Source of the DNA: Chloroflexota bacterium
Lineage (GTDB): Bacteria; Chloroflexota; Dehalococcoidia; E44-bin15
Assembly (NCBI GenBank): GCA_030604825.1
Contig: JAUVVB010000001.1
Span: 56,702 to 120,701 of the forward strand
DNA: 64,000 nucleotides
Direction: 5' to 3'
The notes under the pieces are model-generated. The model had not been told where the DNA came from and made no database searches. It was given only the letters and a program-made list of their open reading frames with translations. Positions within the stretch are counted from its first letter, which is position 1, and the number at the start of each line of letters is the position of its first letter. Positions 1 through 64,000 of the stretch are shown here, piece by piece. The translations under genes were made by a program, and so were the position numbers.

Positions 1-161
1 ACCTGCCCACGGTTCGGGTGATTCACGGCAAGGGAACGGGCACCCTGCGCCAGGCGGTTCGAGAGGCACTGAAGAGCCACCCCCTGGTCAAATCCTTCCG
101 CCCCGCTGAGCTGGAGGAGGGAGGCGATGGTGCCACCGTAGTGGAGCTAGCAAACCACTGA
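1..161 (+). CDS. mutS2: 3' end of endonuclease MutS2 (C-terminal Smr domain); partial, enters from upstream of window
   Basis: Frame-3 translation ...[50 protein letters not shown] matches the Smr-domain C-terminus (HGKGTGxLR ... GGxGATxV); stop TGA at 159-161. Confidence 0.55.
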
Positions 162-162
162 T

Positions 163-654
163 ATGACGAGGATTCTGGTTATCTCCGATACCCACGCCAG
201 GAGCATGAGCGAGCTTCCCCAGGAGCTGGTGGAGGCGCTAGCCGAGGGGGACTGGGTGGTTCATTGTGGGGACTTTACCAGCATCGATGTGCTGATGGGG
301 TTGCGCCAGATATCAAGGCGTTTCGTCGCGGTTTATGGCAATGTTGACCCCAGGGAGATTCGAGAGGAGCTACCCCAAAAGGCAACCTTTGAAGTGGAGG
401 GGAAGAGGATAGGGGTCATCCACCCCCCTTGGGGCGGTGCCCCCTTCGGCATAGAGGAAAGAATCGCCGGCGAGTTCTCCGACGTTGATGTCATCCTCTT
501 CGGCCACACCCACGACATCACCCAGAAGGAGATTGGCGGCGTCTTATTCCTGAACCCAGGCCAGGCCTATCCCGCCTTTCGCACCCCAGCCTCCATGGCC
601 ATCCTCACCATCGGGCAAGAAGGAATAGATGTGGAGATAAGGACGTTTGAATAG
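163..654 (+). CDS. metallophosphoesterase, MJ0936/YfcE-like phosphodiesterase
   Basis: 163-aa ORF with calcineurin-like motifs ISDTH, GDF, GNVD, GHTHD; ATG 2 bp after the mutS2 stop. Confidence 0.75.
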   Translation: MTRILVISDTHARSMSELPQELVEALAEGDWVVHCGDFTSIDVLMGLRQISRRFVAVYGNVDPREIREELPQKATFEVEGKRIGVIHPPWGGAPFGIEERIAGEFSDVDVILFGHTHDITQKEIGGVLFLNPGQAYPAFRTPASMAILTIGQEGIDVEIRTFE

Positions 655-659
655 GCTGA

Positions 660-3029
660 TCACCTCCCCGCCTCCACCCAAAGCCTTTCCCCATCAGTGG
701 TGAAGCTTATGGTTCCGTCCTCGGAGGTGAGATAGACCATTTCCTCGCCGAGCCTCTCTTTGAGCCTGTCCATGACCTCAGCGCTGGGGAGACCGAAGCG
801 GTTATCAGCGCCCACGGAGACCACCGCTACCTGTGGGGAGACGGCGGCCAAAAACTCAGGGCCGGTGGAGGTGTCCGAGCCGTGATGCCCCACCTTAAGC
901 ACTGTGCTCCTCAGCTCAAACCCCTGATCCAATAGATATTGCTCCCCATCCCCAAAGACGTCCGCCGTCAATAGGAAGCTGACATCCCCCATAGCCAGGC
1001 GCAGCACCACCCCGTTGTTATTGATATCCGAATCGGTGCCCTCAAAGAATTCCTGGGGCGGGTTTAGCACCTCTATCGTCGCCCCGCCGCCAAGTTCGAT
1101 CCGCTGCCCCGCCTGGGCCTGGGTGCGCTCGATCCCCTCCTCCTCGATGATGTCCAGCCACTCATCATATGGGTAAGCGGTGTGGGGGAAACATGGCTCC
1201 AACACCTCGCCTACCTCATAGCGACGAAGCACCTCCACCAGCCCGCTGACATGGTCAGCCTCGGGATGGGTGAGCACCACCAGGTCAATGCTCCTCTCCC
1301 AGTAGGGGAGCTCCTCTCCCAGCCTGAGCATGATCTGCTCCGGGCTTGGCCCGCCATCAACCAGGATATGATGACCTGATGGCGTGGTAATAAGGATGGC
1401 ATCCCCCTGCCCCACATCCAGGAAGCTGACGCTGAGCCTGCCCCCTGAAGGGGCTACCACTACAGCAACCCAGACAAGGATGGCAATGATCAGGAGTGGA
1501 AACAGGACCCATCTTGCAGACAACCTATGAGAGATGGAACCCAGCCCTCCAGCAGCCCTTCGGAAACCGGCCCCAATGCTCAAAAAGACCTCCTTCCTGC
1601 CCAGCCAGAGGGCTGCTCCAAAGAGGATGTAATATGCCAAGACCAGGTAGATTTCCATCCTGCCCACCGCCACCGATGAATAGGGCAGGGCGGCAAACAG
1701 CCCCACAATGCCGGTCATATATGCCAGGAAGAGCCAGCCCACCCAGCCGATTACCTGGGCCAGGGGAAGGGCAAACAGCCCGATAAGTCCCACCAGGGCT
1801 GAGATGACGATGACGGCAGGAAGCGCGGGCAGGGCAAGGAAGGTGGCGGGCAGGCCCACCAGGGAGACATATCCGAAGTAGTAGGCAACGAGGGGAAGCG
1901 TGGCCAGGATAGCTGCCAGGGTAAAGGAGAAGCTATCGACCAGGATGTTTGGCGCCCTCGCCCTTGCTCCCCACCCCTGGAATATGGGGGCCAGAAATAT
2001 GATCCCCGTCACCGCGGCGAAGCTCAATTGGAAGCTGACGCTCCACAAAATCTGGGGACTGATGGCCACCATCAGCGCCGCGGCAAAGGCAAGGGCGGTT
2101 ATCATGGTGCGCTGTCGGCCAAGATAGGCACCGAGGAGAAAAACGCTGACCATGATGGCGGCGCGCATCACCGAGGGGGACATCCCGGCAAGAATGGCAT
2201 AGAGCCACAGGGTGCTCAGCGCCACCAGGAAGTAGGTGGGCCTCCGCCTGCCAAAGACGGATACCGAGATGCTGAGCAGAATGCCAGCGATTATGGCCAG
2301 GTGAAGCCCGGAGATGGCAAGGATATGAGCCGTCCCTGACCGCTGAAAGTCCTGATACAGGGATGATGGGATATTGCCCCGCAGGCCAAGGAGGAGGGCC
2401 TGCGCCACAGCGCCCTGGGGCTCGGAAAGGGATGCCGCCAAAGATTCGGACATCCGTTCCCTGAAGGAATAGAGCCACTGAAGCGGCTTCGACCCGTGCC
2501 CGCCCTCCAGGAACTGGACATCGGGATAATAGAGCGTGGTGTAGATCCCTTGACGGGCGAGGTGTGCCCGGTAGTCGAAATCGCCAAGCTGGGGTGGCTC
2601 CTCCAGCTCACCCCTCACCCTCAGCATATCCCCGTAGTGATAAAGGGGGAACCTTGCGGTGCGCACCAGGATAACCCCAGATACCTCCTCCCATTCCCCC
2701 TCCACCCCTATCTCCCTGGCCGAGAGGTGAAAGGTGGTGGATGAATCCCTGGGCTCAGGCTCCTCATCCACCACCCCGATGACCTCCACCGTCTGCCATC
2801 TATATTGCTGGAGCTCATCCCCGGTGGGCACGGCCTGAAAGCGGAGGCCGCCGCAGAGGAAGATGGCGAGGCATAGCCCACACAGGAGGAAGGCTTGCTT
2901 CCGGCGCAAGATGAGGGCGAGGAGGAAGGCGGCGAATATAAGGGGTAAGGCGACCTCTAACGGTAGGAACAGCCGGGAGCCAAGATAGATGCCGGCAACA
3001 AAGGCGATGCTGAGATAGACCAGCGCCAT
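660..3029 (-). CDS. comEC: DNA internalization competence protein ComEC/Rec2 (polytopic membrane domain + C-terminal metallo-beta-lactamase)
   Basis: 789 aa; many TM helices in the N-terminal two-thirds; C-terminal HxHxDH-type lactamase fold (LTHPEADHVSGL, VGHHGS). Confidence 0.85.
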   Translation of the reverse strand: MALVYLSIAFVAGIYLGSRLFLPLEVALPLIFAAFLLALILRRKQAFLLCGLCLAIFLCGGLRFQAVPTGDELQQYRWQTVEVIGVVDEEPEPRDSSTTFHLSAREIGVEGEWEEVSGVILVRTARFPLYHYGDMLRVRGELEEPPQLGDFDYRAHLARQGIYTTLYYPDVQFLEGGHGSKPLQWLYSFRERMSESLAASLSEPQGAVAQALLLGLRGNIPSSLYQDFQRSGTAHILAISGLHLAIIAGILLSISVSVFGRRRPTYFLVALSTLWLYAILAGMSPSVMRAAIMVSVFLLGAYLGRQRTMITALAFAAALMVAISPQILWSVSFQLSFAAVTGIIFLAPIFQGWGARARAPNILVDSFSFTLAAILATLPLVAYYFGYVSLVGLPATFLALPALPAVIVISALVGLIGLFALPLAQVIGWVGWLFLAYMTGIVGLFAALPYSSVAVGRMEIYLVLAYYILFGAALWLGRKEVFLSIGAGFRRAAGGLGSISHRLSARWVLFPLLIIAILVWVAVVVAPSGGRLSVSFLDVGQGDAILITTPSGHHILVDGGPSPEQIMLRLGEELPYWERSIDLVVLTHPEADHVSGLVEVLRRYEVGEVLEPCFPHTAYPYDEWLDIIEEEGIERTQAQAGQRIELGGGATIEVLNPPQEFFEGTDSDINNNGVVLRLAMGDVSFLLTADVFGDGEQYLLDQGFELRSTVLKVGHHGSDTSTGPEFLAAVSPQVAVVSVGADNRFGLPSAEVMDRLKERLGEEMVYLTSEDGTISFTTDGERLWVEAGR

Positions 3030-3050
3030 TTCCCGACCTTTTTCGCCCTA

Positions 3051-3584
3051 CTACTCCACGATGATGAGGTCTTTCAGCTTGTTGTAGGTCCCCTCTCCTA
3101 TCCCCTCCACCTCCATCAGGTCCTCAACCCGGTTAAAAGGGCCATTCTGTTTGCGGTAATCCACGATCCGCTGCGCCAAAGTGGGGCCGATTCCGGGCAG
3201 GACTTCCAGCAGCCAGACATCGGCGGTATTGATATTTACCCTCTGCGGTACATCGCCCAGGCGGGGGACATGGATCAGGTCGCCGTTGCTTAAAGGGGCA
3301 GTGAGGTTTAAGGCACCCCGGTCGGCATCATTGGTAAATCCACCCGCCGCCTCCACAGCATCCCGGATGGAAAGAGAGCAGCCCTCAAGGGTATAAATGC
3401 CCGGGCTTTCCACCTCGCCGATAACGCCGAAGGTGACCTGGCAGGATGGCGCCAAGGTCACGATCTGCAGCGGCTGTTTCCCCCAGGGGTGCTTATAGAA
3501 AAGAACCACCCCTCCGCCGGCGATGACGGCGATCAGAAAAATGACGATGATTGCCTTATACCTTTCAAGCCACCCTTTCAGCAT
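3051..3584 (-). CDS. comEA: competence protein ComEA (SLBB + tandem helix-hairpin-helix DNA-binding)
   Basis: 177 aa; N-terminal TM; VNINTA...LPGIGPTLAQRIVDYRKQNGPFNRVEDLMEVEGIGEGTYNKL HhH motif; immediately upstream of comEC on the same strand. Confidence 0.8.
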   Translation of the reverse strand: MLKGWLERYKAIIVIFLIAVIAGGGVVLFYKHPWGKQPLQIVTLAPSCQVTFGVIGEVESPGIYTLEGCSLSIRDAVEAAGGFTNDADRGALNLTAPLSNGDLIHVPRLGDVPQRVNINTADVWLLEVLPGIGPTLAQRIVDYRKQNGPFNRVEDLMEVEGIGEGTYNKLKDLIIVE

Positions 3585-3797
3585 GGCCCTCTCCTTCTAG
3601 CATAAAGATGCTGGCCAAATAGGCCAGCACGAAAGCAAAAAACTTAACCTAAGCATATGGCCGGTCCTCCATCTCCGATTTCCCTTTGCCTCCATCACCT
3701 CCCCACCCAAAACCGTACGTGAGCTTAGGGTAATCCTGACCTAACAGGCGCGAGCTGCCCACAGCGGACAGGCAGCACAGTCGTGTCTAATCAGAAC

Positions 3798-4442
3798 CTA
3801 TGGAGCAGTGACTACAATGTTATCAAAGGCAACTTCAGAGAATGTGCCCGCCAACGAACTAACGCCCAAGCAGATATCGCCACCGTGTAAGCGGGCATCG
3901 GTAACCTCCACTAGCAAATGCCCGTTGACTGACAGGCTGAGGGTGCTACCCACACACTCAACACGGACTCGGTTGGTAGCGTTTCGCCCCTGCAGGATAT
4001 GAATCGAGGACGTGGGCTCAACTAAGACGTGCCGCGAGCCTTGGATCCAAGCTAATATCCCGTAGTAGCCGTCAGCACTGATGTCGAAGTCGTAGTAATT
4101 GTCATCGAGATATCGGCACACTATTTGATGCCAATTGTCATCGGTGCCTGCGACTAGTTTCGTCTCTACCTCTAGGATGAAATCTGTGAAATGCTGGTGG
4201 GCGCAGGAATAGGTGGCAAATCCGGCAGCGGTGTAGGTGGTTACATGTAGCCAGCCTCCTTCATAGGAGGCCCGCCCGTCCTCATCAGCGAAGGTATCCC
4301 ACCCGCTAGTGCTACTGCTGAAGTCATCCGAATATGGCAGTTGCGTCGGTGTCGCTTCCTCTTCTGCGCCTCCCTCACAGGCGAACGTTGATAACAGCAG
4401 CATGGCCAAAAGCGTCAATACAATGAGTTTCTTGGCTTTCAT
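3798..4442 (-). CDS. secreted/lipoprotein of unknown function (paralog family A, member 1)
   Basis: Signal peptide MKAKKLIVLTLLAMLLLSTFAC; shares the C-terminal motif AFDNIVV with ORFs 4532-5119 and 9774-10391. Confidence 0.5.
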   Translation of the reverse strand: MKAKKLIVLTLLAMLLLSTFACEGGAEEEATPTQLPYSDDFSSSTSGWDTFADEDGRASYEGGWLHVTTYTAAGFATYSCAHQHFTDFILEVETKLVAGTDDNWHQIVCRYLDDNYYDFDISADGYYGILAWIQGSRHVLVEPTSSIHILQGRNATNRVRVECVGSTLSLSVNGHLLVEVTDARLHGGDICLGVSSLAGTFSEVAFDNIVVTAP

Positions 4443-4531
4443 TCCCCGCCTCTTTTCGTTGCCAGCACTGAGGCCAGCGCATATCTTTGGCAGTTTATCT
4501 GCCTCATTCCCGCCAACCCCATGCAGCCAGC

Positions 4532-5119
4532 CTAATCCAACAGGCGGAAGCTGCCCACTACTATGTCAAAGGCGGCTTCATAGTCCTTCCAGCGCTCGGG
4601 TGCGCACTCACTGGTGATAGTCCAGGCAGTGGTGCCTGCTACTACATAAACTCGCATCACCTTGATGATGGCCCCCTCGGCTCCCTCCAAAAGGAGAAAG
4701 GTATACACGTGTTTGATTGCTGCCCTGCCGCCTATGGTCAGCCCCTCTTCAGATAGGGAATTGTATTCATCAAGCTGCGCCAACTCTTGCTTTGCTTCTC
4801 CAAAGTAGGTGCTGAGGCTCATGGGGGAGGGGAGCTCCTCGTTGGCTACCTTGAAGCTGGCCACCGTGCCCCCGCAGACAGGACATCGCCGAAAACAAAT
4901 GAGAGCCCCCTGCCATAGCTCCTGTGCCGGTTTCTCCCACTCCTCAGGGTACCAGATGGAAAAGCCATTATCCTCATCAGTGTAGACATCATACCCTGCC
5001 AGCGGGGTCGGCGTGGGTGCAGGCGTGGGCGTTGCTGCTGGGCTGCCTTCAGCGCAGCCAAAGCCCGATAGCAACAAGATGCCCAAAACCACGATTGCCA
5101 CCAAGCTCTTGGCTCTCAT
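4532..5119 (-). CDS. lipoprotein of unknown function with Pro/Thr linker (paralog family A, member 2)
   Basis: Probable start at internal Met (MRAKSLVAIVVLGILLLSGFGC); PT-repeat linker then YPEEWEK...FDIVVGSFRLLD*; the track ORF begins 20 codons earlier. Confidence 0.5.
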   Translation of the reverse strand: MRAKSLVAIVVLGILLLSGFGCAEGSPAATPTPAPTPTPLAGYDVYTDEDNGFSIWYPEEWEKPAQELWQGALICFRRCPVCGGTVASFKVANEELPSPMSLSTYFGEAKQELAQLDEYNSLSEEGLTIGGRAAIKHVYTFLLLEGAEGAIIKVMRVYVVAGTTAWTITSECAPERWKDYEAAFDIVVGSFRLLD

Positions 5120-5264
5120 CCTAACACCCCAGGTCGCCAGCACGAGGTCTGGTGCCCAATATGCTACTAGCCCTATCACCCCCTGTCAACCCGCCAGATA
5201 TGGGGCTTGTTTTTCAAAGCCAGGCTGTTTTATAATAAGGCAACATCTGGGGGAGGAGACTTGG

Positions 5265-6197
5265 ATGGAGCCTTATGCCTTTTTCAGCAAGAAACTCGTG
5301 CCCCTCTCCGAGGCCAAGATCGGCATAATGACCCACGCCTTTAACTATGGCACCGCCTGCTTCGAGGGCATCAGGGGCAACTGGAATACTGATGAGGAGC
5401 AGATATATCTCTTTCGCACCAAGGACCACTATCAAAGGCTGCTCAACAATTGCCGCATATTAAAGATCAGCATCCCCTATACCATCGATGAGCTATGTCA
5501 GCTTACGGTGGAGCTGGTGGAGAAGAACGGCTATCGGGAGGACATCTATGTTCGCCCCATAGCTTATAAGAGCTCCCACGTCGTGGGGGTAAGGCTCCAC
5601 GACCTGGAGGACGATTTCCTCATCTTCGTCACCCCCTTCGGCGACTACCTGGATGTGACCAAGGGGATAAGGTGCGGCGTCTCCTCGTGGCGCCGCATCG
5701 ACGATACCATGATCCCGCCCCGCGCCAAGATCACCGGGCTCTATGTGAATAGCGCCCTGGCAAAGACGGAGGCCATGGAGAATGGCTTCGATGAGGCTAT
5801 CATGCTCACCCATGATGGGCATGTTTCCGAGGGCAGCGGAGAGAACATCTTCCTGGTGATGGGGGGGAAGCTGGTCACCCCGCCCTCCTCCGATAACATC
5901 CTCATGGGGATCACCCGCGATACGGTGATCAAGCTGGCAAGCTGGGAGCTGGGCATCGAGACCATAGAAAGGCAGATCGACAGAAGCGAGCTCTACACCG
6001 CCGAGGAATGCTTCCTCACCGGCACGGCAGCCCATGTCACCCCGGTGCGTGAGATCGACCACCGCAAGGTGGGAAACGGCGAGGTGGGCGGGATAACCAA
6101 AAAGCTTCAGGATTTATACTTCGACGTGGTGCGGGGCAGGAGCAAGAAATACCTCGATTGGTGCACCCCTGCCTACACCAAGCGGGTTAAGGCGTAA
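5265..6197 (+). CDS. ilvE: branched-chain amino acid aminotransferase (class IV PLP aminotransferase)
   Basis: MEPYAFFSKKLVPLSEAKIGIMTHAFNYGTACFEGIRGNW...; start moved to ATG 5265 behind a GGGGGAGGAG RBS; the track ORF from 5013 is an upstream frame extension. Confidence 0.8.
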   Translation: MEPYAFFSKKLVPLSEAKIGIMTHAFNYGTACFEGIRGNWNTDEEQIYLFRTKDHYQRLLNNCRILKISIPYTIDELCQLTVELVEKNGYREDIYVRPIAYKSSHVVGVRLHDLEDDFLIFVTPFGDYLDVTKGIRCGVSSWRRIDDTMIPPRAKITGLYVNSALAKTEAMENGFDEAIMLTHDGHVSEGSGENIFLVMGGKLVTPPSSDNILMGITRDTVIKLASWELGIETIERQIDRSELYTAEECFLTGTAAHVTPVREIDHRKVGNGEVGGITKKLQDLYFDVVRGRSKKYLDWCTPAYTKRVKA

Positions 6198-6221
6198 GAA
6201 TAAGAAAAGGAGTCTGGGGGG

Positions 6222-6812
6222 ATGATCTGGAGTTCCATCCTTGTGGTTATTATGGGCTACCTTCTGGGCAGCTTTCCCACCGCCTACATCGTCGGTCGCC
6301 TGATGAGGGGGGTGGACATAAGGGAGCTGGGCGATGGCAATATGGGAGCCGCCAACACATGGCGCGAGTTGGGTGCCAGGGCAGGTATCACCGTAGGCAT
6401 AGTGGATATAGGCAAGGGGGCAGCAGCGCTCCTCATCGCCAGAGCGATAGGCGTTCCCCTTCCTGTCATCCTGCTCACCGGGCTGGCGGTGGTGGCAGGA
6501 CACAACTGGCCCATCCTCCTCAAATTCAGGGGGGGCCGGGGAGAGGCCACCACCATCGGGGTTTTGTCCACCATGCTCCCCTATGAGATGCTCATCCTTT
6601 TTGGGGTGGCCTTGATACCCTTTGCCATCACCCGTAATGTCGTCATCGCCTCCGCCTTCCTCTTTTCCCCACTGCCCCTGGTGGCCTGGTGGTTCGGGGC
6701 ACCGGGGGTGCTCATCGCCTATTGTATTGCCCTCCCCTGCCTGGTGGGCTTCACCCATTACATCACCACCAGACACGCTCCAGCCAAGCTCAAAGAAAGG
6801 GGTAATGGATAG
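6222..6812 (+). CDS. plsY: glycerol-3-phosphate acyltransferase PlsY
   Basis: 196-aa membrane protein; GSFPTAYIVGRL, GDGNMGAANTWRELG, AGHNWP motifs. Confidence 0.85.
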   Translation: MIWSSILVVIMGYLLGSFPTAYIVGRLMRGVDIRELGDGNMGAANTWRELGARAGITVGIVDIGKGAAALLIARAIGVPLPVILLTGLAVVAGHNWPILLKFRGGRGEATTIGVLSTMLPYEMLILFGVALIPFAITRNVVIASAFLFSPLPLVAWWFGAPGVLIAYCIALPCLVGFTHYITTRHAPAKLKERGNG

Positions 6813-6815
6813 AAG

Positions 6816-7223
6816 GTGGCGAGACTCCTTCTGGAGTACCTCATCCTCGCTTTCGTCTCATGCTTGGGGCTATTTCAGCTGATAGCGGTTCGGGAGGGGC
6901 TTCACGGAATATCCTTCTTCAACAGGGCCATCTGGGGGTATCTCTTCGCCGCCCTCACCATAGGCGGGTCCCTCTCCTGGTTCTTCGCCGTTGAGAATCG
7001 CCTGGTCCCCGGCCTGGTCGGTCCCCAGGTGTTCGCCCTGCTTATCGCTGCCTTCTTCCTCGCCCTGGTAATCACCCTTTCCCTCTCCTCATTGATAAAG
7101 AGGAGGAGCCTCTCCAGGCAGGACAATCCTGAGCCGGGGATCGACGCCCTGAGGAGGATGACCTACTTTCAGGCCATTGCTCACCAGCTGAGAAGGGGGA
7201 AAAAGGATGGTCTCCGCCGATAG
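6816..7223 (+). CDS. hypothetical membrane protein (3-4 TM)
   Basis: 135-aa hydrophobic ORF packed between plsY and the PAP2 gene; no recognisable motif. Confidence 0.4.
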   Translation: MARLLLEYLILAFVSCLGLFQLIAVREGLHGISFFNRAIWGYLFAALTIGGSLSWFFAVENRLVPGLVGPQVFALLIAAFFLALVITLSLSSLIKRRSLSRQDNPEPGIDALRRMTYFQAIAHQLRRGKKDGLRR

Positions 7224-7794
7224 CACCCTCTTCTTCTGGATAAATGGCCTTGCCGGAAAGGTCCCCGTCATCGATAGCATCGTGAGATTCATAGCGAATG
7301 ACTACTTTATCCCCCTGATCATGGCCCTCACAGTGCTCGCCTTATGGTTCAGCGGGCGAAATCCCGAGGAGAGGGAGCGAAACCAGAGGACGGTTTGGGC
7401 TGCCCTGATTGCCGCCGGCTTCGCCTGCCTCGCTGTGGAGATATGTAACCTCTTCTTCGACCGCCCTCGACCCTTCGAGATGTACCCCGGAGCCGTCCAA
7501 TTGCTTTTCTACCCCCCCGCCGATCCCTCCTTCCCCAGCAATATGGCAGCGGTGACCTTCGGCTTCGCCGCAGGCACATGGCTGGGAAATCGCAGGGTGG
7601 GGTGGTTCCTGCTCATCCCTGCCATCCTCGTCTGCTTCGCCCGGGTTTATGTAGGGGTGCACTTCCCCCTGGACATACTGGGAGGGGCAGTGATCGGCAT
7701 TGGGATGGGCTTTTTTGCCCTCCTCGTTCTGCGCATCGCCGAGCCCATCCCCACCCTGATTCTCAAGCTGATGAGAAGGCTTTATCTGGCCTAG
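7207..7794 (+). CDS. PAP2-family lipid phosphatase (possible undecaprenyl-PP/phosphatidylglycerophosphate phosphatase)
   Basis: 195 aa; PAP2 motifs RPRPF ... PSFPSNMAAV ... GVHFPLDILGG. Confidence 0.7.
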   Translation: MVSADSTLFFWINGLAGKVPVIDSIVRFIANDYFIPLIMALTVLALWFSGRNPEERERNQRTVWAALIAAGFACLAVEICNLFFDRPRPFEMYPGAVQLLFYPPADPSFPSNMAAVTFGFAAGTWLGNRRVGWFLLIPAILVCFARVYVGVHFPLDILGGAVIGIGMGFFALLVLRIAEPIPTLILKLMRRLYLA

Positions 7795-7879
7795 CCTTTT
7801 TCGACCTGGGGGCCTCACTTTCACCCACTCCAATTTGGTGATAGAATAGGTTTGTCATCGTTGCCAAAGGGGCCAAGGA

Positions 7880-8878
7880 TTGAAAAGGCATATCATCGAG
7901 GTCGAAAATCTGGTGAAGAGGTTCGGCGACCTGGTCGCTGTGGACGACATCAGCTTTAACGTGGAGGAGGGGGAGATCTTTGGCTTCCTCGGCCCCAACG
8001 GGGCGGGGAAAACAACCACCATCAATGTCCTCTGCACCCTGTTTAAGCCCACCTCGGGAAGGGCTCGCCTCGCTGGCTTCGATGTGGTGCGCCAGCAGAA
8101 CCAGGTGCGCCGCTCCATCGGGCTGGTTTTCCAGGACCCCAGCCTGGACCTAAGGCTCAACGCGCTTCAAAATCTCAACTTCCACGCCTACGTTTATGGT
8201 GTCCCCCGGGCGGTGAGGAAGAAAAGGATCGAGGAGGTGCTGAGGATGGTGGAGCTCTGGGATAGGCGCAGGGAGGAGGTGAGAAACTTCTCCGGGGGGA
8301 TGAGGCGCCGCCTGGAGATCGCCCGCGGACTGCTTCACTATCCCAAGGTTCTCTTCCTGGATGAGCCCACCCTGGGCCTTGACCCCCAGACCCGGCACCA
8401 CATCTGGGATTATATCCTCCATCTCAGGAAAAGGGAGAGCATCACCATCTTCCTCACCACCCATTACATGGATGAGGCCGGCGTTGCCGACCGTATTGCC
8501 ATCATCGATTATGGCAAGATCGTGGCCCTGGATACCCCTGATGCCCTGAAGAGGATGATCGGCGGCGACATCATCACCCTGAAGACGGAAAATGCTGAGG
8601 CGGCAATGGCAGAGATTCGCCACCAGTTCGGCATCGAGGCCCAAAAAGATAGCCAGGGGGTCTTCTTCGAGGTTCCCAATGGGGAGGAGTTCATCCCCCT
8701 CCTGGTGAACAACTTCAAAACCGATCTCCACAGCATCAGCATGCGCCGCCCCACCCTGGACGATGTCTTCCTCAAACTCACCGGGCGTGAGATCCGCGAG
8801 GAAGCTGGGGGAGAGGCGGCGATGAGGAGACAGTGGGCCATGTATCAGGCGCGGGATCACAGGGGAAGGTTTGGATGA
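7880..8878 (+). CDS. ABC transporter ATP-binding protein (ABC-2 exporter type)
   Basis: Walker A GPNGAGKTT, signature FSGGMRRRLEIA, Walker B LFLDEPTLGLD. Confidence 0.85.
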   Translation: MKRHIIEVENLVKRFGDLVAVDDISFNVEEGEIFGFLGPNGAGKTTTINVLCTLFKPTSGRARLAGFDVVRQQNQVRRSIGLVFQDPSLDLRLNALQNLNFHAYVYGVPRAVRKKRIEEVLRMVELWDRRREEVRNFSGGMRRRLEIARGLLHYPKVLFLDEPTLGLDPQTRHHIWDYILHLRKRESITIFLTTHYMDEAGVADRIAIIDYGKIVALDTPDALKRMIGGDIITLKTENAEAAMAEIRHQFGIEAQKDSQGVFFEVPNGEEFIPLLVNNFKTDLHSISMRRPTLDDVFLKLTGREIREEAGGEAAMRRQWAMYQARDHRGRFG

Positions 8879-9675
8879 GCAACCTGAGGGCAATATACAT
8901 CATCTGGTATCGCGACCTGCTTCGCTTCTGGCGGGATAAGGCACGACTTTTCTCCAGCTTTGTTATGCCCTTCCTGTTTCTGGTCATCTTCGGCACCGGG
9001 CTCAGCGCCAGCATGCTCCTCCTGGGAAGGGGAACCGAGGAGGCAGGCTACAACTACATCCAGTTTCTCTTCCCCGGGATTGTGGGCATGATCGTCCTCT
9101 TCACCGCCGTCATGTGGGGGGTTTCCATCGTCTGGGACCGGGAATTCGGCTTCCTCAAAGAGATCCTGGTGGCGCCTATAAGCCGCGCCGCAGTGGCCAT
9201 GGGCAAGACCCTGGGCGGCGCCACCATCGCCACCGTTCAGGGAACGGTGATGCTGGTATTTGCCCCCTTCGTTGGCGTCAGCCTATCGGTGTCCCAGGTG
9301 CTGCTGCTCATAGTGCTGATGTTCGTCTTCGCCTGCTCCATCACCGCCATGGGAATCCTCATCGCCTCCCGGATAAAGACCATGGAGGCCTTCCAGGTAG
9401 TGATGCAGCTCCTCCTTTTCCCCCTCTTCTTCCTCTCGCCGGCCCGATTCCCGGTGCAGAACCTGCCCTCCTGGCTGGGCACCTTGGTCAGAATAAACCC
9501 CGTTTCCTATGGGATCGATTCCTTTCGCCAGTCGATACTAGAGCCGACGTCGGCGAACTTCGGCATCAACCTCTTTGGTCACCCCATGTCCATTGCCGAG
9601 GACATCCTGCTGGTGGCCCTCTTTGGACTGGTTATGGTTTTGCTTGCCGTATGGTCCTTCAGCACCCAGGAGTGA
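8875..9675 (+). CDS. ABC-2 family transporter permease
   Basis: Start ATG 8875 (ATGA overlap with the ATPase stop); 6 TM helices; MSNLRAIYIIWYRDLLRFWRDK... typical ABC-2 N-terminus. Confidence 0.8.
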   Translation: MSNLRAIYIIWYRDLLRFWRDKARLFSSFVMPFLFLVIFGTGLSASMLLLGRGTEEAGYNYIQFLFPGIVGMIVLFTAVMWGVSIVWDREFGFLKEILVAPISRAAVAMGKTLGGATIATVQGTVMLVFAPFVGVSLSVSQVLLLIVLMFVFACSITAMGILIASRIKTMEAFQVVMQLLLFPLFFLSPARFPVQNLPSWLGTLVRINPVSYGIDSFRQSILEPTSANFGINLFGHPMSIAEDILLVALFGLVMVLLAVWSFSTQE

Positions 9676-9700
9676 CCTTTCGACCCGGGCGCTGCCATCA

Positions 9701-9737
9701 AGACAGAAAATGACGCCCCAAAGAGGGGCGTCATTTC
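9701..9737. terminator. bidirectional intrinsic terminator between convergent ABC permease (+) and lipoprotein (-) genes
   Basis: Perfect hairpin ATGACGCCCC-aaagag-GGGCGTCAT (9710-9734) flanked by an A-run (5') and TTT (3'); on the minus strand it is followed by TTTTCTGTCTT. Confidence 0.6.
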
Positions 9738-9773
9738 ATCCGCCCTCAGCTAAGAAAGCTGTTACGCAGCAAC

Positions 9774-10391
9774 TTAAGGCGACAGGGTGAAGCTACCGAG
9801 GATTTGGTCAAATATGTCCTGGTATTCGCTCCAGTCGGCCTCCGGGGCATAGCACTTGGCGCCCCACGCGTTTAAGCCGTCTATCACATAGACCTGCTTC
9901 AGCTTCATGGCGGTGCCATCATCGGTATAGGTATAGGTGTGGAGGATGGCATCGAGGCCGTCTACCGTGGCATCGATCCCCTCATCAAGGCCGGCGTAAT
10001 CCGGGTAGTCCGGAGGGATCGTGGTTTCCCGCGCGTAGTCGAAGATGGTCCAGACATCATAGAGCCCGGGCAGCATCGTCATGCCCACGGTGATGTAGAC
10101 ATTCTCGGCGGCTGGATCGGCAATGGCAACAAAGCTCCCCCACCTCTCCACTAGCTCCGCAGACTCCTCCCAGTCCTCGGGGTAGTCGATGGCGTAGTCA
10201 TCCGCGGTATAGGTCGCCATGGTCACCGTGGGGCCGGGGGTTGGCGTGGGTGTGGGCGTCTTGCCAGGCGTCGGCGTAGGTGTGGGCGTGGGCGTCGGTT
10301 CCTCCGCAGGCCCACCACAAGCCACCGCCCCCCCCACAAGCGCTAACAGCAGAACAATAACCAGTGCAAAGGCTAACCTCTTCACTTTCAC
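9774..10391 (-). CDS. lipoprotein of unknown function with long Pro/Thr linker (paralog family A, member 3)
   Basis: Signal MKVKRLAFALVIVLLLALVGGAVAC; (TPTP)n linker; YPEDWEES and C-terminal FDQILGSFTLSP* parallel ORF 4532-5119. Confidence 0.5.
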   Translation of the reverse strand: MKVKRLAFALVIVLLLALVGGAVACGGPAEEPTPTPTPTPTPGKTPTPTPTPGPTVTMATYTADDYAIDYPEDWEESAELVERWGSFVAIADPAAENVYITVGMTMLPGLYDVWTIFDYARETTIPPDYPDYAGLDEGIDATVDGLDAILHTYTYTDDGTAMKLKQVYVIDGLNAWGAKCYAPEADWSEYQDIFDQILGSFTLSP

Positions 10392-10520
10392 CTCCTTCTA
10401 GCTCTTGATTTAGGTAAACTGTGGAAGGATATATATTCCTCCCCCAGGCTTTTATTGACACTAACATACCTTTTCAGCTTTGTCAAGCCTTTGGGACGGC
10501 CTTGCCAGAATCGCCGGAGC

Positions 10521-11081
10521 TTACCTTCCCTGAACCAGGGAAAGGAACTCAGCGCGGGTAGCAGCCTTGCTCCGGAAAAGGCCCCGGGTGGCCGAGGTGA
10601 TGATGTTGCTCCCCGGCTTCTTCACCCCCCTGATGGTCATGCACATGTGCTCCGCCTGGATGATCACGGCAACGCCATCGGGCCTGACGGCCTCCCGAAT
10701 GGCCTCAGCGATCTGGGTGGTGAGCCTCTCCTGAAGCTGGGGGCGGCGGGAGAGGACCTCCACCACCCGCGCCAGCTTGCTGGCACCGACAACAGGCCCA
10801 TTGGGGATATAGCCAATGTGAACCACCCCGAAGAAGGGGAGGAGGTGATGCTCGCACATGGAAAAGAAGGGGATGTCCTTCAGGATCACCATCTCCTGGT
10901 GCCCCTCCTCAAAGCTTACCGCTAGTTCCTCTCTGGGGTCGAGGCCCACCCCCTCGAAGAGCTCGGCGTACATCTCGGCAATGCGCCTCGGGGTACCCAC
11001 TAAACCCTCCCTTTTGGGATCCTCACCTATGGCCTCGATTATGGAGAGCACCGCCTTTTCAATCTTTGCCTGGTCCACCAA
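10521..11081 (-). CDS. folE: GTP cyclohydrolase I
   Basis: ...[16 protein letters not shown]...[22 protein letters not shown]...; start moved to GTG/TTG at 11078/11081 behind GAAAGGAGG, which follows the stop of the upstream gene; the track ORF extends to 11135. Confidence 0.8.
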
Positions 11082-11091
11082 TGGCCTCCTT

Positions 11092-11670
11092 TCAGCGTTT
11101 ACCGTAGACCTTTCTGTCCAGGTGTCGGATGGCATCCTTTGCTGGCATGGTATAAAGCTCCGCCCCGAGGTAAAGGGCAGGGGCGACTCGTTCTAGATCG
11201 AGCGTCTGCTCCGGGGTAAAGACATCCTCGTCGAAGTGAGAGGCAACCACCTCCCCCACAAACCAGACGTGATCGCCATAGGTTTTGTGTTCCACCAACT
11301 TACACTCGTACGAGGCATAGGCATCCCGCAACAGGGGCGCCGATGTCTTCAGCGGCTTCTCCCTGGCGATGTCAAACCGGTGGAACTTGTCCACCTCCCT
11401 CCCCGAGCTGCCCCCCACCGATGCGATGAGCTCCGCCTTCTCCACGGGCACGAAGTTTATCCCAAATTCCCCGGCCTCCACTATCAGGTCATGGGTGAAC
11501 CGCTTGGGGGAGATGGCAACCCCGTAAAGGGGAGGGGTGAAGGAAAGGGGGCAGTGCCAAGCGGCCGCCATGGCATTGTCCCTGTCCCCGGCGTGAACGG
11601 TGATGATGATGGCCACCCTCGGATAGTGGTGAAAATACTCCCCTGCGCCTTCCATGCTCACTCTGGCCAT
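11092..11670 (-). CDS. flavin reductase-like domain protein (NAD(P)H-flavin oxidoreductase)
   Basis: 192 aa; [49 protein letters not shown], typical flavin_reduct fold. Confidence 0.7.
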
Positions 11671-11690
11671 ATCGACCTCCTTTTCTCACC

Positions 11691-12602
11691 TTATATGGCA
11701 ACGGACAGGGCGGAGGGCAGCACCCAGAAGCTTGCCGGCGTCTCCCCTAGAAGCTCGCCGTCAGCCTGAACCAGCAGCCTCTCCACCGAGTCAACCCTGA
11801 TGCTCTTCCCCCGGTAGAGGGCAAGCTTGGGATGGGTGATGTGGGTGCCCCGATAGACCTTGGGGAAGGTCCTCAGCACCTCCAGTTTGCCCACATCCCC
11901 AATGATGATCACATCGAGAAGTCCATCACAGAGGTCGGCATCGGGGGCGATCTTCATCCCCCCTGCAAAGTAGCGCCCATTGTTGACGATGATGGAGAAG
12001 ATCCGCCTCTCCTCCCCCACCCCATCGATCTCCACGCTCACCCCCTTGTTGCCATAACCGCCAAGGGTGCGCAGCAAGCAAATCACATAGGGCATGGTGC
12101 CCTTAATCCTCCTCAGGGAGGAACGCCTGAAGCGCTCCACCACGGCGGCATCAAAGCCCAAGCCCGCGGTATTGATGAAAAGGCGGCGCACCCTTTCATC
12201 ACCCCTCCCATACTCCACAGCGCCAAGATCAATGGTGACCTCTTTGAAGTTCGAAAACAGGCGGCAGGACTGGGTATAGTTCCCCGGGATGCCCAGGCTG
12301 CGAACGGCGTCGCCCCCCGTCCCCATGCTGATGATGCCCAACGTCGTCCTGCCCTTCCCCTCCTCATCCACCAGGCCATTTACCACCTCGTTCACCGTGC
12401 CATCGCCACCCACAGCGATCACCAGCTCATACCCCTGGACCACCGCATCCCGGGCCAGCTGGGTGGCATGCCCCACCCCCTGGGTGAACTCATGGTCAAA
12501 GGAGAGGCCCGCTTCCTGAAGCAGACTTCTGATGTGGGGCCACCTCTTACCACTGAGCCCACACCGACAGGTGGGGTTGATGATTACCTTAGCCCGAGAC
12601 AT
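11691..12602 (-). CDS. diacylglycerol kinase catalytic-domain lipid kinase (YegS/BmrU family)
   Basis: 303 aa; KVIINP..., IAVGGDGTVNEVVNGL, ...GGDAV... Confidence 0.75.
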   Translation of the reverse strand: MSRAKVIINPTCRCGLSGKRWPHIRSLLQEAGLSFDHEFTQGVGHATQLARDAVVQGYELVIAVGGDGTVNEVVNGLVDEEGKGRTTLGIISMGTGGDAVRSLGIPGNYTQSCRLFSNFKEVTIDLGAVEYGRGDERVRRLFINTAGLGFDAAVVERFRRSSLRRIKGTMPYVICLLRTLGGYGNKGVSVEIDGVGEERRIFSIIVNNGRYFAGGMKIAPDADLCDGLLDVIIIGDVGKLEVLRTFPKVYRGTHITHPKLALYRGKSIRVDSVERLLVQADGELLGETPASFWVLPSALSVAI

Positions 12603-12604
12603 CT

Positions 12605-13657
12605 CTAAACCAAGCCCAAGGATTTCTCGATGGCGGCTATATCCGCGGGGAGCTCGGCGGGGGGCTGGGCAATCTCCACCGCGGTATCGGGGTCCTTAAG
12701 CCCGGAGCCGGTGATGATGCAGACCACCTTCTTGCCCTTTAGCTCCAGGCCTTGCCTTGCCACCTTCACCAGGCCAGCCACGGAGGCAGCCGAGGCTGGC
12801 TCCCCAAAGATGCCCTCAGAACTGCCCAGAAGCCGATAGGCGGAAAGGATCTCCTCATCGCTCACCGAGTCGATGCGCCCCCCCGATTCATCCCTTGCCG
12901 CCACCGCCCCCTTCCAGCTTGCCGGATTGCCGATGCGGATCGCCGAGGCCACCGTCCTGGGCTCCTCGATGACCCTCCCCTGGACAATGGGAGCAGCCCC
13001 CTCGGCCTGAAACCCCATCATCCCGGGGGTGCTCTTTGACCGGCCTGCCCTCTGATATTCCAAAAACCCCTTCCAGTAGGCGGTGATGTTTCCCGCATTG
13101 CCCACAGGGATGAAAAGGTAGTCGGGGGCATCCCCCAGGGCATCGACGATCTCAAAGGCAGCGGTTTTCTGCCCCTCGATGCGATGGGGGTTGATGGAAT
13201 TGACCACGGTGATGGGGTACCTCTGGGTCAGGGCGCGCACCAGGCTTAGTGCATCATCGAAGGAGCCATCGATGGAGATGATCTTTGCCCCATAGGCTAG
13301 AGCCTGGGCCAGCTTTCCCAGGGCAATTCCCGCCCTGGGGACGATGACCAAGGTTTCAAGTCCAAATCTGGCCCCGTAGGCCGCCGCCGAGGCGCTGGTG
13401 TTTCCCGTGGAGGCACACATGATGGCGCGGCTTCCCCCCTCCACCGCCTTGGCCACGGCCACCACCATGCCCCGATCCTTGAACGAGCCGGTGGGGTTGC
13501 ACCCCTCTAGCTTGAAGTAGAGCTCGCCGCAGCCGATCTCCTTCTCCAGCCGCTGCGACCTCACCAGGGGCGTATCCCCCTCCCCCAGGGTGATCATCGG
13601 GGTCTTTGGGGTTATGGGGAGGAACTGACGGTATCTTAATAGAACGCCTTGTTTCAT
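12605..13657 (-). CDS. thrC: threonine synthase
   Basis: 350 aa; TPLVRSQRLEKEIG...LYFKLEGCNPTGSFKDRGMVVAVAKA (PLP-lysine motif). Confidence 0.85.
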   Translation of the reverse strand: MKQGVLLRYRQFLPITPKTPMITLGEGDTPLVRSQRLEKEIGCGELYFKLEGCNPTGSFKDRGMVVAVAKAVEGGSRAIMCASTGNTSASAAAYGARFGLETLVIVPRAGIALGKLAQALAYGAKIISIDGSFDDALSLVRALTQRYPITVVNSINPHRIEGQKTAAFEIVDALGDAPDYLFIPVGNAGNITAYWKGFLEYQRAGRSKSTPGMMGFQAEGAAPIVQGRVIEEPRTVASAIRIGNPASWKGAVAARDESGGRIDSVSDEEILSAYRLLGSSEGIFGEPASAASVAGLVKVARQGLELKGKKVVCIITGSGLKDPDTAVEIAQPPAELPADIAAIEKSLGLV

Positions 13658-13659
13658 TT

Positions 13660-14388
13660 TTACCTTTTATCGCCCGGCAACCGAATTCGATTTGGGTAAT
13701 CTTTCTTGTACCTATTGATTATCCCTCCAATTTGCCTTTTTAGTTCATCCCTTTTCGTTAATAGGAAGAATATAATCTCATTGTCGGATATATATTGGCA
13801 AATCATCTGTTTGCTCCTCAACTCATTCGACCTTCTGCTAAGGTATTCTTTATGATCCTCTCTCGGAAAATGTTGGTATATCATCAGTATTGAATCTTCA
13901 TCCATACGGTCATAAAGATATTTAACTTCGCTACGTAGAAGATGCTTCTCTTTCGAATTTTGAATTTCTAATCCAATATCAGGGTCTACAAAGACCAAAG
14001 ATTTATGCAGGAATCCTTCAGGTATATTTTTGAAATAATCGCCTCTTATCCTATTATTGAAATATTCATGACCTTTATAAATACGTATTTTAAAGCCCTT
14101 TAGTTTAAAGTATTTCTCTATCTCCGTAAAATCTCTTTTATCCCCGTCTATTTCTTTGTCTATGTATGGCTTCAGAAATTCTATTAGCTCTTCGTTCTTC
14201 GTCCCTGGCCTACCAAATTCCTTAGCCCTATCAAAATCTCTCTTATTACCATCTCTTCTTCTAGGGTCATTTTTTGTTAGCATGGGAATGAAGGTAAATC
14301 CTTGTAAGGAGCCCATCTCCTTCAAAATCCGTTGAATCAAATCATACTTAAATAAATCCCTAACATCTCCAAAATATTGGTTCTTCAT
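13660..14388 (-). CDS. AT-rich, Lys-rich hypothetical protein; divergent RlmJ/DUF519-like fold candidate with non-canonical DPDI in place of DPPY
   Basis: Likely start ATG 14388 (MKNQYFGDVRDLFKYDLIQRIL; the track start is a GTG at 14412). Three co-linear RlmJ-like motifs: YFGDVRDLFKY vs HAGNxADVLKH, SLVFVDPDIGLE vs GLILIDPPYE, ILMIYQHFP vs IYALWYP. Codon usage is very different from both neighbours. Confidence 0.45.
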   Translation of the reverse strand: MKNQYFGDVRDLFKYDLIQRILKEMGSLQGFTFIPMLTKNDPRRRDGNKRDFDRAKEFGRPGTKNEELIEFLKPYIDKEIDGDKRDFTEIEKYFKLKGFKIRIYKGHEYFNNRIRGDYFKNIPEGFLHKSLVFVDPDIGLEIQNSKEKHLLRSEVKYLYDRMDEDSILMIYQHFPREDHKEYLSRRSNELRSKQMICQYISDNEIIFFLLTKRDELKRQIGGIINRYKKDYPNRIRLPGDKR

Positions 14389-14419
14389 AACTCGTTCACA
14401 TCCCCACTGCACATGTCCT

Positions 14420-15712
14420 TTAATCCTCGACCCTGATGAAGCTGGAGATTTGCTTTACCACATCCAGCTTCTCTATCTGCTTGAGCGCCCTTTGCATCGC
14501 CTGCTCCTGGGCGGGGTAGGTCATGAGCACGATCTCGGCCACATCCGCCGAGATATCGCTTTCCTTCTGGATCACCGAGGAGATGCTTATCTGGAGGTCG
14601 CCCAGGATCCTGGAGATCTGCGCCAATACGCCGGGGCGGTCATCGGTGATCATCCTGAGATAATATCTGGTCTCGATCTCCCAGATGGGCCTTATCCTCT
14701 TTGTGGGGTCAAGCCTCAGCCTGGGGGTGATGCTCACCCCGAGGTTGATCCGCTGCGCCAGATCGATGACATCGGCAACCACAGCGCTGGAGGTGGGCAG
14801 GGCACCAGCCCCCTCCCCGTAGAAAATGACCCTCCCCACCAGGTCGCCTTCCACCTGAACCGCATTATAGACGCCATCCACCTTGGCCAGGAGGAGCTCC
14901 TCGGGGATAAAGACGGGATGGACGCGAACCTCGATGGAGCCATCCTCCTCCTTGGCGATACCAAGGAGCTTTATGGCGTAGCCCAGCTCATTGGCATATC
15001 TAAAGTCATGGGAAGAGAGGCGGGAGATCCCCTCGTGGTAAACATCCTCAGGGTGAACCTGGGCGTGGAAGGCCAGGGTGGCCAGGATGGCAAGCTTATA
15101 GGCAGCGTCGATGCCCTCAATATCGTTGGCCGGGTTGGGCTTGGCATAGCCCCGCTGTTGTGCCTCCCTCAGGGCGGAGGAGAAATCCAGCCCCTCAGCG
15201 GCCATCCTGGTGAGGATATAGTTGGTGGTGCCGTTGATGATGGCGTGAATCGCTGAGATCCGGTTGGCCAAGAGGTCCTGCTTGAAGGGGGCAATGAGGG
15301 GGATTCCCCCACCCACGCTGGCCTCATAAAGGATGTCCACCTTCTTCTCCCGGGCCAAGGAGAGGAGCTCAGGGCCATGTTTGGCGATGACCTCCTTATT
15401 GGCGGTGACCACGTGCTTCCCCCTGGCCATGGCCTCCTTTATAAGCTGAAGGGCCGGGCTCTCCCCGCCGATAACCTCGATGACGATGTCTATCTCGGGG
15501 TCATCGAGGATTTCCCGCGGGTCGGTGGTGAGCAGGCGACGCTCCACCTTAAACGGGCGTTTCTTTGAGGGGTGTCGCACCAGTATCTTTCTCAGCCTCA
15601 GCGGGCAGCCCACCTGATGGGAAAGGGCCTCCGCCCTCTCCACCAGGGCCCTGGCCACCCCACCACCAACCACCCCCAAACCCATCAGCCCGATGCCAAT
15701 GCTCTGCCTCAC
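14420..15712 (-). CDS. hom: homoserine dehydrogenase (with C-terminal ACT domain)
   Basis: 430 aa; IGIGLMGLGVVGGGVARAL NAD-binding N-terminus, EGAGALPTSSAVVADV, C-terminal ACT-like region. Confidence 0.85.
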   Translation of the reverse strand: MRQSIGIGLMGLGVVGGGVARALVERAEALSHQVGCPLRLRKILVRHPSKKRPFKVERRLLTTDPREILDDPEIDIVIEVIGGESPALQLIKEAMARGKHVVTANKEVIAKHGPELLSLAREKKVDILYEASVGGGIPLIAPFKQDLLANRISAIHAIINGTTNYILTRMAAEGLDFSSALREAQQRGYAKPNPANDIEGIDAAYKLAILATLAFHAQVHPEDVYHEGISRLSSHDFRYANELGYAIKLLGIAKEEDGSIEVRVHPVFIPEELLLAKVDGVYNAVQVEGDLVGRVIFYGEGAGALPTSSAVVADVIDLAQRINLGVSITPRLRLDPTKRIRPIWEIETRYYLRMITDDRPGVLAQISRILGDLQISISSVIQKESDISADVAEIVLMTYPAQEQAMQRALKQIEKLDVVKQISSFIRVED

Positions 15713-15721
15713 TTTATCCTC

Positions 15722-16708
15722 CTAGCTAACCCGCCCCACAGCCCACTCATGTATCCTATCCAGATCGAGGTTTGGGTTTCGTTCCACCTTTTCATCCTTT
15801 TCCTGGGCAAGCCAATTATTGAACGCCCTATCCATGAGCTGCTCCCTCAACTCCTCATCCAGCGCCCGGTTCTGCTCCCGCTCCAGCACCTTTATCACCC
15901 AGTAGCCCTGGACGGTGAGGAAGGGCTGGCTCACCTCCTCCAGCTCCAGGTTGAAGGCAACCTCATCGAACGCCTTGCCCTTGATCCCCTCTGGGATCCA
16001 GCCCAGGTCGCCCCCCTCTTCCTTGGAGGCCTCATCCAGGGAGAGTTCCTGGGCAAGGGCAGCAAAATCCTCGCCCTGCTCAAGCCTTTGCATCACCGTT
16101 GCCGCATCCTCCTCGGTGGCGACCAGGATTCCCTGAACGTGAAGCTGCAATGCCTCTTGGGGAACCTGCTCCCTTAGGTATTCATCCAGCTTTGCCTGCA
16201 AAAGCTGGTACTCAAAAAACCATCGAAAATCCTCCTCGGCGAGGCCCGAGTTGGCGACGGCCTGCTGGTAGGCCTGCTCAAACTCCTCCTCCCCCACCTC
16301 TTCATCCTCGGGGAAGAGGACGCTTCTGATCTTATCGGTGACCTCCTCATCGGAGACCTCAATTCCCAGATCCTCCACCCGCTGACTCATCAGCTCATAT
16401 TGCTCCAGCATCAGCAGGGGGTAATCCCTAGGGGTCTGGGCGGAGATACCAAGTAACTCAGCCATACGGAGATAATCTTCACCGGTAAAGCTGACAGTGC
16501 GTATAGTGCCGTTCACCGTTGAAAGCCACGCCCTTCCCGGGGCAATGCTTGATGCATAATATCCATAGCCAACGATCGCCAGGATGACAACGATGGTTAA
16601 AGCAGCCAAAGAGATGAGCATCCTTCGCCGTCGCCTCTCCCTCTGCCATCGGGCGAGGCGACGCTTGGTGACCTCTCGCCCTGGCGGCGCCTTTCCCTTC
16701 CTTGCCAA
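15722..16708 (-). CDS. membrane-anchored PpiC/parvulin-type peptidyl-prolyl isomerase (SurA/PrsA-like)
   Basis: 328 aa; Arg-rich N-terminus then TM (MLISLAALTIVVILAIVGYGYY); C-terminal parvulin domain (HVQGILVATEEDAATV...VSQPFLTVQGYWVIKV). Confidence 0.7.
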   Translation of the reverse strand: MARKGKAPPGREVTKRRLARWQRERRRRRMLISLAALTIVVILAIVGYGYYASSIAPGRAWLSTVNGTIRTVSFTGEDYLRMAELLGISAQTPRDYPLLMLEQYELMSQRVEDLGIEVSDEEVTDKIRSVLFPEDEEVGEEEFEQAYQQAVANSGLAEEDFRWFFEYQLLQAKLDEYLREQVPQEALQLHVQGILVATEEDAATVMQRLEQGEDFAALAQELSLDEASKEEGGDLGWIPEGIKGKAFDEVAFNLELEEVSQPFLTVQGYWVIKVLEREQNRALDEELREQLMDRAFNNWLAQEKDEKVERNPNLDLDRIHEWAVGRVS

Positions 16709-16776
16709 GTCAAGCTCCGTTTTCGCCCCGATGGTGGGGATTTAAACTGGCGGAGATGCACAGGGGAGCTAATCCC

Positions 16777-17079
16777 TTAGACCAACCCCCCGGTCTTGCG
16801 GATATGGGCCGGGGTAAAGGGCAATAAGGCAAGATGGCGTGCCCGCTTCACTGCCATCGCCAAAGCCCGCTGGTGCTTGGCACAGGTTCCCGTCCTGCGC
16901 CGGGGCAGGATCTTGCCCCGGTCCGAGATATAGCGACGAAGCAGCGAGGGGTCCTTGTAATCGATATCCTCCGCCTTAGCCACGCAGAAGGAACAGACCT
17001 TGCGCTTTGGGATATACCTCCTGGCTCCCTTCCTCGCCTTTGCCTTCTGGGACTTCGAAGTCACTTTCCTACGAGCCAA
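16777..17079 (-). CDS. rpsR: 30S ribosomal protein S18
   Basis: 100 aa; KVCSFC...[50 protein letters not shown]. Confidence 0.9.
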
Positions 17080-17094
17080 ATGATCTTACCTCCC

Positions 17095-17505
17095 TTAGAA
17101 GGGGAGCTCCTCCGGCTGCACTTCCTCCTCCGGCTGCACTTCCCCCTCCCCCTCCTCAGGGAGCGGGGCAGCAGCGGGGCGATCCAGGAAAATCACCCGG
17201 TTGGCCACGATCTCGTTAGTGAACCTCCTCTGCCCATCCTGCCCCTCCCAGGTACGTGTTCTAAGCCTGCCCTCGATATATGCCCGCCTTCCCTTAGCCA
17301 AGAACTGGTTGCAATTCTCCGCCAGCTTGCTCCAGGTGACAACGGTGAACCATTCCGTCTCCTGCCTTCTTTCCCCCTCAGGGGTGGTATAGGTTCGCGT
17401 GGTAGCGATACGAAAGGAGGTAACCGGATTCCCGCTGGGGGCAAATCTCATCTCGGGGTCGGTTCCCAGATTGCCAATGACCATAACCTTGTTCAAACTC
17501 GCCAT
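17095..17505 (-). CDS. ssb: single-stranded DNA-binding protein
   Basis: MASLNKVMVIGNLGTDPEMRFAPSGNPVTSFRIATTR OB-fold; acidic C-terminal tail ...EELPF. Confidence 0.9.
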   Translation of the reverse strand: MASLNKVMVIGNLGTDPEMRFAPSGNPVTSFRIATTRTYTTPEGERRQETEWFTVVTWSKLAENCNQFLAKGRRAYIEGRLRTRTWEGQDGQRRFTNEIVANRVIFLDRPAAAPLPEEGEGEVQPEEEVQPEELPF

Positions 17506-17519
17506 CTCACCCGCTCCTT

Positions 17520-17810
17520 TCAGGATTCACTTATCCTCACCAGCAAATGGCGCATAATCTCATCGGAGAGCTTCAAGCTTGCTTCCAGATCCGCGGTCAA
17601 ACCTGGCTCCATCTTGAACTGGGTCAGAACGTAATTACCTTCCATGAACTTCCCTATGGGGTAGGCAAGCTTTCTTCTACCCCATTGATTCACCTCGCTA
17701 ACGGAACCACCCCTTTCAGTTATAAGTCGATCTATCTTCTCTAAAGTGGCAGGGATCTCCTCCTCAGCGACCTCGGGGCTGATGATCAATACCAGCTCGT
17801 AGTCCCGCAA
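17520..17810 (-). CDS. rpsF: 30S ribosomal protein S6
   Basis: Start moved to TTG 17810 (MRDYELVLIISPEV) behind GGAGG; the track ORF begins 17 codons earlier; rpsF-ssb-rpsR gene order. Confidence 0.85.
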   Translation of the reverse strand: MRDYELVLIISPEVAEEEIPATLEKIDRLITERGGSVSEVNQWGRRKLAYPIGKFMEGNYVLTQFKMEPGLTADLEASLKLSDEIMRHLLVRISES

Positions 17811-17863
17811 CCAGTTGCCTCCATTTTTGGCAATTATACATGAAAAAGCCAATGGCAACAAGG

Positions 17864-19108
17864 CTAAGGGCCTAAACCAGGCACGGGGAAAGCGCTGGAG
17901 ATCTCTGCCACCTCTTGGCGCACCTCCTCATATGCCTTCTCCTCGCCGATGTTGGTGAGAACCTTCACCATGAGTGGGGCAATACGCCTCATCTCATTGG
18001 CACCAAAGCCACGGCTGGTCACCGCAGGGGTGCCCAGCCGGATGCCGCTGGCAACCTGGGGGGGGCGAGAGTCGAAGGGTATGGCATTCCTGTTGACGAT
18101 GATCCCCACCGCCTCCAGCACCTGCTCCGCCTCCTTTCCCGTCAGCCCCATCTCGGAGAGATCGACCAGGATGAGATGATTGTCCGTCCCCCCGGAGACG
18201 AGGCGAAGCCCCCCTCGCTGAAGCTCGGCGGCCAGGATGCGGGCATTCTCCACCACGGCTCGCTGATAGCTGGCAAACTCCGGCCTCATCGCCTCGCCAA
18301 AGGCAACTGCCTTCGCTGCGATGACATGCATCAGTGGACCACCCTGAACCCCGGGGAAAACCGCCTCGTCCAGGCGGGAGGAAAACTCCGCCTTTGACAA
18401 CAAAAAACCACCCCGAGGCCCTCTCAGCGTCTTATGGGTGGTAGAGGAGACGATATCGGCATGGGGAACGGGGCTGGGGTGCACCCCGGCAGCCACCAGC
18501 CCTGCCAGGTGAGCGATGTCCGCCATCAACCGGGCACCCACCAGGTCGGCGATGTGGCGAAACCGTTCAAAGTCGATGATCCGGGGATAGGCGCTGGCGC
18601 CAGCAACGATGAGCTTTGGCCTATATCTTAGCGCCAGCCTTTCGATCTCCTCATAGTCCAGCCGCTCCGTTTCCCGGCTCACCCCATAGAGGATGAAGCG
18701 ATAGAACCGCCCCGAGAAATTGACCCCGCTGCCATGGGTGAGGTGCCCACCATGGGACAGCTTCATCGCCATCACCGTATCGCCCTGATCCAAGAGGGCG
18801 AGGTATGCCGCCATGTTGGCCTGGGCACCGCTGTGGGGCTGGACATTGGCATGCTGGGCACCAAAAAGACTCTTCGCCCTCTCCCTGGCTATCTCCTCCA
18901 CCAGGTCAACCTCGCTGCAGCCCCCGTAGTAGCGATGCTGGGGGTAGCCCTCGGCGTACTTATCGGTGAGCACCGAGCCCATGGCCTCCAGAACCGCCTT
19001 GCTGGTGTAGTTCTCGGCAGCGATGAGCTCGATATTACTCCGCTGCCGCAGCTCCTCACGGCAGATCGCCTCACCAATCTCAGGATCGCTCCTATCTAAA
19101 ACACCCAT
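17864..19108 (-). CDS. glyA: serine hydroxymethyltransferase
   Basis: 414 aa; [30 protein letters not shown]; [12 protein letters not shown] (PLP-Lys). Confidence 0.9.
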
Positions 19109-19119
19109 TACGACTACCC

Positions 19120-19154
19120 CTTAAAAAGAAAGCCACGCAACCCCGTGGCGTGGC
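19120..19154 (-). terminator. intrinsic terminator (minus strand) of the upstream hypothetical gene, immediately 5' of the glyA RBS
   Basis: Minus-strand RNA GCCACGC-cacggggtt-GCGUGGC followed by UUUCUUUUUAA, then AGGGG-n8-AUG of glyA. Confidence 0.5.
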
Positions 19155-19243
19155 CCCCTTGAACCATCTCCGCTGCTCTTCCCCTACAGGCTTTGCCACC
19201 CCTATGCCCGATCCAACGATTCCCTCCCCGTTCATAGGATAGT

Positions 19244-20371
19244 CTACCTCACCATACCCCCCCTGTCAACAACCGCTATTTCGATGAGGGCCAGCAGCCC
19301 CCCCGAAACCAGGGAATGAGCGCCAAGGATCACCGGAATGGGGGCTTCAACGGCCGCCTGGGTGAATTGGCGAATAAAGGGATGAGCTATCTTCTCAGGC
19401 TGCCCCAAATCGGAATAGAAGCGATCGGAGCGGGAGGGCCGAAGTCCAAGGTGGCTGAAGATGACCCGGGAGTCGATGAAGGCAGCATGGCCCAGCTCGC
19501 CCAGGGTGTCAAAGAAGCGATGAAGCCCCACCCTCTCCAGGTAGAAGCCGAGGATGGAATGAACCTGGCTGCGGCGGTCAGCCTGCATCCCCCGCTCCTC
19601 GGCGAGGATGCGCACCCGGCAGGCAGTCCCCCCCTCCAGCTGAGACCAAACATGGCTGCCAACCCGCCCTGCCACCAACACCTCAGCATCCTCATCGCCC
19701 AAATAGCTCATCGCCACCTCCAGGCGTGAGGTATCCAGGTCCAGGCTATCCACATAGGCTGTGGTATGGTTTCCCAGATTGGGGTGAAGCTTGAGGACGA
19801 GGACATCGGTGGGGGTATCCACGTCAAACTGATAGGCGGCGGTGCGGGGAAGCAAAACCTGCCTTAACCCAGCCTGGTGTGCCAGAAGCTGGGCCAGCAG
19901 ATTATCGGTGGCAGGGAGGTCGATGGCATCTATTGCCTTGCCCGGGGTGAAGGCAACGATGTCGGCGGAATAGGGATTATTGGTAATCACCGTATCGGTT
20001 GCCCGGGAAAGCTGCTGGGCAACCGCACCCAGCTCCGGAGCGGAGAGAAGGGGAATGCTCCCCCCGCCAACGTAGAAGGGCTGCTCAATATCGTGCCTTT
20101 CGATAACCTCCCTGAGCCTCGTGCCAAAATGAAATGGGCCTTGGCTTGACTCGACCATTACCCATGGGACAAGCCCGTGGCCCATCGCTTCCCTGTCGGT
20201 AACCAGGATAATGGGTTGAAAGCTCCCCTGCGCCCGCTCTATGGTATCCCTGGCAATGGCATGCCTACATGCTGCAACCATTTCCTCCACCGGGCTGCCC
20301 CCCATGCCGCCGAGGAAAAGGATGAGGCTAGGACCTGCCATCAAACCTCCCTTGCCAGCGTGAGTCCCCAC
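19244..20371 (-). CDS. hypothetical protein (375 aa), no confident family
   Basis: Long ORF with the GC/codon usage of its neighbours; Gly-rich N-terminus LILFLGGMGGSP; lies upstream of comF in the same orientation. Confidence 0.4.
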   Translation of the reverse strand: MGTHAGKGGLMAGPSLILFLGGMGGSPVEEMVAACRHAIARDTIERAQGSFQPIILVTDREAMGHGLVPWVMVESSQGPFHFGTRLREVIERHDIEQPFYVGGGSIPLLSAPELGAVAQQLSRATDTVITNNPYSADIVAFTPGKAIDAIDLPATDNLLAQLLAHQAGLRQVLLPRTAAYQFDVDTPTDVLVLKLHPNLGNHTTAYVDSLDLDTSRLEVAMSYLGDEDAEVLVAGRVGSHVWSQLEGGTACRVRILAEERGMQADRRSQVHSILGFYLERVGLHRFFDTLGELGHAAFIDSRVIFSHLGLRPSRSDRFYSDLGQPEKIAHPFIRQFTQAAVEAPIPVILGAHSLVSGGLLALIEIAVVDRGGMVR

Positions 20372-21123
20372 ACCGAGGCGGCTCCTGCCCCCTTCAGCGC
20401 GGCGGCACAGGAGTCAAGGGTGGCACCCGAGGTGCACACATCGTCGATGAGGAGGATGTCTTTCCCCTCCAGCTCGCCGCGGCAGGAGAAGGCATTGGCA
20501 ACGTTTATCTGGCGCTCCAAAGCGCTCCTCGTTCCCGTTTGGGGTGGGGTGTTGTGCACCCGAACCAGTAGCCCCTCAGCCAGCGGCAGCGAGCAAAGCT
20601 TCGCCAGCTCCCGGGCAAGAAGGGAGGACTGATTATAGCCCCGCTGGCGCAGGCGGCGGGGATGAAGGGGTACCGAGATCAAGACATCGCCGGGAAGGGG
20701 GTTCCCAGCCAGATATTCCTCCATGAGCTGGGCCAGGGGGGCGGCCAGAGCCTTCACATTTCCGTATTTCAGGGAGTGAATTGCCTGGCGCACCGCCCCC
20801 TCAAAGCGAAATGGGGAGCGAATGCCATCGATATAAAGCGAACGCGCCTCACAGCCAGGACAGAGGGTGCCAAAAGAAAGAGGGGCACCACACCTGGCAC
20901 ATAGAAGGGGTGAAAGCCGAGGAAGGGATGATCTGCAGGAAGGGCAAAGAAAGCTTCCCCTCACCCCACAACCAACGCACCAGGGAGGAAAGAAAAGGTC
21001 AAGAACCGTCCCTTTGAGCTGATTTAGCTGGGCGACTAAGTTCACCGTAAAAAGGGGGACCTGCTTCCCCGAACGATATTGGAAAGGGCTTTTAGCGCGG
21101 CCGGGGGCTATATGATGCCCCAC
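20341..21123 (-). CDS. comF: ComF-family protein (phosphoribosyltransferase-fold competence protein ComFC)
   Basis: N-terminal zinc-finger-like CVGCG..CPSC..CARCGAPL..CPGC; C-terminal PRTase motif ILLIDDVCTSGATL; the true start may lie downstream of 21123. Confidence 0.7.
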   Translation of the reverse strand: MGHHIAPGRAKSPFQYRSGKQVPLFTVNLVAQLNQLKGTVLDLFFPPWCVGCGVRGSFLCPSCRSSLPRLSPLLCARCGAPLSFGTLCPGCEARSLYIDGIRSPFRFEGAVRQAIHSLKYGNVKALAAPLAQLMEEYLAGNPLPGDVLISVPLHPRRLRQRGYNQSSLLARELAKLCSLPLAEGLLVRVHNTPPQTGTRSALERQINVANAFSCRGELEGKDILLIDDVCTSGATLDSCAAALKGAGAASVWGLTLAREV

Positions 21124-21304
21124 TAATGATGGGCTCGTTCACATAAACATCGCCGTTCCTGATCTTTAGGTTGAAGCCACAATCGAGATTGGTACAAACC
21201 CATGCCTTGTAGTGGATGGACGCCCCTTGACTGCCGAAGTCCGACAAGGGGACTAGATCACCCACCTTGCACTTCTGGCATTTGGGAAAGCCACTGTTCT
21301 CCAA
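21092..21304 (-). CDS. small zinc-ribbon protein (70 aa)
   Basis: CxxC...CxxxxC pattern (FPKCQKCKVGD...WVCTNLDCGF); tightly packed between ligT and comF; overlaps the comF N-terminus by 32 bp, so only one of the two starts can be as annotated. Confidence 0.35.
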   Translation of the reverse strand: MENSGFPKCQKCKVGDLVPLSDFGSQGASIHYKAWVCTNLDCGFNLKIRNGDVYVNEPIISGASYSPRPR

Positions 21305-21346
21305 GAGCCACCTCCCGACCTTTAATTAACGCCTCGAAGTATACTA

Positions 21347-21949
21347 CTAAACATCGTTTTTTGGCAATAGGCTTTCCAGGGAAATCGAGGAAATTCGACT
21401 ATAAATTGCCCCTTTGGGGGTGAGGGTGCTCCGCATCAGGCTTATCTCACCCACCTCAAAGGGGAAACCCCCTTCAAACTTGGTAATGCTCACCAGCTCC
21501 CCCAGCCTCCGCCGCTCCTCGGGGGATGCCCCCTGCCTAAATCTCCCCAGGGTGAGATGGGGGGCGAAGGAGCGGGATTCCACGGGGAAGCCGAGGGGAA
21601 GCAGGACGTGATCGATGCCCTGCTTGAGGGCAGCCAGCCTTTCCACCTCTCCGGCTACCGCCACCCAAAGCACCTGGGGTCGCCTCAGATTGGGGAAGGC
21701 CCCCAGCCCCCCCAGCTCCAGGCAAAAGGGTGGTATGCCCTTCGCCGCCTGGGCCATGGCCTCCGTTATCTGGGGTGCCTTACCCCCGGCGACGTTCCCC
21801 AGAAACTTGAGGGTAAGATGAATTCCCTTGGGGTCAACCCACTTCACACAGGGATGCTGCTCCGGCCTCAATCTGCCCTGCACGGAGGAAAGGCCACCTT
21901 CCACCTCATCGGGCAGCTCAATGGCGATAAAGGCTCGAATCTGCTCCAT
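21347..21949 (-). CDS. thpR: RNA 2',3'-cyclic phosphodiesterase / 2'-5' RNA ligase (2H phosphoesterase)
   Basis: 200 aa; two H-x-T/S-x motifs (IHLTLKFLG and PHLTLGRF). Confidence 0.8.
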   Translation of the reverse strand: MEQIRAFIAIELPDEVEGGLSSVQGRLRPEQHPCVKWVDPKGIHLTLKFLGNVAGGKAPQITEAMAQAAKGIPPFCLELGGLGAFPNLRRPQVLWVAVAGEVERLAALKQGIDHVLLPLGFPVESRSFAPHLTLGRFRQGASPEERRRLGELVSITKFEGGFPFEVGEISLMRSTLTPKGAIYSRISSISLESLLPKNDV

Positions 21950-21954
21950 GATCC

Positions 21955-22794
21955 CTAAAGGCCGAGAAGCCTTGTCGCATTCCCTCCCAGGATCAAACCC
22001 TCCGCCTCCTCCTCCAGGCCAGCGGAACGAAGCTGCGACATGATCCGGCTGGGGGGAAGCAGCGGATAATCGCTGCCAAAAAGGATTTTGTCCGCACCCA
22101 ATATCTGGCTCACATATTTGAAGACCTGGGGCTGATAAAGGAAGGGGGTGGCTGCGGTATCGAAAAAGACGTTCCCGAGCGCCTGACGTACCTCAGGCAT
22201 CAAGGCATAGAAGGGCAAGCCACCACCCCAGTGGGCGCAGACGATGGGGAGTTGGGGAAACTGGGAGATGAACCTATAGAGCATATCAAGGGTTACGTTC
22301 CCCTTTCCTGGATATAGGTGCCCCACCGGCTCCGAGGAGTGGGTAAGGAGGATGAATCGGTGATGTGCTGCCGCCTCCACAATGGGCCTCATCACCACCT
22401 CATCCCCCAGATCGAACCCCTGGATATCGGGCCTCAGCTCCCCGATGCCCTTTATCCCCCCGCGGGCGCAGCGCTCCATCTCGGCGACGGCCTTCTCTCC
22501 CGCCCTGGGCTGAAGGGCACAGAAGCCTACCAGCCGATCTGGATAGCGAGATATCGCTTCCATGATATAATCATTCGTTTCCTGGCATAGCTCGTGGTCC
22601 GTCCAGCCGATGTTGAGGATGATGGAGCGGTCGATGCCCTCCCGGTCCATGCTGGCGATGAGGTCCTCAGCGGTGGCAATTTTGGCCTTGGGGTTGGAAT
22701 AGAGGTGGGCAAAGCAGGGGTCACGCCCCAGATAGTGCTCCCTGCCTTCCCTCAGCTTTGGCGGGAAAATATGGGTGTGAAAGTCCACGATCAC
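21955..22794 (-). CDS. amidohydrolase-2 family metal-dependent hydrolase
   Basis: MIVDFHTHIFPP...; TIM-barrel amidohydrolase signature (HxH at N-terminus, internal HSSEP, D near C-terminus). Confidence 0.65.
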   Translation of the reverse strand: MIVDFHTHIFPPKLREGREHYLGRDPCFAHLYSNPKAKIATAEDLIASMDREGIDRSIILNIGWTDHELCQETNDYIMEAISRYPDRLVGFCALQPRAGEKAVAEMERCARGGIKGIGELRPDIQGFDLGDEVVMRPIVEAAAHHRFILLTHSSEPVGHLYPGKGNVTLDMLYRFISQFPQLPIVCAHWGGGLPFYALMPEVRQALGNVFFDTAATPFLYQPQVFKYVSQILGADKILFGSDYPLLPPSRIMSQLRSAGLEEEAEGLILGGNATRLLGL

Positions 22795-22877
22795 GCTCCG
22801 ATTTTAGAGGACATTTGGCCCGTGGTCAATATGCCCATCTAGGCCAGCCAGACGGAGCCTCCGGGGTCAACAAATCT

Positions 22878-22907
22878 ATAGACAACAAGTAATGGTTACT
22901 GTATAAT
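22878..22907 (+). promoter_or_regulatory. candidate sigma70-type promoter for the transketolase genes
   Basis: TAGACA (22878-22883), 18-nt spacer, TATAAT (22902-22907); then GAGGAGG and a TTG start at 22934. Confidence 0.3.
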
Positions 22908-22933
22908 AACCCAACGAGGCGAGGAGGTATAGA

Positions 22934-23842
22934 TTGCCCTCAAAGAAGCGAAGGACCATTAGAGCAAATCCCTCAGCCTCGGCAGCGAAAGCTAGGGCCG
23001 AGGCTACTTCTTCTCAGGCGATAGCGAAGCCTCTCACCGTGGAGGCGTTGAAGGAAAGGGCGAAAAAACTGCGCCGCCACATCATCGCCATGACGGCAAG
23101 GGCGGGCAGCGGGCATCCCGGCGGTTCCCTTTCCTCGGCGGAGATCATAACCGCCCTCTACTTCAATTTCCTGCGCCACGACCCCAGAGACCCCCGCTGG
23201 CCTGACCGCGACCGATTTGTGTTAAGCAAGGGCCATGCGGCACCGCTGCTTTATGCCGCCCTTGCCGAAACTGGCTATTTCCCCGTGGAGGAGCTTTTGA
23301 CCCTCAGAAAGCTGGATAGCAGGATGCAGGGTCATACCGATATGACCACCACCCCAGGGGTGGAGATGTCCGCTGGCTCTCTAGGGCAGGGCTTATCCTT
23401 CAGCATCGGCATTGCCCTTGCCGCTCGCCTCGACCGCCGCGATTACCGCGTCTACGTTCTGCTGGGGGATGGGGAGTGCGATGAGGGGCAGGTCTGGGAG
23501 GCAGCGATGGCTGCCTCCCACTATAAGGTGGATAACCTGGTTGCCATCGTCGATCGCAACCAACAGCAGATCGATGGCTGGACCTATGATGTGATGGATA
23601 CCGAGCCCCTGGCCGAGAAGTGGCGCTCCTTCGGGTGGCACACCATCGAGGTCGATGGGCACGAGCTAGCCCAGATCCTGGCTGCCCTCGATGAGGCAAA
23701 GCAGGTGAAGGGAAGGCCAACGGCCATTATCGCCCATACCACCAAGGGGAAAGGGGTCAGCTTCATGGAGAATAACCCCGAGTTTCATGGCAGGGCCCCT
23801 ACCCCCGAAGAGGCGGAGAGGGCGCTTAAGGAGCTGGAGTGA
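22934..23842 (+). CDS. transketolase, N-terminal (thiamine-PP binding) subunit
   Basis: TARAGSGHPGGSLSSAEIITALYF, GDGECDEGQVWEA; split two-gene transketolase. Confidence 0.85.
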   Translation: MPSKKRRTIRANPSASAAKARAEATSSQAIAKPLTVEALKERAKKLRRHIIAMTARAGSGHPGGSLSSAEIITALYFNFLRHDPRDPRWPDRDRFVLSKGHAAPLLYAALAETGYFPVEELLTLRKLDSRMQGHTDMTTTPGVEMSAGSLGQGLSFSIGIALAARLDRRDYRVYVLLGDGECDEGQVWEAAMAASHYKVDNLVAIVDRNQQQIDGWTYDVMDTEPLAEKWRSFGWHTIEVDGHELAQILAALDEAKQVKGRPTAIIAHTTKGKGVSFMENNPEFHGRAPTPEEAERALKELE

Positions 23843-24783
23843 TGGCCCTGGAGAGGTACACCAGGGAGGCCTATGGGAATGCCCTTCTCCAGCTGGGCAG
23901 GGAGAACGAAGACATCGTGGTCCTCGATGCAGACCTCTCCCGCTCCACCATGACCCGCATTTTTGCCATGGAGTTTCCCCACCGCTTCTTCGATTGTGGC
24001 ATCGCCGAGCAGAACATGATGGGAATTGCCGCCGGCCTCGCCGCCTCGGGAAAGACCGTCTTTGCCAGCACCTTCGCCGTTTTTGCCTCCTCCCGCTGCT
24101 ATGACCAGGTTCGCATGTCCATCGCCCAGCCCCGTCAGAACGTTAAGATCGTGCCCAGCCATGGCGGAATCACCGTGGGGGAGGATGGCTTTTCCCACCA
24201 CTCCATCGAAGACCTGGCCCTGATGTGCTCCTTCCCCAACTTCACCGTTATCGTCCCCGCCGATGCCGTGGAGGCAGCCCAGGCAGTGAGAGCGGCAGCA
24301 AATACCTATGGCCCCTTCTATATCAGGCTCTGCCGCCCCAAAACGCCGCTGATCTTGGGGGAGGATTATCGCTTCATCATTGGCAAGGCAGCAACGCTGA
24401 GGGAGGGGAAGGATGTCACCATCATCGCCTGTGGCCTCATGGTGGCCAGGGCACTTCAGGCCGCCCACAACCTGATACGAGACGGAATCGATTGCCGGGT
24501 GGTTAACATGTCCACCCTCAAGCCCTTAGATGAGGATGTCATCGTCAAGGCAGCAAAGGAGACCGGCGCTATCTTGACCGCGGAGGAACACCTTCAGCAC
24601 GGCGGGCTGGGGAGCAGGGTCTCTCAAGTGGTGGCCAGGTACCATCCCGTCCCCATGTCCTTCCTCGCCATAAGGGATTTCTACTCCCCTTCAGGAAAGC
24701 CGGAGGAGCTTATGGAGCGGCACGGCCTCACCGTGGAGGGAATCGAGCAAGCGGTGCGCTCCCTCATCTCCAGGAAGCCTTAG
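23839..24783 (+). CDS. transketolase, C-terminal (pyrimidine-binding/transketolase_C) subunit
   Basis: 314 aa; REAYGNALLQLGRENEDIVVLDADLSRST...; ATGA overlap with the N-terminal subunit. Confidence 0.85.
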   Translation: MMALERYTREAYGNALLQLGRENEDIVVLDADLSRSTMTRIFAMEFPHRFFDCGIAEQNMMGIAAGLAASGKTVFASTFAVFASSRCYDQVRMSIAQPRQNVKIVPSHGGITVGEDGFSHHSIEDLALMCSFPNFTVIVPADAVEAAQAVRAAANTYGPFYIRLCRPKTPLILGEDYRFIIGKAATLREGKDVTIIACGLMVARALQAAHNLIRDGIDCRVVNMSTLKPLDEDVIVKAAKETGAILTAEEHLQHGGLGSRVSQVVARYHPVPMSFLAIRDFYSPSGKPEELMERHGLTVEGIEQAVRSLISRKP

Positions 24784-26051
24784 CCTCTGACCTGACCGCT
24801 GCCCATGATCACCCACTTATAGGTGGTGAGCTCCTTTAGCCCCATAGGGCCGCGGGCATGAAACTTCTGGGTGCTGATCCCCACCTCAGCCCCCAGCCCG
24901 AATTGACCGCCATCGGTGAAGCGGGTGCTGGCATTGACATAGACGCAGGCAGCATCCACCTCATCCAAGAAGCGCATCGCAGCGGAGTAGTCCTCGGTTA
25001 CGATGGCCTCGGAATGCCCCGAGCCGTAGCGCTGGATGTGCTCCAGCGCCTCATCCAGAGAATCAACAACCCTTATCGCCGCAACCAGTGCTAGAAATTC
25101 CTTCCCCCAATCGGAATCGGATGCTGGGGCGACCTTAAAGTTCGAAAAAGAGAGGGTCGCAAGCGCCCGCTCATCGCAGTGCATCTCCACCCCAGCCTGG
25201 GCCCACTCTCCGGCAATCATCGGCAGAAAGCGCTGGGCAACATCGCGATGAACCAGCAGGCAATCCAGGGCATTGCACACCGTGGGGCGCTGCACCTTGG
25301 CGTTGTAACAGATGGCAACCGCCTTATCCAGGTCGGCGGTGCTATCCACATAGGTGTGGCACACGCCAACCCCACTGGCAAGCACGGGCATGGTGGCATT
25401 CTCGGCGACCAGCGCCACCAGCGCCTCGCCACCACGGGGGATGATGAGGTCGATGGCGTCCTTCATCCTTAGCATCTGATTTACCAGCTCCCTAGCGGTG
25501 GACTCGATGAACTGCACCGCATCCGGGGGAACCCCCGCCTCCCCAACGGCGTCCTTTATCACCCTGACCAGGGCCCCGTTGGAGCGGAGCGCCTCCTTTC
25601 CCCCCCTGAGGATCACCGCATTCCCCGACTTGAGGCAAAGGGACGAGATGTCCACGGTGACATTGGGGCGGCTCTCATAGATGATTCCGATAACCCCCAG
25701 TGGCACCCTCCTCCGCTCAAGGTGCAGCCCATTGGGAAGCACCCTGACATCGAAGCTCTCCCCAACCGGGTCGGGGAGGGAGGCAACGGTGCCCACATCC
25801 TGAGCCATGGCCTGAAGCCCGGACGAGGTGAGGAGCAGCCTGTCGAGCATAGCATCGCCCATCCCGCTGGCCTTGGCCTCATCACAGTCGAGCTTGTTAG
25901 CTTCAAGGATCTCCCCCTCCCTGGAGACGAGGCTTTGAGCGATATTCATTAGCGCCCTGTTCTTCACCTCGGTGGGAAGGTGAGCCAGCGTTCTGGAGGC
26001 AGCCTTAGCAGCCTTTCCCTTCTTTTCGAGCTCCTCCATGGCAGATGACAT
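24780..26051 (-). CDS. proA: gamma-glutamyl phosphate reductase
   Basis: 423 aa aldehyde-dehydrogenase fold; typical ProA C-terminal region ...GLKELTTYKWVIMGSGQVR. Confidence 0.85.
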   Translation of the reverse strand: MSSAMEELEKKGKAAKAASRTLAHLPTEVKNRALMNIAQSLVSREGEILEANKLDCDEAKASGMGDAMLDRLLLTSSGLQAMAQDVGTVASLPDPVGESFDVRVLPNGLHLERRRVPLGVIGIIYESRPNVTVDISSLCLKSGNAVILRGGKEALRSNGALVRVIKDAVGEAGVPPDAVQFIESTARELVNQMLRMKDAIDLIIPRGGEALVALVAENATMPVLASGVGVCHTYVDSTADLDKAVAICYNAKVQRPTVCNALDCLLVHRDVAQRFLPMIAGEWAQAGVEMHCDERALATLSFSNFKVAPASDSDWGKEFLALVAAIRVVDSLDEALEHIQRYGSGHSEAIVTEDYSAAMRFLDEVDAACVYVNASTRFTDGGQFGLGAEVGISTQKFHARGPMGLKELTTYKWVIMGSGQVRG

Positions 26052-26055
26052 GGCA

Positions 26056-27525
26056 TTAACTCCCTTCTAACGGCAATTGCTCCTCTTTCTTAGAAACCTT
26101 GGGCGCTTTGGCATAGGGGGAGGTTGGCGACGGCATGTCAACAGCCTTACCCCGCAACAATTCCTCAATTGTCAGGATTTGAATCTTGGGATACTCTTTA
26201 TTCCAGAGCGGCGAATGATAGCTGCCAGCGCTCACCGCCTCTGTTCTCATCTCTCTGGTGGGAGGCTCCAAAGTTATGAAGACGCCCATGGCATGCCGGC
26301 TGGCGATGTCCTTTAATTCCCTGATGTCCTTCACATGAACATGGCCACTCTTTACAGAGACGACAGCCCGCTTCATACTCGGTTTGCCCGTAGCCTCGTC
26401 CCTATCTACAAAGTCAATGACGCCGTCAATCCCCTTGTCAGCACCCTTCCTGCGCTCCTCAGGGAAGGGCTTGGCCTTGATACGGCTCAGCGCCCACCAC
26501 TGGAACTGATAGCGGTCTTGCCTGGCTAAGGCTTTAGCTCCCGCTACATCCACCGGCTCACCAATAGCCTCAACCTGAATGCCACGGAAAGTGTCTTCCA
26601 GACGACTTCGCATAACGGCGATTGCCAGATGGGTGATGTCGATGCCAATCCAGCGCCTGTTTAAGCTATGCGCCGCCACAAGCGTGGTGCCACAGCCGCA
26701 AAAGGGATCAAGGACGACATCACCCTCATTGGAGCTTGCCTTGATGATACGCTCCAGTAGCGCTTCTGGCTTCTGAGTGGGATAGCCGAGGCGCTCCTTT
26801 GCGGAGGGAGGGACGAACGGGATGTGCCAAACATCATGTTCAGGGACTCCTTGTTCTCTGGTTGTCGTCACTAAATAGGGCTCTTCGCCTCGCTTAAACC
26901 TGTGTAAGATACCTTGCCGTTTTCTCTCAAGGGAACCAGCGGTGTAGGGTGTGAACTGCGTATTGAACTTATAGTTTCCAGTCTTTGTGTAGAAAAACAA
27001 AGTCTCATGTAATCTTTGAAATCTTTTGGCTTGAGCAGTCCAACGCCGATAATGCCACACAATCTCATTCTGAAAGTTCTTGACCCCAAACACCTGATCC
27101 AGCACGAGCTTAAGGTAGTGGCTGGCGGTGGGGTCGCAGTGGAGATAAAGGCAGCCTGTATCTTTCAAAACACGGTGAAGCTCCACCAGGCGGATGGTCA
27201 TCATCACGAGGTAGGCGGTAACATCGTTTCGCCCCAGGCCATCAACCATGGCATCTATTAGCTTCGCCACCTTCGGCGGCGCGGTATTAATGATCTCCTG
27301 AAAGGTGTCCTCCGCTGCCTGATCCCAGTGCCATGTATCGCTGAAAGCCTTTATCTGCGCCGCAGAAAGCTCGCCTGTCGCTTCCTTGAACAGAATGTTG
27401 TAGTGCCTCTTGCTGCTGAAAGGCGGGTCAAGATAAATCAGGTCAATGGAATTAGCCGGGATGTATTTGCGCAAAATTTCAAGATTGTCGCCATAATAGA
27501 GAACATTGATCTTTAACTCATCCAT
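26056..27525 (-). CDS. beta-class N6-adenine/N4-cytosine DNA methyltransferase fused to a C-terminal Mrr-like (PD-(D/E)xK, Mrr_cat-type) domain
   Basis: Motif IV DPPF (IDLIYLDPPFSS) precedes motif I (VVLDPFCGCGTTLVAAH), i.e. beta-class order; the C-terminal ~170 aa reads FQWWALSRI...GADKGIDGVIDF...AVVSVKSG...GVFITLEPPT...IQILTIEELLRG, co-linear with the Mrr catalytic-domain pattern (SVK in place of Q/ExK). Confidence 0.7.
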   Translation of the reverse strand: MDELKINVLYYGDNLEILRKYIPANSIDLIYLDPPFSSKRHYNILFKEATGELSAAQIKAFSDTWHWDQAAEDTFQEIINTAPPKVAKLIDAMVDGLGRNDVTAYLVMMTIRLVELHRVLKDTGCLYLHCDPTASHYLKLVLDQVFGVKNFQNEIVWHYRRWTAQAKRFQRLHETLFFYTKTGNYKFNTQFTPYTAGSLERKRQGILHRFKRGEEPYLVTTTREQGVPEHDVWHIPFVPPSAKERLGYPTQKPEALLERIIKASSNEGDVVLDPFCGCGTTLVAAHSLNRRWIGIDITHLAIAVMRSRLEDTFRGIQVEAIGEPVDVAGAKALARQDRYQFQWWALSRIKAKPFPEERRKGADKGIDGVIDFVDRDEATGKPSMKRAVVSVKSGHVHVKDIRELKDIASRHAMGVFITLEPPTREMRTEAVSAGSYHSPLWNKEYPKIQILTIEELLRGKAVDMPSPTSPYAKAPKVSKKEEQLPLEGS

Positions 27526-27536
27526 GCCGCCACCTC

Positions 27537-28685
27537 CTACAAAATGACCAAATTGTTCCGGTGCACCACCTCATCCCCGTATCCATAGCCGAGAAGGCTT
27601 TGTATCCTGTCAGAGCGAGCGCCCTTGATCACGGCGATCTCCCTTGAGCTATAGTTAGATATGCCGCAGGCAATCTGATTGCCCTCGGTGTCAACGACGT
27701 TCACCGCATCGCCGCGCTCAAAATTGCCCTCCACCTCCCTGATGCCTGCGGGAAGCAGGCTCCGGTTCTGCTCCCTCAACGCCACCACCGCCCCCTCGTC
27801 CACCACCAGCCTCCCCCTTGCCGCCAGCCCGCTGAGCATCCAGCGCTTCCTGCTCTCCATCTTGCTGGTCGCCGCCAGGAAGAGGGTGCCTATGGACTCT
27901 CCTGCCACCAGCCGAAGCAAGATGTCCCTCTCCCTGCCATCGGCGATGATCACCGAGGCTCCGGAGGCGGTGGCCAGCCTGGCCGCCTGAATCTTGGTGG
28001 CCATGCCACCGTGCCCCCGGCCCCTGGTGCCGCCAGCGAGGCGCTCAATGGCCTCATCGATCCTGTCCACCCGAGGGATGAGGGTTGCCCTTTTGACCTT
28101 GGCCGGGTCTGCGGTATAGAGCCCGGCAACATCGCCCAAAAGCACCAGCAGGTCGGCATCTACCAGATTGGTCACCATGGCGGAGAGGTTATCGTTATCG
28201 CCGAAGGTCGCCCCCTCAAGCTCGTCTACGGCCACCACATCGTTCTCATTGACGATGGGCACTACCCGGAACTCGAGGAGGGCAAGAAGGGTGTTTCTGG
28301 CGTTGAGATAGCCCAGGCGGTCGCAGAGGTCCGCCTTGGTAAGCAGGGTCTGGGCCACGGTGATGCCATGACAGCCGAAGAGCTGCTCATAGGAGTGCAT
28401 CAGGGCGTTCTGCCCCACCGCCGCCATCACCTGGCGGAAGGGGATGTCCCTGCGCTCCTTGGTGAGCCCCAGCTTTTGCCTGCCAGCGGCGATGGCCCCC
28501 GAGGAGACGATGATCACCTCACAGCCCTGCTGGTGAAGCCTCGCCAACTGACCCACCAATGTGGCCATCACCTCAAGGTCCAGGCGATCGCTGCCTGCGG
28601 TGAGCAGATTTGTGCCTAGCTTGACCACCAGCCGCCGATAAGGGGTCCCCAGCTCAGCCACCTTTACCCCCCTCCACTCCCCCAT
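27537..28685 (-). CDS. proB: glutamate 5-kinase (with C-terminal PUA domain)
   Basis: RRLVVKLGTNLLT..., amino-acid kinase fold; C-terminal PUA (DAVNVVDTEGNQIACGISNYSSREI). Confidence 0.85.
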   Translation of the reverse strand: MGEWRGVKVAELGTPYRRLVVKLGTNLLTAGSDRLDLEVMATLVGQLARLHQQGCEVIIVSSGAIAAGRQKLGLTKERRDIPFRQVMAAVGQNALMHSYEQLFGCHGITVAQTLLTKADLCDRLGYLNARNTLLALLEFRVVPIVNENDVVAVDELEGATFGDNDNLSAMVTNLVDADLLVLLGDVAGLYTADPAKVKRATLIPRVDRIDEAIERLAGGTRGRGHGGMATKIQAARLATASGASVIIADGRERDILLRLVAGESIGTLFLAATSKMESRKRWMLSGLAARGRLVVDEGAVVALREQNRSLLPAGIREVEGNFERGDAVNVVDTEGNQIACGISNYSSREIAVIKGARSDRIQSLLGYGYGDEVVHRNNLVIL

Positions 28686-29643
28686 GGGTCAAAACCGCCG
28701 TCATCCCCCGCTCTATCTTCTGCTTTGCCTCCTCCAGCAGGGCAACCCCGAAACTATACCTATCGCTCACCAGCTCCATATCCTCGCAGACCAGGGTATA
28801 GTCCAGGGTGCAAGGCTCCTCGTTGTCCTTTACCCTGAACCTGATGACGGCGATAAGGGTTCTCTGCCCCGTGGGATGCAACACCCGCTTACAATCCCAC
28901 TGGATGGAAGGCAAGCCTCCGTGAACATCATCGATCCTGAGCACGTTTCCCGGCTCCACGGTCTCGATCTCCGCATTTTCGAAGGAAGCGGAGAACTGGC
29001 TATACTTGGCAACCGCTCTCCCCTCATTGGCCACGAAAAGCCTCAGGCCAAAGCGATAGGTAGCATCCTCCACCCCTACCTCGGTGAACTCCGGGATCAG
29101 GGAGAGGGAGGGTTTTCCCTTCCGCCCAAAGAGGTCGGCAACTTCATAGTGATTCAAGGCATACTTGGTGAAGTTGACCCTGCGGTAATACTTGCCATCG
29201 CTCGCCTGGTAAGGGGGGTCAGCGCCGGGGGCAATCTCCACCAGATATACGGCCCTGGACCTGCTCACCCTCTTGGCGCCGTGAACCGGATATACCTTGA
29301 TAGTCGGCCGGGAAGAAGAGCCTATGTTGGAGAGGATTATATGCTCCACCCTTTCCGGGGTATACTTCTTGGAAACAGGGGCTATTCGCTTGGGATACAC
29401 TTTGCGATCCGGGGATTCCTTTTTTTTCGGGTTGTCCTCGACGAGCCCAATGATGATCAGCCCCCCCTCGGCATTGAGAAAGGCAGAAACCCACTGGGAT
29501 AGCTCTTCGGGCTTGTCCAAAATGTCAGCGCCCTTATACTCCAGAAAGCGGTCTTCCTCTTTTTTCATGGAGATGAGATTTCGCATATCCCTAGAGGTAA
29601 GCTCCTCCGCCTCTTTGCCAAATAACTCCTTTATGAAACCCAT
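28654..29643 (-). CDS. AlbA_2/Schlafen-like 'divergent AAA' putative DNA-binding domain protein
   Basis: N-terminus EDRFLEYKGADILDKPEELSQWVSAFLNAEGGLIIIGLVED matches the E..E.K....i.AfaN..GG.l.iGv.D signature; unknown C-terminal half; overlaps the proB start. Confidence 0.55.
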   Translation of the reverse strand: MGFIKELFGKEAEELTSRDMRNLISMKKEEDRFLEYKGADILDKPEELSQWVSAFLNAEGGLIIIGLVEDNPKKKESPDRKVYPKRIAPVSKKYTPERVEHIILSNIGSSSRPTIKVYPVHGAKRVSRSRAVYLVEIAPGADPPYQASDGKYYRRVNFTKYALNHYEVADLFGRKGKPSLSLIPEFTEVGVEDATYRFGLRLFVANEGRAVAKYSQFSASFENAEIETVEPGNVLRIDDVHGGLPSIQWDCKRVLHPTGQRTLIAVIRFRVKDNEEPCTLDYTLVCEDMELVSDRYSFGVALLEEAKQKIERGMTAVLTHGGVEGGKGG

Positions 29644-29778
29644 TACCAGCCCCCGAGATCGCTGCCATTATAGCAACAAATAGGGTGCGGGACAAGCAAG
29701 CCTCCTTGTCCCGGGAGGGGCGCTGTGCTAGAATCTTGACGGGGCTAGTCAGCAGCGGCTAGCCCTTTAGGTGTTGGG

Positions 29779-32700
29779 ATGAATTTAGCCTCGTTGCTGC
29801 CGCTAATCAATGAGATGGCGGGCTACGCTCAGCTCCTCGAGGCGCTAAAGCGCGGCAGGGGGGAGGAGCTGGTGGTGCTTCACGCCGCCAGGCCCTACCT
29901 CCTTGCCTCCCTCCATCGGGAGCTGGGCCTTCCCATGATGGTGGTCACCGCAACGCCAGAGGAGGCGAAGCAGCTTCAAGAGCAGCTCACCACCTGGCTG
30001 GGCGATGTCCAGATATTCCCCGAGCCCGACTCCCTGCCCTACGAACGACTGGCCCCCGATCCCTTCACCATCCAGCAAAGGATAAAAACCCTCTCCCTTT
30101 TCTCCCACCTGGAGCAGGGCGGGAAAGCCCCTGTGGTCATCGCCTCAGCCCATTCCCTTTGCCAAAAGACCATCCCCCCCTCACTTTTCGCCTCCCTCTC
30201 CCACCCCATCGCCCAGGGGATAAAGCTCGATATGGAGCATCTCATCGCCCGATGGCTGGGTATGGGCTATCGGTGGGAGAGCACGGTTGAGGTTCCGGGG
30301 AGCTTCAGCCGGCGCGGCGGCATCCTGGACATCTATCCCCCATCGAGCGAGCTCCCAGCCAGGATCGAGTTTTTTGGCAACCAGATAGAAAGCGTCCGCC
30401 TCTTTGACCCGGCAACCCAGCGCTCCATCAGGCCGATAAGCTCCATCGCCATCGTCCCAGCAAGCGAAGCCCTTTTCCCCAACGAGGGGATAGGGCCCGA
30501 AGATATCCTGGCTCGACTTGACCTTTCAAACTGCCAAATCGAGGTGCGGGAAAGGTTCGAGGCGGAGGTGGAGAAAATTCTCAGCGGAGAGCAGCTGGAT
30601 GGGGCGGAGTTCTATGTCCCCCTCTTCTCCGCAGCCAGCCTGCTCGAATATCTGCCACCCCAGGCCCTCCTCGTCCTGGACGAGCCGGAGCAGATCGAGG
30701 AGAAGGTAAAGGAGCTGGACGCTCAGGCCAGGGAGCTAAAGCGGGAGCAGGTGAGGCGGGGCGAGCTTCCCCGGAATTTCCCCTCCCCCTACCTTGACTG
30801 GGAAGGGCTTTTGCCCCGCATGGGTGGCATAGGGCGAAGGCTAAACCTACGGGCCTGGCAGGGATATGGGGCAGCGCTGTCGCTGCCCTTTGCCTCTGCC
30901 CCGGATTACGCCGGAAGGCTATCGGCATTCCTCGAGGATGCCCATGAGATGCTCCAAAAAAGGCGGCGGATTATCATCGTCTCCCACCAGGCGAGGAGGC
31001 TATCGGAACTCCTGGAGGAACAGGACATCATTGCCCCCCCGCTTACCCAACTGGAGAAGCCGCCTCCGCCAGGGGCCATCGCCCTAGTGGAAGGGTCGCT
31101 GGGCCGGGGGTGGGTCATGGATGGGGTCACCCTGCTCACCGATGCAGAGCTCTTCGGCTTCACCAAGAAGCGCCGCCATATGAGGCGGCGTCCGCTGCGC
31201 CAGGCGGGGTTCCTCGCCGAACTCACCGTGGGCAACTATGTGGTTCATATCGAGCATGGCATCGCCAGGTTTGCCGGGACAACCATGATGAGCATTGGAG
31301 AGGCGGAGCGGGAGTACCTGATTCTGGAATATGCTGCTGGCGACAGGCTCTATGTGCCCAGCGACCAGGTAGACAGGGTTTCTCGCTATATCGGTCCCAG
31401 CGGGGAGCCGCCATCCCTCAGCCGATTGGGCACCCAGGAATGGGCTCGAGCCAAGCAAAGGGTGATAGAGGCAACCAGAGACCTGGCCCAGGAGCTCCTT
31501 TCCCTTTACGCCGCCAGGGAGGTCATCCCCGGCTTTACCTTCTCCCCAGATACCACCTGGCAGGAGGAACTGGAGGCCTCCTTCCCCTATATGGAGACCC
31601 CAGACCAGATCCAGGCGGTTCTTCAGGTCAAGGAGGACATGGAGAGGGCAAAGCCCATGGACCGGCTGGTTTGCGGTGATGTGGGCTATGGCAAGACCGA
31701 GGTCGCCGTCCGGGCAGCCTTCAAGGCGGTGATGGACGGCGCTCAGGTGGTGGTTCTGGTGCCCACCACCGTTCTTGCCCAGCAGCACTTCGCCACCTTC
31801 AGCGAGCGCCTCGCCGCCTTCCCGGTAAAGGTTGAGGTGCTGAGCCGCTTTCGCTCCGAGAGGGAGCAGCAGGAGGTCATCGAGGGGCTGAGGAGGGGCA
31901 CCATTGATATCTGCATCGGAACCCACCGCCTGCTGCAAAGGGATGTCAGCTTCAAAAACCTGGGACTGGTGATCATCGATGAGGAGCAGCGCTTCGGGGT
32001 CATCCACAAGGAGCACCTGAAAAAGCTGAGGAGGGAGGTGGAGGTATTAACCTTGAGCGCCACCCCCATCCCCCGCACCCTGTATATGTCCCTGGCCGGG
32101 GTGCGCGATATGAGCACCATGGAAACCCCCCCAGAGGAGCGCCTGCCCATAAAGACCTATGTCTCCCCCTACGATGAGAGGCCGATCAAGGAGGCCATCC
32201 TGAGGGAGCTGGACCGGGGGGGGCAGGTCTTCTTCGTCCATAACCGGGTAAACAGCATCCGCCGGGTGGCCTCAAGGATTGCCGACCTCATCCCCGAGGC
32301 TGAGGTAGCCATCGCCCACGGCCAGATGCCCGAGGAGAAGCTGGAGCGGGTGATGCTGGATTTTGCCCAGGGGAAGATCGATATCCTGGTCACCACCACC
32401 ATCATCGAGTCGGGGCTGGATATCCCCAACGTGAACACCCTTATCGTCAACGACGCCGACAGGCTGGGGCTGGCTCAGCTATATCAGCTCAGGGGGAGGG
32501 TGGGAAGAGGCACCAACCGCGCCTATGCCTATTTCCTCTATGTCAGGGGAAAGAGCCTCACCCTTCAGGCCCAGCGGCGGCTCAGCACCATCTTCGAGGC
32601 CACGGAGCTGGGAGCCGGATTCCGCATCGCCATGAGGGACCTGGAGATCAGGGGGGCGGGCAACCTGCTGGGGGCGGAGCAAAGCGGACACATCGGCGCC

Positions 32701-33213
32701 GTGGGCTTCGAGCTTTACTGCCGCCTGCTGGCGGAGGCGGTGGAGGAACTCAAGGAAGGCGGGGTAAAGCGGGCCCTGCCCACACCGCCCCCAACCATCG
32801 ATCTGCCCCTTGCTGCCCGCATCCCCGAGGATTACGTATCCGACGTGGACACCAGGCTCGCCCTCTATCAGCGGCTGGCAAAGGCAAGCTCCCACCGGGA
32901 GGTGGAGGAGATGGGGGAGGAGCTGGTGGACAGGTTCGGGCCAATGCCGCCGCAGGTGAAAAACCTCCTTTACGCCATGAAGGTCAGAATGCTGGCCATG
33001 GATGCCGGAGTGGAGTCCATCGCCCCAGAGGAAGGACAGCTCGTGCTCAGGATGGGGGAGGGGAGAAGGGTGGGTGGCGCTCTCTTTGCCCCGGGCGATG
33101 TGGTGAAGGTGGGGATGAATCAGCTGCGGCTTGACATAAAGCGTCTGGGCAAGGAATGGCAGGAGGCGCTGATACGGGTGCTGGATAAGATGTTGGCAGC
33201 CCGGACAGGCTAA
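29779..33213 (+). CDS. mfd: transcription-repair coupling factor
   Basis: 1144 aa; superfamily-2 helicase motifs GDVGYGKTEVA, DEEQRFG, TRIG-like C-terminal region. Confidence 0.9.
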   Translation: MNLASLLPLINEMAGYAQLLEALKRGRGEELVVLHAARPYLLASLHRELGLPMMVVTATPEEAKQLQEQLTTWLGDVQIFPEPDSLPYERLAPDPFTIQQRIKTLSLFSHLEQGGKAPVVIASAHSLCQKTIPPSLFASLSHPIAQGIKLDMEHLIARWLGMGYRWESTVEVPGSFSRRGGILDIYPPSSELPARIEFFGNQIESVRLFDPATQRSIRPISSIAIVPASEALFPNEGIGPEDILARLDLSNCQIEVRERFEAEVEKILSGEQLDGAEFYVPLFSAASLLEYLPPQALLVLDEPEQIEEKVKELDAQARELKREQVRRGELPRNFPSPYLDWEGLLPRMGGIGRRLNLRAWQGYGAALSLPFASAPDYAGRLSAFLEDAHEMLQKRRRIIIVSHQARRLSELLEEQDIIAPPLTQLEKPPPPGAIALVEGSLGRGWVMDGVTLLTDAELFGFTKKRRHMRRRPLRQAGFLAELTVGNYVVHIEHGIARFAGTTMMSIGEAEREYLILEYAAGDRLYVPSDQVDRVSRYIGPSGEPPSLSRLGTQEWARAKQRVIEATRDLAQELLSLYAAREVIPGFTFSPDTTWQEELEASFPYMETPDQIQAVLQVKEDMERAKPMDRLVCGDVGYGKTEVAVRAAFKAVMDGAQVVVLVPTTVLAQQHFATFSERLAAFPVKVEVLSRFRSEREQQEVIEGLRRGTIDICIGTHRLLQRDVSFKNLGLVIIDEEQRFGVIHKEHLKKLRREVEVLTLSATPIPRTLYMSLAGVRDMSTMETPPEERLPIKTYVSPYDERPIKEAILRELDRGGQVFFVHNRVNSIRRVASRIADLIPEAEVAIAHGQMPEEKLERVMLDFAQGKIDILVTTTIIESGLDIPNVNTLIVNDADRLGLAQLYQLRGRVGRGTNRAYAYFLYVRGKSLTLQAQRRLSTIFEATELGAGFRIAMRDLEIRGAGNLLGAEQSGHIGAVGFELYCRLLAEAVEELKEGGVKRALPTPPPTIDLPLAARIPEDYVSDVDTRLALYQRLAKASSHREVEEMGEELVDRFGPMPPQVKNLLYAMKVRMLAMDAGVESIAPEEGQLVLRMGEGRRVGGALFAPGDVVKVGMNQLRLDIKRLGKEWQEALIRVLDKMLAARTG

Positions 33214-33231
33214 ATGCGGCGCCGAGCCTCA

Positions 33232-34179
33232 CTAGCCCGGCTCCCCCACTTGGAGCTCCGCCCTGTTGCCCCTCTCCGTAGCTTCGGCATCGACGGCATC
33301 GGCATCGATAACCGCTTTGAGCGCGGAGAGACTAACTTCAAGCTGTTGGTCATCGGGCTGACGGGTGGTCAGGGCCTGCAGCGCTAAGCCGGGGGCCAAC
33401 AGGGTTCGCACTATGCCGTATTTGACGTGCTCAGCGCCAAGGCGCATCAGTTCATAGCTGACCGCAGCGATGAAGGGCAGAAGGAGAAGCCGCGACAGAA
33501 AGCGTAGATACATAGGGGGACGCCCCAGGAATATAAAGGCGATGATGGCGATGACCAGGACGATGAGCAGAAAGCCGGTGCCACAGCGGGGGTGGGCGGT
33601 ACTGTATCCTTGGACATCCTTCACCTCCATGCCAGCTCCAGCCTCATAGGCATTGATCACCTTATGCTCTGCCCCGTGATAGCCAAACAGACGGCGAACA
33701 TTGGGTATCAGGCCAATGGCCCCCATGTAGGCGATAACGATGACCAGGCGGACACCACCATCCACCAGGTTGCTTACAAGGTCTGAGCCAATGTATGGGT
33801 CAACGGCCCGAGTGATTGCCAATGGGATCGCCAAGAACAAGGCGAAGCCCATGACCAAGCCGACAGCCACTGAGCCCCAAAGCATAGCCGACTTGCCCTT
33901 GATTTGCTCTTCCTCGGTGAACACTTCAGCGGAATGGAGCAGACACTGAATGCCCAGGACCAGGGTCTCCGCCAACGCCAGGATGCCGCGCACAAGAGGG
34001 ATCTGCCTAAAGGAACCGGTGAAAATAGTTGGCAGGCGTCTGGTAACCGTAGCGATCTCATCGTTGGTGCGACGAACGGCGATCGCCAGGTGCTTGCGAC
34101 CGCGCATCATCACCCCTTCAATAACCGCCTGCCCTCCGTAGTGGAATGGTCTAGCCAAAATCCTGCCCCAATTTGGCAC
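33232..34179 (-). CDS. DUF1385-family membrane-associated metal-dependent protein
   Basis: MPNWGRILARPFHYGGQAVIEGVMMRG...AEHKVINAYE; several TM helices. Confidence 0.6.
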   Translation of the reverse strand: MPNWGRILARPFHYGGQAVIEGVMMRGRKHLAIAVRRTNDEIATVTRRLPTIFTGSFRQIPLVRGILALAETLVLGIQCLLHSAEVFTEEEQIKGKSAMLWGSVAVGLVMGFALFLAIPLAITRAVDPYIGSDLVSNLVDGGVRLVIVIAYMGAIGLIPNVRRLFGYHGAEHKVINAYEAGAGMEVKDVQGYSTAHPRCGTGFLLIVLVIAIIAFIFLGRPPMYLRFLSRLLLLPFIAAVSYELMRLGAEHVKYGIVRTLLAPGLALQALTTRQPDDQQLEVSLSALKAVIDADAVDAEATERGNRAELQVGEPG

Positions 34180-34223
34180 CCTAGCACAGCCCGTTTGAAA
34201 CTGTCAAGCCTTCCGGGCACACC

Positions 34224-34985
34224 CTATCCACGAACCAAATCCAACATGCTCGGATGAACCTTTCTGTTGGAGAACAAAAGGTCGCTTGTTTCCAGTTTCC
34301 AGGGATTGCCGCCGAAATCGGTAACCTGCCCTCCTGCTTCTCGAATCAACAAAACCCCAGCAGCAACATCCCAGGGCTCGATCTTAGTGGTGAAGTAGGC
34401 TTCCCCCTTCCCCGCTGCCACCCAGGCTATTTCCAGGCCCGCCGAACCGAGTTTGCGTAGATCCATTACCCTTGGATAGACCTTGCTCAAGATGTTGCCG
34501 GTTCTGGATCGGTCCTTTTCACCACCCCCGCAATAAAGGACGTAGCTTTGGCCGAGATCAGAGACCTCCGAAACTTGAATTCTCCTTTGATTGAGATAGG
34601 CTCCTTTCCCCTTTTCCGCCAGATAGAATTCATCGATTGCCGGTGCATAGATTGCTCCTAGTAGCAGCTCGTTTCTGTGCATCAAAGCTATGCAAACCGA
34701 AAAGAAGGGATTTAAATTGGCAAAATTGCTAGTGCCATCAAGGGAGTCCACGATCCAAAGCCAATCGGCATCGCCTTTCAACAAGCCGCTCTCCTCGGTC
34801 AACAAGCTGTGGTCAGGATATTTCCCCCTGATTTCCTCAACGATCAGCTCATCAACCATTTTGTCGTACGTAGTTACCGCTTCTTTAACCGAAGTTCGAA
34901 GTTTGACCAATTCCCGGTCTTTCCCGAAATGGTCGACCAGGACATCACCCGCCTTTGTAGCCAAGTGCTGGATAAACTCCCTCAT
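34224..34985 (-). CDS. inositol monophosphatase family protein (SuhB/ImpA-like)
   Basis: WIVDSLDGTSNF and Mg-binding motifs of the IMPase fold. Confidence 0.8.
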   Translation of the reverse strand: MREFIQHLATKAGDVLVDHFGKDRELVKLRTSVKEAVTTYDKMVDELIVEEIRGKYPDHSLLTEESGLLKGDADWLWIVDSLDGTSNFANLNPFFSVCIALMHRNELLLGAIYAPAIDEFYLAEKGKGAYLNQRRIQVSEVSDLGQSYVLYCGGGEKDRSRTGNILSKVYPRVMDLRKLGSAGLEIAWVAAGKGEAYFTTKIEPWDVAAGVLLIREAGGQVTDFGGNPWKLETSDLLFSNRKVHPSMLDLVRG

Positions 34986-36136
34986 CCTTGAGACTTCCCC
35001 CTCGCATCCCCCAGCGCCTCATCAACCATGCTCGCCACGTATCTTCCTATGGCTGGAGCGCTGGTCAGGCCTGGCGATTCGATGCCGATCAAATTTACGA
35101 ACCCGGGCAGGCCTTTGTCGCTCTCGTCCCGGATCACGAAATCGGTTAAACCTGCCTCAGGCCCCTGCAATGTCGGCCTAATTCCCGCCATTTCGGGCTC
35201 AAGGTCGTCAAGTTGTATACAAGGCAAATACTTCACTACCGAGTCATAGAAGAGTTGTTTGTGCTGAGAGTCCACCGAGTAATCTATTTCATCCACATAT
35301 TGGCTGCTAGGCCCCAGTAGCATCTTCCCTTCAAGGTCCAGGGTGACATGAATGCCCAGACCTGCTCCTCTCGGCCGAGGCATGGGGTATATTAACCTTT
35401 TGACCAGCTTATTCTTGCTTCCCATGACACGGAAGTATTCCCCTTTGCAATAGTATAGCTTGTAGCCTGCCCTGACGATATCTATCCCAGCCAGCTCGGC
35501 CACCTGGTCGCAATTCAGACCAGCACAATTGACTATAACCCTGGTGGAAAAGGGGACATAGCCTGAGGCGTCTTCTACGGTGACTTGGTATTGGCTACCA
35601 AGCTTGTCGATTGCTACAACCTTAGACCTATAGCCTATCCTAGCTCCATTTTCTCTCGCCTTTGCCAGGAAGTATCCCATCAGGCCATAGACATCGATGA
35701 CACCAGCGGAGGGTACGAAAAGGGCAGCAACCGCCTTCACGTTGGGCTCCATCTCTTCGACCTCTTTTGGGGTGAGCAACCTCAAGCCCTCCACGTTGTT
35801 CTCCCTACCACTCTGTAAGAGGGTTTCCAGTTGCTCAGCCTCCGAGTTGTCTACAGCAACTACCAGCTTCCCCCTTCTTTGGCAGCCTATCCCATGCCTT
35901 TGGCACAGCGAGTAAAGGCTGGCATTTCCCTCTACGCAGGTTTTGGCCTTGAGCGACCCTTCAGGGTAAAAGACGCCGGAGTGGATAAGCTGGCTGTTTC
36001 TACTGCTCGTTTCCTGGCCGAAAGAGTCGTTCTTCTCCAGTATATAGACCTCTCTTCTGCCATCTGCAACTTGTGCAGCTACGGCCAGGCCCACAACGCC
36101 GGCACCGATTATGGTAATATCGACTGTGAGTGACAT
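34982..36136 (-). CDS. FAD-dependent oxidoreductase, L-2-hydroxyglutarate oxidase-like
   Basis: VDITIIGAGVVGLAVA Rossmann N-terminus; 384-aa DAO-family protein. Confidence 0.7.
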   Translation of the reverse strand: MSLTVDITIIGAGVVGLAVAAQVADGRREVYILEKNDSFGQETSSRNSQLIHSGVFYPEGSLKAKTCVEGNASLYSLCQRHGIGCQRRGKLVVAVDNSEAEQLETLLQSGRENNVEGLRLLTPKEVEEMEPNVKAVAALFVPSAGVIDVYGLMGYFLAKARENGARIGYRSKVVAIDKLGSQYQVTVEDASGYVPFSTRVIVNCAGLNCDQVAELAGIDIVRAGYKLYYCKGEYFRVMGSKNKLVKRLIYPMPRPRGAGLGIHVTLDLEGKMLLGPSSQYVDEIDYSVDSQHKQLFYDSVVKYLPCIQLDDLEPEMAGIRPTLQGPEAGLTDFVIRDESDKGLPGFVNLIGIESPGLTSAPAIGRYVASMVDEALGDARGKSQG

Positions 36137-36378
36137 TCTACGCTGTTTGATACTTGGTGGGGCCTAGCGACCAGCCCCCGCTGTGTGTGAACAAATCCTA
36201 CCCCTCAATGCGGATGGTATTATACCGCACTTTTCTTATCTTGTCCCTGCCAATCACATTCGAAGCTTTCAAAGGTCAAGCGTCCGGTTATCGTGCCTGG
36301 CGCTGGTCCCAATGATATAATGTTGAGGATGGAGCGCTGCCTTTCAGTTATCAAGGGGTTTGTTCTTCCCTGGGAGCG

Positions 36379-37266
36379 ATGAAGCGGACCGGCATTTTCT
36401 TCCACTATCAGGAGGGGGAGAGGCTCAGGGATTTTCCTCAGGCGCTGGACGGAATCCTGGATAAGGACAACGTCTTCCTCTATGATGCCTTCTACCCGTT
36501 TAAGCCCCCCTCTTCCTTCGACCTGGAGCCCATTCCGGCAGAGCTCCTCTATCAGCTCCATGCCCCCGAAATGGTGGAGCGGGTGAGGAGAAGCGGAGCT
36601 TTTGAAGGGGCGCTCTTTTCGGTGGCGGGGACGGTGGCGGCGGCGATCAGGATATGGAGGGGTGAAATAGATAACGCCTTCGTCTTTACCGGATACGGGG
36701 ACCATCATGCGGGCAGCAATTTCTTCGGCGGGGGTTGCTACTTCAACGGCGCCGCCATAGCCATCGCTCAACTGCGGCAGCGCTTCGGGGCCAAGCGATT
36801 CGCCATCGTAGATACCGACCCCCACCACGGCAATGGCACCTGGGAGATCTTTGAAGCCGACCATGATGTCCTCTATGTCTGCTTCTGCTCCGGCCAATTC
36901 GTGGAGAAGAACAACAAGGTGAACGTTCAGGTTCCGTGGCGAGTCAGCGATGAGGAATATCTGAGGCTGGTCAGGGAAGGCTTTCCCCACCGGGCAAAGG
37001 CGTTTCAGCCGGAGGCCATTTTCTGGAATTGGGGCTATGACGGGACCCGCGGGGAATATGGAGACATCGGGCTCTCACCCGACATCCACGTACGCTTGGC
37101 GAGGGAGATCAGGGAAGTGGCCAACGAGGTATGCCAGGGCAGGCTCATCGTCGTCCTGTGCGGGGGGAGCCGCAGAGACCTAGCCCACCGCCTTATTCCC
37201 CGAGTAATTCGGGTGCTCGCCGGTCAGGAGCGGGCAACGGGGGAAGGGGACGGTGTGAGCCGCTAG
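36379..37266 (+). CDS. histone deacetylase-superfamily amidohydrolase (AcuC/acetylpolyamine amidohydrolase-like)
   Basis: IVDTDPHHGNGT, ...FWNWGYDGTRGEYGDIGLS; HDAC zinc-ligand pattern. Confidence 0.7.
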   Translation: MKRTGIFFHYQEGERLRDFPQALDGILDKDNVFLYDAFYPFKPPSSFDLEPIPAELLYQLHAPEMVERVRRSGAFEGALFSVAGTVAAAIRIWRGEIDNAFVFTGYGDHHAGSNFFGGGCYFNGAAIAIAQLRQRFGAKRFAIVDTDPHHGNGTWEIFEADHDVLYVCFCSGQFVEKNNKVNVQVPWRVSDEEYLRLVREGFPHRAKAFQPEAIFWNWGYDGTRGEYGDIGLSPDIHVRLAREIREVANEVCQGRLIVVLCGGSRRDLAHRLIPRVIRVLAGQERATGEGDGVSR

Positions 37267-37521
37267 AAGTCAACGGCCTATAGGCCTGAAATATCTGATA
37301 TCGAATATATTGCCCTCCCTTTCCTCCTTGAAAACGGCTTCCACGCGCATTCCAATTTGCACCTGTTCGGGGTCAACCTCGCCCAACAGGTGAGCCATCC
37401 CGGTATCTGCCCCATCTTTTGGCAGCATTTTAGCAAGGTTTGGGTTAATGACGCAACCGCGGCGGGGTGAACCAGATCAAGGAGAAACCGCTTGACATGC
37501 TACACAATCTTGTCTTTCGTG

Positions 37522-38409
37522 CTATAACCTTTCTATCAATAGGGGCAATAGGCTTAATCCCCCGAGCAGGATGCACAACTTCCAAAAACGCATTTTGGTG
37601 GCAATCCTCAGTAGTGCGCCAATGGTCAGAATGCCAAAGAGGAAAGCAGCTAGAATAGCGCTTATAGCTACCAGGTTGAAACTCACCCCGTCAATTAACC
37701 CCAACCCTATTTCCGCCGCTAGCACCACCGGGATGCTCATCAGAAAGCTCACCCTTATTGCTTTCCTTGCATCATATCCCCTGAACAATAAAATAGACAC
37801 GGTTAGACCGGATCTGCTCAGTCCAGGGAACACGGAGAATGCTTGAACCACGCCGAGCAGGACAGCATCTTTTATTCCCGGCATCGTTTTCAACCCCGAA
37901 TATCTGGACGCATATTTTTGTACCATTCCCGTGATTATCAAGAACCCCCCTATGATTGCCATTACCATGCCCGCAGGGATTCCCTTTTCGCTTAAACCGA
38001 AAATCATCAACGGGGCTCCCACCGCCCCGGTTAACATCGTTGAGACTATTAAGAAGGTAATCAACGCATTCCTCTCTGACCCGCTAGCGGCTCCCAGGTC
38101 CCTTATGTACTGTGGCAGATGGCGTGACAGATCGGCGATGTCCCTTCTAAAATAAATCAGGGCGGCAAACAATGTTCCCGTGTGTAGCCACAAGGAGATT
38201 CCAATAGCCTCAGCTATCGGCTGTTGGAAGAAATGCAGCAGAATAAGCGTATTGATGCCCTGGCTGCTTATCGGCAACCACTCAGTTATCCCCTGGACCG
38301 CCCCCAAAATTATGCCTTGAAAGAAAGTCCTCACTTTCCCGCCTTCGCCGTCCTCGCCAATTACACTTTCCTTGATGAGTGTAACCGTGTCAGGTTGTAA
38401 TAAGGTCAA
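37522..38409 (-). CDS. uppP: undecaprenyl-diphosphatase
   Basis: GITEWLPISSQG..., 8 TM helices; TTG start as given by the track; the true start may be GTG at 38334 (VRTFFQGIILGAVQGITEWLP). Confidence 0.85.
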   Translation of the reverse strand: MTLLQPDTVTLIKESVIGEDGEGGKVRTFFQGIILGAVQGITEWLPISSQGINTLILLHFFQQPIAEAIGISLWLHTGTLFAALIYFRRDIADLSRHLPQYIRDLGAASGSERNALITFLIVSTMLTGAVGAPLMIFGLSEKGIPAGMVMAIIGGFLIITGMVQKYASRYSGLKTMPGIKDAVLLGVVQAFSVFPGLSRSGLTVSILLFRGYDARKAIRVSFLMSIPVVLAAEIGLGLIDGVSFNLVAISAILAAFLFGILTIGALLRIATKMRFWKLCILLGGLSLLPLLIERL

Positions 38410-38543
38410 AATTGGGTTATATGATGGTTAGAACGCGCACAGTTCGTCCCACCCCAGGGGCAGAGCGCCTTTCAGCCTCTCTATCCGTTTACGTAGATTA
38501 TTAACCCTTTTTCCCCATCGTTTCCCTTAGTTGTGGGTCGAGG

Positions 38544-38584
38544 TTCTAACCAAATTCTAACCTCGCCTTAACCTAATTCTAACC
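38544..38584 (-). promoter_or_regulatory. array of four 11-bp-phased direct repeats GGTTAGA(A/T) (read on the gene strand) upstream of uppP
   Basis: Plus strand shows TTCTAACC at 38544, 38555, 38577 and CCTTAACC at 38566, exactly 11 bp apart; an extra inverted copy lies at 38443-38450. Confidence 0.55.
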
Positions 38585-38864
38585 ATGGTAGTTGGGCCCG
38601 GTTTATGAGCTGAGGGGGCTGCTCCTATTTAAGGGGCTTAACCTGGGAAGGGCGATGGTCATCGTTTCCAATGTGGCTATTCTGGCTACAGCATGCATAG
38701 CTGATCGGCCGCTAGTCGCAGCTAGGCCTTAGTGACTGCGGGGTCAAGGTCAGTGCGGGGTGGATGCCGCTAGATTTACCTGCCTCAACCTGGGAGCTTT
38801 TCAGCAGCCCAGCGCAAGAACGCAAAGAAGCAACAGTATTGCGGGAACCAGCAGCCCGCCGCTC

Positions 38865-41021
38865 TTATGTCGCCTTCCTCCTGATCACCACAAAGCTCGT
38901 TAAGGCTACAACTAGCACCACACCGGCTACTCCACCAATAACGCCCCAGGGCACTCCAGAGCTGTCATCTGTTGGCGTTGGAGTAGGAGTTGGCGTAAGC
39001 GTAGGAGCTGGCATTGGTGTTGGCGTGGGCGCAGGTGTAGGTGTAGGCGTGGACGCTGGTGGCGTAGGTGTAGGTGTGGACGCTGCTCCTCCGCCACCAC
39101 TGGCAGGCATCGGCGTGGGTGTTAGTGTTGGGGTCGGGGTCGGGGTAGAACCACCACCGGCGGGTGTTGGTTTTGGGATCGGGGTAGAACCACCGAATTC
39201 GAAGGCACCGATGTCTGGGGCAGAGCCTTGATATGGCCAGGGGGAGTTCGCGTCGTTGAAGCCGGGGAGGACTATGCCTTTACCTATGCAAGGGGAGGTC
39301 AATTGTAAGCTCAGGTCACCATTAGCTAGGTCGACGAACTGGCTGTCGGCTGAGATTCCATGTTTCTCATAACCAGTAGCTGCTCGAAATTCCCCAAAGG
39401 TGGTATATGCGTCAGCTACGCCTGTTTGCCATTTCGCAAATCTGGTTGAAGATCTAGTATATAAGTTGTCGTAATCATAGTCACAGTAGCTCCACTCCGG
39501 GTCAGTATCGCCATTTTCTATAACATACCCGCCAACTTGAACAAGATTATTACGAGAAACTACGTTATTTAACTTGGCATTATTTCCGAAATGGCCTATT
39601 CCCCTCGAATTGCGGGAGGTGTAGATAGTGTTGTGGTATAGATAGATAGTTCCGGTGGAACTATTGCCCATCTTGAGACCGGCGTCAGCAAAATCGACGA
39701 AGACGTTGCGAAAGACATAGTATGGCCCAACCGTAACTGGAGCCAAACCCAGACCCATGTAGCCCATAGAGTCGGACCAGGAATTCTTGTAGAAATTAGC
39801 CCATATCGCCACATTGACATTGTCGCCTTCTATCTCCAACCCATCATCCCATGGACCTTCGATATAGTTATCATGGATGAATATGTCCTTGTAGCTGTTG
39901 CCCCCTATACCGTCCTTGAATCCCTTGCCAATGATGGTGTTATTACGGATCACAATTACCGAATTGCCAGGTTTGCCTTGATTCCAGAAGAACACCCCGA
40001 ACCTTTGGGCGCGTTTCTCACCTGTGTAGGTGATATGATTCCTCTGGATGAGGATATCGTGGCAGGGGTGTCCTCCGTCTATACCGTCCCTTATCAACAC
40101 TCCGGAGCAAGCCCATTGATTCCCAGGGTCGATCATAATGTTATCTTCGATAATGATGTTGTTGGTATCATAATCAAGCAGAATATTGCGGCCGTCACCG
40201 GTGCTAAAAGGATCCCTAAGCTCCAATCCTTTAATCCTGATATAGCTGGAGCTGGCGATAAGGATGTTGTGGCCTCGACTCTTCTGGCCATCTATTACTG
40301 CCTTGTCATCTAAGCTATAGCTCTGAAGGGTAATGTAGTTGTTCTCGGCCCCCGATCTTCCATTGATAATTACTTCCTCGTTGTAGATTCCTGGCATTAT
40401 CAGGACTTTATCTCCCGCCTGCACTATATCCACAGCATGCTGGATTGTGCTGAAGGGTTCGGCTTCAGTTCCAGGATTTGAGTCGTCTCCATCAATAGCT
40501 ACATAATAGGTATTTCCATTAGATGGTGGATTGTCATTTCTCGTCCTGATTGTTGCTGTGACCGGACTACCGGAGACACCGTCAGGGTCGGTATAGGTAA
40601 CCCTTACTTCGTATTCGGTATCAGGCTCAAGCCAGAAGATAATGCCTCGCCATTGATACTTGAAGGCGTTATCCAAATATAGCGTCTGGTGCAGGTCGCC
40701 GTCATAATATGGCACCTGCTCCCTTCTATCCACAGTGAACGGTGTTACTTGTTTCCATACTGGGGAGCCGACCTCACTGTACTCCAAGGTGGCCTGGTTA
40801 TTTCCGTTATCATCTCCGCTGAAGTTAGAATACACGGAAATACCTTCAAAGGCTGGGACCAGGGACAGGGTGCCTACAGTGGTTGACTTCCCCTGAGCCA
40901 GGGCTGGGGAAGCCATGCCAGCCATCAGCAGTGAGGCTAGAGCTAGGGCTACCAATACGATGTAAAGCACTTTCCTTTCATGCTTCATCTTCATGGCCAA
41001 GGGTCGAGAAATCACAACCAT
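38865..41021 (-). CDS. cell-surface protein: signal peptide, right-handed parallel beta-helix (pectate-lyase/NosD-like) domain, Pro/Thr-rich linker, C-terminal TM anchor
   Basis: 718 aa; MKMKHERKVLYIVLVALALASLLMAGMASPALA signal; beta-helix repeats rich in N/G/I; (TPTP)n; C-terminus WGVIGGVAGVVLVVALTSFVVIRRKAT. Confidence 0.7.
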   Translation of the reverse strand: MVVISRPLAMKMKHERKVLYIVLVALALASLLMAGMASPALAQGKSTTVGTLSLVPAFEGISVYSNFSGDDNGNNQATLEYSEVGSPVWKQVTPFTVDRREQVPYYDGDLHQTLYLDNAFKYQWRGIIFWLEPDTEYEVRVTYTDPDGVSGSPVTATIRTRNDNPPSNGNTYYVAIDGDDSNPGTEAEPFSTIQHAVDIVQAGDKVLIMPGIYNEEVIINGRSGAENNYITLQSYSLDDKAVIDGQKSRGHNILIASSSYIRIKGLELRDPFSTGDGRNILLDYDTNNIIIEDNIMIDPGNQWACSGVLIRDGIDGGHPCHDILIQRNHITYTGEKRAQRFGVFFWNQGKPGNSVIVIRNNTIIGKGFKDGIGGNSYKDIFIHDNYIEGPWDDGLEIEGDNVNVAIWANFYKNSWSDSMGYMGLGLAPVTVGPYYVFRNVFVDFADAGLKMGNSSTGTIYLYHNTIYTSRNSRGIGHFGNNAKLNNVVSRNNLVQVGGYVIENGDTDPEWSYCDYDYDNLYTRSSTRFAKWQTGVADAYTTFGEFRAATGYEKHGISADSQFVDLANGDLSLQLTSPCIGKGIVLPGFNDANSPWPYQGSAPDIGAFEFGGSTPIPKPTPAGGGSTPTPTPTLTPTPMPASGGGGAASTPTPTPPASTPTPTPAPTPTPMPAPTLTPTPTPTPTDDSSGVPWGVIGGVAGVVLVVALTSFVVIRRKAT
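38950..39190. repeat. low-complexity GGTGTxGGCGTxGG tandem repeats encoding the Pro/Thr linker of the surface protein
   Basis: Repeated ggtgtaggtgtaggcgtggacgct-type units; a similar tract lies at 10200-10330 in the lipoprotein gene. Confidence 0.5.
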
Positions 41022-41500
41022 GTCTTAACCGAATACTTACGGTCACTCCTGTAGATAATTTACAGCAATATACGATATCATACAATAGTCCATGACTGCA
41101 TATTATATCGTCGCCATAGCTACCAGCAATTATGCTGTTTAATCAAACAGGTCAATACTTATTTGGTACCCTTTTGACCTAGGCGGAGTAGACAGGAAGT
41201 ACTAGGAGTGGAGCTGGTCAGCTCATGGGAAAAGGCAGGTGAAAATAATAACTCAGGGAGGCCAACAAACCCTTTGACCTCAAGAAGAAACGTTGGGGAT
41301 GATGTCATCGCCTCAGCCATACCTTGCTCGCTTCCTGCATTATCGCCACATAAGCCCGCTAGCGGCCCCAGCTACGTCATCAAGCATAAGCTTGACAAAA
41401 ACAGAAAGAAGGATTAAGGCAATGCCCCGCGTGTAATATTCCTACCTCGCCCGGCGGTGGGTTCGTTCTAACGGAGGAAACTGGATCCAATTCGAGAGGG

Positions 41501-42631
41501 TTACAAAGTTCTTTCATTACCTCTGAGAGTGGCCATTACGTTTTTGGCAATCTCAGCGCCTACTTTTTCCCATGAGTACTTTTCGAGAACAAGACGTCTA
41601 CCATTTTCTCCCAGAGCCTGGCATTTCTCCGCATTCCCTATTAGCTCGACTAATACCTCCGATAGATGTTCCACATCGCCACACTTCACAAGGTGCCCAG
41701 TTTCTCCCTCTAAAACCAAATCAGGTATTCCCTCAACGTCTGTAGCAACGACGGGAAGTCCATGAGCAAATGCCTCTAAGCATACGATTGGAAAAGAAGG
41801 ATCTAGCTTGGTTGGAAGACAGAACACGGAAGCCCTTTCATAGTAATGATTGAGCCTTTCGAGGGGAACTCGACCAACTACATCGCAACTGGGAATATTC
41901 AATTTAGGTGAGCATCCCACAACGGTGAGTCGAGCGGTAGGATGAGCTTTTAGAACCCGTTTGAATGCTTCTACCAGCTCCGGTCCACCCTTCCTTTCCC
42001 AATCCATCCCCACAAACAAGATGTTCTTATTTTCGTATTTTCCTTTATCCACTTCGATGTTTGTTCCTATATTGCTACCTGAGTGCACACAAATAACTTT
42101 ATCTGAAGGACAAGAATAGTCTTCTATAATAGACCTTGATATATTACTACTCCTGGTAAAGTTAAGTGTGGCATTGTGATAAATGGTTCTCTCCAGTTCA
42201 ATCCAGCGCGGGCTATACAGGTCTTTTTTCTCAAAATCTGGATAAGATAGATTTGCCAGGTGAGTGTGGTCAGTATAGACATAGTGCGGCAAGCCTTCTT
42301 TACTTCCATCATATAATGATTGAAATTGAAAGGAAAACCGGTACTCATCTTGCGAAAGGAGGTTGGACACCAAGGTTTTTATTCTTCTAAATATATATGT
42401 CGTTCTCCAAAAACATTCGCTGATTTTTTTCCTGCCCAGCAGTATTTCCGAGCCATACTCTTTCAAAATAAAGAACATGTTTACCAGGATTACAGTTTTT
42501 TTGCTTCTAATTAAATCCCCAACATGTATTACATCAATGTCCCAATCGGGAAAGTGCTCTATTAGCGTTTGCATAACACTGCCCTTCGAGGGGTGAGCCC
42601 CCCGTGTTATGAAAGCAAATTTTCTTGCCAT
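41501..42631 (-). CDS. glycosyltransferase family 4 (GT-B, RfaB/WcaL-like); AT-rich
   Basis: 376 aa; C-terminal GT4 region CLPTKLDPSFPIVCLEAFAHGLPVVATDVEGIPDLV (E-x7-E); markedly lower GC than the flanks. Confidence 0.75.
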   Translation of the reverse strand: MARKFAFITRGAHPSKGSVMQTLIEHFPDWDIDVIHVGDLIRSKKTVILVNMFFILKEYGSEILLGRKKISECFWRTTYIFRRIKTLVSNLLSQDEYRFSFQFQSLYDGSKEGLPHYVYTDHTHLANLSYPDFEKKDLYSPRWIELERTIYHNATLNFTRSSNISRSIIEDYSCPSDKVICVHSGSNIGTNIEVDKGKYENKNILFVGMDWERKGGPELVEAFKRVLKAHPTARLTVVGCSPKLNIPSCDVVGRVPLERLNHYYERASVFCLPTKLDPSFPIVCLEAFAHGLPVVATDVEGIPDLVLEGETGHLVKCGDVEHLSEVLVELIGNAEKCQALGENGRRLVLEKYSWEKVGAEIAKNVMATLRGNERTL

Positions 42632-42660
42632 AGAGGACCTCCTTGAGAAACCCTGCCTTC

Positions 42661-42760
42661 ATCCATTGTGCCTGAGAGTAGTCTCTATGTTTTTAACTAT
42701 CTCAGCGCCTACTTTTTCCCAGTGTAGACTTGCCAGGTGAGTACGGTCAGTATAGAAAGC
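42661..42760 (-). pseudogene. ~100-bp remnant of a second GT4 paralog (internal fragment joined directly to the last ~20 codons)
   Basis: 42661-42720 is about 85% identical to 41515-41575 (...WEKVGAEI(V/A)KN...); 42731-42758 matches 42254-42281 (YTD(R/H)THLA); the intervening ~700 bp of the gene is absent. Confidence 0.55.
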
Positions 42761-43946
42761 CTTCAGTCCATAAACCAGTTATATGCCAGTTGCGTATATC
42801 AAAGATTTGCTCGTACTTACCCCCTGTTAGGTCTTTTACAGTAAAATTCCAAGATCCACTCGTTTTTTCATCGACTGAGAAACCAAATTGATGCAACTGG
42901 TCAAATACATCTTGAGCTAGAGAATCCCTTGGATTCCCCAAGAACCGAAACCGTCCCGCTTTTTTGGCGTAATCTTTGAGTATTGCATACAACAAAAGAG
43001 ATGTTGCATATCTGTCTTCCGAGAGAATGTCTGAAATGGATGCAAACCCCTGAAACAATACAACAAACGCATATGCCCGTAATTTACCACCTTGGTAAAC
43101 TTGATACTCATCGTATTTAAGGAATGGATGTTCTCGAACTCTCCACCTAAGATATTTTTGATCATATTTTAGAGATACAATATTGTTATGTTTTGACTTT
43201 ACCCTTTCATAAAGTTCTTTCAACGAACGTTCGTCTATCTCCCCTTTTTTGATTTCATATCCTGCTTGTTTTTGAATTTGAGGAATGGTTCTGCTATTTC
43301 TTATTCTCATAAAGGAAGATTGTGTAATTAACTTTCCTACAGAACCAATTCGACGCCAAAGCGGGGTTGTGGTTCCGTAGGGATTGGTTCGTAGCCTTGA
43401 AACTATATCAGCCCAAATGTTGCCAGGTCGCAGCCACACTTGAATGTCTGGGTAAAGAGTATATCCAAGTTTTTGAGGCACTTTTACTAAAGGTCCGAGA
43501 CCCCATAAGAATTGAATTCCACGGTCAATGGAATGTTTTTCTACATATCCCGCTAACTCTAGCAAAAGAGTGGTTCCTCTATAAGGTGGCAGTATTAACA
43601 GGCTTTCATTTTTTCCGGACAGGACACACTCAGTCCCAACCTCCATATAAATAGGGATCATGGCTCTTGTTGCGATTAATTTGTCACCATCTTTTGCAAA
43701 TGCGAATACTGCCTTCCCGGGCATGCATGTTTCATACTCCCATAGCCAATCTTCGGGTCTTCTTCTTGTTCCATAATGGGAGTTGTGAAAATCGACCATA
43801 TCCAAAGCATCTCTTAATGTGGCCAATCCAAATTCAATTCTTCGTTGTTCAGGCTCTGAACCGGGAAAGTCTTCTATTTGTGTTTGCATAGCGCTGGTTT
43901 TTGTGGGGTGAGAACCCCATGTTATGAAAGCAAATCTTACACTCAT
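42747..43946 (-). CDS. chimeric ORF: first ~27 codons (plus upstream leader) of a GT4 paralog fused in frame to an AT-rich acyltransferase-like (FemAB/GNAT-fold?) body
   Basis: N-terminus MSVRFAFITWGSHPTKTSAMQTQIEDFP parallels MARKFAFITRGAHPSKGSVMQTLIEHFP of ORF 41501-42631 (~85 bp of DNA homology including the 5' leader); the rest is unrelated; the last 4 codons plus stop lie in GT-derived remnant sequence. Confidence 0.5.
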   Translation of the reverse strand: MSVRFAFITWGSHPTKTSAMQTQIEDFPGSEPEQRRIEFGLATLRDALDMVDFHNSHYGTRRRPEDWLWEYETCMPGKAVFAFAKDGDKLIATRAMIPIYMEVGTECVLSGKNESLLILPPYRGTTLLLELAGYVEKHSIDRGIQFLWGLGPLVKVPQKLGYTLYPDIQVWLRPGNIWADIVSRLRTNPYGTTTPLWRRIGSVGKLITQSSFMRIRNSRTIPQIQKQAGYEIKKGEIDERSLKELYERVKSKHNNIVSLKYDQKYLRWRVREHPFLKYDEYQVYQGGKLRAYAFVVLFQGFASISDILSEDRYATSLLLYAILKDYAKKAGRFRFLGNPRDSLAQDVFDQLHQFGFSVDEKTSGSWNFTVKDLTGGKYEQIFDIRNWHITGLWTEGFLY

Positions 43947-43997
43947 ACAGCACCTCCCTAAGGAATTTCGCCTACTTTGAAGTACGCCTCCTTAACT

Positions 43998-44918
43998 TCA
44001 AAGTAGAGGTTTTTTTAGACCGTACACTATGCCCTTGTTTCTACGGGCTTCAAATCCGTCCCTGTTTAGCCAAGAAACAATGGTCCTGTAAGTTTCTTTC
44101 TCTCCCGCTTTATGATATGTTGCGATTGCCAATTTTACATCGTTGTCCTTCAAGGTTTCCTTCATCCCTTTGTATGCCTCGATCTCCGCACCTTCGACGA
44201 TCATTTTTATGAAATCAACCTTGTTTACACCCAATTCCCTCAATATATTATCCAATGTATCTACTTCGACCTCCATAAATCTACCCCTGCAACGTACGAA
44301 ACTATGCCCTGATGTATTCTCTTTGATAAAAAGCTTTAGCCTGTCCTTTCTGCTCCAAACGCCCTTCGGAACTATCACCACATTGTTTAGCCCGTTTGCC
44401 CGAATATTTCTTTCCAAGACCCTTAAATTATCCATCTCAGGCTCTATTGCAACGACCATGCCCCCATCCCCCACAGTTTTTGCTGCTCTCACCGTAAACG
44501 TCCCTATGTGTGCCCCTACATCTACAACGATGTCACCCTTTTTGACCTTATAATACTTTTGGTATATCTCGTCCCTATACTGCTGCACTAACTGGCGCCA
44601 AAGGGTTCCAAAGTATTCAATTGTCACTATTTTAGTGAGTATGTGCTGATTTCCATACCTAGAGCGAATTCTAGTAGAAAAGTCAAGTATGCTGTCTTGT
44701 TTTTCCCCGTCTGGCTGAGCATAAAACTTAACGCCATCGTTAAGCTCCACGCGCAAGGATCCGTCTTCTAGCTCTTCTACCTGAGTTATAATTTTACTTA
44801 AGGCATCTAGAGGATTATAATACCTGAAAAGAAGGCTTCTCAGAAAATCTTTAAATCTACCTTCAGGGAGTATACTACTAATTGCCTTTCTTCCCCATTC
44901 TATCAATGTATGCGTCAT
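43998..44918 (-). CDS. FkbM-family methyltransferase
   Basis: DIVVDVGAHIGTFTVRAAK SAM-binding motif, 306 aa; AT-rich. Confidence 0.7.
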   Translation of the reverse strand: MTHTLIEWGRKAISSILPEGRFKDFLRSLLFRYYNPLDALSKIITQVEELEDGSLRVELNDGVKFYAQPDGEKQDSILDFSTRIRSRYGNQHILTKIVTIEYFGTLWRQLVQQYRDEIYQKYYKVKKGDIVVDVGAHIGTFTVRAAKTVGDGGMVVAIEPEMDNLRVLERNIRANGLNNVVIVPKGVWSRKDRLKLFIKENTSGHSFVRCRGRFMEVEVDTLDNILRELGVNKVDFIKMIVEGAEIEAYKGMKETLKDNDVKLAIATYHKAGEKETYRTIVSWLNRDGFEARRNKGIVYGLKKPLL

Positions 44919-45020
44919 TTATACACCTCCACAATTACCCTTTTGCCCCAAGCCTCTGAGAGCGGCAGGTGGCCCCCTGGTTCTCCCGGTAAATATATTT
45001 GACCCGGGTATCTGCAAAGC

Positions 45021-46562
45021 TCATTTGGTTTCCTCATGCGGTGTCTCGATGACGGGTGGGCCTTGCCTCCAAACCAAAGGCACTTTAGCCATAACCAACT
45101 TTGCATATGGCTTGACCATCTCCAGAGCAAGTTCAATCATTTCATTGAGGGCTTCGGTTCTGGCCGCCTTCAATGTTATGAAGTAGATGACAGCACCTAA
45201 CAACACTGAACTGACCAGGAGCCCAACATCAGGTAAAGTGAACAAGCTTGCTGCCGCATAGCGAAAGGCAAGCAGGGTCACGGCCATCACTACAGCGCCA
45301 AAGGCGGCGGGGCGCAGTGAGGCCAGGTAATCTCTCATCCTCAAACCGATAAGTCGGTTGGCAAATATCTGGCGAGTGAGCCACATGATAGCAGCAACCC
45401 CTGAAACACCCAGGGCAACACCTACTGTTCCGAATCTGACTCCAATGAGCAGGCACGGAACCAGAAGGGCAACTGTTACTAGACTTAGTTTCAGCTCAAT
45501 ATCAGGCCTCCCCTTGGACCGCAAAACAGGTCCAACCGTTACGCTGATCGAGGCAATAGCGGCCATGATACAGAGTATCTGCATGGGCAGGATAGCCGCA
45601 GTCCATTTTTGACCAAAAACTACCTTAACCAATTCAGGGGCGACTATAGCTAGCCCAACGAATAAGGGGAGGACAATTAGACAGAGATATGTCACGCTCT
45701 TCGTGAATCCGCGGCGCAACCGCTCATCTTCATCCTGAACTATTGAGAAAGCAGGAAAAGCTACTCTGCCCACAGTCATCCACAGCCCCGTTGCCACGAA
45801 GCCTGCTGTTCTATGCCCCAAGTTGTAGAACCCCAGGGCTGCCGGCATTAAGAATATTCCGATGATCAGGTAGTCTAATCTCTCGGTCAGATACTGAACG
45901 ACCCTGCTTCCGGTCAAGTTGGAGCCAAACCCCCACAAATCCCTCAGGCTTTTGAGGCTGAACATAATAGACGGGTGCCAACGGCATAGAGCCCACCTCA
46001 GGATGGCAAGGGCAAGGTGGCTTGCCAGGTTGCCCAGGACAAGGCTCCAGACCCCAAAGCCGGCAAATGCCAGGGGCACCGCTACAGCCAGGTAAGTAAC
46101 TCCCTGTCCAATTTCACCGATTGAGAACCTGAAAAACTGTAACCTCTTCCGCAACAGGCTGCTGTGGACAGACCTCAGGGGAGCAATGACGAAGGCTAGA
46201 GAGGAAACCGCCAATATCGGACCGACGAGCTCGTTTCCGAAGAAATCTGCCACAAAGGGAGAGATAGCCACCGTCACAGTGCAGAAGACAAGGCCAAAGG
46301 CCAACCCGGTCCAAAAGGCTGTTGAAAGATGACTGGCGGTTACCTCTTTTCGCTGGATGATAGCTTCGCCAAAGCCCAGATCGCCCATTCGCAGCACTAG
46401 CTCGGTGACGATGATCGCCATGGCGACGATGCCAAAATCCTCCGGGAAGAGCAGCCGGGCCAGAACGATCATGCTTATGAAGCGCAGGCCTTGCCCCAGG
46501 ACCTGGGAGACTCCAAACCAAGTCACCCCGCGCACTGCTGACCTAGTTAGCGCACCGCTCAT
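45021..46562 (-). CDS. wzx: polysaccharide biosynthesis protein / Wzx-type flippase (MOP superfamily)
   Basis: 513 aa, ~12-14 TM; N-terminus AVRGVTWFGVSQVLGQGLRFISMIVLARLL typical of O-unit flippases. Confidence 0.75.
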   Translation of the reverse strand: MSGALTRSAVRGVTWFGVSQVLGQGLRFISMIVLARLLFPEDFGIVAMAIIVTELVLRMGDLGFGEAIIQRKEVTASHLSTAFWTGLAFGLVFCTVTVAISPFVADFFGNELVGPILAVSSLAFVIAPLRSVHSSLLRKRLQFFRFSIGEIGQGVTYLAVAVPLAFAGFGVWSLVLGNLASHLALAILRWALCRWHPSIMFSLKSLRDLWGFGSNLTGSRVVQYLTERLDYLIIGIFLMPAALGFYNLGHRTAGFVATGLWMTVGRVAFPAFSIVQDEDERLRRGFTKSVTYLCLIVLPLFVGLAIVAPELVKVVFGQKWTAAILPMQILCIMAAIASISVTVGPVLRSKGRPDIELKLSLVTVALLVPCLLIGVRFGTVGVALGVSGVAAIMWLTRQIFANRLIGLRMRDYLASLRPAAFGAVVMAVTLLAFRYAAASLFTLPDVGLLVSSVLLGAVIYFITLKAARTEALNEMIELALEMVKPYAKLVMAKVPLVWRQGPPVIETPHEETK

Positions 46563-46617
46563 TTAATCAGCCCACCTCGTCTGGCTTATGGCAATGGTTC
46601 CGGCTATCATCCATGCT

Positions 46618-47775
46618 CTACCCAACAGTGAGGCCCTCCCTCTGCCTCAGAGTCTCCTCATATAGTGATTGATATTGGTGTACCATCCTTTCCAGGCTGA
46701 ATTGGGTGACAACCCTCTCCTTGGCTCTTTGGCCCATGGCCTCGGCTGTGTCTGGATCCTGGAGTAGTGCGATGATGGCCTGTGCCAGCGGCTCAGCATC
46801 CCCCCGGGGAACCAGGAAGCCAGTTTCGCCGTGGCGCACCAGCTCCCGGTTGCCTCCCACATCCGTGGCCACCACCGGTTTTCCCAGCGCCATGGCCTCG
46901 AGCAGGGAGTTAGAACAGCCCTCGGTCTCTGAGGTCAGAGCAGCTATGTCGAAGGCTGAAAGGTAGGTGCCCACATCTCGTTGCTCACCAAAAAAGACCG
47001 CTTTTGAAGCCAGACCCAGCTCCTGGGTCATGTCTTCCAGATGGCTGCGCAAGGGTCCGTCTCCCACTAGAGCAAATCTTGTATCTGGCATAACCTGGTT
47101 GATCAACGCTGCCGCCTGGAGGAAGATAGCGTGGCCTTTAACCGGAAACAAACGGGCCATCATGCCCACTACCCTGCCGTGGGGAGGCAGATCGAGCCTC
47201 CGCCTGACCTGTTCCACGCCCTCGTCATCGGCGGTCAGGCGACTCAGGTTGATCCCGTTATAGATCACCCTTATGCGGGAAGGTTTGATGCCTCGTTGGA
47301 CAAGATATTCCTGTCCCGCATGGCTGTTAGGAACAGCCCAGTCAGCAAAGCGGGTGAGGAAATCCTCAGCCTTGAGGTAGATACGATAGCCAAGGTGATC
47401 ATTCCTTTTTCCGGGGCCGGATCTTTCGGTCACAATCTTCACCGGCGTGCGTCGCAGGAGCGCTGGCAGAAGGCCGAAAAGGGTAGCCGGGGTGAGGAAA
47501 GGTTGAACTATATCGATCTTCATCTTGCGGAGGATGCCCAAGACCTTAAACAGGCAGAGAAGATCGTATTTCCCCTTGCGTTCTAGGGAAATGACCTCGA
47601 CGTCGGGCACTTGCTTGAATTCCCGTTCCAGAGGGCCCCCGGGGTGAAGGGTGAGGACAACGGGCTTGAATCGTTTCTTGTCCAGGCCCTTGACCAGTTC
47701 CAGGAGCTGACGCTGTGCTCCGTCCATTGCTAGGTCAGTTATGGGGAAAAGCACCGTTATGCGCTCATTCATCAA
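46618..47775 (-). CDS. glycosyltransferase family 4
   Basis: 385 aa; EGCSNSLLEAMALGKPVVATDVGGNRELV. Confidence 0.8.
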   Translation of the reverse strand: MMNERITVLFPITDLAMDGAQRQLLELVKGLDKKRFKPVVLTLHPGGPLEREFKQVPDVEVISLERKGKYDLLCLFKVLGILRKMKIDIVQPFLTPATLFGLLPALLRRTPVKIVTERSGPGKRNDHLGYRIYLKAEDFLTRFADWAVPNSHAGQEYLVQRGIKPSRIRVIYNGINLSRLTADDEGVEQVRRRLDLPPHGRVVGMMARLFPVKGHAIFLQAAALINQVMPDTRFALVGDGPLRSHLEDMTQELGLASKAVFFGEQRDVGTYLSAFDIAALTSETEGCSNSLLEAMALGKPVVATDVGGNRELVRHGETGFLVPRGDAEPLAQAIIALLQDPDTAEAMGQRAKERVVTQFSLERMVHQYQSLYEETLRQREGLTVG

Positions 47776-47794
47776 CCCACCTCACCCCAATACC

Positions 47795-49267
47795 TCAGCT
47801 CTGACTTGCCCTCTTTGCTTTCGGGCCTTGGCTTTGAAGCACCAGTTTAGCGGTGGCCAGCGAGAAGCCGGCCAGTATCCAGAAGAGGGGCATAGTGACC
47901 ATCAGGTTATGATAGAAAGCATTTACCGCGTAAGCTATCAGGGCAGCAGCCAGGCCTACGGACAACCCTTTGATGAAACGTGTAGTCGACGCCCGGTAGG
48001 AGTCAAGGAGGTTGCGTAAGACGACGACATAAAGCCAGAGATAGGCTACCAGGGCCAGCGTTCCATAGCATATCCACATCATTAAGAAATCATTGTGGGG
48101 CGGCTCGCTCCCCAGAGTGCTGTAGCCCCAGTATCTCTCCTCCTCCCATGCCAAGAGGGACGGATCAACATCGGAGGCGTATTCCGGAGAGACGACCCTG
48201 AATCTGTCCCCGCCAATCCCCAACACCGGGTTCTCGATGGCCATGGAAATGCCCGACTGCCACAATATCTGCCGCGAAACAGAGCTTTCCTCTTGTGTAC
48301 CTGCTGGCCTGCCCCCAAGATATTGGCCCCCCAGCATTCCAGTTGCTGCAATGAGGCCAATTCCCAGCAATAAAACGGCAAAAATGATCTCGCCCCTGAT
48401 TCGCGTTTTCAAGAACAGAGCCAGTGCCACCAGCCCCAAGATCAGACCGAAGAGAGCTGAACGTGTATAGGTGAAGTACAAAGCCAATCCTATCAGCACC
48501 GCCGATGATCCTAGTAGCCATCTGGTGCCGGTGTTCACCCCCTTCACTAGAAAGACGCCGAGCAGCGCCGGAAGTGCCACCGAGAGGGTAAATGCCAGCT
48601 CAAGCTCGGTCTCACCCATCCCCGGCACCCTGCCTACCCCTTCCCGAGGGAGCTGGAGAAATCCGGGAATGAGGGTGTTTTGGTCCATACCGAGGAACTG
48701 GTAATGTTGCATCAAGCCGATAATGGCTGAGGCGGCCAAGCCAATAAAGGCCACTCCGCACAGTATCTTCAGGTCCTTCGAGTTCCTGACAACTGCTGGC
48801 AAAAAGATAATGATCAACAGGCCAACCAACATGTTTCGGAAATCTCTAAAGATGAAGTCGAGTCCCGTGTTAGCTATGTTGGCGATCACGCTTACTCCCA
48901 GCAATATGACAGCCGGGATCAGGACTCGCCGTGCCATTGGTCCCAGCTCGACCTGCTTTTGAGCAAAGGAGCGCCACAGGACGAGCCCAATCAGTATCAG
49001 CAACAAAAGACGAAGGCTGATTGTGAGGTCAAAGGGGGTGGTGACCATGTAGCTGGTGGCAGTCAACTGGCTGACCAAGAAGGCGGCCATGGCCCACACC
49101 GGCCTTCTCAGGCCGAGAAGGAACAAGGCAGCCACGGCCAGAAGCGCAGCCGTCAGCGGGCTGATCGGGATGAAGCTCCATATGAGCACTACTCCCAAGA
49201 CAGCCAGGACAATGGCTTGGGTGCGGTTCAACAGCCCTGGTCTTTGAGCTGCGGCTTCCATCTCCAT
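47795..49267 (-). CDS. wzy: O-antigen ligase/polymerase-like membrane protein (Wzy/WaaL family)
   Basis: 490 aa, ~11 TM with a large extracytoplasmic loop; sits between GT genes in a wzx/wzz locus. Confidence 0.65.
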   Translation of the reverse strand: MEMEAAAQRPGLLNRTQAIVLAVLGVVLIWSFIPISPLTAALLAVAALFLLGLRRPVWAMAAFLVSQLTATSYMVTTPFDLTISLRLLLLILIGLVLWRSFAQKQVELGPMARRVLIPAVILLGVSVIANIANTGLDFIFRDFRNMLVGLLIIIFLPAVVRNSKDLKILCGVAFIGLAASAIIGLMQHYQFLGMDQNTLIPGFLQLPREGVGRVPGMGETELELAFTLSVALPALLGVFLVKGVNTGTRWLLGSSAVLIGLALYFTYTRSALFGLILGLVALALFLKTRIRGEIIFAVLLLGIGLIAATGMLGGQYLGGRPAGTQEESSVSRQILWQSGISMAIENPVLGIGGDRFRVVSPEYASDVDPSLLAWEEERYWGYSTLGSEPPHNDFLMMWICYGTLALVAYLWLYVVVLRNLLDSYRASTTRFIKGLSVGLAAALIAYAVNAFYHNLMVTMPLFWILAGFSLATAKLVLQSQGPKAKRASQS

Positions 49268-49270
49268 CTC

Positions 49271-50422
49271 CTAGGCCAACAATTCCTCATAGACCTTCAG
49301 GTACTCATGCTTCATTACTTGCCACTGGCAGTTGCGGTAGAAGGCCTGACCATGGGAGGCCAGGGAAGCCCTCTTTTCTGGCCTGCTATAGAGCTCCAGA
49401 ATCCGGGCGGCCAAGTCCTTTTCGTCGTCGGGCTGGTAGTAGAGGACGTAGTCATCATCGAAGGTGGCCTTGAGGCTAGGCAGGGCGCTGACTACCGAGG
49501 GCTTACCTAGGGCAAAGTAATCAAATAGTTTATTGGGTAGGCCCACGTCATCGATCATGGGAACTATTCCTATATCCGCTTGGGCGATGAAATAAGGGAC
49601 GCTCTCAAGGGAGACCCAGCCGGTGAAGCAGATATGCTCATCCACTCCCAAATCGCGAGCCAGCTTCTCCAGCTCCGGGCGGTAATCCCCATCCCCCACC
49701 ACGTCCACCCTCAGCTCGGGGATGTCCTTGAGCAGCAGAGGCATAGCCCTTATCAGCGTTTGCACCCCATATCTCTTGAGGATGGTGCCGTGCGTTATCA
49801 GGCGGAAGTGGCCATCACTCGTCGGGGCAGGGGCAACGATGTTGAAGAGCTCATCATCGGGTACATTCAGCACCACGGTGAGCTTCTCGCTGGGGACACC
49901 ATGGCCTTCCAGCACTCGCTTATAGGGAATGCCGTCGGCGACGATTACCCGGTGGGCATAGCCAGCACTGACCCTCTCCAACAGGCGCAGCAGCCTGGCG
50001 CCTATATGATTGGGGCCTGTCTTGAAGGTGGAGGCGAAGAGCTCGGGCATGTTCTCATACATGTAGAGGATGACCTTCGTGCCCAGGAGCCTGGGGAATA
50101 GGGTGATGAAGACAAGAAAGTCAGGCATGGTATCCACTTCTATCACATCGTATCTCTTCTTCAACGAAAGCCAGGCCAGCTTCAGAGAAGAGAGGAGGAA
50201 GAAGGCAATGTATTCCAAAACGTACCAGAGAGCGTTGCCGCGGCGAAATCCCAAGGGGAGGCGATGCAAGTTTACCCCCCGAATTGTCTCCTGCCCCTTC
50301 TCGCCTTTCTTTCTGAGGCAAAGGACATCCACCTCATAGCCTTGGCTGACCAGAGCCTCAGCATTCCTCACCACATTCTTGTTAGGCCAGTACTTCTGTC
50401 TAATAATGCATACTCTCTTCAC
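49271..50422 (-). CDS. glycosyltransferase family 4
   Basis: 383 aa GT-B; ...VVSALPSLKATFDDDYVLYYQP C-terminal domain. Confidence 0.75.
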   Translation of the reverse strand: MKRVCIIRQKYWPNKNVVRNAEALVSQGYEVDVLCLRKKGEKGQETIRGVNLHRLPLGFRRGNALWYVLEYIAFFLLSSLKLAWLSLKKRYDVIEVDTMPDFLVFITLFPRLLGTKVILYMYENMPELFASTFKTGPNHIGARLLRLLERVSAGYAHRVIVADGIPYKRVLEGHGVPSEKLTVVLNVPDDELFNIVAPAPTSDGHFRLITHGTILKRYGVQTLIRAMPLLLKDIPELRVDVVGDGDYRPELEKLARDLGVDEHICFTGWVSLESVPYFIAQADIGIVPMIDDVGLPNKLFDYFALGKPSVVSALPSLKATFDDDYVLYYQPDDEKDLAARILELYSRPEKRASLASHGQAFYRNCQWQVMKHEYLKVYEELLA

Positions 50423-50431
50423 GAGCCCTCC

Positions 50432-51412
50432 TCAGGCTTTTTGCCAGAACCACAATCGGCCCAGCCCTCGCCTCCTCTTCTCTTGAAGCAGTTCCTCATA
50501 GAGGGAGATGATCCTTCGGCTGATGGCTCCGATCTCGACGTGGCCTATCCCGTCCCTGCCATCGGTCCTTCTTCCCCTCTTAAGCGCCAGTTCAAGCTTG
50601 CCAGCTACGTCCTGTGGGTCCTGGGAACAGAGGTAACAGCCCTCGGTGCCTCCGATAACCTGGGGCACATCCCCCGCCGGGACCGACACGATTGGCAGGT
50701 TACAAGCCATAGCTTCTTTGATAACCATGGGCGAGCCCTCACCATCTGATACCAGCAGCAATACGTCGCAAGCACTCATGTATTTCGGAACCGCAGAAAG
50801 CGGCTTCCCCCCTACCAGGACTAGCTCCACATCGGGGTCCCTTTCCCGAAGGAGGTCCACCGATTTCTGCACGATGTCGAACCTCTTGATCGGTCTCCAG
50901 TATTCCCCCGCCCACAGAACCAGCTTCCTGTCCTGGGGGAGATTCAGCTCTTCTCTCGCCTGTTGCCGGGGCATCGGCTTAAACAGATCAAAGTCGATGC
51001 CGCAGGGGATGACCTCGAGTTTGTTATTTTCCATTTTCTCCTTCATCTCTGGAGATACCACTATCGCCCGGTCCATTAGCGGGGTGACTAGCCGGCAAAT
51101 GGGAGCTTGCCAACCGGCAAATACCTGGGAGCCATGGTGGGTAAGCAACACCGGGTAGAGGAATTGCGCCCTGGCAATTATCCCGGAAAACACGTAGTGG
51201 GCATGGATCAGGTCATAGCGGTGGGTCAAAAGCCATGCCCAGAGCCGGGGAAAGGCCCATAGATAGTTGAGGGTGTTTTTTACCCCATCAACAAAGAATA
51301 CATCTACCTGCACCCCCTCCTTCCTCAGGGATTCTACCTGTTCCTTAACAAAGGTGCCGAACCAAGGCTTCCTTTCCGTGGGATACATGTTAGTGAGGAC
51401 CAAAACCTTCAT
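50432..51412 (-). CDS. glycosyltransferase family 4
   Basis: Start taken at internal Met (MKVLVLTNMYP), avoiding overlap with the epimerase; GSPMVIKEAMACNLPIVSVPAGDVPQVI. Confidence 0.75.
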   Translation of the reverse strand: MKVLVLTNMYPTERKPWFGTFVKEQVESLRKEGVQVDVFFVDGVKNTLNYLWAFPRLWAWLLTHRYDLIHAHYVFSGIIARAQFLYPVLLTHHGSQVFAGWQAPICRLVTPLMDRAIVVSPEMKEKMENNKLEVIPCGIDFDLFKPMPRQQAREELNLPQDRKLVLWAGEYWRPIKRFDIVQKSVDLLRERDPDVELVLVGGKPLSAVPKYMSACDVLLLVSDGEGSPMVIKEAMACNLPIVSVPAGDVPQVIGGTEGCYLCSQDPQDVAGKLELALKRGRRTDGRDGIGHVEIGAISRRIISLYEELLQEKRRRGLGRLWFWQKA

Positions 51413-51416
51413 CCCG

Positions 51417-52376
51417 TCACCTCCTATTCTCCCGATACCAGCGGACAAAGAGGGGTATGCCCTCCTCTATGCTTACCTTAGGCTCGTAGCCGAGAAGGGC
51501 CTGGGCCTTGGAGATATCAGCCAGGGTGACGGGCACCTCCCCAGATTGTGGTGCCAGGTTCCTGGTCCTGGCCTTCTTGCCCAGGGCTTCTTCGATCAGC
51601 TCGAGGAGATATCTGAGATCCACGGCCTCTCCCCTACCTAGGTTAAAAATGTGGAAGCCTTTTTCCTGTCGGACGAGGGCAGCCTCAAAACCAGCTATGA
51701 TGTCGTCAACATAGGTGTAGTCCCTTTTGGCGGTGCCATCGCCAAAGAGGGTAACCTCCTCCCCCTGATCTACCATTTTGACAAAGCGATGGATGGCCAT
51801 CTCCGGTCTCTGGCGAGGCCCGTACACCGTGAACAATCTGAACACCACAAGGGGCAAGGGGTAAAGGTAGCTATAGGTGCGGCAGAAGAGCTCCGCCGCT
51901 GCCTTGGAGGCGGCATAGGGCGAGATAGGGTAACTCACCTTGGCGTCCTCGTTGAACGGAGCCTTTCCATTGAGGCCGTAGACAGATGACGAGGAGGCGA
52001 AGAGGAACTGCTTGACCCCGGAGGCTCGGCAGGCCTCTAGCAGGTTTATTGTCCCCTTTATATTGACATCTTGGTACAGGAGTGGCTGCTCTAGGGAGGG
52101 CCTGACCCCGGCGCGAGCCGCAAGATGCACCACCGCGCCGATGCCGTTCTCCGAGAAAACATGGCCTAAGAGGAGAGCATCCCGGATGTCCCCCTCTACT
52201 AGCAGGAAGCCATCTTTTTCTCGCAGGGCATGGATATTCTTCCACTTGATGGCCGGGGAGTAAGAATCATCGAAGTTGTCCAACCCCACCACCTGGTACC
52301 CCAGACAGAGCAGCCGCTCCACTAGGTGGGAGCCGATAAAGCCGGCGGCACCGGTGACCAAGACTGCTTTTTTCAC
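51417..52376 (-). CDS. NAD-dependent epimerase/dehydratase (UDP-sugar 4-epimerase-like SDR)
   Basis: VLVTGAAGFIGSHLVERLL Rossmann N-terminus; catalytic YAASK. Confidence 0.8.
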   Translation of the reverse strand: MKKAVLVTGAAGFIGSHLVERLLCLGYQVVGLDNFDDSYSPAIKWKNIHALREKDGFLLVEGDIRDALLLGHVFSENGIGAVVHLAARAGVRPSLEQPLLYQDVNIKGTINLLEACRASGVKQFLFASSSSVYGLNGKAPFNEDAKVSYPISPYAASKAAAELFCRTYSYLYPLPLVVFRLFTVYGPRQRPEMAIHRFVKMVDQGEEVTLFGDGTAKRDYTYVDDIIAGFEAALVRQEKGFHIFNLGRGEAVDLRYLLELIEEALGKKARTRNLAPQSGEVPVTLADISKAQALLGYEPKVSIEEGIPLFVRWYRENRR

Positions 52377-53353
52377 GTCTCCTTCCCCTGTTCCTCTGTC
52401 CCCTCCTCGTCCTCTTCCTTCTCCTTTAGTCTGGGTGTAGTGGCTGGTGACGGGCGAGCGTACCTGCTCAGGCCTTTGAAGTTCAACCCCACCCAGGCAA
52501 AACCTACGCCAAACACAGCCCCCATTATCAGGGCGTTTCGACCCCTTATCTTGTCCGGGGGCACCAAAGTTGGAGCTGAGGGGTCTCCGATGATAAGGCG
52601 ACCGAGCACCTCCGGCTCGACGGGATCGGCGGTGGACAACGATACCAGTTGGGCGGACAAGGTATCGAGTTCTCTTTGTAGCGCCCTGACCCTAGCATCG
52701 GTCATGACATAGGCTACGTCCAGCTCGAGCAGGTCGGCGTCCACGAGCCCGTCAACCCCGGTTTGCGTCGCCAGGTCAGCGAGCTCGTTTCTGGCTTCAA
52801 CCAGGTCGGCACTGACGCTGCCGAACCTCGCCTTCACGTACTGGTACTCTTTCTGCTGCAGATCGCGTTCTTCCGCCGTCAAATAATCCTGGAAGACCTG
52901 CGGTGCGATGCCAGCGAGAAAGAAAGCCTCGCCCTCGCTGGGGCTGGTCATCCTCACAGAGACAAGGGGGTTGTCGCTTGAGTATTCGTATCTAACTCTC
53001 ATCATTTCCTCCAGCTCCTGGAGGGTGTGAGAATACCGGGGGGCCAGAACCTCCACCTCATGGCTGAAGAACTCAAGGAAAGAAGAGGTGCCCATCTTGG
53101 CGGCGTAGTACTCTCCTTCATATTGGAGGCTTTTCACACTCCTGTAATACGAGCCGGGGGGCATGAGTTCGAGGGTCACTGTGCTTTCGTAGAGGTCAGG
53201 CGGGCTATTGAAGTGAATGGGTGGCCATCCCATTTCGGCTTCGGCATTTATAGGGCTGATGTGCCAATAGCCCAGGCCCAACAGACCCCCCACGATAAGC
53301 CCCAGCAACAAAATCAAAATCGAGCGGCGGCTGAAAAACGGAACCATGTTCAC
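52373..53353 (-). CDS. wzz: polysaccharide chain-length determinant (Wzz/PCP) protein
   Basis: N- and C-terminal TM helices (ILILLLGLIVGGLLGL...; ALIMGAVFGVGFAWVGL) flanking a coiled-coil periplasmic region. Confidence 0.7.
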   Translation of the reverse strand: MNMVPFFSRRSILILLLGLIVGGLLGLGYWHISPINAEAEMGWPPIHFNSPPDLYESTVTLELMPPGSYYRSVKSLQYEGEYYAAKMGTSSFLEFFSHEVEVLAPRYSHTLQELEEMMRVRYEYSSDNPLVSVRMTSPSEGEAFFLAGIAPQVFQDYLTAEERDLQQKEYQYVKARFGSVSADLVEARNELADLATQTGVDGLVDADLLELDVAYVMTDARVRALQRELDTLSAQLVSLSTADPVEPEVLGRLIIGDPSAPTLVPPDKIRGRNALIMGAVFGVGFAWVGLNFKGLSRYARPSPATTPRLKEKEEDEEGTEEQGKET

Positions 53354-53360
53354 TACCTCC

Positions 53361-54488
53361 TCACACTTCTAGTTTACTTGCCTCCAGACCGAACTCGGAA
53401 AAGTCCCGAAAGCAGTCACAGACATAGCCTATTTCCTCGGCGGTGAGCTCAGGGTACATGGGAAGGGAGAGTATCTCCCCGCTAACCTCCTCGGTGACGG
53501 GCAAAAAGGCATCGTTGCCGCAATAGCCTCGGCAGGCCTCCTGCAAATGGATGGGGATAGGGTAATGTATTCCTGTGGCTACGCCTTTGGCTTCCAGCCA
53601 GGCGCGAAGCTGGTCACGGTTTGGGGTTCTGATGACATAGAGATGGTAGACATGCTTGGCCCAGGGCATCTGCTGTGGTTTGGTCACCGATGAGGGCAGG
53701 CCTGCCTCATAGGCCTGGGCAAGGCTGCGCCGCCTTTCGTTCCACTCATCCAGGTGGGGGAGCTTTACCCTGAGCACAGCAGCCTGGATCTCGTCAAGGC
53801 GGCCATTAACCCCCAACAGATGGTGATGATATTTGGCATCCTGGCCATGGTCTCGCAGCATCTTGGACTTCCTGGCTATATCGGGGTCGGAGGTTACCAT
53901 CATTCCTGCCTCGCCATAGGCCCCCAGGTTCTTGGTGAAATAGAAGCTGAAACATCCGACATCCCCCAGGGAACCGGTGCGGCACCCTTGGCATTCAGCA
54001 CCATGGGCCTGACAGGCATCCTCGATAACCTTGAGGTTGTAAGTTCGGGCCAGCTCCAAGATGGGCCCCATGTCGGCGGGGTGCCCATATAGATGGACGG
54101 GGAGGATGGCCCTGGTCCTGGCGGTGATCCTACTTTCTATCTGGGAGGGGTCCATGTTATAAGTGTGGGGGTCGATGTCGACGAAGACGGGCCTGGCCCC
54201 CACCAGGGCTATGGCTTCGACGGTGGCAAAGAAGGTATGGGAAACAGTGATCACCTCATCCCCTGGCCCCACCCCACAGGCGCGCAGGGCTAGGTGCAGG
54301 GCTTCGGTCCCCGAGCCCACGCCGATGGCAAATTCGGTGCCACAGTAGCGGGCGAACTCGGCCTCCAACGCCTGAACATTCTGGCCCAGGAAGAGCTGCA
54401 TTCCTTCCAGAGCCTCACCTATCCCAGCCAGAACCTCTGCTCTAATGGCCTGATACTGTTTCTTTAGGTCAACGAAGGGTATAAACAT
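53361..54488 (-). CDS. DegT/DnrJ/EryC1/StrS PLP-dependent sugar aminotransferase (WbpE-like)
   Basis: 375 aa; CFSFYFTKNLGAYGEAGMMV (PLP-Lys region). Confidence 0.8.
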   Translation of the reverse strand: MFIPFVDLKKQYQAIRAEVLAGIGEALEGMQLFLGQNVQALEAEFARYCGTEFAIGVGSGTEALHLALRACGVGPGDEVITVSHTFFATVEAIALVGARPVFVDIDPHTYNMDPSQIESRITARTRAILPVHLYGHPADMGPILELARTYNLKVIEDACQAHGAECQGCRTGSLGDVGCFSFYFTKNLGAYGEAGMMVTSDPDIARKSKMLRDHGQDAKYHHHLLGVNGRLDEIQAAVLRVKLPHLDEWNERRRSLAQAYEAGLPSSVTKPQQMPWAKHVYHLYVIRTPNRDQLRAWLEAKGVATGIHYPIPIHLQEACRGYCGNDAFLPVTEEVSGEILSLPMYPELTAEEIGYVCDCFRDFSEFGLEASKLEV

Positions 54489-55140
54489 CTTTTAACCTCT
54501 CTATGAGATGGCTGTAGGGCTTGTCCCTAAGGCCGTTGGTACAAACCAAGTCCTCTATCCTGCCCCTGACCTGAGCCGGGTTGCCGTAGGCCACTGCCCC
54601 AGGCGGGATGTCTTCGGTGACCACGCTTCCGGCGCCAATCAGGGCATATTCTCCTATAGTGACTCGAGGGAGCACGCAAACATTGATGCCGATCTGAGCC
54701 CCCCTTTTGATAAGGGGACCTCTCATGCACTCCGCGGCATCGGGGCACCCGGGGTGAAGATCATTAGCTAGGATAACGCCAGGCCCTAAAAAGGCATCGT
54801 CCTCGATAGTGGTGAACTGAGTGATATAGACATTGTGATGGATCTTGACGTTATTCCCTATCCTGCAGCCGTAGTCGATGGTGGAGTTGCTCCAGATGCG
54901 GAGGTTATCTCCGACGAGGTTTTGCTCCCTGATGACCACATTGTGGCCGGTTTCCAGATTGCAGCCGATGCAGCTGCCGCCATAGATAACGGTGCCACTC
55001 CGAATACGGGCGCTGGGCCCGATGATGAGCAGGTGGTCGTCGCCCTGGGCCGGAGGGTAGCCGAGAACCACCCCCAAATCGATCACCGCACCTTCCCCTA
55101 ACCGTACCGCAGAGCTATTTTGCCTTTGACCTTTCATCAA
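54469..55140 (-). CDS. hexapeptide-repeat sugar N-acetyltransferase (WbpD/PglD-like)
   Basis: Left-handed beta-helix repeats (IGNNVKIHHNVYI..., IGINVCVLPRVTIGEYALIGAGSVV). Confidence 0.75.
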   Translation of the reverse strand: MMKGQRQNSSAVRLGEGAVIDLGVVLGYPPAQGDDHLLIIGPSARIRSGTVIYGGSCIGCNLETGHNVVIREQNLVGDNLRIWSNSTIDYGCRIGNNVKIHHNVYITQFTTIEDDAFLGPGVILANDLHPGCPDAAECMRGPLIKRGAQIGINVCVLPRVTIGEYALIGAGSVVTEDIPPGAVAYGNPAQVRGRIEDLVCTNGLRDKPYSHLIERLKDVYTLR

Positions 55141-56198
55141 CGTTTCCCCTGAATAAGCTTTGCTGAACAGCCCTCAGCAATAGCCATAGTCGAGGGCAGC
55201 TTCTCTCGCCGGCCTCCGTTCAAAAGGGACCTATTTGCTGCTTCTAGGATATTGACTATCTTGAGCCCCGCCCAGCCATCGCTCCTGGGCCTCTTGCCTT
55301 CAGTTATGCACTGCAAGAAGTGGCTGCACTCCAACTTCAAAGGCTCGGCATTGGAAATGAAGGGGATGGTCACATCGCCGTGGCGATAACTGGGGGGCCA
55401 GGCGGCGAACTTATCAGCGTTGGCGGGAATGGCTACTCCCTTATCGTAGATGCGTATCTTTTCCGCCTCCGACACGTCGTCATAGATCACCATCTTCTTG
55501 CTGCCGACGATGGTGATCTGGCGCACCTTACAGGGGTCAAGCCAGCTCACGTGCAAATGGGCCAGGGCCTCGCCGGGGAATCTGAGCTCCAGATAGGCCA
55601 CATCGTAAACAGCGGCGTCGATATGGCCCCCTCCCCTGGCGCTTACTGTGATGGGTTCCCCATCCAGCAGGGCAACCACGATACAGATGTCGTGGGGGGC
55701 CAGGTCCCAGAGGACATTGACGTCAGGACGGAACAGGCCCAGATTGAGCCGGGCAGCATCGATATAGTAGATCTCTCCCAGCTCCCCGCTCTTCACCAGT
55801 TGCCGCAGGAAGTCCACGGCTGGATGATATTCATAGGTATGCCCTACCATCAGCACCCGGTTTCGCTTCTCGGCCAGCTCAATGAGCTCCACCGCCTCCC
55901 GGCTGCTGGCAGTTATGGGCTTTTCCACCAGGACATGCTTATCGTGGAGCAGTGCCTCCCTGGTCAGACGATAGTGGGAGCAGACCGGGGTGGCTACTAC
56001 CACGGCGTCCACATCGCCCTTAAGCAGGTCCCCGAAGTCGGAGGTAGTCACCACATAGGGATATTGCCTTCGGACCTGTTCGAGCCTGTCCTGCTCGAGG
56101 TCACAGACCATGGTCACGTTTGCCCCCGCCAGCTCGTGAAAATTCCTGACGTGCTTCGGCCCCCAATAGCCGCAACCGACGATGCCCACATTAACCAT
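55137..56198 (-). CDS. Gfo/Idh/MocA-family UDP-sugar oxidoreductase (WbpB-like)
   Basis: VNVGIVGCGYWGPKHVRNF N-terminal Rossmann fold; 353 aa. Confidence 0.75.
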   Translation of the reverse strand: MVNVGIVGCGYWGPKHVRNFHELAGANVTMVCDLEQDRLEQVRRQYPYVVTTSDFGDLLKGDVDAVVVATPVCSHYRLTREALLHDKHVLVEKPITASSREAVELIELAEKRNRVLMVGHTYEYHPAVDFLRQLVKSGELGEIYYIDAARLNLGLFRPDVNVLWDLAPHDICIVVALLDGEPITVSARGGGHIDAAVYDVAYLELRFPGEALAHLHVSWLDPCKVRQITIVGSKKMVIYDDVSEAEKIRIYDKGVAIPANADKFAAWPPSYRHGDVTIPFISNAEPLKLECSHFLQCITEGKRPRSDGWAGLKIVNILEAANRSLLNGGRREKLPSTMAIAEGCSAKLIQGKR

Positions 56199-56889
56199 CT
56201 CGCATCTCCTTTAGCTCTCGGTAGCTGCCGTCCCTCCCCAGGACGGTGCCCACGGTTAGCAACATGATTTTGCCGTCCAGAAGCGGCGACTGCCTCTCTA
56301 CGTAGTCGATATCGAGGCGCACCATTTGGTCAAAGGAAAGGCCAGCCCGCCCACATACCTGCCATAGCCCCGTGATGCCCGGTTTGACTGAAAACCTCTT
56401 TTTGTGCCAATCTTCATACAGCTCCACAGCGAAGGGAATATCCGGTCTGGGGCCGACAAAGGACATCTCTCCCTTCAGCATGTTGAAAAGCTGGGGAAGC
56501 TCATCTAGGTTGGTCTTGCGCAGCAAAGCACCCACTCGGGTCACCCGCGGATCATCAGCGACCTTATACACCGGCCGCCCTTGGCGGTCTACTCCATAGG
56601 GGACACCTTGGGTGATAAGCCTCCTCAAATATGCCTTGTAATCGCTGTCGTCGTTATTCACATGCATGGTCCGGAATTTGTAAGCGGTGAATCTGCGACC
56701 GTCCTTCCCCACCCGCTCCTGGGCGAATATCGGACTTCCAGGCGAATCGACCCTGATCCCGATTGCTAGTAGAGCCAGGAGCGGGGATAAAACCACTATG
56801 CCCAGCACCGCCAGCAAACGGTCAAAGACACCCTTCCAGCAGGAATAGGCAAATAGGCGGCGAACTCCTTTGCCCTCTAGGATGGCCAT
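56191..56889 (-). CDS. undecaprenyl-phosphate sugar phosphotransferase (initiating bacterial sugar transferase, PglC/WbaP C-terminal type)
   Basis: N-terminal TM then [15 protein letters not shown]...GPRP...[22 protein letters not shown]-like motifs. Confidence 0.8.
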   Translation of the reverse strand: [232 protein letters not shown]

Positions 56890-57022
56890 ATGTTCAGACT
56901 CCCCTTTCGGTCCACTAGGGCTGCTACCGCCAGGGCATCCACCAGGTGGCTGCCAATGAATCCGGCCCCGCCGGTAACCAAGATCTTCTTTCCCGCTAGT
57001 TTCATCGCTTTTACTCGCTGGC

Positions 57023-58405
57023 TTAGCTTTGAATCGACTCTACCGCTTCCAATTCTAGCTGGATTTTGTGCTTGACCAACGCTGCCTTTGGCTGCTTACG
57101 GCTGATCTCTCCACGGCCCACACCCTCGTATATGAACCCTGCTTTAATCATCTGCTCGGGGTCATAGAGGTTGCGACCATCAATGAGGATGGGGCAGTTC
57201 ATCGAAGAACTGATCCTTCTCATATCTAGCTCTTTGAACTCATCCCACTCGGTAACCAGTATGAGGGCGTCGCTGCCCTCGGCTACTTCATAAGCGTCAG
57301 CACAATAGGTCACCGTGGGCATGAGTTTAGCTGCAGTCTTCATCGCTACCGGGTCGTAGGCTTTTATTCGGCAGCCTTGCTCCTGGAGGAGAGAAATGAC
57401 CGACAGTGATGAGGCCTCGCGCATATCGTCCGAATTGGGCTTGAAAGAAAGCCCCAGGATGCCGACGGTCTTGCCTTTTGTCGAGCCGAGCAGCTTTTGA
57501 AGCTTTGCCACCACCATTCGAGGTTGGCGAAGGTTGACCCTGAGCACTGAGCGAATCAGTGGGGCAGAGACCCCCCGGCTTGCCGCCATATAGATTAGAC
57601 CCCTTACATCCTTGGGCAAACAGCTACCACCCCATCCCAAACCCGCCCCCAGATAGCCGTCACCACATCGAGGTTCCATACCAACTACCCTGGCCACATC
57701 CACAACGTTGACTCCCAACTTGTCGCAAAGTAAGGCAATTTCATTGATAAAGCTGATCCTGGCAGCAAGGAAGGCATTTGACGCATACTTAGACAACTCC
57801 GCGGTCCGAGCATCGCACAGGATAATGGGGCAACCCAATGGCTCATAGAGCTGGGCCACGGCCTGAGCAGCGTTCACATCTGCTGAACCCACAACCACCC
57901 GGATGGGATGGAGGAAGTCGAAGACCGCCAAGCCCTCCCGTAAGAACTCGGGATTGGATACTACAGCAAAATTGTGGTTGCTCCGCTTGTAGCGGGCAAT
58001 TATTCCAGCCACAAGGTCAGCAGTGCCTACCGGCACCGTACTCTTGTTGACCACAATGATGGGTCCGTTGGCTGCCTCGGCGATGCCCCTGGCCGCTGAG
58101 CGTACCCATCTCAGGTCAGGTCTTCCGTTTCTGGTCGATGGTGTGCCCACAGCAATAAAGACGAATTCACTACCGTCTAACCCTTGTTCATAGTCGCTGG
58201 TCAGGCGTAACCTTCCCCCTGCCCAGTGGCGTTGCCAAAGCTCAGGCAGGTCTGGCTCGTGAACCGGCAACACCCCCTGCTCCAGGGCATTTAACCTCTC
58301 ACCATCGATCTCCAACAGGGTTACCCGATGGCCGAGTTCAGCGAAACAGGCCGCTGTGACCAGGCCTACGTATCCTGCTCCGATAACGCTGATACTTTTC
58401 ACCAT
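57023..58405 (-). CDS. UDP-N-acetyl-D-glucosamine/mannosamine 6-dehydrogenase (WbpA/WecC family)
   Basis: Start moved to ATG 58405 (MVKSISVIGAGYVGL) behind GGAGGT; catalytic GGSCLPKD; the track ORF extends 20 codons upstream and would overlap the next gene. Confidence 0.8.
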   Translation of the reverse strand: MVKSISVIGAGYVGLVTAACFAELGHRVTLLEIDGERLNALEQGVLPVHEPDLPELWQRHWAGGRLRLTSDYEQGLDGSEFVFIAVGTPSTRNGRPDLRWVRSAARGIAEAANGPIIVVNKSTVPVGTADLVAGIIARYKRSNHNFAVVSNPEFLREGLAVFDFLHPIRVVVGSADVNAAQAVAQLYEPLGCPIILCDARTAELSKYASNAFLAARISFINEIALLCDKLGVNVVDVARVVGMEPRCGDGYLGAGLGWGGSCLPKDVRGLIYMAASRGVSAPLIRSVLRVNLRQPRMVVAKLQKLLGSTKGKTVGILGLSFKPNSDDMREASSLSVISLLQEQGCRIKAYDPVAMKTAAKLMPTVTYCADAYEVAEGSDALILVTEWDEFKELDMRRISSSMNCPILIDGRNLYDPEQMIKAGFIYEGVGRGEISRKQPKAALVKHKIQLELEAVESIQS

Positions 58406-58434
58406 CTCTATACCTCCAACATAGCCTGCCCAAG

Positions 58435-61020
58435 TTATTCGACGGAAAGCTTTCCCCTCCTCCACGCCTGGAGGAAGATGCTCACCACTTGGGGATCGAA
58501 GCGCCGCCCCGAATCAGCAGCAATCTCCTTTACCGCCGCCTCCGGGTCTAACGCCCCCAGAGGCGACCGCCCCGAGGTCATGGCATCAAAGGCATCGGCG
58601 ATAGCTAGAATCTTCGCTCCCAATGGAATCTCCCCACCCTTTAGGCCGGAGGGGTAACCGGTGCCGTCATATCTCTCATACATGTGCGAGGCGAGCGACA
58701 AGGCCGGCGCCAGAAAGTCAACCCGTGACAGCGCCTCTTCCATAGCGGCCAGGCGTTCTCTCAGCCTAGCCCACCGCTCAGCAGTGAGCCGCCTCCTCCC
58801 ATCAAGCACCTCCTGAGAAGCTGAAGCAAGGCCCAGATCCTTAAGCAAGGCGGCATAGTGGAGTGCCTGCCGTTCACCTCCGAGTAGCTTGAGGTCGGTA
58901 GCGATCGCCGGAGCATACCTTGACACCCGTCGGCCGCTATCCAAGTCAAAGAGATACCTCGCCCGTACCGACTTGGCGATCTCCCCGGTGAGGACCAGCA
59001 TAGCCTCCAAGGCGGCAAGCTGCTCGACCTCCTGCTCGAGGATGCGGTCTTGCTGCCTTTCCAGATCGCTACTGAGGTCGTCCGCCAGGAGCAAAGCGCG
59101 ATTACAGAGCACTTCGAGCTCTCGCACCCTGCAGTCGATGGTCTCTAGCCTTTCAACCAAGGCCGATGACACTTGCTCTCCGGTCGACGACAGCAGATAG
59201 CGAATATCCTTGAGCTCGGCCCGCGCCGCCTGGCCACTCCTCTCGTGCTCAGATTGCAGGCGGTTGATTCGCTCCACCCCGCTCCGCCACCTTTTGGGGA
59301 CAAAGACGGTGAAAACTGTCCCTTCCTCTTGCCCGCTTTTAACCTCAACCTTGCCCCCCAAGCCCTGCACCAATACCATGGCTAGGTGGAGAGCGTTTCT
59401 TCGGCCACCACCGATCATGCCCTCCCCTTGAGCCCGAAAGAGCATTGCCAGTTCGGGTGGGGGGATGTGGCGATTGCGGTTGATGATCTCCACGGCGATA
59501 AAGCCCTCCCTCGCCTCGGAGACGCTCACCAGCAGCCGGTCGCCAGGCGCACTTGACTCAACTTCGCTTCTCAATAGATAGAATAGACCCTGAGTAAGAC
59601 TCCTTTCATCCACTATCAGCTGGCTGATGTCCTCAGCCCCTTGGGTATCAACCTCCACCCCCCTCTCCTCAGCCAGTCCCTGCACCAGCTCCATAACCTG
59701 GTCAAGGGTCTTTTTGAGGTCCACCTCATCCAAAGTGGTCCCAACTGCACCCCCCTCGACCCATTCCAGGCTCTCGAGTTCCTTGAGGGTGCCCAGGAGT
59801 TGCCCGGTGCTCTCTTTAATCGATTCCAAGCTGCTCACCTGCTGGGAGTCCAAATTCTCAACCCGGCCCCTGAGTAGTGAGTCCACACAACCCCTTATCC
59901 CGTTGATCGGCGCTTCCACTTCCCTGGCCACAAAGGTGATCCACGCCAACGCCCCCTGCATCGCCCTCAGCTCTTCTCGATATGAGGATGGTATACCTTT
60001 GGGGGCGAGGGGCGGTTGTGCCCCAATATCGTTCTGTCGCTGGTCAAAGCGATAGTTATTACCGGGAAGGCGCTTGATATAATCTAGTAGCTCGGCAGCT
60101 ATCTCGTTGGCCTGCAGATAACTGTCGATTCTCCGCCTCTCGTTGGTAACCACCGCGATGGAAAGGGTCATGATCGGCCACTGCTCCCGCTGACCCAATC
60201 GGCCATCGTATTCGATGTAGCCCCGCTGTAAGTCCTTGGGGTGGTACAGGGTCCTGATACGGCTATCGAACGCGGCGATAATCCGCTGACAGAGAGTTTG
60301 CGCCCTTTGGGGCGTGGTGATAACTACGAAATCATCGCCATCCCGGTGTCCCACCAAATCATCTGGATTGCCAAACAGGCGCGCCGCCTCACGCAGTATC
60401 TCAGCCAGAAGCCGGATTGCGCGGTCACCTTGAGCGAAGCCATACACATCGTTGAAAGCCTTGAGAGAATCCATGTCCACATACATGACAGCCAAGGGCT
60501 TATTCTGTCCGATCAAGGCATTGATCTCGGTATTTATCTGGGGGCTGCTCGGCAACCCGCTCAGCCGATTTACGTTTTTCTCCTGCTCTGCTCGTCTTAA
60601 GTGGGCTTCTACCAAAGCCACGACCTCAGCAGGGGCGAAGGGTTTGGTGATATAATCCTCAGCCCCCACAGCTATGCCTGCTATGATATCCTTGCTCTCC
60701 ACCTTAGCACTGATCATTATCACCGGGATCTGGCTGGTCTGTCGGCTCTGCTTTAGGCGCCAGCAAACGTCAAGGCCGTCCAGATCGGGAAGCACTACAT
60801 CGAGCAGGATCAAATCCGGCCTCTCGCTAGAGGCCTTAGCCAAAGCCTGGATCCCATTCACCGCTGAGAGAACCTCGAAATTGGCATGCCGCAAGTTTGC
60901 CTCCAAGATTTGAATTACCCCTGGGTCATCATCGACCACCAGGATAGTCCTTCCCGTTCGGTTTATGGCGCCGCCCGTCATACCAATGCCTCTTTGACTT
61001 CTTCCCCGCCAAACCCCCAT
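58435..61020 (-). CDS. multidomain signalling protein: REC - degenerate GGDEF - degenerate HisKA/HATPase-like core - coiled coil - degenerate HD-GYP
   Basis: REC intact (DD, LILLDVVLPDLDG, MISAK, YITKPF). GGDEF region YVDMDSLKAFNDVYGFAQGD...GHRDGDDFVV (DGDDF instead of GGEEF). Middle AREVEAPINGIRG (no His) and HATPase-like blocks. C-terminus ALLKDLG...SHMYERYDGTGYPSGL...ADAFDAMTSGR (KD instead of HD). Confidence 0.7.
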   Translation of the reverse strand: MGVWRGRSQRGIGMTGGAINRTGRTILVVDDDPGVIQILEANLRHANFEVLSAVNGIQALAKASSERPDLILLDVVLPDLDGLDVCWRLKQSRQTSQIPVIMISAKVESKDIIAGIAVGAEDYITKPFAPAEVVALVEAHLRRAEQEKNVNRLSGLPSSPQINTEINALIGQNKPLAVMYVDMDSLKAFNDVYGFAQGDRAIRLLAEILREAARLFGNPDDLVGHRDGDDFVVITTPQRAQTLCQRIIAAFDSRIRTLYHPKDLQRGYIEYDGRLGQREQWPIMTLSIAVVTNERRRIDSYLQANEIAAELLDYIKRLPGNNYRFDQRQNDIGAQPPLAPKGIPSSYREELRAMQGALAWITFVAREVEAPINGIRGCVDSLLRGRVENLDSQQVSSLESIKESTGQLLGTLKELESLEWVEGGAVGTTLDEVDLKKTLDQVMELVQGLAEERGVEVDTQGAEDISQLIVDERSLTQGLFYLLRSEVESSAPGDRLLVSVSEAREGFIAVEIINRNRHIPPPELAMLFRAQGEGMIGGGRRNALHLAMVLVQGLGGKVEVKSGQEEGTVFTVFVPKRWRSGVERINRLQSEHERSGQAARAELKDIRYLLSSTGEQVSSALVERLETIDCRVRELEVLCNRALLLADDLSSDLERQQDRILEQEVEQLAALEAMLVLTGEIAKSVRARYLFDLDSGRRVSRYAPAIATDLKLLGGERQALHYAALLKDLGLASASQEVLDGRRRLTAERWARLRERLAAMEEALSRVDFLAPALSLASHMYERYDGTGYPSGLKGGEIPLGAKILAIADAFDAMTSGRSPLGALDPEAAVKEIAADSGRRFDPQVVSIFLQAWRRGKLSVE

Positions 61021-61057
61021 GCCAACTTTGTTGGCTTTGTTAGTCTAACAGAGACGT

Positions 61058-61098
61058 GTTAGAACGGAGTTGGAGCTTGGTCAGAAAAACGTTAGAAT
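61058..61098 (+). promoter_or_regulatory. two GTTAGAA boxes 33 bp apart (plus an inverted TCTAAC at 61044) near the 5' end of the divergent signalling gene
   Basis: GTTAGAAC at 61058-61065, GTTAGAAT at 61091-61098. Confidence 0.4.
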
Positions 61099-61192
61099 TT
61101 GGGACTTCAGTACTAGAGGGCAGGATTCAGCAGGGTGACCTGCTTGACAAATCAAAACGGTACCACATGCAGCGACACTCCATGACGAGGTT

Positions 61193-61256
61193 GGTTAGAG
61201 CAGGTTAGAAAGAGGTTAGAAAAAGGTTACAACCTTTAGAATTTAACGGTTAGAAT
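61193..61256 (+). promoter_or_regulatory. array of 5-6 direct repeats GGTTAGA(A/G) phased at 10-11 bp, upstream of the OmpR-type response regulator gene
   Basis: GGTTAGAG 61193, GGTTAGAA 61203, GGTTAGAA 61214, GGTTACAA 61225, TTAGAA 61236, GGTTAGAA 61249; same 7+4 architecture as 38544-38584. Confidence 0.55.
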
Positions 61257-61299
61257 TTAGGGATTCATAACAAGTTTATCCGATTTTGGATAGTGGGGA

Positions 61300-61328
61300 T
61301 TGACAAATACGAATTCGGTATCTATGAT
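61300..61328 (+). promoter_or_regulatory. candidate sigma70-type promoter of the response-regulator/histidine-kinase operon
   Basis: TTGACA (61300-61305), 17-nt spacer, TATGAT (61323-61328); lies 44 bp downstream of the repeat array and 185 bp upstream of the ATG. Confidence 0.45.
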
Positions 61329-61513
61329 TTGTTGTGCATTGCCAGTGTAAAGTTAGTGCATTGATTTCACTTTCTGCTGGCTGCTTTCGTACACGTCGCT
61401 GAGACGTGTCCTTCCTACCAGGGTGGCCTACGGCAGTTAATCCCCAGGGCCCTCTGCCTATGTGAAAGGCGCCTCCGCATCAACGAGGACGTTAGCACGT
61501 CTAGCGTCTTACC

Positions 61514-62233
61514 TTGGCTGCAGCAATACCGAGAGGGATTGATACTATGAAGGAGAAGATCCTGGTGATCGACGATGACCCCGAGCTTTTGGGCTTGGCT
61601 CAGAACTGGCTGCAAAATGCCGGATACGAGGCGCTCATCGCAGAAGACGGGATTGAGGGGCTTCGTCAGGTGTATAGCGCTCGTCCCCATCTAGTGCTCC
61701 TGGATATCCGCATGGCGCGCATGGATGGTTGGGAGGTCTGTCGCCGCATTCGGGAGATGTGCGACATGCCCATCATCATGGTAAGCGTGAACGGGGAAAA
61801 AGCCGATTTGCTCCGGGCATTCAACCTTGGTGTCGATGACTACGTTACCAAACCCTTTCACTTCCCGGAGTTGATAGCCCGGGTGCAAGCTGTTCTGCGC
61901 CGGTCCAGTGCCAGTTGGCCACAGGATAATAACAGCACCTTCCACAACGAGGAAATAGATATAGATTGGCGAAGCCGCCAGGTGTGGGTTCGAGGGCAGC
62001 GAGTGGCGGTTTCGCCCACGGAGTTCCGGCTGTTGTCTTGCTTGATTGAGAACCGGGGCTGGATTGTTACCCATGATGAGCTGTTGCGGAAGGTGTGGGG
62101 GCCGAACTACTTCGGCGAGAGAAGCTACGTCAAGCTATACATTAGATACTTGCGCCAGAAAATAGAGAGAGACCCTAGCAACCCGGAGTGGATCTTAACC
62201 GAAAGGGGTGTAGGATACCGATTCTCGACCTAG
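61514..62233 (+). CDS. OmpR/PhoB-family response regulator (REC + winged-helix)
   Basis: ILVIDDDPELL, LVLLDIRMARMDG, IIMVSVNG, DYVTKPF; C-terminal winged helix (...YVKLYIRYLRQKIE...RGVGYRF). Confidence 0.85.
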   Translation: MAAAIPRGIDTMKEKILVIDDDPELLGLAQNWLQNAGYEALIAEDGIEGLRQVYSARPHLVLLDIRMARMDGWEVCRRIREMCDMPIIMVSVNGEKADLLRAFNLGVDDYVTKPFHFPELIARVQAVLRRSSASWPQDNNSTFHNEEIDIDWRSRQVWVRGQRVAVSPTEFRLLSCLIENRGWIVTHDELLRKVWGPNYFGERSYVKLYIRYLRQKIERDPSNPEWILTERGVGYRFST

Positions 62234-62267
62234 CGACATTGCGGGATGGCCTGTAGCCCGGAGAAGA

Positions 62268-64000
62268 ATGGTAAGGCAAGCATCATCTAATCGGGCGCCC
62301 AAAGTTGGTAGTGGGGCTGACTCGGGGCAGGAGGTGGGGTTGAAAGGGGTTGACTTTGCTCGGCTTCGGGCAGAGCGGACACCCTCAGAGGAGATGCCTC
62401 CGTCTGGTTACCCACCGGACATGTTGGGGCGGCAACTAACCCTCCTCAAGGTGATCAGCAGCCAGCTGGTCGGCGATCCCTCAGCGGAGGAGCTGGCGCA
62501 GGCGGCGTTTCTGCTGAGATATGTGATTCCGGGGATCGATAAGTGCTTCCTGCTCCTTTTCAATCCTATGGAGCAGCTCCTTCTCCCAGAGGCTGCGGCT
62601 CATTTCTCCCCCGAATTCGTTTCCGCCTTGATCCAGGCTGAGCGGAGAACGCGTCTTCTGACCGCAGCCGCCGAGCAAGCAAACCAATCGCTGGTAATCG
62701 ATCTTCCCAGTACCCGGCGGTTCGGCCCTTTATGGAGATTGGCCCGAGGGGAGGGTATAGAGTCTCTGTGGTTGATTCCACTGCGTGACAGGGATGGCAG
62801 TCTGTTAGGCTCAATCGTATTCGCCTCCTGCCAAGCCTTCTCCCCTACCAGCCATGCTTTGGCCCTGGCGACGCTCCTAGCTGACTGGATGGCAGTGGCG
62901 CTTGAGAAGGCGGAGACCCGACGAGATAGCGAAAGGTTCAAAGCTGCTTTCGACAGCGCTGGCGATGCCATGATGATCGTTGACGGCGACCGGAGGATAG
63001 TCGCCTTCAACCATGCCTCAGAGAAGTTAACCGGGTGGCAGGGAGAGCAGGCTGTGGGGCAGCATTGCTGGGAGATCTACCTTTGTGGTAACGGCAGCAC
63101 CGCGGGGCAGAGGGGCTATCCCTGCCCGATGGCAGGTAAGCAGGAATGCACCTTCACCAGCAGGGAGGGGAAAGAGGTCGCTGTGTCCATGAGCCACGCA
63201 CCATTGTCCTCCCCACCATATCATGAAGAAGGACACCAGATCGTCATTGTGCGCCACATCCCCCTTCAAAAACAGAGGAGGGGCACCAAGCCGGATGTCA
63301 TTGCCGCGGTGTCTCACGAGTTGCTCTCTCCTCTCACCTTGATCAAGGGGTATGCTGCCACCTTGTTACAACTTGGTGAAACCATCACCGAGGAGCAGAG
63401 GAGACAGTATTTTCGAGGCATTGAATCCGCTACCAGCCGACTAACTCGGTTAGCGGAGAACTTGGTAAATGTCTCCCGTCTCGAGGCTGGCCACCTCGAC
63501 CTCGCCGTCGAACCCACTTCCCTACCCGGGCTGCTACGGAAGAGCGTGACTGAAGTGCAGGGCCAGACCACTCAGCATGTAGTTAAACTCTTCCTGCCTC
63601 GCTCCTTGCCCCTGGTTTATGTTGACCGCCAGAAGATCGAGCAGGTGATAATGAATCTTCTAGTCAACGCGGTGAAATACTCGCCGCACGGGGGTGATAT
63701 CGAGGTTTCGGTAAAGCAGGTCCGGGATGAAGAGGAGCTGGTGGCAATTTGGGGAGAGGCATCTTGGGTAAAGCCCCCCTGCTTGATTGTGGCGGTTAGG
63801 GATTCGGGGGTGGGCATACCTGAGGATGAGCTGGAGCGGGTTTTTGAGAAGTATTACCGCGTGGACAACAGATTGATTCGCGCTACCTCAGGAGCAGGCC
63901 TAGGCCTTTATATTTGTAAGGTTATCGTGGAGGCCCACGGCGGTCATATCTGGGCGAGAAGCAAGGTGGGGGAGGGCAGCACCTTCAGCTTTTCCCTGCC
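62268..64000 (+). CDS. sensor histidine kinase (GAF-like + PAS + HisKA + HATPase_c), 3'-partial, runs off window end
   Basis: Open frame (codon phase 0) from ATG 62268 to the window end, so absent from the ORF track; H-box AAVSHELLSPLTLIKGY, N-box NLLVNAVKYSPHGG, G1 VRDSGVGIPEDE, G2 GAGLGLYICK; PAS segment carries a Cys cluster. Confidence 0.8.
   Translation, partial: MVRQASSNRAPKVGSGADSGQEVGLKGVDFARLRAERTPSEEMPPSGYPPDMLGRQLTLLKVISSQLVGDPSAEELAQAAFLLRYVIPGIDKCFLLLFNPMEQLLLPEAAAHFSPEFVSALIQAERRTRLLTAAAEQANQSLVIDLPSTRRFGPLWRLARGEGIESLWLIPLRDRDGSLLGSIVFASCQAFSPTSHALALATLLADWMAVALEKAETRRDSERFKAAFDSAGDAMMIVDGDRRIVAFNHASEKLTGWQGEQAVGQHCWEIYLCGNGSTAGQRGYPCPMAGKQECTFTSREGKEVAVSMSHAPLSSPPYHEEGHQIVIVRHIPLQKQRRGTKPDVIAAVSHELLSPLTLIKGYAATLLQLGETITEEQRRQYFRGIESATSRLTRLAENLVNVSRLEAGHLDLAVEPTSLPGLLRKSVTEVQGQTTQHVVKLFLPRSLPLVYVDRQKIEQVIMNLLVNAVKYSPHGGDIEVSVKQVRDEEELVAIWGEASWVKPPCLIVAVRDSGVGIPEDELERVFEKYYRVDNRLIRATSGAGLGLYICKVIVEAHGGHIWARSKVGEGSTFSFSL

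What the first reader, a model, noticed from the sequence alone, without database searches (positions are those of the whole stretch)
41501..43946. Glycosyltransferase paralog hijacked in frame by a foreign acyltransferase-like cassette, leaving a 100-bp remnant
Within the most AT-rich stretch of the glycan locus (about 41.0-45.0 kb), ORF 42747-43946 begins with about 85 bp (the leader plus 27 codons, FAFIT.G.HP.K.S.MQT.IE.FP) that are homologous to the start of the downstream GT4 gene (41501-42631). It then continues in frame into an unrelated 370-aa body. Its last four codons and the following 42661-42760 are again GT-homologous: an internal YTDxTHLA segment is joined directly to the C-terminal ...WEKVGAEI.KN... 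tail, omitting about 700 bp. The simplest reading is that a tandem GT4 duplicate had its middle replaced by an imported gene that now uses the GT's promoter, RBS and start codon. This is a snapshot of glycan-locus diversification by cassette exchange.
Basis: seen in the sequence. Interest (0 to 1): 0.5.

Follow-up and report, generated by a model that had tools for sequence, protein, structure and literature searches.

The report
Acyltransferase gene wearing a glycosyltransferase's start
A sugar-decorating acyltransferase gene in a cell-surface polysaccharide locus borrowed its ribosome-binding site and first 29 codons from a neighbouring glycosyltransferase gene, and scraps of that broken gene still lie beside it; this is a real but old and fairly ordinary scar of locus reshuffling, shared by related uncultured bacteria.

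Summary
ORF 42747-43946 (minus strand) shares its Shine-Dalgarno leader and codons 1-29 with the downstream GT4 gene 41501-42631 (81/107 nt, E 1e-17). A 32-nt internal scrap and a 50-64-nt tail scrap of a GT4 copy lie between the two genes.

The body is a tandem-GNAT acyltransferase with an N-myristoyltransferase/Eis-like fold. Most of its 73 homologues are about 360 aa long and lack the GT head. The head is disordered in the AlphaFold model.

The interpretation needs three corrections.

1. This is not a fresh snapshot. Five other metagenome loci carry the same chimera and the same scraps (83% DNA identity, colinear), as does a nearly identical independent assembly. Other relatives keep different scraps, so a once-longer GT4 pseudogene decayed independently in different lineages.
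2. The last codons and the stop are native to the GNAT. The overlap TCTATACTGA is a 10-nt microhomology at an illegitimate-recombination junction.
3. The ribosome-binding site and start codon were captured, but there is no evidence that a promoter was.

GNATs that keep their native start also carry the 3' GT scrap, which favours insertion first and in-frame head fusion later. Tandem GT4 pairs and an "empty site" exist in relatives. A possible second case (an FkbM gene head in front of another methyltransferase) occurs next door in relatives. Interest is modest.

The parts
41501..42631 (-). Intact GT4 glycosyltransferase gene (376 aa). It is the surviving copy and the reference for all GT-derived pieces.
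   Evidence: PF00534 97 bits and PF13692 94 bits. 1,154 homologues at E<=1e-10, 370-380 aa, 98-100% coverage. The head, internal and tail motifs are family-wide.
42632..42657 (-). Native GT4 leader with the SD (AAGGAGG). It was duplicated together with the GT4 head.
   Evidence: The sequence TTTCTCAAGGAGGTCCTCTATG matches TTCCTTAGGGAGGTGCTGTATG in front of ORF A.
42658..42721 (-). Tail scrap of the lost GT4 copy (codons about 354-374 plus its own stop). It is non-coding.
   Evidence: 42/50 to the window GT4's own tail. 64 nt at 78%. 86% over 64 nt to the L001 GT4 tail. Orthologous scrap in L001, L002 and L026.
42725..42756 (-). Internal scrap of the lost GT4 copy (GT4 nt 353-384, codons 118-128). 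Its first 10 nt (42756..42747, TCTATACTGA) overlap the last codons and the stop of the GNAT and form the junction microhomology.
   Evidence: 29/32, E 6e-8; D3. Longer versions of the same scrap occur in L045 and L006. The native GNAT 3' end is TTTCTATACTAA/TGA where no scrap is present, in L041, L042 and L046.
42747..43858 (-). Tandem-GNAT acyltransferase body (ORF A codons 30-399 plus the native stop).
   Evidence: 73 homologues, typically 355-365 aa, starting MI(L/I)E..Q..IEF at ORF A residue about 28-30. AF2 pLDDT 88. Foldseek probability 1.0 to N-myristoyltransferases and Eis-like GNATs. PF13527 passes in P0008 and P0009.
43859..43946 (-). Captured GT4 head: codons 1-29 of ORF A (MSVRFAFITWGSHPTKTSAMQTQIEDFPG).
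   Evidence: Part of the 107-nt, 76% match. pLDDT below 50 for residues 1-33. dN/dS about 1.0-1.1 against 0.45-0.48 for the body. Clusters with the GT4 heads of L048 and the window.
43947..43965 (-). Captured GT4 leader with the SD (GGGAGGTG, 6 nt before the ATG).
   Evidence: The DNA homology continues upstream of the start codon. No other SD-preceded in-frame start exists before the fold begins (read from the sequence).
43998..44918 (-). FkbM-type methyltransferase, the third gene of the low-GC island. In relatives its head (44860-44943) recurs in front of an unrelated methyltransferase.
   Evidence: PF05050 65 bits. 73-74% over 78-84 nt to L001/L002 5033-5116. Residues 1-20 are 65% identical to the L001 MT2 extension, E 2e-5.

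Best explanation
ORF 42747-43946 is an old chimeric gene. Its Shine-Dalgarno site, ATG and first 29 codons come from a copy of the GT4 glycosyltransferase gene. Codons 30-399 and the stop codon are a complete tandem-GNAT (N-myristoyltransferase/Eis-like) acyl-CoA-dependent acyltransferase that has lost its own start.

Most likely history (inferred). At some stage the locus held two adjacent GT4 copies. A GNAT gene was joined by illegitimate recombination into the upstream copy. Its 3' end landed in a 10-nt microhomology (TCTATACTGA) at GT4 codon 118, so the GNAT kept its exact native stop. In one sublineage a further in-frame deletion or recombination then fused GT4 codon 29 to GNAT codon about 3. 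This removed the GNAT's own ribosome-binding site, so translation now depends on the GT4 head. The rest of the broken GT4 copy (codons 118-376) became a pseudogene. Different deletions whittled it down in different lineages. In this genome about 100 nt remain (codons 118-128 joined to codons about 354-374).

The head is a disordered, apparently neutrally evolving N-terminal tail. It is kept open only because it carries the start. The enzyme itself is under purifying selection and presumably N-acylates an amino sugar or another amine of the Wzx/Wzy-dependent surface glycan made by this locus. The chimera is shared by a clade of uncultured bacteria, probably Chloroflexota.
For: The three GT-derived segments are colinear and highly significant.

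Direction of transfer: the head, internal and tail motifs occur in GT4 homologues at 50-83% identity with full-length coverage. Only P0001-P0007 and P0012 of 73 GNAT homologues have the head, and the others start MI(L/I)E..Q..IEF. The homology includes the untranslated SD leader.

The head is not part of the fold: pLDDT is below 50 for residues 1-33 and 88 overall.

Selection: head dN/dS is 1.0-1.1, body 0.45-0.48, GT 0.20-0.22.

Native stop and microhomology: L041, L042 and L046 end TTTCTATACTAA/TGA with no GT hit downstream.

Age and orthology: window 43935..41509 aligns colinearly with L001 6012-8425 at 83%. The architecture is the same in L001-L004 and L026.

Independent decay of a longer pseudogene: L045 and L006 keep a longer internal piece (about 60-70 and 52 nt) and a shorter tail, while the window, L001, L002 and L027 keep 32 nt plus a longer tail. 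Neither form can be derived from the other.

Two-step order: L006 (P0009) and L051 (P0010) have native GNAT starts but a GT scrap after the stop.

Empty site: in L048 an intact GT4 follows the same upstream spacer that precedes the chimera in L001 and the window.

Tandem or near-tandem GT4 pairs occur in L050 and L049.

Not an assembly artefact: L047, a separate Logan assembly, has an identical GNAT-3'/scrap/GT4 junction.

Fold: Foldseek E 2e-13 to NMT, and TM up to 0.58 to Eis-like GNAT 2hv2.
Against: The order of events and the existence of a true tandem duplicate are inferred, not observed. No locus was found with a GT4 5' part followed by a GNAT that keeps its native start.

The head-bearing GNATs are not monophyletic in unbootstrapped NJ trees, where P0012 sits apart from P0001-7. 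Loss, regain or recombination of 5' ends must therefore have occurred.

L008 has the head but no scrap. This also fits an origin without a full second GT4 copy.

The dN/dS of the head rests on 29 codons. The orthologous GT4 heads are equally variable (pN 0.30), so 'neutral' is only weakly shown.

The window protein itself scores below Pfam's GNAT threshold (13.9 bits against a cut-off of 25).

The substrate and activity are unknown.
Confidence: 0.8

Rival explanations
1. One reading: a recent, one-step replacement of the middle of a tandem GT4 duplicate by an imported cassette, caught as a snapshot, with the GT's promoter captured as well.
For: The colinear head, internal scrap and tail scrap are what such an event would leave. 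Tandem GT4 pairs exist in L050 and L049. The region is a low-GC island.
Against: The same chimera and the same deletion junction occur in L001-L004, L026 and L027, at 69-78% aa identity and dS 0.24-0.55. Different scraps survive in L045 and L006. The 3' junction is present behind GNATs with native starts. There is no promoter signal above chance.
Confidence: 0.1
2. No prior tandem duplicate existed. A donor segment carrying the GNAT plus an adjacent GT4 integrated by homology-facilitated illegitimate recombination. It was anchored by homology in the recipient's single GT4 and closed by a microhomology junction at codon 29, so the integration itself created the partial GT4 duplication.
For: In L008 a head-bearing GNAT is followed after 28 nt by an intact GT4 with no scrap. 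The GNAT and GT4 have discordant dS values (window-L001: 0.24 vs 0.55; L001-L002: 0.19 vs 0.08), so the two genes have separate recombination histories. The heads of L001 and L002 do not match their own neighbouring GT4 heads.
Against: This does not by itself explain the internal and tail scraps with their own stop and duplicated leader, which require most of a second GT4 copy upstream of the intact one. Extra steps would be needed.
Confidence: 0.2
3. The GT-derived head is kept because it has a function of its own. It might be a docking or targeting peptide that brings the acyltransferase to the glycosyltransferase machinery or the membrane.
For: The reading frame through the head is open in all eight head-bearing proteins, including L009, where the SD-proximal ATG is out of frame but an upstream ATG keeps the ORF open. 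Some residues recur (F.F, TKTS.MQTQ).
Against: pLDDT is below 50. dN/dS is about 1, with pN three times that of the body. Most of the family works without the head. An open frame is required anyway, because the body has no start of its own.
Confidence: 0.08
4. Artefact or coincidence: an assembly chimera, or an N-terminal motif common to both protein families.
For: The sequences come from metagenome-assembled contigs. The head is short.
Against: Six independent assemblies from ENA, JGI and Logan share the structure, and L047 is identical across the 3' junction. The homology is at the DNA level and includes the untranslated leader (E 1e-17). 65 of 73 GNAT homologues lack the head.
Confidence: 0.01

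Closest known systems
Gene remnants in O-antigen and capsule gene clusters of Enterobacteria and streptococci
   Same: Both involve a Wzx/Wzy-type, low-GC variable region in which gene replacement leaves short non-coding fragments of the displaced gene. The E. coli O-antigen review counts gene remnants in 9 of 178 serogroup clusters (PMC7685785).
   Different: That review reads such anomalies as signs of relatively recent events. Here the remnant is old and shared across diverged lineages. In addition, part of the displaced gene (SD plus 29 codons) has been recruited in frame as the start of an unrelated enzyme.
Displaced 'orphan' fragments in Rhs and CdiA polymorphic-toxin loci (from my own knowledge)
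   Same: A conserved gene head is retained, a new body is recombined behind it, and pieces of the previous version are pushed downstream as orphans.
   Different: Those are toxin tips with immunity genes, exchanged repeatedly by homologous recombination at a conserved motif. Here the swap involves unrelated biosynthetic enzymes, the junctions are microhomologies, and there is no evidence of repeated use. This is an analogy only.
Homology-facilitated illegitimate recombination and microhomology-mediated joining in bacteria (from my own knowledge)
   Same: The junctions lie in 10-nt (3') and imperfect 7-of-12-nt (5') microhomologies. The foreign gene was integrated next to a homologous anchor (GT4).
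   Different: The mechanism is inferred from present-day sequence only. No donor has been identified.
N-myristoyltransferase and Eis-type tandem-GNAT acyltransferases
   Same: The body has two GNAT-like domains in one chain (AF2 plus Foldseek). The C-terminus is strictly conserved and of fixed length (...WTEG plus 3 residues). This is reminiscent of the catalytic C-terminal carboxylate of NMT and Eis (from my own knowledge).
   Different: Sequence identity is only 9-15% and TM 0.5-0.58. There is no SCP2-like third domain. The gene sits in a glycan locus. The substrate is unknown.
Integron gene cassettes
   Same: A promoter-less gene is expressed from resident signals.
   Different: There is no attC-like inverted repeat or integrase nearby, and the fusion is translational and in frame.

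Membership tests
GNAT acyltransferase superfamily (Acetyltransf_9-like, tandem GNAT): body of ORF A | Match to a GNAT profile HMM above the curated threshold | tested here: inconclusive
   The window protein scores PF13527 at 13.9 bits, E 0.056, against a cut-off of 25, and gives no hit at E<=0.01. Its full-length homologues P0008 and P0009 (62-66% identity) score 42-45 bits. Most of the 73 homologues carry a precomputed PF13527 hit.
GNAT acyltransferase superfamily (Acetyltransf_9-like, tandem GNAT): body of ORF A | GNAT fold (mixed beta-sheet with flanking helices), here present twice in tandem | tested here: met
   AF2 mean pLDDT 88, pTM 0.85, with domains at 37-175 and 230-399. Foldseek probability 1.0, E 2e-13 to 1e-11, to NMTs and the Eis-like GNATs 2hv2, 2i00, 3n7z and 9mva. 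The profile built from the homologue alignment weakly hits GNATs in the PDB (3t90, E 8e-4).
GNAT acyltransferase superfamily (Acetyltransf_9-like, tandem GNAT): body of ORF A | Acyl-CoA pyrophosphate-binding loop (R/Q-x-x-G-x-G/A) after beta-4 | tested here: inconclusive
   Y122-R123-G124 are nearly invariant at the expected place, but the motif is not canonical. No ligand modelling was done.
GNAT acyltransferase superfamily (Acetyltransf_9-like, tandem GNAT): body of ORF A | Acyl transfer activity | not testable with these tools
   Needs an enzyme assay.
   No FemAB hit even at E<=10. None of the 50 Foldseek PDB matches listed is a Fem protein; all are NMT, Eis-like or other GNAT entries.
GT4 (GT-B) glycosyltransferases: gene 41501-42631 and the source of the head and scraps | Glycos_transf_1 C-terminal domain above threshold, and a full-length homologous family | tested here: met
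   PF00534 97 bits and PF13692 94 bits. 1,154 homologues at E<=1e-10.
GT4 (GT-B) glycosyltransferases: gene 41501-42631 and the source of the head and scraps | The head (M..KFAFI..HP....Q.L..FP), internal (LPHYVYTDHTHLANL) and tail (WEKVGAEIAKN) segments are native to the GT4 family | tested here: met
   Alignment of 14 GT4 homologues at 50-83% identity from different contigs shows all three segments.
Chimeric ORF formed by 5' capture (translational fusion) | The DNA homology extends into the untranslated leader; most members of the recipient family lack the extension; the extension lies outside the fold | tested here: met
   The homology spans GT4 nt -18..+88. 65 of 73 homologues lack the extension. 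pLDDT is below 50 for residues 1-33.
Pseudogene remnant (non-functional scrap) | Significant homology to an intact gene, no ORF, neutral-like decay, and no RNA or regulatory signal | tested here: met
   E 6e-8 and 3e-11. The spacer is 65% identical between the window and L001, with indels. RNA fold z = +0.30. No Rfam hit. No promoter or terminator excess. One conserved 17-nt core remains unexplained.

The most novel reading that the evidence does not exclude
The heads of resident genes (SD plus about 20-30 codons) may act systematically as reusable 'plug-in' translation adaptors in these Chloroflexota-type glycan loci. Incoming enzyme genes that lack compatible expression signals would be fixed preferentially when they are joined in frame behind a resident head. 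Cassette exchange would then proceed through intragenic breakpoints near 5' ends rather than between genes. Two neighbouring cases would be instances of this general rule: the GT4 head on the GNAT, and the FkbM head in front of a class-I methyltransferase in L001, L002 and L004.
Probability: 0.12. Interest if true: 0.55.

Novelty: new member of a known kind. Interest (0 to 1): 0.3.

Why it matters
This is a clean natural example, datable by comparison, of how a surface-glycan locus gains a new decorating enzyme. The junctions are microhomologies. The gene keeps its exact native stop, which may matter for this fold. Its start was supplied by a displaced neighbour, and the chimera persisted through substantial divergence.

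On the practical side, the first 29 residues of this GNAT clade are GT-derived and can mislead start-site calling and homology annotation. The differently decayed scraps can serve as markers for reconstructing locus history in uncultured Chloroflexota-like bacteria.

It does not reveal a new kind of system.

Tried and rejected
1. Assembly chimera. Rejected: independent assemblies share the structure, and L047 is identical across the 3' junction.

2. Head as a domain common to both families, or donated from the GNAT to the GT. Rejected by the family distributions.

3. Gene conversion keeping the head similar to the neighbouring GT4. Not supported: the heads of L001 and L002 cluster with the window and L048-type heads, not with their own GT4.

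4. The scrap as a regulatory RNA, promoter or terminator. No fold signal (z +0.30), no Rfam hit, and promoter and terminator counts are at or below the shuffled expectation.

5. A mobile-element or integron-type insertion. No flanking inverted repeats or attC-like structure.

6. A third GT-tail scrap in the flippase-FkbM spacer (44953-44966, 13/14). At chance level (E 0.77). The 10-mer AAAGTAGGCG at 43978..43969 upstream of ORF A (E 2.5) is likewise not significant.

7. Finding the source genome or close species in genome contigs. Only distant GNATs (21-35% identity) from many phyla were returned. P0001 is not in the gene-position index, and its cluster carries no name or accession. Taxonomy therefore rests on the names of GT4 homologues (Anaerolineae/Chloroflexota MAGs).

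8. Literature search for described in-frame head capture in glycan loci. Nothing specific was found. Only the general statement on gene remnants turned up.
Full report
**What is in the sequence**

The minus strand carries a co-directional array of genes:
- Wzy-like polymerase, 47795-49267
- GT4, 46618-47775
- Wzx-like flippase, 45021-46562
- FkbM-type methyltransferase, 43998-44918
- ORF A, 42747-43946 (399 aa)
- a 115-nt spacer
- GT4 gene, 41501-42631 (376 aa)
- a 718-aa beta-helix protein, 38865-41021

Further upstream lies a WbpA/B/D/E-like set of sugar-nucleotide enzymes. The three genes from 41.8 to 45.0 kb form a low-GC island (0.37-0.44, against 0.51-0.60 in the flanks).

**Checking the observation**

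BLASTN of the ORF A region against the GT4 region gives three colinear matches:
- 43965..43859 vs 42650..42544: 81/107, E 1e-17. This is GT4 nt -18..+88, the SD leader plus codons 1-29.
- 42756..42725 vs 42279..42248: 29/32, E 6e-8. This is GT4 nt 353-384, codons 118-128.
- 42721..42672 vs 41572..41523: 42/50, E 3e-11. This is GT4 codons 354-370.

The repeat finder reports the same three as the top direct repeats of the region. Nothing else there is longer than 21 nt. Between the two scraps, 675 nt of GT4 are missing. The GNAT body occupies the place of GT4 nt 89-352.

**Which gene donated what**

The GT4 belongs to a large family: 1,154 homologues at E<=1e-10, almost all 370-380 aa, aligned over 98-100% of the query. 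Some carry the source names Anaerolineae or Chloroflexota MAG. An alignment of 14 members at 50-83% identity shows that three segments are family-wide:
- the head, M..K[FI]AFI..HP....Q.L..FP..E[IV]D
- the internal motif, LPH[YF]VYTDHTHLANL
- the tail, WEKVGAEIAKN

ORF A has 73 homologues. Most are 355-365 aa and begin MI(L/I)E..Q..IEF, which corresponds to ORF A residue about 28-30. Only P0001-P0007 (70-100% identity) and P0012 (54%) carry the GT-like head. The DNA homology also runs upstream of the ATG through the SD. The head therefore moved from a GT4 gene to the GNAT, and not the reverse.

**The body**

Pfam finds nothing for ORF A at E<=0.01, and PF13527 scores only 13.9 bits. The homologues P0008 and P0009 pass at 42-45 bits.

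AlphaFold2 with the 64-sequence alignment gives pLDDT 88 and pTM 0.85. It shows two alpha/beta domains (37-175 and 230-399) and a disordered segment at residues 1-33 (pLDDT below 50). Foldseek against the PDB gives probability 1.0 to N-myristoyltransferases (E 2e-13, TM 0.51-0.55) and to Eis-like GNATs (2hv2, TM up to 0.58). There is no FemAB signal.

The family ends invariably three residues after a conserved WTEG. From my own knowledge, NMT and Eis use the C-terminal carboxylate in catalysis. A similar role here would explain a strict constraint on the position of the stop. This is inference.

**The 3' junction**

GNAT relatives at 42-55% identity (L041, L042, L046) also end ...WTEGFLY* with TTTCTATACTAA/TGA. 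They have no GT similarity downstream. The codons and the stop are therefore native to the GNAT.

The 10 nt TCTATACTGA (42756..42747) occur both at the GNAT 3' end and at GT4 nt 353-362, in a different reading frame. This is the signature of a microhomology junction.

At the 5' junction the two parental sequences are also similar. The GT4 reads TGG GAC ATT GAT and the native GNAT reads TTA GAA CTT GAA. They agree at 7 of 12 positions in the same register (read).

**Age and relatives**

L001 (P0006), L002-L004 (P0005) and L026 come from ENA, JGI and Logan assemblies. They show the same order: head-bearing GNAT, a spacer of about 108 nt containing the GT scraps, then GT4. Window 43935..41509 aligns colinearly with L001 6012-8425 at 83%.

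L047 is a separate Logan assembly whose GT4 is almost identical to the window's. Its sequence from the GNAT 3' end through the scrap into GT4 is identical to the window. This excludes an assembly chimera.

Divergence between the window and L001/L002 is dS 0.24 for the GNAT and 0.52-0.55 for GT4. The event is not recent.

The spacer is 65% identical between the window and L001 and contains indels, as expected for a neutral remnant. It has no RNA-fold signal, no Rfam match and no promoter or terminator excess.

**Different scraps in different lineages**

- L045 (GNAT 86% identical) and L006 (P0009) keep a longer internal piece, through ...ANLxYPDFEKK. That is about 60-70 nt in L045 and 52 nt in L006 (79% identity, E 2.5e-6). 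It is joined to a shorter tail.
- The window, L001, L002 and L026 keep 32 nt or fewer of the internal piece, joined to a longer tail starting at ...YSWEKVG.
- L027 and L051 carry a further-decayed version of the window-type junction.
- L008 has no scrap.
- L009 has lost the GT4 altogether.

Each form retains sequence that the other lacks. Both must therefore derive from a longer GT4 pseudogene, probably codons 118-376 with its own stop and leader. Its stop region (..AATGGATGAAGG) resembles the L001-type GT4 end.

**Order of events**

L006 and L051 carry GNATs with native starts and their own SD. They nevertheless have the GT scrap immediately after the stop. The most economical reading has two steps:
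1. The GNAT first landed in a GT4 copy with its own start intact.
2. The in-frame head fusion (GT4 codon 29 to GNAT codon about 3) arose later in one sublineage.

The body now has no ATG, GTG or TTG at the ancestral start position. The only SD-preceded start is the captured one (GGGAGGTG, 6 nt before the ATG).

In NJ trees P0001-7 are monophyletic, but P0012 sits apart. Some recombination or loss of 5' ends must therefore have occurred.

**The ancestral locus**

In L048 a methyltransferase is followed by the same spacer that precedes the chimera in L001 and the window (TTTGAAGTTAA..GGTGTACTTCGC..). After that spacer comes an intact GT4 whose head (MGKRFAFITRGSHPTGNSVMQT) is the closest relative of the captured heads. 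This is an 'empty site'.

L050 has two GT4 paralogues in tandem, 23 nt apart. L049 has the order flippase, FkbM, GT4, MT, GT4, beta-helix protein. A stage with two adjacent GT4 copies is therefore plausible.

There is an alternative. A donor segment carrying the GNAT and a GT4 could have integrated, anchored by homology in a single resident GT4, and so created the partial duplication itself. This would fit L008 and the discordant dS values of the GNAT and GT4 (window-L001: 0.24 vs 0.55; L001-L002: 0.19 vs 0.08). I cannot exclude it.

**Is the head functional?**

- It is predicted to be disordered.
- Between the window and L001/L002 it has dN/dS 1.0-1.1 and pN 0.28-0.33. The body has dN/dS 0.45-0.48 and pN 0.10. 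The estimate rests on 29 codons only, and the GT4 heads themselves are equally variable.
- In L009 the SD-proximal ATG is out of frame, and the ORF is kept open from an upstream ATG.

I read the head as a passive supplier of translation-initiation signals. A docking role is not excluded, but nothing supports it.

**A possible second case next door**

The window's FkbM methyltransferase and the L001/L002/L004 class-I methyltransferase 'MT2' share several end pieces:
- the SD and the first 20 codons (MTHTLIEWGRKAISSILPEG vs MINGLIEWGRCAIGDVLPEG; 73-74% over 78-84 nt; protein E 2e-5)
- the last codons, PL[LI]*
- the downstream spacer

Their bodies are unrelated.

The head is native to FkbM, because the FkbM of L049 has it contiguous with the rest of the protein. 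MT2 begins MEENNTH... in L048. In L001-type loci an FkbM head therefore sits in frame upstream of MT2, which still has its own ATG. Fragmentary gene heads at cassette boundaries thus recur in this group of loci.

**Comparison with what is known**

Gene remnants in polysaccharide gene clusters are well known. The E. coli O-antigen review lists them in 9 of 178 clusters and treats them as marks of relatively recent events (PMC7685785). Microhomology junctions and chimeric ORFs are also known in general.

What is slightly unusual here is the in-frame reuse of a displaced gene's start by an unrelated enzyme, and its persistence across diverged lineages. I found no paper describing this for glycan loci, but the search was shallow.

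**Verdict**

It is a new member of a known kind, with interest 0.3.

Noticed in passing
window 44860-44943 (-) and 43947-44010 (-); L001 5033-5170 and 5935-6000; L048 5130-5943: A possible second case of a shared head on unrelated bodies. The FkbM methyltransferase of the window and the class-I methyltransferase MT2 of L001, L002 and L004 share the SD, the first 20 codons, the last codons (PL[LI]*) and the downstream spacer, but their bodies are unrelated. MT2 in L048 starts at MEENNTH, with no extension.
   Followed up: partly
window 42700-42721 and 41551-41572 (-); the L001, L002 and L045 scraps and GT4 tails: Within the scrap, the 17-nt core AAAGTAGGCGCTGAGAT is identical in the window, L001 and L002 scraps, inside the wider GGGAAA(A)AGTAGGCGCTGAGAT stretch that matches at 20-21 of 22 positions. 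The rest of the spacer is only about 65% identical. In the GT4 tails the same core is identical in the window, L002 and L045 and differs by one base in L001, including at synonymous sites. This could reflect gene conversion with the GT4 tail, chance, or a DNA-level constraint. It is unexplained.
   Followed up: partly
window 41501-43946 vs L001/L002 6001-8426: Adjacent genes have discordant divergence. GNAT dS is 0.24 but GT4 dS is 0.55 between the window and L001. GNAT dS is 0.19 but GT4 dS is 0.08 between L001 and L002. The GT4 heads also fall into two allelic types (ITRGSHP vs IKLHSHAINAS). This points to recombination breakpoints inside the locus.
   Followed up: partly
L006 4739-4954 and L007 4691-4954: A truncated GT2 fragment (71-87 aa, the N-terminal part only) lies directly upstream of a GNAT with a native start. 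This is another gene scrap at a cassette boundary.
   Followed up: no
L009 909-1010: In this head-bearing GNAT the SD-proximal ATG is out of frame by 1 nt and would hit a stop after 7 codons. The ORF stays open only from an upstream ATG that lies 7 nt downstream of the preceding GT2 gene. The head may be decaying here.
   Followed up: partly
window 42747-42770 (-); alignments A1 and A2: Among the complete sequences of alignment A1, the GNAT family ends exactly three residues after a conserved WTEG motif (E395 invariant, G396 in at least 90%). Together with the NMT/Eis-like fold, this suggests a catalytic C-terminal carboxylate. That would explain why the native stop survived the recombination. 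This is inference only.
   Followed up: no
window 53361-58465 (-): This stretch encodes a UDP-sugar 6-dehydrogenase, a GFO/IDH/MocA oxidoreductase, a hexapeptide acetyltransferase and a DegT aminotransferase. The set resembles WbpA/B/D/E and suggests a 2,3-diacetamido-2,3-dideoxy-uronic acid precursor for the glycan.
   Followed up: no
window 38865-41021 (-): This ORF encodes a 718-aa protein with a Pel9A-like right-handed beta-helix, a long Pro/Thr-rich linker and a C-terminal hydrophobic anchor. It is conserved immediately downstream of the GT4 in L001, L002, L049 and L050. It could be a glycosylated surface protein or a glycan-processing enzyme.
   Followed up: no
window 42747-43946 (-): The head-bearing clade (P0001-P0007) scores far lower on Pfam's GNAT model than its headless relatives (13.9 bits vs 42-45 bits). 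Its body also has a rather high dN/dS (0.45-0.48). This may reflect relaxed or shifted constraint after the fusion.
   Followed up: no

What the first reader, a model, noticed from the sequence alone, without database searches (positions are those of the whole stretch)
58435..61020. 861-aa signalling protein in which GGDEF, kinase core and HD-GYP are all degenerate but REC is intact
The receiver domain keeps every phosphorylation residue. GGDEF reads DGDDF, losing the first Gly of the A-site. The central HisKA-like helix lacks the phospho-His (AREVEAPINGIRG) and its HATPase-like part lacks G1/G2 boxes. The C-terminal HD-GYP retains GYP (YDGTGYPSGL) but has KD in place of the metal-binding HD dyad and SH for HH. 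A phosphorylatable scaffold built from three catalytically compromised c-di-GMP/kinase modules suggests a c-di-GMP or protein-partner sensor rather than an enzyme. It is divergently paired with the response-regulator/kinase operon and shares its repeat-containing control region.
Basis: seen in the sequence. Interest (0 to 1): 0.55.

Follow-up and report, generated by a model that had tools for sequence, protein, structure and literature searches.

The report
Five-domain pseudo-enzyme regulator heading a glycan operon
This gene encodes a large signalling protein whose cyclase-, kinase- and phosphodiesterase-like parts have all lost their catalytic residues; it is conserved in Dehalococcoidia bacteria as the first gene of a cell-envelope sugar operon, so it most likely works as a phosphorylation-controlled adaptor, not as an enzyme.

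Summary
ORF 58435-61020 (-) encodes REC, GGDEF-like, DHp-like, CA-like and HD-GYP-like domains; the real start is probably M14 (848 aa). The phospho-His is Arg366. The N, G1 and G2 boxes are gone. Only 2 of 8 HD-GYP metal ligands remain (HD->KD; HH aligns to M780-Y781, not 'SH'). GGDEF reads DGDDF and has no RxxD I-site. About 55 orthologs (41-100% identity), all from Dehalococcoidia/Chloroflexota where named, share these losses (KD 54/55; never a phospho-His). In every orthologous locus with enough flank, the gene leads a WbpA/B/D/E-like glycan operon, opposite an OmpR-type regulator/kinase pair. Phased TTCTAAC repeats lie between them. In Eisenbacteria the equivalent is two genes, with an intact kinase and HD-GYP, so this protein looks like a fusion that later lost catalysis. 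Its GGDEF-like domain belongs to an uncharacterised, widely conserved 'GHxGGDDF' subfamily. Most likely it is a non-catalytic, phosphorylation-responsive adaptor. A c-di-GMP receptor role has little support, and residual cyclase activity is not excluded. The canonical REC is clade-specific (16/55). It is a new variant of a known kind, of moderate interest.

The parts
58435..61020 (-). Whole ORF (861 aa from the first ATG; the probable true start is the ATG at 60981, giving 848 aa; stop codon at 58435-58437)
60601..60951 (-). Receiver (REC) domain, aa 24-140, with D30, D31, D74, S104 and K126 all present. Helix alpha1 (aa 33-48) is among the most conserved segments of the protein.
60031..60573 (-). 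GGDEF-like domain, aa 150-330, of the 'GHxGGDDF' subfamily. The motif here is GHRDGDDF. NPDD replaces the RxxD I-site. The substrate- and metal-type residues D182, K187, N190 and D199 are kept.
59746..59988 (-). DHp-like (HisKA-like) helical hairpin, aa 345-425, with R366 where the phospho-accepting His should be
59281..59733 (-). CA-like (HATPase_c-like) domain, aa 430-580, lacking the N-box Asn (S485), the G1 box (NRNRH) and the G2 box (RRNALHL)
58951..59280 (-). Helical linker/stalk, aa 581-690. The model shows one 66-residue helix. It carries the highly conserved segment RELEVLCNRALLLAD (aa 633-647).
58471..58950 (-). HD-GYP-like domain, aa 691-850. Substitutions: K727-D728 for HD, S695 for the first His, R756 for H250, M780-Y781 for HH. 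GYP (788-790), D809 and D812 are kept.
61058..61255 (+). Five GTTAGAA repeats (TTCTAAC in the target gene's orientation) at 61058, 61091, 61204, 61215 and 61249, in the divergent intergenic region. They are conserved in the orthologous loci, four of which share an 11+22 bp phasing.
61300..61328 (+). Sigma-70-like promoter (TTGACA-17-TATGAT, 11 of 12 matches) facing the regulator/kinase operon. The repeats lie upstream of its -35 hexamer.
61550..62233 (+). Divergent OmpR-type response regulator (Response_reg + Trans_reg_C)
62268..64000 (+). Canonical GAF-PAS-HisKA-HATPase histidine kinase (SHELLSPL, NLLVNAVKY, DSGVGIP, GAGLGL). It runs off the end of the window and its start is approximate.
53361..58405 (-). 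The co-directional downstream genes of the operon: UDP-sugar 6-dehydrogenase, Bac_transf initiating sugar transferase, GFO/IDH/MocA oxidoreductase, hexapeptide acetyltransferase and DegT aminotransferase. The minus-strand gene run continues to about 41500.

Best explanation
The protein is a non-catalytic, phosphorylation-responsive signalling adaptor, i.e. a pseudo-enzyme response regulator.

Origin (inferred from collinearity): it arose when a REC-GHxGGDDF response regulator fused with its neighbouring kinase-HD-GYP partner. The two GAF domains were lost, followed by the kinase His, the ATP-binding boxes and most of the HD-GYP metal ligands.

Expression (context shown, regulation inferred): it is made as the lead gene of a cell-envelope glycan operon. 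That operon is controlled by the divergent OmpR-type two-component system through phased TTCTAAC repeats.

Proposed mechanism (inferred):
1. Phosphorylation of Asp74 changes how REC helix alpha1 sits on the His-less DHp-like hairpin. This resembles the way phospho-DivK is read by the pseudokinase DivL.
2. The change is relayed through the long stalk helix to a metal-free HD-GYP-like module.
3. That module acts by binding a protein partner. Candidates are the neighbouring kinase or regulator (feedback, RetS-like) or the glycan-initiating machinery.

Shown here: the domain anatomy, the loss of catalytic residues, family-wide conservation, synteny, the conserved repeats and purifying selection. 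Inferred: the phosphorylation source, the intramolecular switch and the identity of the partner.
For: Domain architecture and residue losses.

Losses are fixed across 55 orthologs:
- KD in 54/55.
- The H-box position is never His.
- The G1 box is N-x-N.

All domains are under purifying selection. Whole-gene omega is 0.12-0.22 in five of six ortholog pairs (0.44 in the sixth, window-L004), against 0.06-0.14 for neighbouring enzymes.

The best solved-structure matches for the kinase core are the pseudokinases DivL and RetS.

Gene order is strictly conserved in every locus with enough flank, down to 41% identity:
kinase <- OmpR regulator <- | -> target -> UDP-sugar DH -> Bac_transf -> GFO -> Hexapep -> DegT.

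TTCTAAC repeats are conserved in all six intergenic regions examined. Four loci share the same 11+22 bp spacing.

The Eisenbacteria two-gene arrangement has an intact kinase and HD-GYP.

The most conserved segments are REC alpha1, the GGDEF-like loop before the motif, a stalk segment, and the KD and IPLGA-ILA-AD-FD segments.

Precedents for non-catalytic relatives acting by protein contacts:
- TmoK (PMC4686200)
- Inactive RpfG-family proteins (bioRxiv 10.1101/2021.11.05.467447)
Against: - No partner has been identified, and no experiment exists for any family member.
- REC alpha1 of the target differs from alpha1 of the neighbouring OmpR regulator at most positions. Nothing therefore shows that the adjacent kinase phosphorylates it.
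- Only 16/55 orthologs keep the full REC residue set, so phosphorylation cannot be the universal input.
- The DHp-like hairpin, which the model makes the switch surface, is the least conserved domain.
- The kinase-like part is only 22% identical to the Eisenbacteria kinase, so the fusion scenario rests on collinearity.
- In the window's own lineage omega is elevated: 0.44 overall and about 0.67 in the CA-like and HD-GYP-like parts.
Confidence: 0.5

Rival explanations
1. Cyclic-dinucleotide receptor. The metal-free HD-GYP-like pocket, or the GGDEF-like domain, binds c-di-GMP, cGAMP or pGpG. Binding controls glycan synthesis together with REC phosphorylation, as in DvhD, LapD or FimX.
For: - DvhD shows that an HD-GYP lacking HD (SQ) and HH (MN) can be a sub-micromolar, metal-free c-di-GMP receptor (PMC13090378).
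- DvhD's HD-GYP is among the best PDB sequence matches (9rbz).
- M814 and R818 of this protein match DvhD M646 and R650.
- The KD and IPLGA...AD.FD segments lining the former active site are among the most conserved in the protein.
Against: - DvhD contacts Y652/R653 are P820/L821 here.
- Across the family the R650 equivalent is Arg in only 10/55, and the motif S-x-R-x-Y-[KR] reads S-G-L-S-P-Q.
- There is no RxxD I-site: NPDD, with no Arg in 55/55.
- TmoK is a probable relative of the GGDEF-like module, although its sequence was not verified here. It binds no c-di-GMP.
- No other GGDEF, EAL, HD-GYP or PilZ motif was found in the window.
Confidence: 0.15
2. The GGDEF-like domain is still a working nucleotide cyclase, or another palm-domain enzyme, switched on by REC phosphorylation. 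The rest of the protein is regulatory.
For: - A GGDDF enzyme (GSU1937) is active in vivo (PMC8835794).
- The parent subfamily keeps GHxGGDDF, FKxxNDxYG and a C-terminal Lys invariant across several phyla, which suggests a functional site.
- This protein keeps D182, K187, N190, D191, D199, D229, D230 and K316, as well as an intact REC.
- REC and GGDEF-like are the most constrained domains.
Against: - The first motif Gly, at least 90% conserved in the parent family, is Asp here.
- Only 5/55 orthologs keep GGDDF. There are 17 motif variants, GGDNF is commonest, and the parent-invariant D191 is kept in 4/55.
- The TmoK REC-REC-GGDEF fragment made no c-di-GMP in vitro.
- The PleD R446 equivalent is Asn/Ser.
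Confidence: 0.12
3. Mostly a relic. Only the REC domain matters, for example as a phosphate sink that buffers the neighbouring two-component system. The three enzyme-like domains are decaying passengers.
For: - The target is always less conserved than its neighbours: 41-74% against 57-85% identity.
- Omega is 0.44 overall and about 0.67 in the CA-like and HD-GYP-like parts for the window-L004 pair.
- The GGDEF motif is highly variable.
Against: - A full-length ~850-aa ORF is kept in about 55 lineages down to 41% identity.
- Omega is 0.08-0.38 for the pseudo-domains in the other pairs.
- K727-D728 is fixed in 54/55, and stalk and HD-GYP-like segments are among the most conserved.
- The REC domain itself is the part that loses canonical residues in 39/55 orthologs.
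Confidence: 0.1

Closest known systems
DivL (Caulobacter, PDB 4q20) and RetS (Pseudomonas, PDB 6dk8/7n0e) pseudo-histidine kinases
   Same: They are the best sequence and fold matches for residues ~345-580. The DHp-CA fold is kept while the phospho-His (DivL has Tyr) or ATP-binding capacity (RetS) is missing. From general knowledge, both signal by binding a response regulator (DivK~P) or another kinase's DHp (GacS), and RetS controls exopolysaccharide output.
   Different: Here the His (Arg366) and all ATP-binding boxes are lost together. The module lies between a REC-GGDEF-like unit and an HD-GYP-like unit in one soluble protein. No partner is known.
DvhD (Desulfovibrio vulgaris) non-catalytic HD-GYP c-di-GMP receptor (PDB 9RBZ/9RC0; PMC13090378)
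   Same: An HD-GYP fold preceded by a long dimerising stalk helix. HD and HH are replaced (SQ/MN there, KD/MY here). It is metal-free by sequence and is a regulatory rather than catalytic module.
   Different: DvhD is a dCache-TM-PAS-HD-GYP membrane receptor of the Lap-like adhesin system. Its c-di-GMP contacts (R650, Y652, R653) are not conserved in this family.
TmoK (MXAN4445, Myxococcus xanthus; PMC4686200)
   Same: A hybrid kinase with a REC-REC-GGDEF C-terminus whose GGDEF lacks catalytic and I-site residues. It shows no cyclase activity and no c-di-GMP binding, and its deletion raises exopolysaccharide about 3-fold. Myxococcota proteins of the same length and architecture (e.g. P0059, 1110 aa) carry a REC-GHxAGDDF module about 40% identical to residues 14-335 of the target.
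   Different: TmoK's kinase core is predicted to be active, and it has no HD-GYP. I could not verify TmoK's own sequence, so its membership of the GHxGGDDF subfamily is probable but not shown.
RpfG-family response regulators (REC-HD-GYP) and their inactive members (HnoD, PA2572)
   Same: REC plus HD-GYP in one regulator. Inactive members act through protein-protein contacts and can control exopolysaccharide (bioRxiv 10.1101/2021.11.05.467447).
   Different: NCBIfam scores are far below the cut-offs: NosR family 153 against 400, PleD family 146 against 474. Two further pseudo-enzyme modules lie between REC and HD-GYP. The K-for-H replacement was not seen in the other HD-GYP loci fetched (a crude scan).
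FimX / LapD-type all-degenerate c-di-GMP scaffolds (from general knowledge)
   Same: Multidomain proteins in which GGDEF and the phosphodiesterase domain are both degenerate and serve as sensor or adaptor modules.
   Different: [quoted passage not shown] Here the C-terminal module is HD-GYP-like, a pseudokinase core is inserted, and c-di-GMP binding is not supported by residue conservation.
Eisenbacteria two-gene system (L010 5908-6942 and 6952-9669; L009)
   Same: Collinear with the target: REC-GHxGGDDF, then (GAF)-HisKA-HATPase-(GAF)-HD-GYP. The N-terminal module is about 40% identical and the HD-GYP 35% identical.
   Different: It is two separate genes with two GAF domains, and the kinase (SHELRTPL, NAVKF, DTGIGI, GTGLGL) and HD-GYP (HD, HHE) are intact in L010. 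It is not next to the glycan genes.

Membership tests
Response regulator receiver (PF00072) | Profile score above the curated cut-off | tested here: met
   98.5 bits against 30.2
Response regulator receiver (PF00072) | Acidic pair, phospho-Asp, Ser/Thr and Lys (CheY D12, D13, D57, T87, K109) | tested here: met
   D30, D31, D74, S104 and K126 are present here. Family-wide, the full set is kept in only 16/55; D74 is kept in 53/55 and K126 in 55/55.
Diguanylate cyclase (GGDEF, PF00990) | Profile score above the cut-off | tested here: met
   52.1 bits against 23.8, but only profile positions 18-110 of 161 align. The full fold is predicted.
Diguanylate cyclase (GGDEF, PF00990) | A-site motif [G/A/S]G[D/E]EF | tested here: not met
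   DGDDF here. Glu never occupies position 4 in 55 orthologs.
Diguanylate cyclase (GGDEF, PF00990) | RxxD inhibitory site five residues upstream of the motif | tested here: not met
   NPDD, with no Arg at this position in any ortholog.
Diguanylate cyclase (GGDEF, PF00990) | Cyclase activity | not testable with these tools
   A GGDDF enzyme can be active (PMC8835794). The TmoK fragment is inactive.
GHxGGDDF REC-linked GGDEF-like subfamily (defined here, uncharacterised) | Invariant FKxxNDxYG, G-H-x-G-G-D-D-F, RGY and a C-terminal Lys | tested here: inconclusive
   The target has LKAFNDVYG, GHRDGDDF (first motif Gly replaced by Asp), RGY and K316. It is 36-52% identical to 21 members from several phyla. 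The fusion family as a whole has relaxed the motif.
Histidine kinase (HisKA PF00512 + HATPase_c PF02518) | HisKA profile above the cut-off and a phospho-accepting His in the H-box | tested here: not met
   22.7 bits against 26.9. R366 aligns with the His of HK853, ZraS, RetS and the L010 kinase. No ortholog has His at this position.
Histidine kinase (HisKA PF00512 + HATPase_c PF02518) | ATP-binding N box (Asn), G1 (DxGxG) and G2 (GxGxG) | tested here: not met
   S485, NRNRH and RRNALHL. The HATPase_c profile itself scores 33.0 against 26.4.
HD-GYP c-di-GMP phosphodiesterase (PF13487) | Profile score above the cut-off and the GYP motif | tested here: met
   105.2 bits against 27.2. G788-Y789-P790 is present. 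In the family the motif is G48, Y22/H18, P38 of 55.
HD-GYP c-di-GMP phosphodiesterase (PF13487) | Eight metal ligands (PmGH E185, H189, H221, D222, H250, H276, H277, D305) | tested here: not met
   F691 (approximate), S695, K727, D728, R756, M780, Y781 and D809, so 2 of 8 are kept. Ala at six of these positions abolishes PmGH activity.
RpfG / NosR / PleD response-regulator families (NCBIfam) | Whole-protein score above the curated cut-off | tested here: not met
   NosR family 153.5 against 400. PleD family 146.4 against 474.
DvhD-type metal-free HD-GYP c-di-GMP receptor | Canonical-site contacts M646, R650, Y652, R653 | tested here: not met
   M814, R818, P820 and L821 here. In the family: M36/L16, L23/R10, P31, Q20/R12. 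Binding itself cannot be tested here.
DivL/RetS-type pseudokinase (functional class) | DHp-CA fold without phosphotransfer chemistry, acting by binding a regulator or kinase | tested here: inconclusive
   Fold and loss of chemistry are met. Partner binding cannot be tested with these tools.

The most novel reading that the evidence does not exclude
The fixed Lys-Asp pocket of the HD-GYP-like domain may have been repurposed as a metal-free binding site for a small molecule. The still nucleotide-competent GGDEF-like domain may contribute as well. Candidate ligands are a nucleotide second messenger, possibly the unknown product of the uncharacterised GHxGGDDF family, or a UDP-sugar or lipid-linked intermediate of the operon. 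The protein would then be a coincidence detector of phosphorylation and metabolite level that gates envelope-glycan synthesis in Dehalococcoidia. A corollary is that GHxGGDDF response regulators, which are widespread in Clostridia, Myxococcota, Eisenbacteria and Chloroflexota, form a functional enzyme family with an undescribed product.
Probability: 0.12. Interest if true: 0.7.

Novelty: new variant of a known kind. Interest (0 to 1): 0.45.

Why it matters
Degenerate GGDEF, EAL and HD-GYP domains and pseudo-kinases are each known as signalling adaptors. A single conserved protein that chains a receiver to three different inactivated enzyme modules has not been described.

Because it is fixed as the lead gene of a glycan operon across a whole class, Dehalococcoidia, it offers three things:
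- A natural example of stepwise conversion of a two-gene enzyme system (still intact in Eisenbacteria) into a pure scaffold.
- A handle on how envelope-glycan synthesis is regulated in a poorly understood, mostly uncultured group.
- A pointer to an uncharacterised, deeply conserved GHxGGDDF branch of the GGDEF superfamily, whose invariance suggests a function that current annotation ('diguanylate cyclase-like') does not capture.

Tried and rejected
- Rfam scan of the whole window: no RNA family, so no riboswitch explains the long intergenic region.
- Exact look-up of P0001's contig: not on record. Context was taken from orthologs instead.
The link stays probable only.
- Testing whether the neighbouring kinase phosphorylates both receivers by comparing REC alpha1 specificity helices: they are each conserved but unlike each other, so there is no support either way.
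- Testing whether the pseudo-kinase derives from the neighbouring kinase or from the Eisenbacteria type: 22% identity to both, which is uninformative.
- Whole-model fold search: it only recovered the expected per-domain matches and nothing new for the stalk.
- The 23-nt inverted repeat between 60923-60945 and 61559-61581 was considered as a regulatory element and rejected. It arises because the two divergent genes both encode ILV[VI]DDDP at their REC N-termini.
- The pseudogene idea was rejected: the ORF is intact in about 55 lineages and omega is below 0.25 in most pairs.
Full report
**The observation**

The window holds an 861-codon ORF on the minus strand at 58435-61020. An identical NCBI-derived protein (P0001) begins at Met14 and is 848 aa. 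An AAGAGG ribosome-binding site lies 9 nt upstream of that ATG (60981), and none precedes the first ATG, so 848 aa is the likelier product. I keep the 861-aa numbering below.

Pfam finds five modules:

| Module | Residues | Bits | Note |
|---|---|---|---|
| Response_reg | 26-137 | 98.5 | |
| GGDEF | 161-251 | 52.1 | only the N-terminal two-thirds of the profile |
| HisKA | 364-424 | 22.7 | below the 26.9 cut-off |
| HATPase_c | 471-576 | 33.0 | |
| HD_5 (HD-GYP) | 696-845 | 105.2 | |

NCBIfam places the protein far below the cut-offs of the PleD and NosR/RpfG-type families. An AlphaFold2 model built on 55 orthologs has a mean pLDDT of 74. It folds all five domains as expected and shows a 66-residue helix leading into the HD-GYP-like domain. 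A Foldseek search returns WspR/PleD/DgcR for the N-terminal half and DivL, ZraS, HK853 and RetS for the kinase core.

**Residue-by-residue check**

- **REC:** D30, D31, D74, S104 and K126 are all present.
- **GGDEF-like:** alignment to solved cyclases puts H225-R-D-G-D-D-F231 on R-x-G-G-[DE]-E-F, and N218-P-D-D221 on the RxxD inhibitory site. D182, K187, N190 and D199, which are the metal- and guanine-binding positions of PleD by general knowledge, are kept.
- **Kinase core:** the best PDB sequence matches are the pseudokinases DivL and RetS.
  - R366 sits on the phospho-accepting His.
  - S485 sits on the N-box Asn.
  - NRNRH sits on the G1 box DxGxG.
  - RRNALHL sits on the G2 box.
  - A direct comparison with an intact Eisenbacteria kinase shows the same replacements side by side.
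- **HD-GYP-like:** the ligands were mapped onto PmGH, whose eight metal ligands are E185, H189, H221, D222, H250, H276, H277 and D305. Alanine at six of them abolishes its activity (PMC4159591).
  - The target has F691 (approximate), S695, K727, D728, R756, M780, Y781 and D809, so two of eight survive.
  - GYP (788-790), I798, D809 and D812 are kept.

**A conserved family, not a one-off**

A search of 5.8 billion proteins found about 56 full-length relatives (835-912 aa, 41-100% identity) with the same architecture. Every named source is a Chloroflexota, Dehalococcoidia or Dehalococcoidales MAG. Among one genome per GTDB species, full-length orthologs occur only in Dehalococcoidia/Chloroflexota (L004-L008).

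Column counts over 55 orthologs:

| Position | Residues observed in 55 orthologs |
|---|---|
| H-box (366) | R27 K8 E8 T3 S3 G2, never His |
| N-box (485) | S38 N10 |
| G1 box (514, 516) | N53-x-N32 |
| HD dyad (727-728) | K54/R1, D55 |
| HH (780-781) | R39..., Y45 |
| I-site | N50 P48 D48 D55 |

The GGDEF motif shows 17 variants (GGDNF 15, DGDDF 10, GSDNF 6, GGDDF 5 and others), and Glu never occupies position 4.

The losses are therefore old. The K-for-H replacement in particular is under selection, whereas the GGDEF motif is drifting.

'REC intact' is clade-specific. Only 16/55 orthologs, the window's own clade, keep the full quintet. In the rest D31 is H, A, S, G or N and/or S104 is Gly, although D74 (53/55) and K126 (55/55) persist.

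Nei-Gojobori estimates show purifying selection on every domain:
- Whole-gene omega is 0.12-0.22 in five of six pairs, against 0.06-0.14 for neighbouring enzymes.
- REC and the GGDEF-like domain are generally the most constrained, and the DHp-like hairpin is among the least.
- A few per-domain values could not be computed where dS was saturated.
- The window-L004 pair is elevated: 0.44 overall, about 0.67 in the CA-like and HD-GYP-like parts, against 0.21 for the adjacent dehydrogenase.

**Genomic context**

In every orthologous locus with enough flank (L001, L002, L005, L007, L008; L003 and L004 partially) the order is identical to the window:

kinase <- OmpR-type regulator <- | about 550-730 bp gap | -> target -> UDP-sugar 6-dehydrogenase -> Bac_transf -> GFO/IDH/MocA oxidoreductase -> hexapeptide acetyltransferase -> DegT aminotransferase -> further glycan genes

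From general knowledge, this enzyme set resembles WbpA/B/D/E, the pathway to a UDP-2,3-diacetamido uronic acid. That assignment is an inference from Pfam families only. In the window the minus-strand gene run continues to about 41.5 kb. The target's stop is 29 nt from the dehydrogenase start, which fits co-transcription.

The intergenic region carries five GTTAGAA repeats. The window holds 13 copies against 3.6 expected, and 0 of 100 shuffles reach 13. In the target's orientation they read TTCTAAC. They recur in all five other orthologous intergenic regions. Four loci (L001, L002, L005, L007) share an 11+22 bp phasing about 100-130 bp upstream of the target's start codon. This layout is typical of OmpR/PhoB-type operators, but the assignment is inferred. 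A strong sigma-70-like promoter (11 of 12 matches) faces the regulator operon just beyond the repeats. The neighbouring kinase is a canonical GAF-PAS-HisKA-HATPase protein.

**Origin**

In Eisenbacteria and several other phyla (L009-L017, L044) the query matches end to end over 3.2-3.7 kb. In L010 and L009 this span is two adjacent genes:
- A 322-344-aa REC + GGDEF-like protein with the motif FVGH[IV]GGDDF.
- A GAF-HisKA-HATPase-GAF-HD-GYP protein of about 900 aa or more. In L010 (905 aa) the kinase (SHELRTPL, NAVKF, DTGIGI, GTGLGL) and the HD-GYP (HD, HHE) are intact.

The Dehalococcoidia protein is collinear with this pair minus the GAF domains. It therefore most likely arose by fusion, followed by loss of catalysis. 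This is inferred from collinearity, because the kinase-like part is only 22% identical.

**The GGDEF-like domain is not simply a broken GGDEF**

Searching with the GGDEF-like domain alone returns a large family of ~310-aa REC + GGDEF-like regulators. They come from Clostridia/Bacillota (for example Acetivibrio clariflavus and Lutispora), Chloroflexota and other groups. The module is also the C-terminal part of ~1100-aa Myxococcota hybrid kinases, where the motif is AGDDF.

In a 22-sequence alignment these features are invariant:
- FKxxNDxYG
- G-H-x-G-G-D-D-F
- RGY
- a C-terminal Lys

This points to a distinct subfamily with a preserved site of unknown function. The fusion family has relaxed it: GGDDF survives in 5/55 and the invariant D191 in 4/55.

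The literature cuts both ways:
- GSU1937, a GGDDF protein, is an active cyclase (PMC8835794).
- M. xanthus TmoK is a 1110-codon hybrid kinase with a REC-REC-GGDEF C-terminus, the same architecture and length as subfamily member P0059. Its fragment neither makes nor binds c-di-GMP, and its deletion triples exopolysaccharide (PMC4686200).
- I could not verify TmoK's sequence.

**How it most likely works**

Kinase and phosphodiesterase chemistry can be excluded with high confidence. Cyclase chemistry is unlikely but is not excluded.

A cyclic-di-GMP receptor role lacks residue support:
- There is no RxxD I-site.
- The contacts used by the metal-free HD-GYP receptor DvhD (M646, R650, Y652, R653; PMC13090378) correspond to M814, R818, P820 and L821 here.
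- In the family consensus those positions read M/L, L, P and Q.

The most conserved 15-residue segments are the following:
- the loop before the GGDEF-like motif (211-225)
- a stalk segment, RELEVLCNRALLLAD (633-647)
- the KD segment (718-732)
- IPLGAKILAIADAFD (798-812)
- REC helix alpha1 (38-52), which is the surface receivers use to dock on a kinase DHp

The best-supported model is a phosphorylation-responsive adaptor. Asp74 phosphorylation alters REC docking on the His-less DHp-like hairpin, a remnant of the ancestral kinase-regulator pair and comparable to DivL reading DivK~P. The stalk relays the change to the HD-GYP-like module, which binds a partner. Because the gene is the first of the regulated operon, feedback on the neighbouring two-component system (RetS-like) or control of glycan initiation are the obvious outputs.

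Weak points of this model:
- REC alpha1 differs from that of the neighbouring OmpR regulator, so the phosphodonor is unknown.
- The DHp-like hairpin is the least conserved part.
- Most orthologs have a non-canonical REC.

I give this model about 0.5. The rivals are a nucleotide receptor (0.15), residual cyclase activity (0.12) and a relic or phosphate sink (0.1).

**Comparison and novelty**

Each ingredient has precedents:
- pseudokinases: DivL and RetS
- non-catalytic HD-GYPs: DvhD, HnoD and PA2572
- degenerate GGDEF adaptors: TmoK, and FimX/LapD from general knowledge

Literature searches found no description of this five-domain chain or of any such protein in Dehalococcoidia. It fails the defining catalytic features of diguanylate cyclases, histidine kinases and HD-GYP phosphodiesterases, so it should not be filed as a member of any of them in the functional sense. 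It is a new variant of a known kind, the pseudo-enzyme signalling scaffold.

Interest is moderate. The anatomy, the evolutionary path and the strict operon linkage are clean. There is no experimental handle yet, and the organisms are mostly uncultured.

Noticed in passing
window 38544-38583 (with 38427-38433): A second cluster of the same heptamer (TTCTAAC on the + strand at 38544, 38555 and 38577) has the same 11+22 bp phasing as the orthologous target promoters. It lies 135-175 bp upstream of a BacA/UppP undecaprenyl-diphosphatase gene (37522-38409, minus strand). This suggests the OmpR-type regulator controls a small envelope regulon.
   Followed up: partly
P0126-P0245; L010 5908-6942; L009 5956-6924; C-termini of P0059-P0094: A widespread, uncharacterised REC + GGDEF-like subfamily has invariant FKxxNDxYG, G-H-x-G-G-D-D-F, RGY and a C-terminal Lys, and no RxxD. 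It occurs as stand-alone ~310-aa regulators in Clostridia/Bacillota and Chloroflexota, as a separate gene in Eisenbacteria, and as the C-terminal module (AGDDF) of ~1100-aa Myxococcota hybrid kinases. The invariance suggests a functional site that differs from canonical cyclases.
   Followed up: partly
L009 6351-9731: One Eisenbacteria HK-HD-GYP partner already has R-D in place of H-D (ILRDVGM) while keeping HHE and an intact kinase. This may be an intermediate on the way to the K-D state.
   Followed up: no
window 60923-60945 and 61559-61581: A 23-nt, 91% complementary inverted repeat spans the intergenic region. It is explained by the two divergent genes both encoding ILV[VI]DDDP at the start of their receiver domains, not by a regulatory structure.
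   Followed up: yes
window 38865-41021 (-) and 40000-46000: A 718-aa predicted surface protein has a Pel9A-like beta-helix, a Pro/Thr-rich C-terminal linker and a hydrophobic tail. The adjacent part of the glycan cluster drops to 40-48% G+C against 55-60% elsewhere, which suggests a horizontally exchanged, variable section.
   Followed up: no
window 58438-60981 versus L004 8-2548: The window's nearest relative differs at 26% of residues, yet dS is only 0.33. This gives omega 0.44, about twice that of the adjacent dehydrogenase (0.21) and well above the other ortholog pairs (0.12-0.22). It reflects either recent relaxation or adaptive change in this lineage, concentrated in the CA-like and HD-GYP-like parts.
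   Followed up: partly
window 52373-53353 (-) and orthologous 418-aa genes in L001/L002: Conserved operon genes with no Pfam match sit among the glycan enzymes.
   Followed up: no

What the first reader, a model, noticed from the sequence alone, without database searches (positions are those of the whole stretch)
61021..61513. Pho-box-like array of GGTTAGA direct repeats upstream of the response-regulator/kinase operon
The intergenic region between the divergent degenerate c-di-GMP protein gene (minus strand, start 61020) and the OmpR-family response regulator gene (plus strand, 61514) carries at least seven copies of a GTTAGAA core. Five or six form a head-to-tail array at 61193-61256 with 10/11/11-bp spacing (GGTTAGAGca GGTTAGAAaga GGTTAGAAaaa GGTTACAAcct ..TTAGAAtttaac GGTTAGAAttt). 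A 7-bp box plus 4-bp spacer at one helical turn is the binding-site architecture of PhoB/OmpR-family winged-helix regulators. The array ends 44 bp upstream of a good TTGACA-17-TATGAT promoter, a class-I activator position, which points to autoregulation of the adjacent response-regulator/histidine-kinase operon. The same boxes recur at 38.5 kb (separate finding), which defines a small regulon. I know of no described regulator with a GGTTAGA box, so this looks like an uncharacterised regulatory system.
Basis: partly seen in the sequence, partly recalled or inferred. Interest (0 to 1): 0.75.

Follow-up and report, generated by a model that had tools for sequence, protein, structure and literature searches.

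The report
Response-regulator binding boxes flanking polysaccharide operon
The GGTTAGAA repeats are real and conserved, and they are most likely the DNA sites through which a neighbouring, so far unstudied two-component regulator of Chloroflexota controls itself, a large cell-surface polysaccharide operon and the lipid-carrier gene bacA; this is a sound new example of a familiar kind of bacterial switch.

Summary
GGTTAGAA-type boxes at about 11-bp spacing occupy 61193-61255, four more lie at 61058-61097, and the same boxes recur near 38.4-38.6 kb. Such chains occur 3 times in the window against 0.06 in shuffles.

They are not a dispersed repeat. In nine non-redundant loci (12 fetched) whose OmpR-family regulator is 67-88% identical, GTTAGA is the top-ranked hexamer of the equivalent intergenic region. 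It occurs 46 times on the regulator's strand and 2 on the other. It is absent as arrays from 568 kb around 80 paralogous regulators.

The region holds two operators:
- **Operator A (61058-61097).** Read on the minus strand, it is four boxes in strict 11-bp register, then 10 nt, then a TAnnnT -10 with no -35. This is Pho-box geometry, conserved in all 10 loci, and it heads the divergent REC-GGDEF-HD-GYP plus roughly 20-kb Wzx/Wzy polysaccharide operon. The same composite precedes bacA.
- **Operator B (the finding).** It sits 42-55 bp upstream of a consensus TTGACA-17-TATGAT promoter for the regulator/kinase operon. This points to autoregulation, but its sign is unresolved.

The regulator fails every curated family cut-off (PhoB, KdpE, RpaB and others), and I found no published GGTTAGA regulator. 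Verdict: a new member of a known kind, supported only by comparative evidence.

The parts
61193..61255 (+). Operator B (the finding). Six GGTTAGAA-type boxes at 61193, 61203, 61214, 61225, 61234 and 61248, read in the direction of the regulator gene. It is an expanded version of a two-box site found in relatives.
   Evidence: Sequence. TRF period 11. The last exact box starts 42 or 51-55 bp upstream of the -35 in 9 of 10 loci. No minus-strand -10 follows it.
61288..61295 (+). Degenerate promoter-proximal box GGATAGTG (5 of 8 matches), starting 12 bp upstream of the -35.
   Evidence: A box scoring at least 5 of 8 starts 12-16 bp upstream of the -35 in 8 of 10 loci, and at least 6 of 8 in 5 of 10. 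Background frequencies are 0.20 and 0.035.
61300..61328 (+). Predicted sigma-70-type promoter of the regulator/kinase operon: TTGACA, 17 nt, TATGAT.
   Evidence: Promoter scan, 11 of 12 matches. TTGAC(A/T), 17-18 nt, TAnnnT is present at the equivalent place in all 10 loci.
61329..61546 (+). Long untranslated leader of the regulator gene (about 210 nt). It carries the hairpin ACACGTC-n5-GACGTGT at 61391-61409.
   Evidence: The distance from the -10 to the start codon is 130-442 nt in all loci. Consensus fold of three close relatives. No Rfam match.
61058..61097 (-). Operator A. Four boxes in strict 11-bp register. On the minus strand: TTCTAAC, TTCTGAC, CTCCAAC, TTCTAAC. On the plus strand: GTTAGAA 61058, GTTGGAG 61069, GTCAGAA 61080, GTTAGAA 61091.
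   Evidence: Same four-box composite, with the same position-specific degeneracy, in all 10 loci.
61042..61047 (-). Predicted -10 hexamer TAGACT of the divergent operon. It lies exactly 10 nt downstream of operator A, with no -35.
   Evidence: A TAnnnT hexamer at this fixed offset in 10 of 10 loci. The composite has 0 hits in 568 kb of paralogue loci.
61547..62233 (+). OmpR/PhoB-family response regulator (receiver domain plus winged-helix domain), 228 aa. The proposed binder of the boxes.
   Evidence: Pfam Response_reg and Trans_reg_C. Below every NCBIfam equivalog cut-off. The stretch YVKLY-RYLR-KIE, which by position should hold the recognition helix, is the same in all 12 fetched orthologous loci.
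62268..64000 (+). Cognate histidine kinase with GAF, PAS, HisKA and HATPase domains. No membrane-associated domain was detected by Pfam; transmembrane segments were not specifically predicted. It runs off the window, and its start is uncertain.
   Evidence: Translation. Pfam. Orthologues sit directly after the regulator gene.
58435..61020 (-). First gene of the divergent operon: receiver domain, partial GGDEF, HisKA/HATPase and HD-GYP (HD_5) domains, 861 aa.
   Evidence: Pfam. The same divergent arrangement is found in most orthologous loci.
41501..58465 (-). Co-oriented Wzx/Wzy-type polysaccharide cluster downstream of that gene. It encodes UDP-sugar 6-dehydrogenase, Bac_transf, GFO/IDH/MocA oxidoreductase, hexapeptide acetyltransferase, DegT aminotransferase, epimerase, several GT4 enzymes, Wzy_C and a Polysacc_synt_3 flippase.
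   Evidence: ORF list. Pfam.
38394..38433 (-). bacA-proximal operator. Four boxes in 11-bp register on the minus strand: TTCTAAC, ATATAAC, TTTTGAC, TTACAAC.
   Evidence: Relaxed array scan. Composite view and scan, 22 of 28.
38378..38383 (-). Predicted -10 hexamer TACACT of bacA. It lies 10 nt downstream of the proximal operator and 43 nt before the GTG start at 38334.
   Evidence: The 270-aa BacA start is confirmed by an identical protein on record.
38544..38584 (-). bacA-distal array. Four boxes (GGTTAGAA, GGTTAAGG, GGTTAGAA, GGTTAGAA) read towards bacA, about 110 bp upstream of the proximal operator. Role unclear; possibly an auxiliary high-affinity site.
   Evidence: Sequence. TRF. Chains. 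No promoter-like site nearby.
37522..38334 (-). bacA/uppP, undecaprenyl-diphosphate phosphatase (270 aa).
   Evidence: Pfam BacA. Homologues named undecaprenyl-diphosphatase.

Best explanation
The GGTTAGAA boxes are most likely the half-sites recognised by the winged-helix domain of the adjacent OmpR/PhoB-family response regulator (61547-62233). Its partner is the GAF-PAS histidine kinase encoded just downstream.

**Proposed binding (inferred).** The phosphorylated regulator binds head-to-tail, one protomer per 11-bp unit.

**Operator A (61058-61097).** It faces the divergent operon. Four boxes (room for two dimers) end 10 nt upstream of a -10 hexamer that has no -35. That is the geometry at which PhoB-type regulators recruit sigma-70. 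It would therefore activate the REC-GGDEF-HD-GYP gene and the roughly 20-kb polysaccharide operon behind it. The same composite would activate bacA at 38.4 kb.

**Operator B (61193-61255, the finding).** Together with a weak box abutting the -35, it sits upstream of a near-consensus promoter for the regulator/kinase operon and would give autoregulation. I cannot tell whether this is positive or negative.

**Shown versus inferred.** Shown here: the boxes, their register, and their conservation and specificity across lineages. Inferred: binding by this particular regulator, the transcription start sites, and the direction of control.
For: 1. **Adjacent regulator.** It has receiver and Trans_reg_C domains.
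2. **Periodicity.** Box spacings peak at 11, 22 and 33 bp.
3. **Unbiased ranking.** Nine non-redundant orthologous loci (12 fetched), chosen by regulator similarity alone (67-88% identity), were analysed with the window. GTTAGA is the top-ranked hexamer of these 10 intergenic regions, and of the 7 most divergent. It occurs 46 times on the regulator's strand against 2 on the other, at 8.5 per kb against 0.34 per kb in the rest of those loci.
4. **Specificity.** No arrays occur in 80 loci (568 kb) around paralogous regulators of 49% identity or less.
5. **Operator A composite.** Four boxes, 10 nt, then TAnnnT, in 10 of 10 loci.
6. **Same composite elsewhere.** It precedes bacA in the window, an epimerase/UDP-glucose-dehydrogenase operon in L212, and further sugar genes in L212 and, weakly (20/28), L210 and L213.
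7. **Reverse test.** A DNA-only search for three boxes picked up one Anaerolineae locus (L049). There the composite scores 26 of 28, with -10 TATACT. It heads an operon with Bac_transf and Wzz/tyrosine-kinase genes, next to a regulator 49% identical (59% over the C-terminal 78 residues), the closest among 119 pattern hits.
8. **Operator B position.** Its distance to the -35 is conserved, and a proximal box is enriched.
9. **Conserved DNA-binding domain.** The stretch YVKLY-RYLR-KIE, where the recognition helix should lie, is unchanged across orthologues.
Against: - There is no binding or expression data. All evidence is comparative.
- The regulator's own promoter has a consensus -35, so it should not need an activator. 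Its boxes point the opposite way from those at the Pho-box-type promoters, so the role of the array in the finding is the least certain part.
- The spacing of operator B to the -35 varies by up to 4 bp within the 51-55 class, which is loose for a face-of-helix activator.
- The bacA site is absent from two relatives.
- Close relatives (window, L202, L205) are not independent observations.
- Only 64 kb of the source genome could be scanned.
Confidence: 0.7

Rival explanations
1. The system is the phosphate-starvation (Pho) two-component system of these Chloroflexota. On this reading the boxes are its PHO boxes, and the operon makes a phosphate-free uronic-acid polymer, as Bacillus subtilis PhoP does with the teichuronic acid (tua) operon.
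For: - The Pho-box geometry is met exactly at operator A and at bacA: 8-bp boxes, 3-bp linkers, 10 bp upstream of TAN3T (geometry as described in PMC1906773).
- The operon carries a UDP-sugar 6-dehydrogenase, Bac_transf, Wzy-like and flippase genes, like tuaA-H. PhoP~P activates tuaA-H (PMC6232261).
- The kinase's best family-level matches are PnpS and PhoR.
- One box in the window, GGTTAAG, reverse-complements to CTTAACC, the core of the cyanobacterial SphR box CTTAACCT.
Against: - The regulator scores 173 bits against the PhoB cut-off of 296, and the kinase 185 against the PhoR cut-off of 334.
- The kinase has a GAF domain and no detected membrane-associated domain.
- No pst, phoU or phosphatase genes appear in the window or in any of the orthologous loci.
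- The box differs from every described PHO box.
Confidence: 0.1
2. The boxes are a real regulatory element, but a different DNA-binding protein encoded elsewhere binds them, and their position next to this regulator gene only reflects shared regulation.
For: - No binding data exist.
- Direct repeats at 11 bp are not unique to OmpR-family proteins.
- In L049 a small zinc-ribbon/HTH protein gene lies directly downstream of the array.
Against: - Arrays co-occur with this regulator orthogroup in every locus and never with paralogues.
- No other DNA-binding gene is conserved in the neighbourhood.
- The pattern-first hit L049 again has a related regulator next to it.
- Self-adjacent operators are the norm for two-component regulators (established knowledge).
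Confidence: 0.1
3. Operator B is not an activator site. It either represses the regulator's own strong promoter (negative autoregulation) or acts as an auxiliary upstream site for the divergent promoter.
For: - The core promoter is consensus TTGACA, 17-18 nt, TAnnnT in all loci, which is typical of repressed rather than activated promoters.
- The boxes are inverted relative to the Pho-box-type promoters.
- A weak box abuts the -35.
- In B. subtilis, PhoP sites on the opposite strand go with repression (from memory; Liu, Eder and Hulett 1998, a reference listed in PMC6232261).
Against: - The boxes do not overlap the -35 or -10.
- The A-to-B distance varies from about 25 to 150 bp, while the B-to-(-35) distance is conserved. 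This ties B to the regulator's promoter rather than to the divergent one.
- Positive autoregulation is the commoner pattern in this family (established knowledge).
Confidence: 0.3
4. The array is a non-functional repeat, produced by replication slippage or belonging to a dispersed REP/MITE-like element.
For: - GGTTAGA-N3/4 triplets are common across bacteria as perfect tandem duplications and as dispersed elements in Prevotella and Chitinophaga.
- The window's array B grew from 2 to 6 boxes, some with similar spacers, which suggests slippage.
- The two arrays at 38.4-38.6 kb are in inverted orientation.
Against: - The spacers differ while the cores are kept.
- The same syntenic position, strand and register are kept across regulators only 67-88% identical, although the surrounding DNA has diverged.
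- No copies lie in coding sequence, and no longer shared flanks link the two window sites.
- No match to plasmids or phages.
Confidence: 0.03

Closest known systems
Escherichia coli PhoB / PHO box promoters
   Same: Seven conserved plus four variable nucleotides per 11-bp unit. Tandem head-to-tail units. The array lies 10 bp upstream of a TAN3T -10 and takes the place of the -35 (PMC4415409; PMC1906773). Operator A and the bacA operator have exactly this geometry.
   Different: The box is TTCTAAC(C), not CTGTCAT. There are four units rather than two. The regulator and kinase are below the PhoB and PhoR cut-offs. The targets are polysaccharide genes, not phosphate uptake. The array in the finding (operator B) does not have this geometry.
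Bacillus subtilis PhoP core binding site and the tuaA-H (teichuronic acid) operon
   Same: Four direct repeats at 11-bp periodicity covering about -60 to -20 of promoters that lack a -35 (from memory; Liu and Hulett 1998, a reference listed in PMC6232261). One target is an operon for a uronic-acid wall polymer. The regulator's own operon is autoregulated.
   Different: The repeat is TT(A/T/C)ACA rather than TTCTAAC. A phosphate signal is not indicated here. No sequence-level orthology was shown.
Streptomyces coelicolor PhoP operators (11-nt direct repeat units)
   Same: Operators of two to six or more 11-nt units. Well-conserved 'core' units are flanked by poorly conserved 'extension' units that fill cooperatively (PMC2275107). 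This resembles two perfect plus two degenerate boxes in operator A, and a strong distal plus a weak proximal box at the regulator's promoter.
   Different: The core is GTTCAY/GTTCACC rather than GTTAGAA. It belongs to the Pho regulon.
OmpR at ompF/ompC-micF, and cyanobacterial RpaB/HLR1
   Same: The half-site GTTACA differs from GTTAGA by one base, and one window box is GGTTACA. The RpaB motif is (G/T)TTACA(T/A)(T/A) (PMC6525291). In the OmpR system, a hierarchy of strong distal and weak -35-proximal sites is shared between divergent promoters (from memory).
   Different: HLR1 has two repeats with a 2-nt spacer (10-bp period). The RpaB and OmpR equivalog cut-offs are not met (189 against 330; 140 against 331).
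KdpE (the name some sources give these proteins)
   Same: KdpE is the best solved-structure match (E 2e-44). The stretch Y-x-K/R-x-Y-x-x-x-LRQK-I/L-E resembles the KdpE recognition helix (the KdpE sequence is recalled from memory; I did not align it here).
   Different: It scores 163 bits against the 325 cut-off. No kdpFABC or kdpD lies nearby in any locus. KdpE half-sites are AT-rich TTTATA/TTTACA (PMC3264566 abstract).

Membership tests
OmpR/PhoB-family response-regulator operator (generic) | A cognate regulator with a receiver domain and a winged-helix Trans_reg_C domain is encoded nearby. | tested here: met
   Pfam: Response_reg 8e-28, Trans_reg_C 5e-25.
OmpR/PhoB-family response-regulator operator (generic) | At least two direct (not inverted) repeats of about 6-8 conserved bases at 10-11 bp centre-to-centre. 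| tested here: met
   Spacings of 10, 11 and 11 bp in the window. An 11-bp peak (10 of the spacings), then 22 and 33 bp, across loci. 46 boxes on one strand against 2 on the other.
OmpR/PhoB-family response-regulator operator (generic) | Sequence-specific binding by the regulator. | not testable with these tools
   Needs EMSA, footprinting or DAP-seq. Only co-occurrence and specificity were tested.
Pho regulon (PhoB/PhoR, PHO box) | The regulator is a PhoB orthologue and the kinase a PhoR orthologue. | tested here: not met
   NCBIfam PhoB 172.8 bits against cut-off 296.2. PhoR 184.9 against 334.2. The kinase has a GAF domain and no detected membrane-associated domain.
Pho regulon (PhoB/PhoR, PHO box) | The box array lies 10 bp upstream of the -10 and replaces the -35. 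| tested here: met
   Met for operator A in 10 of 10 loci and for bacA. Not met for operator B, the array in the finding.
Pho regulon (PhoB/PhoR, PHO box) | The targets are phosphate-acquisition genes (pst, phoA/D/X, phoU). | tested here: inconclusive
   None appear in the window or in any of the 16 related loci fetched by protein look-up. Whole genomes could not be scanned.
KdpD/KdpE | KdpE equivalog score, and adjacency to kdpD and kdpFABC. | tested here: not met
   163.1 bits against cut-off 325. No kdp genes in any locus.
RpaB / HLR1 | RpaB equivalog, and a motif of two (G/T)TTACA(T/A)(T/A) octamers with a 2-nt spacer. | tested here: not met
   188.8 bits against cut-off 330. The box is GTTAGAA at an 11-bp period. 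Motif definition from PMC6525291.
Dispersed repeat (REP/MITE-like) | Many copies in varied, including coding or non-promoter, contexts, with shared flanks or terminal inverted repeats. | tested here: not met
   Only three chains in 64 kb, all intergenic. No longer repeat links 38.5 kb and 61 kb. Single boxes occur at 0.34 per kb elsewhere. No plasmid or phage match.

The most novel reading that the evidence does not exclude
This would be a Chloroflexota-wide, undescribed two-component regulon. A cytoplasmic GAF-PAS kinase would switch on, through Pho-box-geometry promoters, a c-di-GMP signalling protein together with a uronic-acid surface polymer pathway and lipid-carrier recycling. It would be the functional counterpart in Chloroflexota of the B. 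subtilis PhoP teichuronic-acid switch: a nutrient-driven remodelling of the cell envelope in a phylum whose envelope biology is poorly known.
Probability: 0.12. Interest if true: 0.65.

Novelty: new member of a known kind. Interest (0 to 1): 0.45.

Why it matters
Almost nothing is known about transcriptional control in Anaerolineae and other largely uncultured Chloroflexota. This finding supplies three things:
- a concrete recognition motif, GGTTAGAA at an 11-bp period;
- a promoter grammar: four boxes, 10 nt, then a -10;
- a coherent predicted regulon: a REC-GGDEF-HD-GYP protein, a Wzx/Wzy polysaccharide cluster, nucleotide-sugar genes and bacA.

The regulator has hundreds of close homologues in metagenomes. 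The composite pattern is specific enough to be searched genome-wide. It could therefore annotate surface-polymer control, which bears on floc, granule and biofilm formation by these filamentous bacteria, and it gives a ready-made target for EMSA or DAP-seq. The mechanism itself is conventional.

Tried and rejected
1. **Three-box scan of genome contigs.** It returned more than 119 hits, but they are dominated by perfect 10- or 11-mer tandem duplications in unrelated phyla and by dispersed elements in Prevotella and Chitinophaga. Only L049 was informative.
2. **Metagenome scan with the regulator protein.** I reused these 80 loci as a negative control.
3. **bacA conservation.** I expected the bacA arrays to be conserved. 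They are absent in L214 and L216, where bacA follows a small membrane-protein gene.
4. **Operator B as a second minus-strand promoter.** I tested whether it is a second Pho-box-type promoter on the minus strand. No -10 lies at the required offset in any locus.
5. **Promoter downstream of the distal bacA array (and by eye).** I found none.
6. **Structured RNA.** No Rfam family matches, either at gathering thresholds over the whole window or at E up to 1 over 61000-61600.
7. **Mobile element.** No similarity to plasmids or phages, and no longer repeats.
8. **Literature.** Searches for GGTTAGA and TTCTAACC returned nothing relevant.
9. **L003.** An Anaerolineales triple repeat directly upstream of a membrane-protein ATG looks like a simple tandem duplication, so I did not pursue it.
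Full report
**1. What is in the sequence**

The region between the minus-strand gene ending at 61020 and the regulator gene contains the described head-to-tail array. The boxes are:
- GGTTAGAG at 61193
- GGTTAGAA at 61203
- GGTTAGAA at 61214
- GGTTACAA at 61225
- cTTTAGAA at 61234
- GGTTAGAA at 61248

Four more boxes lie at 61058 (GTTAGAA), 61069 (GTTGGAG), 61080 (GTCAGAA) and 61091 (GTTAGAA), in strict 11-bp register.

A sigma-70-like promoter, TTGACA-17-TATGAT, lies at 61300-61328 (11 of 12 matches).

The regulator most likely starts at ATG 61547. An identical 228-aa protein is on record.

**2. Is it more than chance?**

- The bare heptamer is only mildly enriched in the window: 10 against 5.3.
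- GTTAGAA occurs 13 times against 3.6 expected, and no shuffle reaches 13.
- The arrangement is far from random. Chains of exact boxes at one, two or three 11-bp steps occur 3 times against 0.06 in shuffles.
- Relaxed three-box arrays occur at 11 positions against 0.01.
- All of them fall in two intergenic regions, 61.0-61.3 kb and 38.4-38.6 kb.
- No longer repeat joins the two places.
- The region has no match among plasmids or phages and no Rfam match.

**3. Gene context**

- The regulator has receiver and Trans_reg_C domains.
- The next gene encodes a GAF-PAS-HisKA-HATPase kinase in which Pfam detects no membrane-associated domain. I did not run a transmembrane prediction.
- The divergent gene (58435-61020) encodes a protein with a receiver domain, a partial GGDEF domain, HisKA/HATPase and HD-GYP domains.
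- Behind it, down to 41501, every large ORF is on the same strand. Together they form a Wzx/Wzy-type polysaccharide locus: UDP-sugar 6-dehydrogenase, Bac_transf initiating transferase, GFO/IDH/MocA oxidoreductase, hexapeptide acetyltransferase, DegT aminotransferase, epimerase, several GT4 enzymes, a Wzy_C polymerase and a Polysacc_synt_3 flippase.
- From established pathway knowledge, the dehydrogenase, oxidoreductase, aminotransferase and acetyltransferase set is the one used for di-N-acetylated uronic acid sugars. I did not test this.
- The gene at 37522-38334 is bacA/uppP.

**4. Related sequences**

The regulator has many close homologues (66-89% identity), named only as Chloroflexi/Chloroflexota MAG proteins or, by KO transfer, 'KdpE'.

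I fetched 12 loci, 9 of them non-redundant, by exact protein look-up. The regulators are 67-88% identical. Synteny is conserved:
- a divergent gene for a receiver-domain signalling protein (REC with GGDEF and/or HD-GYP in most loci, REC-only in two; ABC-transporter genes instead in L208) plus sugar genes;
- an intergenic region of 410-700 bp;
- then the regulator and kinase.

The intergenic DNA has diverged, yet the boxes persist. An unbiased ranking of all hexamers puts GTTAGA first. It is present in 10 of 10 regions, and in 7 of 7 of the most divergent ones. Other figures:

| Measure | Value |
|---|---|
| GTTAGA on the regulator's strand | 46 |
| GTTAGA on the other strand | 2 |
| Density in these intergenic regions | 8.5 per kb |
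| Density in the rest of these loci | 0.34 per kb |
| Spacing peaks | 11, 22 and 33 bp |

The failed metagenome scan had returned 80 loci (568 kb) around paralogous OmpR-family regulators of 49% identity or less. None of them has a chain, a relaxed triple or the composite described below.

**5. Operator A is a Pho-box-type promoter for the divergent operon**

Read on the minus strand, the four boxes at 61097-61058 are TTCTAAC, TTCTGAC, CTCCAAC and TTCTAAC, each followed by 4 nt. Then come exactly 10 nt, then TAGACT (plus strand 61042-61047), with no -35.

All 10 loci show the same composite. The -10 hexamers are TAGACT (four loci), TACAGT, TAAACT, TAGATT, TATGAT, TACAAT and TATTCT. A TAnnnT at a fixed offset has a chance of about 1.6% per lineage on a uniform-base estimate, which I did not compute from these sequences.

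The position-specific degeneracy is also conserved: box 2 is always CTCCAAC-like.

This is the geometry reported for E. coli PhoB: 8-bp boxes, 3-bp linkers, 10 bp upstream of TAN3T/A (PMC1906773; unit definition in PMC4415409).

**6. The same composite elsewhere**

A scan for four boxes scoring at least 19 of 28, plus TAnnnT at +10, finds exactly two sites in the window:
- operator A;
- a site upstream of bacA: TTCTAAC, ATATAAC, TTTTGAC, TTACAAC, then 10 nt, then TACACT, then 43 nt to GTG 38334.

In relatives it also finds sites upstream of:
- an epimerase/UDP-glucose-dehydrogenase operon (L212, -10 TATTAT);
- a Bac_transf gene (L212);
- other sugar genes (L210 and L213, weaker).

It also explains L049, the one informative hit of the DNA-only three-box scan. 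There the composite scores 26 of 28 (-10 TATACT). It heads an operon encoding a zinc-ribbon/HTH protein, a GGDEF-like membrane protein, Bac_transf and a Wzz/tyrosine kinase. Next to it lies a kinase/regulator pair whose regulator is 49% identical to the window's, the best among 119 pattern hits.

The predicted regulon is thus consistently surface-glycan synthesis. However, bacA orthologues at 73% and 66% identity lack the arrays, so bacA membership is lineage-specific.

**7. Operator B, the array in the finding**

- Most relatives have two strong boxes here. The window has six and L205 has several, so the long array is a local expansion.
- It is not followed by a minus-strand -10.
- Its distance to operator A varies from about 25 to 150 bp.
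- Its last exact box starts 42 or 51-55 bp upstream of the -35 of a TTGAC(A/T), 17-18 nt, TAnnnT promoter in 9 of 10 loci.
- A further degenerate box starts 12-16 bp upstream of the -35. It scores at least 5 of 8 in 8 of 10 loci and at least 6 of 8 in 5 of 10, against background frequencies of 0.20 and 0.035. In the window it is GGATAGTG at 61288.

Operator B therefore belongs to the regulator's own promoter. That promoter is near-consensus, however, and the boxes point the opposite way from those at the Pho-box-type promoters.

**8. Mechanism I commit to (confidence about 0.7)**

- The regulator, phosphorylated by the GAF-PAS kinase, binds head-to-tail to 11-bp units.
- Two dimers on operator A stand in for the missing -35 and activate the REC-GGDEF-HD-GYP/polysaccharide operon. 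The same happens at bacA.
- A strong distal dimer site plus a weak proximal box at its own promoter give autoregulation.
- Shown here: motif, register, conservation, specificity and promoter grammar.
- Inferred: binding by this protein, the start sites and the sign of control.

**9. Comparison with known systems**

In architecture, the nearest systems are:
- E. coli PhoB promoters;
- the four-repeat PhoP core site of B. subtilis, one of whose targets is the teichuronic-acid operon (PMC6232261; the core-site details are from memory);
- the core-plus-extension operators of Streptomyces PhoP (PMC2275107).

In sequence, the box is one base from the OmpR/RpaB half-site GTTACA (PMC6525291). Its reverse complement shares TAACC with the cyanobacterial SphR box CTTAACCT.

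Membership fails everywhere it was tested:

| Family model | Score (bits) | Cut-off (bits) |
|---|---|---|
| YycF | 196 | 340 |
| MtrA | 190 | 300 |
| RpaB | 189 | 330 |
| PhoB | 173 | 296 |
| KdpE | 163 | 325 |
| PhoR (kinase) | 185 | 334 |

No kdp or pst genes are nearby. It works like a PhoB-type system but is not a member of any named one. Literature searches found no regulator with this box. That library is incomplete, so this is absence of evidence only.

**10. Verdict**

It is incomplete about how the region is organised and overconfident about class-I activation.
- Novelty: a new member of a known kind.
- Interest is moderate. This is a clean, testable regulon prediction for a poorly studied phylum, obtained by a conventional mechanism.

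Noticed in passing
window 61329-61546: The regulator gene has a long leader (about 210 nt here; 130-442 nt in relatives). It contains a hairpin ACACGTC-n5-GACGTGT (61391-61409). L202 keeps it, and L205 has ACATGTC...GACATGT, which is one compensatory pair. CCUUC (61410-61414) is predicted to pair with the Shine-Dalgarno GAGAGGG (61531-61537). GTGCATTG-type repeats lie at about 61336-61365. There is no Rfam match. It could be a translational control element or a palindromic DNA operator.
   Followed up: partly
window 61144-61161 and 61300-61308: TTGACAAAT occurs twice. The upstream copy (cTTGACAAATCAAAACGG) is conserved in L202 but has no recognisable -10. Its function is unknown.
   Followed up: no
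window 61021-61035: A perfect hairpin, GCCAAC-ttt-GTTGGC, lies directly 5' of the ATG of the divergent gene, inside its predicted roughly 15-nt leader. The scan flagged it as terminator-like on the plus strand. It is not conserved in relatives.
   Followed up: no
window 38410-38864 and 38865-41021: The 718-aa protein upstream of bacA is a beta-helix (Pel9A-like/DUF1565) surface protein. It has Gly/Thr/Pro-rich tandem repeats (38970-39195) and what looks like a C-terminal membrane anchor (not tested). In relatives (L214, L216) a gene for a small 97-128 aa protein sits between such a gene and bacA. The window lacks it and carries the distal GGTTAGAA array there instead.
   Followed up: partly
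window 41000-45000: A low-GC block (0.40-0.47 against 0.55-0.60) lies inside the polysaccharide cluster. It holds an ORF with no Pfam hit (42747-43946; a second lies outside the block at 52373-53353). Repeats of 76-78% identity link the ends of neighbouring genes (41509-41572 with 42658-42721; 42544-42650 with 43859-43965). This suggests a horizontally acquired or duplicated cassette.
   Followed up: no
L028, L031, L032, L037, L041, L047, L050, L084, L115, L118 (Prevotella/Bacteroidales); L004, L016, L024, L063, L092, L104 (most checked are Chitinophaga barathri): Unrelated dispersed elements also carry GGTTAGA-N4 triplets, several copies per genome. In Prevotella the triplet is followed by an inverted 'catctaaccc'. 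These look like REP- or MITE-like repeats or mobile-element ends, not the Chloroflexota operator.
   Followed up: no
L025 4789-4870, and L036, L086, L110, L116: An array of five or six GGTTAGAA boxes followed by two inverted boxes (tttctaacc...tctaacc) is conserved across at least two Bacteroidota-type lineages (Balneolaceae, Chitinophagaceae; the other three loci were not identified). The neighbouring ORFs have no informative Pfam hits. It may be an iteron- or origin-like element, or another regulator's operator.
   Followed up: partly
L205 7807-7826 (and L206): Two further GTTAGA boxes lie downstream of the regulator's promoter, interleaved with GTGCATG at a 13-bp period, inside the leader. 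This is a recent local duplication of unknown effect.
   Followed up: no
L207 752-4978: In one relative, the divergent REC/HD-GYP gene is followed not by sugar genes but by two sets of ScmC-like, PqqD and radical-SAM/SPASM genes (peptide-modification clusters). A two-box GGTTAGA site lies at 1785-1801. The regulon content may differ between lineages.
   Followed up: no
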